Below, in pieces: positions 1 to 23,718 of a stretch of DNA of 23,718 bases. Position 1 is the first letter of the stretch. The number at the start of each line of letters is the position of its first letter. The stretch covers positions 1 through 23,718 of the forward strand of contig CAXIUT010000171.1 of NCBI GenBank assembly GCA_964035545.1, written 5' to 3'. The notes beneath the pieces were generated by a model. It was not told where the DNA came from. It made no database searches and saw only the letters and a program-made list of their open reading frames with translations. This DNA is from Bugula neritina (lineage: Eukaryota > Animalia > Bryozoa). The position numbers were made by a program, and so were the translations under genes.

Positions 1-100
1 CCCAACCCCAACCCCAACCCCAACCCCAACCCCAACCCCAACCCCAACCCCAACCCCAACCCCAACCCCAACCCCAACCCCAACCCCAACCCCAACCCCA
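1..100 (+). repeat. Left telomere, (CCCCAA)n (C4A2, Tetrahymena-type repeat)
   Basis: Perfect hexamer array at the window start. The C-rich strand is 5', as expected for a left chromosome end. It begins 5'-CCCAA. Confidence 0.98.
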
Positions 101-160
101 GAATGAATATTTATATTAGTAGATGATACTATGATATTGGAAATTTAATAGAATGTTAGA

Positions 161-1316
161 TCAGTTTTCTTTCGGCTTGAATACTGAAAAGATTGGAATT
201 TCCAGCACTTCAGCGATATGTTTGAACACAGTTATTATAAAAGTGAAATATTCCACAACTGTGAAGATAGCCACCCCATAAACAACTATAACAGGACTTA
301 TTAAACTTTGTCCAAAAAGAACATAAACTATCTATAAAATGCAATAATACCTGAATAAGTGATACAGAAGACAAAGACAGATGGAGTGAACTGATAGAAT
401 GTCTGCTCAGCCACAGAACAAATTAAAGTATATGTCACAGTGCGTGAAATAGTACAAGCCATAGCTATTCCGATTAAAGTTGAATAGTTATCCACCAAGT
501 TACTTTGAAGAGAAATCAAAGCAAGAGTCGCCACTATCATTGCCATATGAATTAAATCGTAAAAAGCTCTTCCTACTTTCTTAGTAAATTTATCTCCTGC
601 TTGAAATATCACTGAATAAACTTGAACTAACTTAGACAAGACTTACTTGGAGTCGACATTATTATGAGAATAGCTATTATCGAGTTGAGAAGATAAGTTT
701 ATCCAAATATAGTAATAGGAGTAGCCCAGTATGATTGTCCGAAAATAGCTGAAGCGAGGGCTGTTAGCCAGATGATGGCAATACCGTCATCGACTCCATT
801 GACCGTACCTAAAATAAGAATCCCATTTGACCAATATTGACACCATGCACTGATATAGAAGCTTACAATAATGGAGAGAAAAGTCCAAATAAAAAGATAG
901 GGGTTATCAACACATAAGCATCGAGCCATGCCTGCGGTCAGACAAATTACACCTAGAGCATCACAGCCGTGATCCATAATCATTCCCAGTGGAGAAGAAT
1001 TTTGAATTCTACGAGCTTGCTTTCCATCTACATTATCCATCATTTGATAGAAACAGACAGAAAAAGCATATAAAAAGACAGACCAAGTAGGAGCAGGTCC
1101 ATTGAATGGTTTTTGCATACAGATGATAACTGTAGCTATGGCGTGAGTTAAAAATCCAATGATAGTGATGACGTTTGGAGCAACATTTCTCGGCATTCTT
1201 AAAGTTATCCATTAAGCAATAGGGCTCCATAGATAATTATAAGAAAATGCGATATTACCGCCTTTATATTTGTAGGCTCTAATCTTTTCATCACCTTATT
1301 TTGTAACAAAATCCAT
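161..1316 (-). CDS. Choline/ethanolamine phosphotransferase (CDP-alcohol phosphatidyltransferase, CEPT1/EPT1 family), ~370 aa
   Basis: MDFVTKEGDEKIRAYKYKGG...APNVIT...DNVDGKQARRIQNSSPLGMIMDHGCD (CDP-alcohol motif), with multiple hydrophobic helices. The frame requires GT-AG introns at 627-646 (20 nt) and 328-350 (23 nt). Spliced length is 1113 nt; TGA at 161-163. Confidence 0.93.
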
Positions 1317-1402
1317 ATTTAAAACTACTTTATTATTAAAATATTCTCATCAACAAATAATTAATCATAGTCTAAATATCTTTAAAAACAATTTACTACT
1401 AA

Positions 1403-3636
1403 TCAATCTAAGGCATAAACGAAAGGTGCCTAAAAAGCTATATATTGAGCCTGCAATTTTTGGAATAAAGACTATTTGTTTATTACTGGTAACTGACTCT
1501 CCTTAATTTCATCATCTTCAAGTTTTTACAATTGTTCCACCTATTTCTATTCCGATTTAATATCTATTTTAACTTTGCCTTCTTGCTATTGATCTTTAGA
1601 AAGATCATTTCCTTCACTTTTCAACTACTTAGTTATCTCTTATTTATTTTCAGTTATATTACTTTTTTCTTTAATAAATTCTTCTTATTTAAGTTTTATT
1701 TCGATTTATTGTTTTCTTTTTTCTTGAACTTCACTAGATTAATCAAAATATGTAGTAAAATGATTGAATGATTCTTCTTATGTTTAACCAACATGAGGTA
1801 TAACTTCTATTGATTATTTTTGCCAAAACTTTCCCTTTTCTGATGCTTTCTTTATGATCATTATTGCCACAAATCCTACTCTAAAGACTACATCGACCTT
1901 TTCTATTTTATCTTTGATCATTTCTGATACTATTAAGTGTTCAAATTTAGCAAAGGGATTACTCTTTTTATTACTATTCCAAAGAATTAAAAATTATTGA
2001 TCATATAAGTTTAAAAATTTAACATCTTCTTTACTATAATTTTTCATAGTAATTACAATAACTACTTTATCTGCAGTCTATTGAAAAAGATGTCCAATTC
2101 TTCTTGATTATCCTCGTTTTCCTTCTTATTGTTTTTTATTTTTATAATAATTACTAATTGTAAACTTTTTATCGACTTTCCTTACCTCTTATTGTATCTC
2201 CTCAGTTTGATCAACTGTAGGAGCTACTTCTTTTTTATCCTAAATAATATCTTCTTCATCTATTTCTTCAATTAGTTTTGGCTTTTCTTCCTATTTTTAA
2301 GTTTATTGTAACATTTTAACTGAAACATTTGGTTCTGTAAAGTCAAGAACTTTACTTTTCCACACTTAATCTTCAACCAATTTATCTTATTCCTCTTTTT
2401 TAGGCTCTTCTTGAGCCTTTTAAGGTTAGTAACTGACACTTTGGTCAACTGGAATAGTTATTCTAAGACTCTTTTTCTTTTTATCATACTTAGCCTTGGC
2501 ACTTGAAGTTTGTAGAGTATACTTAACTTTCAACTCTTAGAGTTAAAGATCAATAAAATATTTCTAACCTATTTTCAAAAGAATATTCTTGTCATTAATT
2601 TCAAGAGTCTGACCAGCAACTTCTTCTATCGATTCTACTCTTGGAATCTTGAACTCTATGTTAAAACTTTTGGGAATTTTATTCCTCTTATTTAAAGGAC
2701 TATCAATATATTATGAATAGTCAACTGGGTAAGTATAGATAGTTGAATATTTCGGTCTCTGCACTCCTTGTTCCAAATCAACCACCAATTTTGGTTTATC
2801 ATCATCAATATCTTCTTCTTTTTCTTATTCTTCTTCATTTTTTTATTTTCCTTTTTCCTTATTATATTCCTCCTTCTGTTTTTCTAATTATTTCTGCAAT
2901 TTAGTTTATCTACCTTCCATATCTCTTTCTGGTTCGTTAGTAGGTCCCTCTCCCTTATTATACATTCTTCCTTCAATATATCTGATAGGCATAAGAGCAG
3001 GTTTTCCATCATTTCCTTTACAGATAAGATTCTTTAATATAACATAATCCCTTGATAGCTTTTCTTTACGTTCTCCTAGTTGTCTTTAAGTTGCCTATAG
3101 AGCAATATTGATCATCATTTCTTGAAATTCTTTCTTATTAGCAAACATAAAGGTATCTGGATGAAAAGCAATATCTACAACTTGGCATGGGTCGCTTTCT
3201 AAATAAATGAAACTGTACTCTTGTCCTGGTCATATCTAATTTTTCCCATAGAATTAGGTATCTTCCAGTTGAATCCAACATGTCCATCAGATGTTGGAGC
3301 TGGCTAGCAACTTGGCTTCTAAAGATATTAACTTTCACACATATTTATGAAAAACTTCATTTAGTGTTGTTTGTTCTTTTGAGATACAAGAAATGTTCTA
3401 AAACAAAATCTAGGTTTAACTTCTACTATTTTCATGTGTTTTGGTAGTTATTTTTACCTTTCTAATTGTCTAAGATATTAGTCATATTCATTCTTATTCT
3501 TGGGATCAGATATTTATATCATGTACTCATTAAGTAGTCCCATAAATTAAGGTTTTTTCATTGATTTTTCTATTTTTTTGAGGTCTTCCCTCGTCATGTT
3601 GTCCAACTTGATATCAGGTTCTTGTCCTCTATCCAT
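1403..3636 (-). CDS. DNAAF2: Kintoun / dynein axonemal assembly factor 2 (PIH1 + CS-like domains), ~737 aa
   Basis: With TAR=Glu: KPEFMGLLNEYMIEISDPKNKNEYDEYLRQLE...FFINMC...WKIPNSMGKIRYDQDK...VVDIAFHPDT...IALEATE; later AKAKYDKKKRVLRITIPV; C-terminus FVYALD*. One 20-nt intron at 3199-3218. Confidence 0.88.
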
Positions 3637-3699
3637 TTAAATTATATTTGATTAAACTAATTTAAGATAAGTTATAAAATAGGTACAACTATAAATGAA

Positions 3700-5284
3700 T
3701 CAGCTCACCCAAATACCTTAGTTTTCCTTCAAATTTATATTTGTACTTCCTTTTTTAACCAAAAAGTTAGTCCCAACAGTATACCCTTTTATCGATGATA
3801 TAAACTGTTTTCCATATATTTTAGCTAGTTATAAGTTAGCAACTTTAAATCCTTAAACATCTTTAAATTTAAAGCTTTCCAAAAAAGTTTGTTAAATTTA
3901 GACTTCAAGAAAATCATTTTAAACTCCAAATCCAATCAAATAAATGATTTTAGCATCGAAATCTAAATAAAAAAACAAGATACCCAGCATTATAGGAGAA
4001 GGAGAAACACCCAATAAATTACATTTACAAGTCCAAGTTAAAGAAGTATGCAATTTATCACTAAATTAATCAATGCCGATTGTATGCAATTAAGTCGGAT
4101 TACATTGAATGCGGATATCATTGAGGTAGTTTGATTGATATTGACCAAAATTTTAAAGAATTGGCTATAGGTCAATCAATCTAAAACCAAAATAGCTTTG
4201 TTTGTAGGTAGATCGATCATAAGTATTGTTTTTCCATTTTTTGTTTTGATCTAAATTATATCTGACAAAATTTTATATAAATTTAGTCGAAATAAGAGTA
4301 TTAAATACACTCTACTACTATTAATTGTCTTAAATTTGTTTTTATTAATTATTTTGAAACCTTGATGAAGTCTAATATTCAATACTATTTAAAGATGATT
4401 AATAGTTAAAGTTGTTGATACTTCCTTTCATTGAATGAGAAATTCCTCCTTAAATTTATGCTATTTTATCTGTAGACATATTAAAAGTAACATTCATTCC
4501 ATTGAATTGATACAAATATGATGAATTGTAGGTAGGACTTAATTTCTGCCTGATCAAATTTTAACTAAAATATCCTAATATTAATTCAGCTGTAAATTCT
4601 TCACTTTTCAATAAAGATAAAATAGTTTTGTTCTTGCCTGAAGTATTATATATTTACCTAAATATCATTAAAAATCTACCTGAAACAATTCCATTGTTAA
4701 TCAAATCAAGACTTTTCTTTTATGTTGCGCTTGGACTACCAGAATAGTTCATTTAAAAACTTTTATCATCTACAAATATCTGCACATCTTGAATTTAAAT
4801 CAATCCAGAAATAGTATCAAGTAGCTTTATTATTTATTGAGTACTTTTGTATAGTTGAGATAGATTTTAAGATAGGTAGATCCGTTGTATGTTTTTTTGG
4901 TTGGTAGTTTGGGATGGAAGACAGCTTGATATGTCACTATCACATCTATTGAATCGCTAGTTATTGAGTGATGAGTTGATTATGTACTATCTATTATGAC
5001 AAGTACCTTGGATCAATAACTCGACCTGAACCGTTGTAATGAGTTTTATAAATAAGATTGCTAACTTCAACACTATCAGTTGTAAAATTGGTCGTTCTAA
5101 AATTATTTCTTGATAATTGCGTTGAAGATGCTTGTTTAAAATCATCCATTGGGATATCGAAAGGGACTATCATTTCAGTTACATAGGTGCGATCGATTTC
5201 TAGACTATCCTTAGATGCTAGTTCGATATTAGAGACCTAAATTGTAAGAAACAATATTGTCAGAATGATATCTTTGAATTACAT
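3700..5284 (-). CDS. Hypothetical secreted protein, ~500 aa (BPI/LBP-like fold is a weak guess)
   Basis: Hydrophobic N-terminus (MEFKDIILTILFLTI). Open to TGA at 3700-3702 after removing 20-nt introns at 4987-5006 and 4825-4844. Possible in-frame introns at 3963-3983 and 4638-4679. Family not recognised with confidence. Confidence 0.7.
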
Positions 5285-5357
5285 TTTTAATTATTCTATC
5301 AAATTTAATTTATGATCGAACTTATTTAAAAGTTGATAATAGATAATAGAAATTTAA

Positions 5358-6458
5358 ATGAAAACCATTGTAGTTTTTCTTTTGCTCTTTTTCAATGTTT
5401 GCTGTCAACTCTCAAACTCATAGGTTGATTCTTGTAACTGTGAGAATCAAGGAAAGTGTCAAATTTTTAAAAACACTACTTTTTGTAGTTGTTCTTAAAA
5501 CTTCCTTGATAAAAAATGCTCAATTTCAGGAATGGAACTTCAAAATTAAAAATAAATCATCGAAATCACCAAAGATTACTCATACTTACTTGTTAACCTG
5601 AATTCAAGCCTCTTATATCTTCTATAGATAATACTCTGTCCTAAATAGTTCTCAAATGATACTCGTTTTGAACTATATATCTAGTTTGAAAAGACAGATG
5701 GTTCTCTAGAAAGAGATTTTACAGTTCATTAATTACAAACTTTTATTCCAAAACAAAACCAATGTATTATCTTCAATAAAGTTATAAGTCCTCCATATAA
5801 CAAATATGATGGTAAAGCTCCTCGAATAGTAACTAGAGTCAGGACAATACCCTTCAATAGTGCCTAGCTGGTTTAAAATTAAAAAAAATCACAACCGACT
5901 GTTTCTCAACTTAAAAAAACAAAAAATATATAAAATGATGGTCAAGGTGAAACTTCTTCTGAAAAAGTTGGTGAATTAATCAGATAAGATAGTGAGGAAA
6001 AGAAAGAATAAAATGTCGTAACTATGGAAGTCGTAGCTTTTAAATTTGTTCTTTATGGAAAGGAAGAAATGAAAACAGCACAATTTTTAAGTCTATTCGC
6101 AACTACCTTTTTGTTTGTTGCTTGTCTGGCATGCATATTCTTCCGAAAGGCTTTCCGACACAGAATGAATCGAAATAGCTTCCAAGCCGCTTAACCAGTT
6201 CAAGATATTTCGCATTTTCAGGAAATAATGCCGCCAGTTTACAATTAAAAGAATAATACCTAGGAGGAAGAAGATGAATGCCTGATATGTCTTTTAGGAA
6301 TTTCTTAATCCTATACGAGAACAACTCCTTGCGGACATCTTTTCCACAGAGATTGTTTGGATCAGTGGGGAAGAAGGAGTCTTAACTGTCCGACTTGCAG
6401 AGGATCTCTGGCCAGAGATTCTTTCATTCTTACATAGGAAAACGAATCAACTTAGTGA
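5358..6458 (+). CDS. Signal peptide + EGF-like domain + transmembrane helix + RING-H2 protein (receptor-like E3 ligase), 366 aa
   Basis: Intronless 1101-nt frame. [16 protein letters not shown]; EGF-like [29 protein letters not shown]; [22 protein letters not shown] followed by RK; RING-H2 CLIC-x13[10 protein letters not shown]10-CPTC. Confidence 0.9.
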
Positions 6459-6489
6459 ATGATTATATCGATATATTAAAATACTAATA

Positions 6490-7440
6490 TCATGGTAAAA
6501 ATTCAACTCCCATAACATAGCAAACTTGAGTATTGATAGGTTTAAAGAGCAGTCCGCACCTTTCCTTAGTTATTTTTGAGTGTCCTCTTGGTCTTAACTT
6601 CAACTTAGTAGTTTATCCACTGAAAAGGACTATAGACTACATGGACGAAATAACTTTTCCTTTTGCTTCTACTTATAGCTATAGTTTTGAAATCTCTTCA
6701 TTAATACTTAATTCCAACTGATATTATCCGATCTTATTGGCTTTGATCTTGATAAGAGTCATTTGTCCTTGTAATAAAGTCACTATTTCTGAATTTCCTT
6801 CATATTTCAATGAAAGCTTAGGTGACATATAGTGAATATGGAATCGTATACTCACTGGAGAAATGATATCATCTCTTCCGATAAATTCAGTTAAAGCTAC
6901 GACTGTTTCAATGGCGTCTCCATATTCCTGGCGTCCAGGTTCAAAAGAAAAAGTCAACTAAACCTTATCCCAAGCTTCAATTATAGTCTAGTATTGTCCT
7001 GCAAGAACAAATCCTAATTTTCTATCTTCTTGAATCAGAAAAGGACACTAACTAAAATTAAGACGAATGCGATTGGCAGTCGGATTGCTAAATCCAATAA
7101 CTTCTCTTACAGCTTGGCTTTCTATCAGCTATAGAGATATATTGGTTTTATCGACGAGGAGTAAGTTACTTTAAGTTGACTTTTTTCTTATCTAGAGATC
7201 ATTGGAAGAACACTCTTCACGTCGAACTACATCTAAGAAATCATCATTTTAGATTGAACTTTAATCAAGAGTCTGTTCTATCACCTGATGACCTGATCTA
7301 TACGACTCCTACATAGAAACGTTCTGGCTTATCTGATAGAGATTTACTGCTTTGATCGAAGGGTTGACCATATGCGAACTGTCTTGTTCTAGGAAAGAGG
7401 AAGCTAGTTCTGAGGGTAGTTATTAACTGTTCATTTACAT
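6490..7440 (-). CDS. Hypothetical protein, 316 aa, possibly with ASH/MSP-type Ig-like domain(s)
   Basis: Intronless 951-nt frame ending in TGA. Acidic low-complexity N-terminus, then beta-rich segments EVIGFSNPTANRIRLNF and IEAWDKVELTFSFEP resembling ASH/MSP patterns. Domain call tentative. Confidence 0.72.
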
Positions 7441-7498
7441 AAATTCAAATTTTATCTTATTATTAAACCACCAAAAAGTAATCAAAATAATAAAAAAA

Positions 7499-7547
7499 GG
7501 TTGGGGTTGGGGTTGGGGTTGGGGTTGGGGTTGGGGTTGGGGTTGGG
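7499..7547 (+). repeat. Internal telomeric tract 1, (TTGGGG)n, 49 nt
   Basis: Perfect G4T2 array after an A7 run; ends TTGGG then ATCATTT. No opposing C4A2 tract follows. Confidence 0.97.
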
Positions 7548-7548
7548 A

Positions 7549-8475
7549 TCATTTGCAGGAACAAGTATTTGCATCTAGAAATTTATTAGCAGGACAGATA
7601 ATATTTTAAGGACAGAGACATGAACAAGTCCCTAAGTTCCACTTTTTAGGAGATGGACAATTGCTCTGAGCAACTCCACAGGCTTTTTTCATGCACTTAC
7701 ATATACTATAGTCCCAAATTTGACCCTAAGGACATTCTTTAGAAGCACATTTACACAAACAAGAAGCTGGATCTTGTTCCAATTCTCCAAGGCAAAGTCT
7801 AGTTCTGCACTGACAAGCACAAATATCTTCATCATAGTAGTGAGTTCGAGGGTCGCAGTGAACAAATATTTGATTTTTGCACTTACAGCCGCAAATATTT
7901 TTTTGAATGGCAACTTTATGCTGAGGACAGAAAAAGGAAGAGGAGCATTAGCAAGAACAAGTTTTGTAGTTGTAAAAAGTTGCTGGATTACATGTGAAAC
8001 AATTCGATTGGTCTTGAGTTACTTTAAAGATAATACCCATTCCTCCTTGCTTATTGATGTTAACTATAGTCAAGTTATTCGTTCCACAAAGAAGATGAAT
8101 TTTGATTGTTGTGACTCCTGGAAAACTTACTGTATTACTACCAATAGGTTGATTATTAAGATAAGCGATAAAATAATCATCACCAACTATCAATAAATTT
8201 GCTAGAGAATTTGAACAGTCTGAATGAAATAAACTTTGAAAAACTATTTTATATCCATTAGGAAAAACATTATCTTTTTATTTTGGTTTTATATTGACGA
8301 AAAATGGTTGAGGGTTAGATGTTCCAAGAGGTTTGAAATAATTGTTATGAGAATCTGAAAGAATCACTGTTTAGCTTTCTGAAATACAGGTAGTAGTTGA
8401 TGGATCTGAATATGCTATTATACTATTAGCCACTATATTCACCAGAAAGAGACTCAATATTAATATTTCTTTCAT
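7549..8475 (-). CDS. Secreted Cys-rich protein with N-terminal beta-sandwich-like domain and 7 CXCXC (Balbiani-ring-3-like) repeats, 308 aa
   Basis: Intronless 927-nt frame. Signal peptide MKEILILSLFLVNIVA; IVGDDYFIAYLNN...LLCGTNNLTIV; repeats ending TCSCEC, ICGCKC, ICACQC, SCLCKC, ICKC, TCSCLC, TCSCK*. Confidence 0.88.
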
Positions 8476-8529
8476 AATTTAATATTATAACTGTCATATT
8501 ATCATTTGAATTTGAATTTCATAAAAAAA

Positions 8530-8616
8530 GGGGTTGGGGTTGGGGTTGGGGTTGGGGTTGGGGTTGGGGTTGGGGTTGGGGTTGGGGTTGGGGTTGGGGT
8601 TGGGGTTGGGGTTGGG
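8530..8616 (+). repeat. Internal telomeric tract 2, (TTGGGG)n, 87 nt
   Basis: Perfect G4T2 array after an A run; ends TTGGG then TATTG. Confidence 0.97.
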
Positions 8617-8713
8617 TATTGTTTTAAAAAGGTTATATTTTGTTTTATATTTACTTTATTGTTTTAGTAATCTACTTATCACAGAACTAGTAATAACAAA
8701 TTATTAATAGATA

Positions 8714-11700
8714 ATGGATGATTGTATTTCAAGTTAAACTGATCAAACACCACCAACAAGTAGTGTCCACACTATGAGAACAATGGTACCCATGCGTTTC
8801 AGACTAACCGACCCAAAAGCTCTCTCCCTAAAAAACAATCAAGGAGGAATTCTTAATCAAATAAAAAAAATCCAAATAAAAACCCCAAAAAGATAATAAA
8901 ACGATGATTAAATATTCGAATTAAAGTTTTGTTAACAGCTTAGTGAATAACATCTCCTTGTAGGCAACTAATATCAATTAAATCTGCTCAACTTTTCAGG
9001 AATTACTGATGACTATGCTTAAATAGCAAGTAATTGGAACATTTGTCTATCTTAGAAGATATCATCAGTATCAGTTGTCAGAAGACGTATCTATGATCTT
9101 ATTTAGTGAGAAAGATATTTTTAATATGTGGAAATCTGCTCTACTGCTATGGTTATAAAGACGATTCAATAGAAACACCTCCAATTTTTTACCAAAAAAT
9201 AATACTAAAACATGCAATAGATGCAATATAAACGCCTAAAATAGATATCCTTTTGGTATTTACATCAACCTATCTAACAGTATTTCAAATGTACAATCCA
9301 AATGGTATATTTTAGTTCAATAAATTACTATAGAAATAATATCTTCCAGAATCTAGTAAAAAGTTAAAGATAAAATTTTTATCTCTTCCAAAATAAACCA
9401 ATCATTTTAGTCTATTCTTTTAACATACTGAATAAAGCTAAGAAACACAAAGTTAACAACTAGCAACAACTCTAATCTAACCTAAAGCAAAAGTGACCAT
9501 CTACTCTCTCAGAATTCAATACAATCGACCTAAAGATTATCATAATTGGAAAAATATAAAAGTTCATAGAAATAGGAATCAAATTTAGAGATAAAGGGTC
9601 TCTTAAAATATAACATTACAAAGATGATATCTTTTTGGTATCGGTAGGTTTGTCGATTCTAGCAGCAAGACATAACTATATCATCGATACTATTCAATTT
9701 TTTACATCTAAATCAAACGCTTTCATCGAGAATTTGTCTACTAAAGAACTGATGCATTATTAAAAATAAAATTTTGATCATTACTATTACTCACTAAATT
9801 AGTAACATAAACCTCAAAAGTTTTAATTAACCTGTATTGACTCAATAGCTGTGAGTAAACCTACTCTACGTAGTTCATTTTTTTCAATTAAGCAAATAGG
9901 ATCTAAAATATTATTTTTTTTTCAATAAAAAAAACAAAAAAGTTCTAACTAACTTAACTTTTGGATAGGAATCAGTGATAAAGTTGATAAAAGTCATAAA
10001 ATCAAATAAATATTCTAAGATAACATTGTCTTTAATGAATAAACTACCAAATAAATGATTAATTAAAAAATATAAGCTGCTCTGAAAATTGGATTTACTA
10101 AAAATTAAGCATATCTAGAACTATGGAATCGTTCTTCTAAAAGTAATAAAAAAGATTATTAACTTCTTATTGCAACTGAACACTACTGTATTATAAAAAA
10201 CTAGCTTTAAAAAAAGTTTAGAAGCCACTCTCTTAGCTACCATGAAGTCTTCCTAGTCCTCAGAAGTGCACTTGATATGCTCCAACAAACCATTATCAAT
10301 AACTGTACAAGCGAAGTAGTCAAGCAACTTGCAATGTGTCACTTTCTTTTCTGCAAAGTCTAAATGTTCTAAAAAATATAACAGGCAAAAAACCCATAAA
10401 AGTCTTTAGGAATGACCATAAGCATTCAAGATTACTACTATCTCAACAATATGTAACTTTAGACAACTCTATTCTAACTACTAAACCAATATCTCATCGA
10501 TCGTAAACCAGTTATTATCAATATAAGAGCCTTACTGAGTCAATTTTCTTTAATATTTAGAGTTCTTTACCACATCATACTTCCCAAAATAATTAATCTT
10601 TTTGGTAGTCATTTTCTTCATCTTATACAAACCATTCCTGAAATTTTACCTATTTAAGCTAACACAGATGATAGATATGATATTACAGGAGGACCTTGGA
10701 GCAAAGTTAATCTATCAACTACAAATGATTTCTTATTATTAGCTAATTTGATAGATTTGGATACTAAAGCTTCAATTCAGGAATTTGTTAATTCCAAATT
10801 TTATAAAATTTATCAGTGGAATACTCATGGAGCTTTCAGCGATTCTATCAAAAATATCTAAAAGAAAATAAGTTTAAATAGTAGCTAGGCTATTTTTACT
10901 CAATTATACTCTCTTCTTCATCTATAAATAGAAAAAGCAAAATAAAATTCATGCAGAAAAGCAGCTCATTAACACTAAATATACATTCAAAAAATAATTT
11001 AACACGTATAAACTTACAACCTCTTACCATAAAGATTAAAAGGTAAGTTTCAATTTTATAGCAGACTCTACAACTGCTTCCGTAACTACTACAACAAAGA
11101 AAGAAGATCTTTTGTTAATTTAGAATCATTCTTCTCCCTTTCAGAAGATTAGTTGTTTCTGATGTATTTCAGAAAATAGAGAGCAGAAAAAGGTATATTT
11201 CTACTTAAATAAATCAAACCTATCTATTAGCGATCAGCTGTCAATGGAGATTAGATTTTTCTAAAAAATATGTTTTGGTTTTTCAAGACAGATGAATCAT
11301 CATGGTCAGATTTAAAAATAATTCTCAATAAATTCAACAGTTAAAAATAAGATTTTCATCTGAATAATGAATAAGTATTCGATATAATTGTCAAAGCAAT
11401 CATGTAAAAAGTAAAAATTGGTACTAATGATCCAAATTAACTTAGTTTAAGTGAAGTTATTGCCTATGTATAAAACCTTCCAGTTGAAATCAGAGATAGC
11501 TAACTTCTGCACAACCTAGTTTCTCTGAGAGATTTACACTAGTAATAATAATTACTGAAAACTATCAAAATAAATATGAGTTTGAGATAGATTTTAGATA
11601 GAGGAGAAGAAGTGATCTTCAAAATGACAGAATACTAAATATAAAAACTCAAAGTGTGCAATTTAACAGAACCAAGAGAGATATTGCTTTATGCTTATAA

Positions 11701-14596
11701 AATTTTATCGGATATCAATTATAAACAAAGTAAAATATATCTAGATAAACATATAAGTTTTCCTTTCAAAGCTTTTTTGATTATTCTCATGCAGAAGTAG
11801 TGTTTTATTCCTCTTTGTCAGCAGGTGCTGGAAGATAGCTATCTTAATAAATCATATCAAGTCACTCCTAAATTAATATAAAATACAGTACTTTATCTTT
11901 ATCGGCAAAGACTTTATAAAAGTCCAGATTATTCAAGTAACAAATAATACATTAATTTACTTGTATAATTGCTCAATCATTCAAGTAGTAAAGCAAAGTT
12001 TATAGTTCTTTCATAAGCTTTTGCTAAAATGTTTACTTTTTCTGGTTTTAAGATCCAATATCCATTTTTTATGAGTTATTATCCAACATCAACCTAAGTA
12101 AAAAAGTTAGTAAATGCTCTAAATAGAGAAGAAGTCAAATCAATAGATTATAAAACTTTATTTGATGTTATTTCATGGTTAAAGATTTTAGGTTAGACTT
12201 GTGAAAATATAAAAGAAACAAGGTCTTATATTCCAGGGCACACTAATAGCAGTAAACTTAACAAACAAAATAAACTAAAACATTAGGTGTATATCATATT
12301 CTTTTTAAAGCTATAAAGATAGGAACTCTTCAAAGAGGCACTATAAATAGCCCATCTGATCATTGATATTGACCTATAAAACAATATTTCGAATATCATA
12401 TTTCCTATTTTTCTTTTAGAAGCACTTCAAAGATAACTACTAGTTAGAGCACAATAACCCCTTATAAGATTGATTTCTTACTATTTCTACTCTCAACAGG
12501 AACTCCTCAAAATCATTAATGAACTAACAAATCCAAATAATAAATTCAGCAGCAAAGATATTGACAATTTAATAAGTAAAAGTCAAAACAACAAAAGTAA
12601 CTAGCTAATTTATGACCCGAAAAATCAAGTATTTTCTAAATGTTTTCAAAATTATATCAAATAAATGGATACAGCAACTCAGGTCAAAAAGATAAATCCA
12701 CTAATGTAAACAATTTGGGCGCAAATTCGTGAAAGACGATAAGAGTATGTAACTAATCCTATTTATTCAATTATTTATAGGATATTATTGCATGATCCTT
12801 TCACCCTTGTGGAATATATTTATCGAAAACACAAAGGAATAAATGTTAAATCACTTAGAGCTCTTTTAACTCTTCTTTCGTTTGAAGGTATTTTCAACAT
12901 GGCAGAACTTCTACAAGTAGGAAAATCAATTTTCTAAATGTTGATAGGCAAGTACTTTTCAACTATCGGTAAAAATAAAGATGATTTTGATCCTGAAATA
13001 TACACTGAATAATATCTCAAAGAACAAAGCAAACTAACAGCTTAAGACCTTCTAGGCAGTTCAATTAGAATAATGAACAATAAATATGAATTTATATTTT
13101 GTTATCCTCATTTCTAAAAGAACTAGGAACTTAAAATCAGAGATATTGAGACAATTATCAATCAACCTTCTATCTATATGCAACAAAAATCAGATTAGAG
13201 CTATCTTTTACTCTAAAAGATGTATCCGCATTGGTGGAGTAAAAAGAAAAAGCAAGAAGTGCTGTCTAAATATCTGGCTACATCTTCTCATCTCAAATAT
13301 TTTTTTGATGATGACGATCTTGAATATACTTAGACTCAATTCGATCTAGAAATACCTTTTGTTGTGTATAAGCCAAGTGCTATTTTTTTTAACTAAGTAA
13401 CTGAAAGAAGCTAACTTACTAATCAACTTATATATGCCCAGCAACCTGTTTTTAAAAATGAGAATAAAACTTCAGATTAGGAATCAACTTAATTTTAACA
13501 AGCTTTCCAGCAAGTATTTAAAAAGAATAAACCTTATAATCCTAGTCGACAAGTTAAAATCAAAAAACATTAACAATTTCTAGTACCTGATAATGATTCA
13601 AGGAATATGGATGCTATATTTGAAACAATGTGCATTGAAGGACAATTTTTATCTATGCTAAAAAAACCTAAATTACCTGTAGTAAATATTCACCAATAAC
13701 TTCATCATAGTGAACTTGAATAAAGTGTTATTATGTCTTGTACTGAACAATCATAGGTCAATAGAGTTGAATTATAGCATTCTTAAGAGTACAGTACATT
13801 CAAAAAGAACCAATCTTTCTTTAAAGATGAAGCAGAAATACCAAAACAGTATATTGAAAATTCTATGAATAAATAAAGATCTTTTTCTCACAATAAAACT
13901 TAAAATATATTGGATGCTTTCGAATAAAGTTTAGATTCTAGTAGAGGTATTAGATAATAGATGGAATATTAAAAATTTATTACTTTGAACTCTGAATAAA
14001 AGAATAACTATTTTGAAGATAAAGTTAGATAGATTTATCATTCTTCTGATAATTTGACCCAAAAAATAAGTTTAATTTGGTCATTAAAGCAAAAATTATT
14101 CAGTATGTAGTCAATAGATCCCATAATCTATAAAATAACTTAAAGACTAGGAAATTGTAAACTTACTAAAAGTACTTTAGTTTCAATATAAAGTATAATA
14201 TCTGAAATAGTATTTTTCAAAGATTTCGAATCATCATCTCTTCTTCAATTGATAAAATAAAACGCGAGCGAATATATACTTCACTAAGAGGACATAATTA
14301 AAGTAGGGAACATAGTTGAATATATATTTGATTAGATAAATGCGAAGGAGTAATTTCTTTTGGTTTTTTTGATAAAATATATAAGAAAATATCATTTAGA
14401 CGATTCCAATAAAAATCATTATAAAGATTAGATCATATTGATCCAGCAATAGATAAGGATAGAGACAATAGAAGATAAAATAAGATAATTGATAGATTCT
14501 AAAAATAGAAATTTGATAAAACTTGGTCAAAATATTTAATATTTTAAAAGATATCGACAATAAAATCATAAATTTTGGAATAAAATTAAACATTGA
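8714..14596 (+). CDS. Large (~1950 aa) hypothetical protein; tentative NBAS/Sec39-like tethering factor
   Basis: One frame is free of TGA from ~9500 to 14594. A 20-nt intron lies at 9087-9106, and there is one unresolved +1 frame change between 9497 and 9625. Beta-rich N-terminus, then helical. ALKIGFTKNEAYLELWNRS and LHLIQTIPEILP recall NBAS segments. The CDS is well supported; the family call is weak and the start codon is uncertain. Confidence 0.7.
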
Positions 14597-14719
14597 TAGT
14601 ATCAATTGTCATATTCTATGTATTTCATTATTATTAAGCTATCATTTTGTTGGTTTTATTTAATTTTGTAAAGTTACGTTTTATAGCAACGTAATAAATT
14701 CATAGAATGTTAATATTAA

Positions 14720-15712
14720 ATGAAAAGATAAATCGGAATTATCAGAAATAGGTTTGATAGATTGATTAACATCAAAAAAGAAGCACAAAGGAAAAAGAAT
14801 AGATTCCAGATGGTCGGAAAAGATGATCTAGATTAACATAATAGTACTTCATTATTTATGTAGCTTTCTCTCTAACCACCACCACTTCAGATCCTTCCAG
14901 TCATTCAGAATTTTGTGACTAACTAGAATAAGGATCAAAACAAGCCACACGACTCTTCGAACAGGCTCGAGGAAAAATTATCAAAGTAGCCTAAATACGT
15001 ATTTATCATAAAATTTTAGAAAAGAAAATGAGTTAACTGAGTAAGGCTAGATTTACTTGTTTGAGATAGAAAGAGAATTAGAAATATGACTAAAGTATAT
15101 CTAAATTGGCCAGTGAAGCAACACATGTATGTACTTTATTATTCAGACACTTATGGCAGCTGAGGGGTTTTTAAAACAAATCAGAAAAATATAATCCTCT
15201 TCATTGGCATCCAAAAAAAGTAAATTTTATTTTATTTAGTTATTCAAAATATAGCTTCTTCTCTGGCAGCAGAACTTCAATAAACTAGTAGAAATCTTAA
15301 AATAAAATAGCAGGAGTACTTTAGAAGAGTAAAAGTTTATTAAGGAACATAGAATAGAGCTATGATACTCACTTAGTAACAAAAAAAGACTATGGAAGGA
15401 GAGTGGGAAATGAATTAATAAAAATAATAAGAGGAAGTTAATAAAGGTAAAATAGGAGAATTAGTAAATTCTATCACTAAGCTATCCAACCTATATCGAG
15501 AATTAGGACAGTTTGTAAATGAACAAGGAACAGTTTTGAATAGAATCGATAGTAATCTAGTTCAAACCGAAGAACATACTGTTAAAGCTGTTGGACACCT
15601 CACACAGGCAGATGCAAACGTCAGTAGTCCATTGGCATAAAAAATAATAAAAGGTTTAGCAATCTTGATCCTCATAATGGCAATTATACTGGGACTGAAA
15701 TATATGAAATGA
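14720..15712 (+). CDS. Qa-SNARE syntaxin (syntaxin-16/Tlg2-like), ~303 aa
   Basis: SNARE motif IGELVNSITKLSNLYRELGQFVNEQGTVLNRIDSNL (zero-layer Q encoded by CAA) and C-terminal TM anchor. Introns 14844-14863, 15127-15146 and 15220-15239 (20 nt each), plus probable 14999-15019 (21 nt). Confidence 0.9.
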
Positions 15713-15826
15713 TGAAATGATTAGTGCCTTCTAAATTTATTAAAATCTTGACTAAATATCATAGATATAAATTAATTAAAGTGATTAATCTAAACAATCA
15801 GTAAAGATCATTTATGATTTATTTGT

Positions 15827-17162
15827 TCACACTTTTTTGAAGTTGACTCCAAAAAATAAATTACAAAAGATGCAGAAAAGTTTACTAGGTTTATCTGAAA
15901 AGATTTAATACCAAAAAGTATAGTTAAGTCGATAATCTTGAAGTTAAACAAAGGCAGTATTCTTGTTATCTCTTGCTATTTGTCTGAACATCTCATTATA
16001 CATCATTGTCTTTTGGCTAACTTCTCGTCTATTCGAACGAATCCTACATACATTCAACAATACTGCTATCTATGTTATAGAACTGCAAAGGTTTTAGAAA
16101 AACCTGTATCTTTTTTGTTAGTTGCCTTCAAAAAAGGTTCTTCTACCTGCTTAAAACATACTTAGTAGTCTTTGAATGTCAATTTCTAGTCTTGAATAAT
16201 AACTTGTTATATTTTAAAAGACTAATCAGTTTATTACTATCGACCTTCGTTATGTTTAGCAAATTATCCTATTTTGATAACATCTTCTTGAATGGAAGGA
16301 TCAATATTTTTTTCAAAAATAGAAAAAACATCTCTCGGACAAATAAATCCATCTCCATTTTTATCATACATCATAAATGATACTAAATTAGCTTATCTTA
16401 GATTCATTTGAGAAAACTTTTAACCTAATTTTTAAAATTCTTTGAAGTTAAGATAAGATTTTATATGAAAAAAGTTTAAAAACCAACTCGCAAATATCTA
16501 TCCCATCATATTAGTTAAACTATGCTTCAAAAGATTTTTACTCACCAGTCCAGCTATAATTAACATAAATATACATTACAAATCGACAGCTAACTTCCCC
16601 AATAACAAAATCTTTGTAAAAGCCTGCTAAACTCGACTTGCTTGAACTGCTAAACCTTTATGATTATGAACAACTGATTTTTTTGTTTTTTCTTTTTTAT
16701 TTTACATTTGTGGTTTTTTCTTGAAAAACCAGAAAGAATCTAGTCCTCCAGCATTTTTCTTTTGTTTATTTAAAAACTGACTATATCTTTTAATAGATTA
16801 TTTGTGTTAAGGAATTTCTTGCTATTTTTGTTAAATAAAACTATGCCTATTTTTTCGAATCCTTGGAGATAAGTATTGATTGGCTGTATACCTTTTATTT
16901 TAACAAGCTGAATTATAAACAAAAATACATAATCTTGGACATTTCTAGGCAGTATAAGGAATAATTCTACCATACAATCTCAATAATAAACTTGATACTT
17001 TTATTTTTTCAGACAATGTAAAGAATAAGGAAAGCACCATTTGTTTCTTAGTTCTTACTTTTTTTCATTTTAAAGAAATTAACGAGATTTAACAATACAG
17101 TATTTCGTTTATTTAAAGGAGTCCAGTTTCTCTTCAGTGGGATGCATAAGCGAATTCCTCAT
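15827..17162 (-). CDS. EF-hand-containing hypothetical protein, ~416-430 aa
   Basis: EF-hand FMMYDKNGDGFICPRDVF. The frame requires introns 16979-16998 (20 nt) and 16222-16244 (23 nt). Probable in-frame 21-nt introns at 16908-16928 and 16554-16574. Confidence 0.72.
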
Positions 17163-17275
17163 AAAATTATTTAGTGCAAGTTATAAATAGTATAATCAGA
17201 TGATATAAATCTCTAAAAGACCTAAAATATTTCGTTAAAATAGTAGCATATAAGAGTCAAAGCGATAATATTGGA

Positions 17276-17728
17276 TCACTCATGAGGCTTGGTTTAGAAA
17301 TAAAGCAGAAGAGCTTATCGTAAATAGAATAGTTCTTCTCTTAAATTATGATTTTGTTCTTCTAGTGTCTGCAATCTTTCTCTAACTTCCTCTTTCTTTG
17401 GACTTGATTAAGCTCTTTTTAAATGATCAGATTTTATACTTTTTGTATGATTCAAATTTCTAATAGGACTATCTTCTGCATTTAATTCGCCTTTTGTTTT
17501 TTCTTTATATTTTAAAACACCTTCCGACATAAGCTATTTATATTTTTCTTGAATTTCAGGCAAAAGGCTATCCTTCCAATGATATCTTACTTGAGATCTT
17601 CTATTTATGGATAATAAAGATTTATCGTACCCTCCATCATACAAATGACTTCTTATATGAGATTGTCTGATTGATTTTGTGTGAAGAAGAGGTGAACTTC
17701 TTACAGAGAGGAGATCAATGTTTTACAT
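17276..17728 (-). CDS. Small hypothetical protein with C-terminal coiled coil, 150 aa
   Basis: 453-nt ATG-to-TGA frame filling the gap between neighbours; heptad-like VRERLQTLEEQNHNLREELFYLREAL. Confidence 0.65.
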
Positions 17729-17805
17729 CTGAATTTAAATTATCTATTTAACTATTGATAGTTAATCAATTTAATTTTTAAAATAGAAAAATATAAGTCA
17801 AAAGA

Positions 17806-20305
17806 TCAATTGGTAGCTGTTAAATTAAGGAGGAGAGTTTATGTTCTTTTTTTTAGAAATTTGATAAAAACAGATGTTGATAGATTGTTTCTATTATTCA
17901 AATATGTTTTAAAATATTAACGTAGAGGAAGAGAAGAGGTATCTTTTTACCAAACTTGACTATATTCACTTATTGACTACCATCTCCCGAATCCTTTTTA
18001 TAAAATAGCCTGACAAATTGCTAAATCTAGATATTTTGTATTTCCTTATTATTTTTATTCTTTTTGGGCTTTAAAATATCTTTTTAATTTATTCAAAACT
18101 ATGATTCTTTTATGAATTTCAGCAGGCTAAATAAAATAAAATATACCTCAACAGTTGAAAAGAAATAATTTTGAGTTTCAGGTGTAACTTCTACTTTATT
18201 TTAACAAATGGTTTTCAATATCAATAAAAAAGAATTAGAATATTCTGAAAGGATCTTTAATATATTACTATTTGAAAATTATTAAAAGAAAGTACTTTCT
18301 AAATAACAGATTTTATTTTTTAATTCTTTCATGGAGTCGAAATTCAGTCCAAATGCCATTATTGTCCTTAAAAAGACAACTCTCTGCATCTAATTGAAAA
18401 GAGAAAAAATCTCTTGTTAACAGCTATTAACATCTTTAGGTACTTTAGGACATAAAATTTATTGATTTTTTTAATTGACTTATTATCGAAGATTTAAAAA
18501 CTGTGTTTTTAGAAATAGATATTTTAGATTTTTTATTTATATCTTCATTTTTTTTCAACTTTTTTGCATTAAAAAGAAGTGTTTTGTTGAGTATCTTTCA
18601 TTATAGAAAAAGAAGGTACTGAAGATTGGTTGCTTACTCTGAGATCACTTAGAGAACTCCACTATTAATAATCTTTATAACTTAATTTGATTTTAGCGCA
18701 GTCAATATTCTTCAAATATACCTCAATTTATCTTTGAATAGGTTGATCTAAGACCAATAGTTCTGATTAATTTAGCAATCTTTGTAAATCAAATAAATTC
18801 CAGAAACAATTCCAATTTTAATATTAAAGCAGAATGATATGAAAGTTTGTTATTTTTTTACCAAAAGGTTAAATAAACAAGTAGAAGTTAATAATAGTTT
18901 TAAGATATGATTTCTCTCCAGAAAGGGCAATTAGCTGATGCGCAGGGCAGTGACAATTGAGATAATAGGTCCACCATTTTATTTTAGATCGATTTGTACA
19001 TAAAATAATGGGTTTATTTTTTTTATCATGAAAAGTAATAGTATTGAGAAGTCTGCATATTACTTGTGCTGTTATTTAGTCCTTCTATTTTCTGCATTTT
19101 AGTGTTTGTTTGAATTTTTTAGAATAGTAGTGATATATCTATTTTTGAATTTATTCATTTTTTATGAGTCTTTTTAGTTGCTAGCTATCGATCTAGTTAT
19201 TTTTCTTGAGTAGAGAAGTTGAACCATGATTGGCAATATCAATGAATTTTAATTTCTTTGAAAAACTAACTGAAAATAGTATTTTTATGAAGAGTTTTTA
19301 TAACTTCTTTTATAATTAAGACAACTTATTTTGTATTTTTATACTTCTCTTTTTATTGAACTCCTTAACTATTTTTCTTCTTTAAGATTTACTTGATTTG
19401 ATTAATTTGTGCAACAAGGAAACTACTTTTCATTTTATATAAAAATGAATAAATTAGTTCAACATAAGGTCTAACTACATCTTAGTCTTCCAAACAATTG
19501 AGTTAGATCTCGACCATTTAACTAAAAATTTAATTCTAAATAAAAAATCTTTATCTTTTTGATCAGGTTGAAAATATTAGACCAACTTCTAAATCTAAGA
19601 ATTACAAGCCATACTTTGAGGTATATAAATACCTAAAATATTCTCTATCTGATCACTTTCGATATCAAAACCTAAAATCTATTCCGGTTGGGACTATTTC
19701 ATCACTTGCGACATCAACTTCCAAGTATAGTGAATAGGTGATGGATGTTTGATTCTAACAAAACCATATTATATATTTTTGATACTTATTTTCAAGAGAA
19801 CAAGTCTGCTACATTTCCATTTATATTGACAGGTTTGACAAACAAATTTCTTTTATTTATTTGTTTTTCCGTATATTTTTGAAAAATAGCATTCAGACAT
19901 CATGTATAACTTCGAAGGCAGTTCGAAACATCTAGAATGAATCATTCTCAAACAAATAGAACAACTTATTATGTTCTCAGAAGTAGTCACTTATTAACAG
20001 CATGTCAGACAAGAATGTTTACCAAAACAACTATTGCAAAATTTCATGCTTAATGTGCTTTTATACCAAGCTTTAGAACATTCATAATGAGCGAATCTTT
20101 TGCATTTGGAGCAGATATCAAAGTAGCTTTAACCAAATTTGTATGAACATTCTAAACAGTATTAGTAGAAGTTAGGGAGTTGCAATTGAAACTGAATTGA
20201 ACTTATTAGTTAGGTTTAGAAACTCTAAAGGTCATACTCTTCAGGTTCACTGTTCGAACTTGTTAAATAGTGTTGGGATAATACGCTTAGAGGTTAACTG
20301 TTCAT
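17806..20305 (-). CDS. CHD3/Mi-2/PICKLE-like protein (2 PHD, 2 chromo-like, degenerate partial SNF2 lobe 1, SANT/SLIDE-like C-terminus), ~820 aa; two unresolved in-frame TGAs
   Basis: PHD CLEC..CSKC..AHYEC..CNSC and CLTC..CSIC..IHSRC..CQTC; chromo-like EYGFVRIKHPSPIHYTW and IENILG..KFLVKW; FNEMQRVVFLRTIMAFG; DLAICQAILEKGFGRWESI. Intron 18127-18146 (20 nt). TGAs at 19430-19432 and 18545-18547 are not explained by a typical intron. Confidence 0.75.
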
Positions 20306-20397
20306 TAGCGGCAATAATTAATATATAGCTAATATAGTTAATATGATGGCTTAATATTCATTTTAAAAATATTGATAAGAATTAAATAAGATTTATA

Positions 20398-21365
20398 TCA
20401 AGCTGCCTTCTTGTAGGATTACTTGAATTTTATAAGTTAATTAGTGGTTATTGAATTTGCTATTTTAGGATGGACTAAATTGACAAGTGCTCCTGTAATT
20501 CTATGCATCAAAGGACCATAACATATTTTTGCATTACCCAAACATCTTATAGCTTACTCAGCTGTTTTATCTGGTGTTACATGAGTGAAAGAATTAGTGT
20601 GTCTGACCATAGCTGTACTCACATAAAATGGTCTAACAGTCAAAAAATCAACTTTTTCCTGAACTTCATATGAAATTGCTTGAGAGAAAAAGTCATCAAA
20701 TGTTTTAGTAGCACTATAATGACCAATTTATTTGGTTTATACCATAGCAGCTCCAGAACTGACATTGATAATGGCTGAAAGTTTGTTTCTTTTGATAAAA
20801 TTAGGAAGAAATACATGAGTTAGAACAGCCATTGGAAGGATGTTTACTTTAGCTTCAGTACGGATCTGTTCAAAAGGAATGTTTAAGAAAAAATCTATGT
20901 TATTATAGGAATACCAGGAGTGTAAAATCCAACATTATTGACTAAAATACTTATATCTTTAACTAAAATATCTTTGAAAGCCTATCTATAATCTTTTTAA
21001 CTCTTTAAATTCGACATATCAATTGAGTATATTTCAACTCTAACTTTATTATTTACTTTGGATATGTTTTACTTAGCTTTTGATAATTTTTAAAGACTTC
21101 TACTCACCAAAATTATATTACAGCCTGATTTGGCAAGTTAAATCGCAATAGCTAAGCCGATTCCTTCAGAACCACCAGTTATCAATGCCCATTCACCTCC
21201 ATATCTTTTCTGAATATCAACTTTTTTGATAAAGAAAGAAGAAAATATAGTTCTTAGGAAGTTTAACAGTCGACATGCACCCACAATAAAACATAATATC
21301 AGAAATATTTCCATAGTTAAGCAACTATTTTATTACTAAGTCTGTATTTGTTTCTCCGATTCCAT
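20398..21365 (-). CDS. Short-chain dehydrogenase/reductase, 17beta-HSD12 / very-long-chain 3-oxoacyl-CoA reductase-like, 315 aa
   Basis: N-terminal TM, RYGGEWALITGGSEGIG, SRSLEKL, ILVNNVG, INVSS, catalytic YSATK, VSTAM. One 20-nt intron at 20895-20914. Confidence 0.92.
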
Positions 21366-21498
21366 TATATATTAATATGATCGATAGAGATGTCATATCA
21401 ATCAGTTATTACTCATCGTATAAATTAGATAAGTAATGAATAGATGACAATCGATATATTTTAAAAATATTTAAAATGGTTAAAAATAATTAAATCAG

Positions 21499-22224
21499 AT
21501 GTAAGCTTTATCCAAAGACAGCACAGTGAAGTTGGGTATCTAGCATAACATAAGTTCAATGAAGGTCATTTAGGCTAGATTCGATTTGAACCAGACCATT
21601 CTTTCTATCAAATAAAATATATAAAACAAATATGGATCAGTTGTTTCATTTACTCAACTTAAATTAAAAGATGCTAAAGGTAATTTGATTGCTAGTCTTG
21701 ATTAAGATATGAAAAAATTAGGGTATTATGGTGCTGCGAATGGAATGATACTGTATGTGATGGATTCGAATCCTAATTCAATTCTAAAGCAAATATAATC
21801 TCTTGAAGGAGTTTAAAAATATGTTATGAGTTAGTAAAATTATGATAAATTGCCTTAGAATTTTAGAAAATGGAAACAAAATTTCCTTAAACATCATCCC
21901 GAATACCTCAACTAAAAAAAAATAGTTAATACAAGTAAAATGGATCCAGATTATTTGTCTGAACTTGCTTCTTCAATAGAAGGAGGTTCAAGATGTAAAA
22001 CTTAGTTTGGACCTAGAGGAGAAGTTGCTTTTGTAGGAAAAATAGCTGATTTAGGAAATGGATACTTTGTTGGAGTTAAGTTGGATTAACCTTTTGGAGA
22101 TAGTAATGGAATAGTAAAAGGAGTCAAATATTTTGAAGCTGGAAATAAGTATGCTATGTTTGTTAGGCCTAATACAATTTAAGTTGGAGATTTTCCTGTT
22201 CTAGATATAGATGATTAAATATGA
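21499..22224 (+). CDS. TBCB: Tubulin-folding cofactor B (ubiquitin-like + CAP-Gly), 241 aa
   Basis: KLGYYG..VMDSNP, VEKYVMSEENYDK, CAP-Gly RGEVAFVG..GYFVGVKLDEPFGDSNG..GVKYF, C-terminus VGDFP..DDEI*. An alternative start at ATG 21476 with a 20-nt intron (21479-21498) would add one Met. Confidence 0.95.
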
Positions 22225-22337
22225 TCTTTAATTTCAAATTGTTAAAATTCTCATAAATATTTGTTCTAGTAATTGAACTCATATTAAATGAATAAAGAAA
22301 ATATCTTAATGATATTAAATTGAATAATCATCTCATA

Positions 22338-22419
22338 GGGGTTGGGGTTGGGGTTGGGGTTGGGGTTGGGGTTGGGGTTGGGGTTGGGGTTGGGGTTGGG
22401 GTTGGGGTTGGGGTTGGGG
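22338..22419 (+). repeat. Internal telomeric tract 3, (TTGGGG)n, ~82 nt
   Basis: Perfect G4T2 array ending TTGGGGG then CTTTG; abuts coding sequence of the TLDc gene. Confidence 0.97.
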
Positions 22420-23613
22420 GCTTTGCACATACTTCTTAGGATACCTGCAATTATAAGTGGAAGGAAAGTTAGAAAATGATTTTTTACTTATATGACACTA
22501 ATCACAGATGAAGAAGTCAAAATAACCAAAAGCAGGGCCAATAGTTTTATTGCAATATATCAATTAATTTTAACTCTGAGGGACCATTTTCTGTTTCAAA
22601 TCCAATGAAAATATATAAGATTCTTTAGCTTAATCTGAAACAAGTCCTTTCTAAATAGAATTCCAAGTATATTTAGAATATCCTCCAAAGGTTTTACCAT
22701 ATTCAGTTCTAACCAAAATAACAGTATTAGGGATATTATCACATTTTTAGTGAAATGCAGCAGCGCTAAATCCATTTTACGATGCTCGATATAATAGTTG
22801 CCAACCTTTTGGCTTACGAATAGTATCTTTAAAGAATTTTATTTGATCTTATTTCAGTGATTTAAGAATAGTAGAATCTGTTCCTATTTATTTAAATTTT
22901 AATTCTGAATCTTATTTCTTTTATTTCTTCTTCTATTCCTTCATCTTTTTCTATATCTTTATTTAAGACTCTTTTTCTTCTTTTATTTTTAGCTAAGAAT
23001 TTTATTTTATTCTTGATTCACTAATTTGACTATTTTCAATGTCAATTTCTTTAGCTAATTATTCAAAAAGTAATCTTTTTAAATTGATCATTTCCTCTAC
23101 AATAGATTCCATATTTTTTCTATATCTTTAAAGAAGTTGAACAGCATGTTATTTTGATCTTTAATTATATTTCATCAAACTGTTATATAGTTGTTTTGAT
23201 TACTTTCCTTTGAGATAGAGAGGATTCTTTTTCTTGTATACTTATTCAATAACTTTCTCTTCTTTCAAACTCAAACCATATTTACCAATACAAGCTTGTC
23301 CATTTTGCTGAAGTTGTCTGATGAAATTATTTTCAATATCAGACATATTGAAAATAAATTATTTCTGGTTGTCAACTCTTGAATTGAGTTGTTGAGTCAA
23401 AAACTTGAATTTTTTGATAGAACAAGCAGGATGACTTTCATCGCAAAATTTACACTAATCCTCACCACACATCAAAGATGGATGAGTACAACCAGAATTG
23501 ACACACATCCTTGTTATCTTGTTCTATCCCTTACAGTAAAGTTCAGGATCAGATACTGTATGTTTACTGAACATGGCTTCCATTAAAGCATCACTTGGAA
23601 TCTAAGCCTACAT
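22420..23613 (-). CDS. TLDc-domain protein with N-terminal Cys/His cluster and coiled coil; 3' end replaced by telomeric tract
   Basis: 398 intronless codons: MCVNSGC..LMCGEDECKFCDESH; LLYRASENGFSAAAFHEKCDNIPNTVILVRTEYGKTFGGY; SYIFSL; GPAFG; SFSNFPSTYN. The usual final TLDc strand (F.v.EyEVf) is absent and the frame runs into the repeat. Confidence 0.88.
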
Positions 23614-23643
23614 CTCTTATGATATTTTTTATCTTAATATAAA

Positions 23644-23718
23644 GGGGTTGGGGTTGGGGTTGGGGTTGGGGTTGGGGTTGGGGTTGGGGTTGGGGTTGGG
23701 GTTGGGGTTGGGGTTGGG
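23644..23718 (+). repeat. Right telomere, (TTGGGG)n
   Basis: Perfect array at the window end, 30 nt from the TLDc start codon; ends ...GGGTTGGG-3'. Confidence 0.98.

Follow-up and report, generated by a model that had tools for sequence, protein, structure and literature searches.

A Ciliate Contig with Internal Telomere Tracts in the Bugula neritina Assembly, Most Likely a Head-to-Tail Chain of Chromosome Pieces

The window analyzed here is a whole unplaced contig of 23.7 kb (C180), read-like in length, from the genome assembly of the bryozoan Bugula neritina. It carries a telomere at each end and three further perfect telomere tracts inside, and the question it raises is whether these mark one chromosome that can end at several places or several chromosomes that came to be joined. 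The contig is most likely a head-to-tail chain of a complete 7.5-kb chromosome (1-7547) and the fragments 7548-8616, 8617-22419, and 22420-23718. As to how the chain arose, we lean, with slightly better than even confidence, towards a chimeric concatemer formed outside the living nucleus and retained by the assembler.

Ciliate Origin of the Contig

C180 originates from a ciliate contaminant that reads UAR as Glu, inside a 216-Mb assembly whose host uses the standard genetic code. The host chromosomes of this assembly measure 16-36 Mb, and their HSP70 genes are intron-rich and in the standard code. The assembly also contains about 300 small AT-rich contigs, with in-frame TAA and TAG inside their HSP70 and SDHA genes. 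The code of the ciliate is of the peritrich type (NCBI table 30), with UAA and UAG at conserved Glu positions and TGA as the sole stop. In an alignment with the host SDHA, four UAR codons of the ciliate SDHA fall on Glu, and conserved motifs (TEGCRGEGG, GE.A..SVHGANRLG, and EAP) contain three of the four; the remaining eight aligned UARs of this gene fall in weaker or out-of-frame alignments. TGA alone closes the open reading frames (ORFs) of the ciliate DNA in the ORF lists. The large chromosomes were also considered as a possible ciliate germline for their G4T3-like arrays, a reading rejected on their standard-code, many-intron HSP70 genes and the absence of the window DNA. The ciliate units have C4A2 telomeres of about 50-105 bp whose 5' end is precise (CCCAAC), and complete chromosomes occur down to about 5-18 kb; for peritrichs, a literature search turned up nothing on how large macronuclear chromosomes are.

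Telomere Tracts, Segments, and Genes of the Window

The features on which the argument rests are listed below by position.

1-100, C4A2 on the + strand: left terminal telomere, 100% perfect, starting CCCAAC
101-7498: body of segment 1, between two tracts, with ORFs and Pfam matches
about 331-1316, - strand: CDP-alcohol phosphatidyltransferase gene of segment 1 (ORF and Pfam)
5358-6458, + strand: membrane RING-H2 protein gene of segment 1 (ORF and Pfam)
7304-7308: HinfI site (GACTC), at which a contig of run X2 leaves the window (loose end 7309) into CCCAACCCC...
7499-7547, + strand: internal tract 1, G4T2, 8.2 units, 100% perfect; right telomere of segment 1, directly abutting segment 2
7548-8529: segment 2, a terminal fragment of 1 kb from another chromosome
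7549-8475, - strand: gene for a Cys-rich secreted protein, the single gene of segment 2, its stop codon 1 nt from the joint and without a 3' trailer
8530-8616, + strand: internal tract 2, G4T2, 14.5 units, 100% perfect; right telomere of segment 2, directly abutting segment 3
8617-22337: segment 3, a 13.7-kb fragment with no telomere at its start, which lies in AT-rich non-coding sequence, 97 nt ahead of an ATG
21499-22224, + strand: tubulin-cofactor-B-like gene (CAP-Gly domain) at the end of segment 3, complete, with a 113-nt trailer to the tract (ORF and Pfam)
22338-22419, + strand: internal tract 3, G4T2, 13.7 units, 100% perfect; right telomere of segment 3, directly abutting segment 4
22420-23643, - strand: segment 4, a 1.2-kb terminal fragment with a TLDc-domain gene (weak Pfam match), start codon at 23613
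23644-23718, + strand: right terminal telomere, G4T2, 100% perfect; the contig ends ...TTGGG

A preliminary description of the locus had reported the positions of the internal tracts, their G-rich + polarity, and their perfection, all of which were confirmed; in shuffled sequence, 0 tract matches are expected. It had also stated that none of them is followed by C4A2 and that they are not the inverted arrays of head-to-head fusions. The sequences beyond the tracts bear out the first point, and inverted G4T2/C4A2 arrays were found neither in the window nor in the whole 216-Mb assembly. With TGA as the only stop, the distance from ORF end to tract is 58 nt (7440 to 7499), 54 nt (8475 to 8530), 113 nt (22224 to 22338), and 30 nt (23613 to 23644), close to the spacing given earlier (54-113 nt at the internal tracts, 60 and 30 nt at the true ends). 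The evidence supports each internal tract as a genuine chromosome end, because the subtelomere before it looks native, the last gene before it is complete, its length is terminal-like, and its end phase is that of the contig termini. It equally supports the earlier claim that 1-7547 is a complete two-telomere chromosome: with both telomeres and several ORFs, this piece can stand as a macronuclear chromosome of about 7.5 kb. Positions 7296-7446 of segment 1 are covered natively by record 20 of run X3.

The native contexts and second copies of all segments were searched for in the assembly, which returned the contig alone, plus TLDc paralogs of 65-78% identity. Neither segment 2 nor segment 3 has a second copy elsewhere in the assembly, and no match to a 33-mer taken at the beginning of segment 4 was found in public metagenome contigs.

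One Locus or Several Chromosomes

The preliminary description had interpreted the tracts as optional telomere-addition sites of one locus, whose nested isoforms of about 7.5, 8.6, 22.4, and 23.7 kb would have been collapsed into a consensus. The part of this interpretation that takes the tracts as chromosome ends stands; optional addition within a single locus does not. The idea gains from the position of each tract, after a complete gene at a true-end-like distance, and from the alternative fragmentation or telomere addition known in Oxytricha (PMC3558436) and Blepharisma (PMC9942806). The window shares with such systems, and with the telomere healing of Paramecium (PMC13076228), telomeres whose position relative to genes varies, small chromosomes, and addition near gene ends. 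In those systems, however, the site is where molecules end, and longer isoforms are repeat-free there, whereas the window has its repeats inside, followed by a truncated fragment of a different chromosome.

Further observations stand against nested isoforms. A long isoform would carry no repeats at an unused site, and an overlap assembler inserts none, yet full tracts are internal in the contig, and no repeat-free spanning sequence was found in the assembly. The DNA is not collinear at 22419/22420, where the 3' trailer of the complete CAP-Gly gene lies on the left and the inside of the TLDc gene on the right. The latter gene reaches the joint without a stop, its last 30-40 codons or so, conserved in seven paralogs, being missing; the missing C-terminus was searched for to the left of tract 3 and is not encoded there. 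The same type of joint truncates SDHA elsewhere. The only ciliate SDHA (contig C231) lacks its start codon and presequence: its sequence sets in right behind a tract, about 8 residues ahead of the FAD-binding GxGxxG motif, and an intact copy was not assembled. A frameshift in this gene was examined as a sign of single-read quality and discarded, as it is a 20-nt GT..AG intron.

The coverage steps proposed as a check in the preliminary description do not agree with nesting either, since depth does not decrease monotonically from the left end in run X1 or in run X2, a second sample of the same species. In X2, depth is about 65-129 over segment 1, 0-2 over segment 2, and 33-59 over segment 3; in X1, it is about 17-28 over segment 1, then 0 to 20 (0 over 7570-8160), and 4.4 over segment 3, all of these values coming from contig data of the runs, in which gaps prove nothing. 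Nested isoforms are thus considered very improbable, and the evidence favors the alternatives that the same description had mentioned, namely telomere ends joined to other DNA and library chimeras.

Joints across the Assembly

Joints at which a complete telomere is followed by non-telomeric DNA recur throughout the ciliate contigs, where at least 259 were found. The pattern of three TTGGGG units, TTGGG, and a non-G base was counted 228 + 31 times, compared with 12 + 3 counts of the control, and the polarity of the joints relative to contig orientation is 228:31. A canonical (lexicographic) orientation of contigs, considered as the cause of this bias, is unsupported by the first letters of other contigs. 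Most small contigs share the chain layout (for example C10, C11, C14, C50, and C100), and most chain contigs measure 14-33 kb, about the length of one read. Long pieces are joined in this way too, in contigs of more than 60 to more than 360 kb (C41, C66, and C105). About one third of the telomere tracts in the assembly are internal.

The internal tracts end in TTGGG or TTGGGG in all eight joints read directly, in the phase seen at contig ends, and the ciliate contigs start with CCCAAC in eight cases out of ten and with CCAACC in the other two. This shared end phase indicates that the ends were natural ones, complete and blunted, when they were joined. Of 100 joints, 41 continue with A, 44 with T, and 15 with C, which equals the background composition, and neither an added A nor T microhomology is visible in that first base. 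The fragment starts have no common motif, and their composition is that of the background.

The uniform end phase and the large number of joints could suggest that the tracts are programmed, either by telomere joining during macronuclear development or as germline-encoded tracts. The repeated borders in C11 could be read in the same way: one tract is flanked on either side by one and the same satellite of 29 nt, nearly in phase, and TCAT follows both joints of this contig. Against such a program, however, stand the motif-free fragment starts of background composition, the coding sequence that these starts cut, and the different piece depths in the second sample (X2). A programmed origin therefore seems hardly credible.

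A restriction-site (Hi-C-like) origin was also evaluated for the joints of the window. Joint 1 reads G/ATC, but among 100 joints TTGGG is followed by ATC in only 5, where about 2.6 would be expected. Since DpnII, HinfI, and MseI starts are not enriched among the 100 listed joints and none of the eight inspected joints fits cleanly, the joints of the window are not Hi-C products. Ligation of that kind is seen at a telomere end in run X2, which a GATC/GATC joint at 11109 identifies as a Hi-C library. Its joint at 7304-7307 marks no chromosome end but is a Hi-C proximity ligation, in which a HinfI end, once filled in, was coupled to a natural telomere end (CCCAAC); it follows that the natural telomere ends of this ciliate ligate in vitro as blunt ends.

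Formation of the Joints outside or inside the Nucleus

Each fragment starts at an internal, non-telomeric point of another chromosome and ends at the natural telomere of that chromosome. At each joint, the 3' G-strand end of a finished blunt telomere (...TTGGG, the complement of CCCAAC) is attached to the internal point without added bases. We infer a non-programmed event, by end-joining or 3'-end extension, that most likely took place outside the living nucleus while the DNA or the library was handled. Rare long chimeras could pass size selection, and an overlap assembler would probably favor them, with the short true chromosomes contained as sub-reads; at low coverage, no competing assembly path would be available. 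Unrelated pieces with complete natural ends, as technical chimeras should have, are what the end phase, the truncated genes, and the unequal depths indicate. In addition, the 228:31 polarity is unexpected for duplex chromosomes read at random, and so points to a technical, strand-aware step.

The alternative is that the chains are real in the macronucleus, where broken ends would be joined to blunt, briefly unprotected telomeres, or a nascent strand would switch templates past the chromosome end. The products would be two-telomere concatemers with interstitial tracts, either low-frequency outcomes of repair or chromosomes that propagate clonally. We regard this as unlikely, although to be taken seriously, and several observations speak for it and against an artifact. 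Technical chimeras should have random partners, including host DNA and telomere ends, and more host than ciliate ends should be present in solution; yet the joint partners inspected were ciliate DNA only, as expected within one nucleus, with the proviso that assembly filtering could hide ciliate-host chimeras. Free ligation of naked ends should also yield some head-to-head joints, as in Oxytricha, whereas the assembly has no telomere-to-telomere joint beside the telomere-to-internal ones, a result that fits if fusion takes a deprotected telomere and a reactive break. We can name no library step that gives strictly telomere-to-internal joints. To reach the large internal share of the tracts, chimeras would have to form at a few percent of the ends or be strongly selected, and the joints between long pieces are a further difficulty for an artifact. 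Random chimeras do not predict the C11 satellite on both sides of a tract, which, like the TCAT after both C11 joints, is in line with joining in vivo, as is C41, with tract polarities of -,-,-,+,+ outward from a central two-telomere piece. Record 7 of run X1 is collinear across the joint 8616/8617 at a mean depth of 4.4, which could mean several reads, but the sampled joint words do not confirm such support. In a 64-nt joint query of which only three words were sampled, no run, X1 and X2 included, contains two or more; one word, probably telomere-like, occurs in eight unrelated runs, with neither X1 nor X2 among them.

Other results are difficult to reconcile with joining in vivo. The polarity bias is not expected of duplex molecules, the chains hold truncated copies of SDHA and TLDc genes with no intact copy assembled, and piece depths differ at least 4-fold within one supposed molecule. 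Moreover, most chain contigs are about as long as one read, and no independent sample shows a joint, at least by the three words sampled.

Comparison with Known Systems and Implications

Interstitial tracts that arise from telomere-to-break fusion or break repair are usually short, degenerate, and fixed in the germline, with collinear flanks. The tracts described here resemble the products of telomere-to-break fusion as one-directional tracts between non-telomeric sequences, for which a telomere-to-telomere fusion is unnecessary. Unlike known interstitial tracts, they are perfect, of full telomere length, and present by the hundreds in one somatic genome, mostly between unrelated flanks. Another parallel comes from PacBio reads of Oxytricha, in which multi-chromosome chimeras with embedded telomeres were treated as artifacts and filtered out, the filter covering embedded tracts of either orientation and head-to-head telomere-telomere patterns (Lindblad et al. 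2019, PMC6937825). As in those reads, full-length tracts lie here within read-length sequence, with unrelated chromosome DNA on their flanks; unlike them, all joints are telomere-to-internal and none is head-to-head.

If the joints are technical, as we favor, the approximately 300 contaminant contigs are chimeric chains that should be split at their internal telomeres before any analysis of genes or synteny. The case would also illustrate what happens when reads exceed the true chromosomes in length, namely that rare chimeras among them are promoted by an overlap assembler. The underlying chromosomes are of interest in any case, as those of a ciliate with UAR as Glu, small chromosomes, and precise telomere ends. 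On a more tentative note, the macronucleus of this ciliate of peritrich code might regularly join blunt telomeres to internal breaks of other chromosomes, or extend onto them by template switching, producing replicating two-telomere concatemers with hundreds of perfect interstitial tracts and never a telomere-to-telomere joint, a proposition that we hold to be doubtful. If true, such a process would add to the somatic genome rearrangements of ciliates one that is not described so far, and real joints would imply that a polyploid somatic nucleus possesses a polar pathway for joining telomeres to breaks.

Ciliate Origin of the Window

The window spans all of contig C180, in an assembly that comprises 216 Mb in 321 contigs. 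Long (TTTGGGG)n-like end arrays are found on its large sequences (C1, 35.6 Mb; C2, 33.6 Mb; C6, 16 Mb), whose HSP70 genes have many introns and zero in-frame TAA or TAG, whereas HSP70 on small AT-rich contigs contains in-frame TAA/TAG codons, up to 35. This contrast identifies the window as DNA of a ciliate contaminating the host assembly. Throughout the window, TAA and TAG are read as sense codons, with TGA as the sole stop. Four UAR codons of the ciliate SDHA gene (L029, C231:17170-20985) stand opposite Glu in its host counterpart, and three of these positions fall in conserved motifs. The genetic code is of the peritrich type, which makes the contaminant probably a peritrich. Peritrichs are common epibionts.

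The sampled ciliate contigs are mostly 14-33 kb long and open with CCCAAC or CCAACC. A 20-nt GT..AG intron in SDHA (L029 1455-1474, C231) points to tiny introns in this ciliate. Tandem duplications of 1.8-3.8 kb with 78-96% identity, probably tandem gene families, were observed inside ciliate chromosomes (L012 of C14, 2444-9446; L023 of C250, 2020-9583; L019 of C150, 1268-5887). Host chromosome ends consist of (CCCCAAA)n arrays, of >10 kb on C6 (L014, C6:1-10000) and ~6 kb on C2 (L016, C2:1-10000), where 1 kb of (AAAATTT)n precedes the array; a TTTGGGG-type telomere is unusual for a standard-code, intron-rich eukaryote. The small contigs C200 (L022) and C300 (L024), with a GC content of 0.45-0.49 and a first 10 kb without telomere tract, do not resemble the ciliate, nor do they clearly belong to the host; they may stem from bacterial cobionts or be host DNA left unplaced.

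Telomere Tracts and the Sequences That Follow Them

Telomere tracts of the window (0 matches in shuffled window sequence) and the gene following tract 3
1-100, C4A2 tract, left terminal
7499-7547, + strand, perfect G4T2 tract (tract 1)
8530-8616, + strand, perfect G4T2 tract (tract 2)
22338-22419, + strand, perfect G4T2 tract (tract 3)
22420-23643, body of segment 4, carrying on the - strand a TLDc-type gene that runs into tract 3 without a stop
23644-23718, + strand, perfect G4T2 tract

The internal tracts separate segments 1-4 (1-7547, 7548-8616, 8617-22419 and 22420-23718). They are present and perfect as claimed in the preliminary description, which was also right that tracts start shortly past gene ends (30-113 nt beyond the ORF at each tract, with TGA-only stops) and that no C4A2 partner follows, since non-telomeric DNA lies immediately 3' of each internal tract. 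Its distinction from head-to-head telomere fusion, a different structure, extends to the whole assembly, where no G4T2|C4A2 joint was found.

The same description took the tracts for optional telomere-addition sites of one locus existing as nested isoforms, an inference contradicted by segment 4, which starts mid-gene. Seven TLDc paralogs (C45, C272, C283) extend ~30-40 conserved residues past its break point, and the absent codons, sought left of tract 3, are not there; that side holds a complete CAP-Gly, cofactor-B-like gene with a 113-nt trailer. The TLDc profile match of segment 4 is weak (a 31-residue piece, profile positions 48-76 of 170). The sole gene of segment 2 has its stop codon 1 nt from the segment start, and segment 3 begins in AT-rich DNA, 97 nt upstream of an ATG. 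The assembly contains a single ciliate SDHA, on C231; it opens right after a tract, ~8 residues before the GxGxxG motif and without a start codon. ATGAWTAY, in the inward reading direction, may be a subtelomeric signal: it occurred within 120 nt of 6 of 19 natural ends vs 2% of background windows, and at 0 of 8 fragment starts (sites at window 101-120 and in the subtelomeres of L013, L017 and L018). The tracts therefore close genuine chromosome ends, and the piece behind each one starts somewhere arbitrary inside a different chromosome.

Comparison with Sequencing Runs

Depth and collinearity were read from contig-level data, in which coverage holes prove nothing. In X1, probably the source sample, depth was ~17-28 on segment 1 and 4.4 on segment 3; in X2, another sample of the same study with a variant strain, it was ~65-129, ~0-2 and ~33-59 on segments 1, 2 and 3. 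These depths are not nested, which, within that limit, contradicts isoforms with a common left end. Nested isoforms thus fail on three counts: collinearity, the repeats that the long form carries, and depth; programmed and isoform models are jointly very improbable, and the window represents a different phenomenon from alternative fragmentation in Oxytricha, Blepharisma and Paramecium.

On either flank of tract 2, one X1 record runs collinear with the window; the tract is an 87-nt perfect repeat, which a graph built at k=31 would not be expected to traverse. A joint search at 8587-8650, with three words sampled only, found no run, X1 included, with at least two words. X2 is a Hi-C library, with a GATC|GATC joint at 11109 (DpnII site, 11106-11109) and, within 7304-7309, a HinfI end that was filled in and ligated at 7307-7309 to CCCAACCCC, a natural telomere end; the latter independently confirms that the natural C-strand 5' end is CCCAAC and ligates blunt. 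X3, from a different study and with a different organism label, gave native coverage of 7296-7446.

Joints Across the Assembly and Their Origin

Contigs C10, C11 and C14 are organised like the window, with a C4A2 start and then several + strand G4T2 tracts. The joint pattern (three G4T2 units, TTGGG, non-G) has 228 forward and 31 reverse matches, against 12 and 3 matches of the reversed control pattern. In the joints read (three in the window, and C10, C11, C50, C100 and C231), the tract ends in TTGGG or TTGGGG, identical to the contig end and complementary to the contig-start phase, and the base just past the joint follows background composition. Long contigs have mixed polarities: C41 reads -,-,-,+,+, outward from a central two-telomere piece, and C66 (>367 kb) and C105 contain pieces flanked by telomeres pointing inward. 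Some joints lie 96-236 nt apart (C87:10082/10178, C78:18153/18300, C104:11393/11629), so that some chained pieces are barely more than subtelomere and telomere.

C180 is a chain of one whole chromosome and three terminal fragments, each behind a complete blunt telomere. We lean towards a technical origin of the joints. Chimeras with embedded telomeres are already known from Oxytricha PacBio reads (PMC6937825), which the window resembles, with an unusually strict polarity. The 228:31 polarity bias is unexpected for duplex chromosomes. Chain contigs are mostly as long as a read, truncated genes lack any intact copy in the assembly, segment depths are unequal, and an overlap assembler drops short true chromosomes as contained reads while retaining the longer chimeric read. 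A simple ligation artefact, however, accords poorly with the absence of telomere-telomere joints, the exclusively ciliate DNA among partners seen, the large share of internal telomere tracts, the joining of long pieces to each other, and C11. There, a 29-nt satellite with a 58-nt higher-order unit forms a 2.2-kb array right after an internal tract (L011, 5118-7553), and three degenerate copies precede the tract closely. The phase differs by only 3 nt between the two sides, and TCAT directly follows both C11 joints. These five points fit polymerase run-off with template switching, or joining inside the ciliate nucleus. Real telomere-to-break joining in vivo seems to us less likely than a technical origin.
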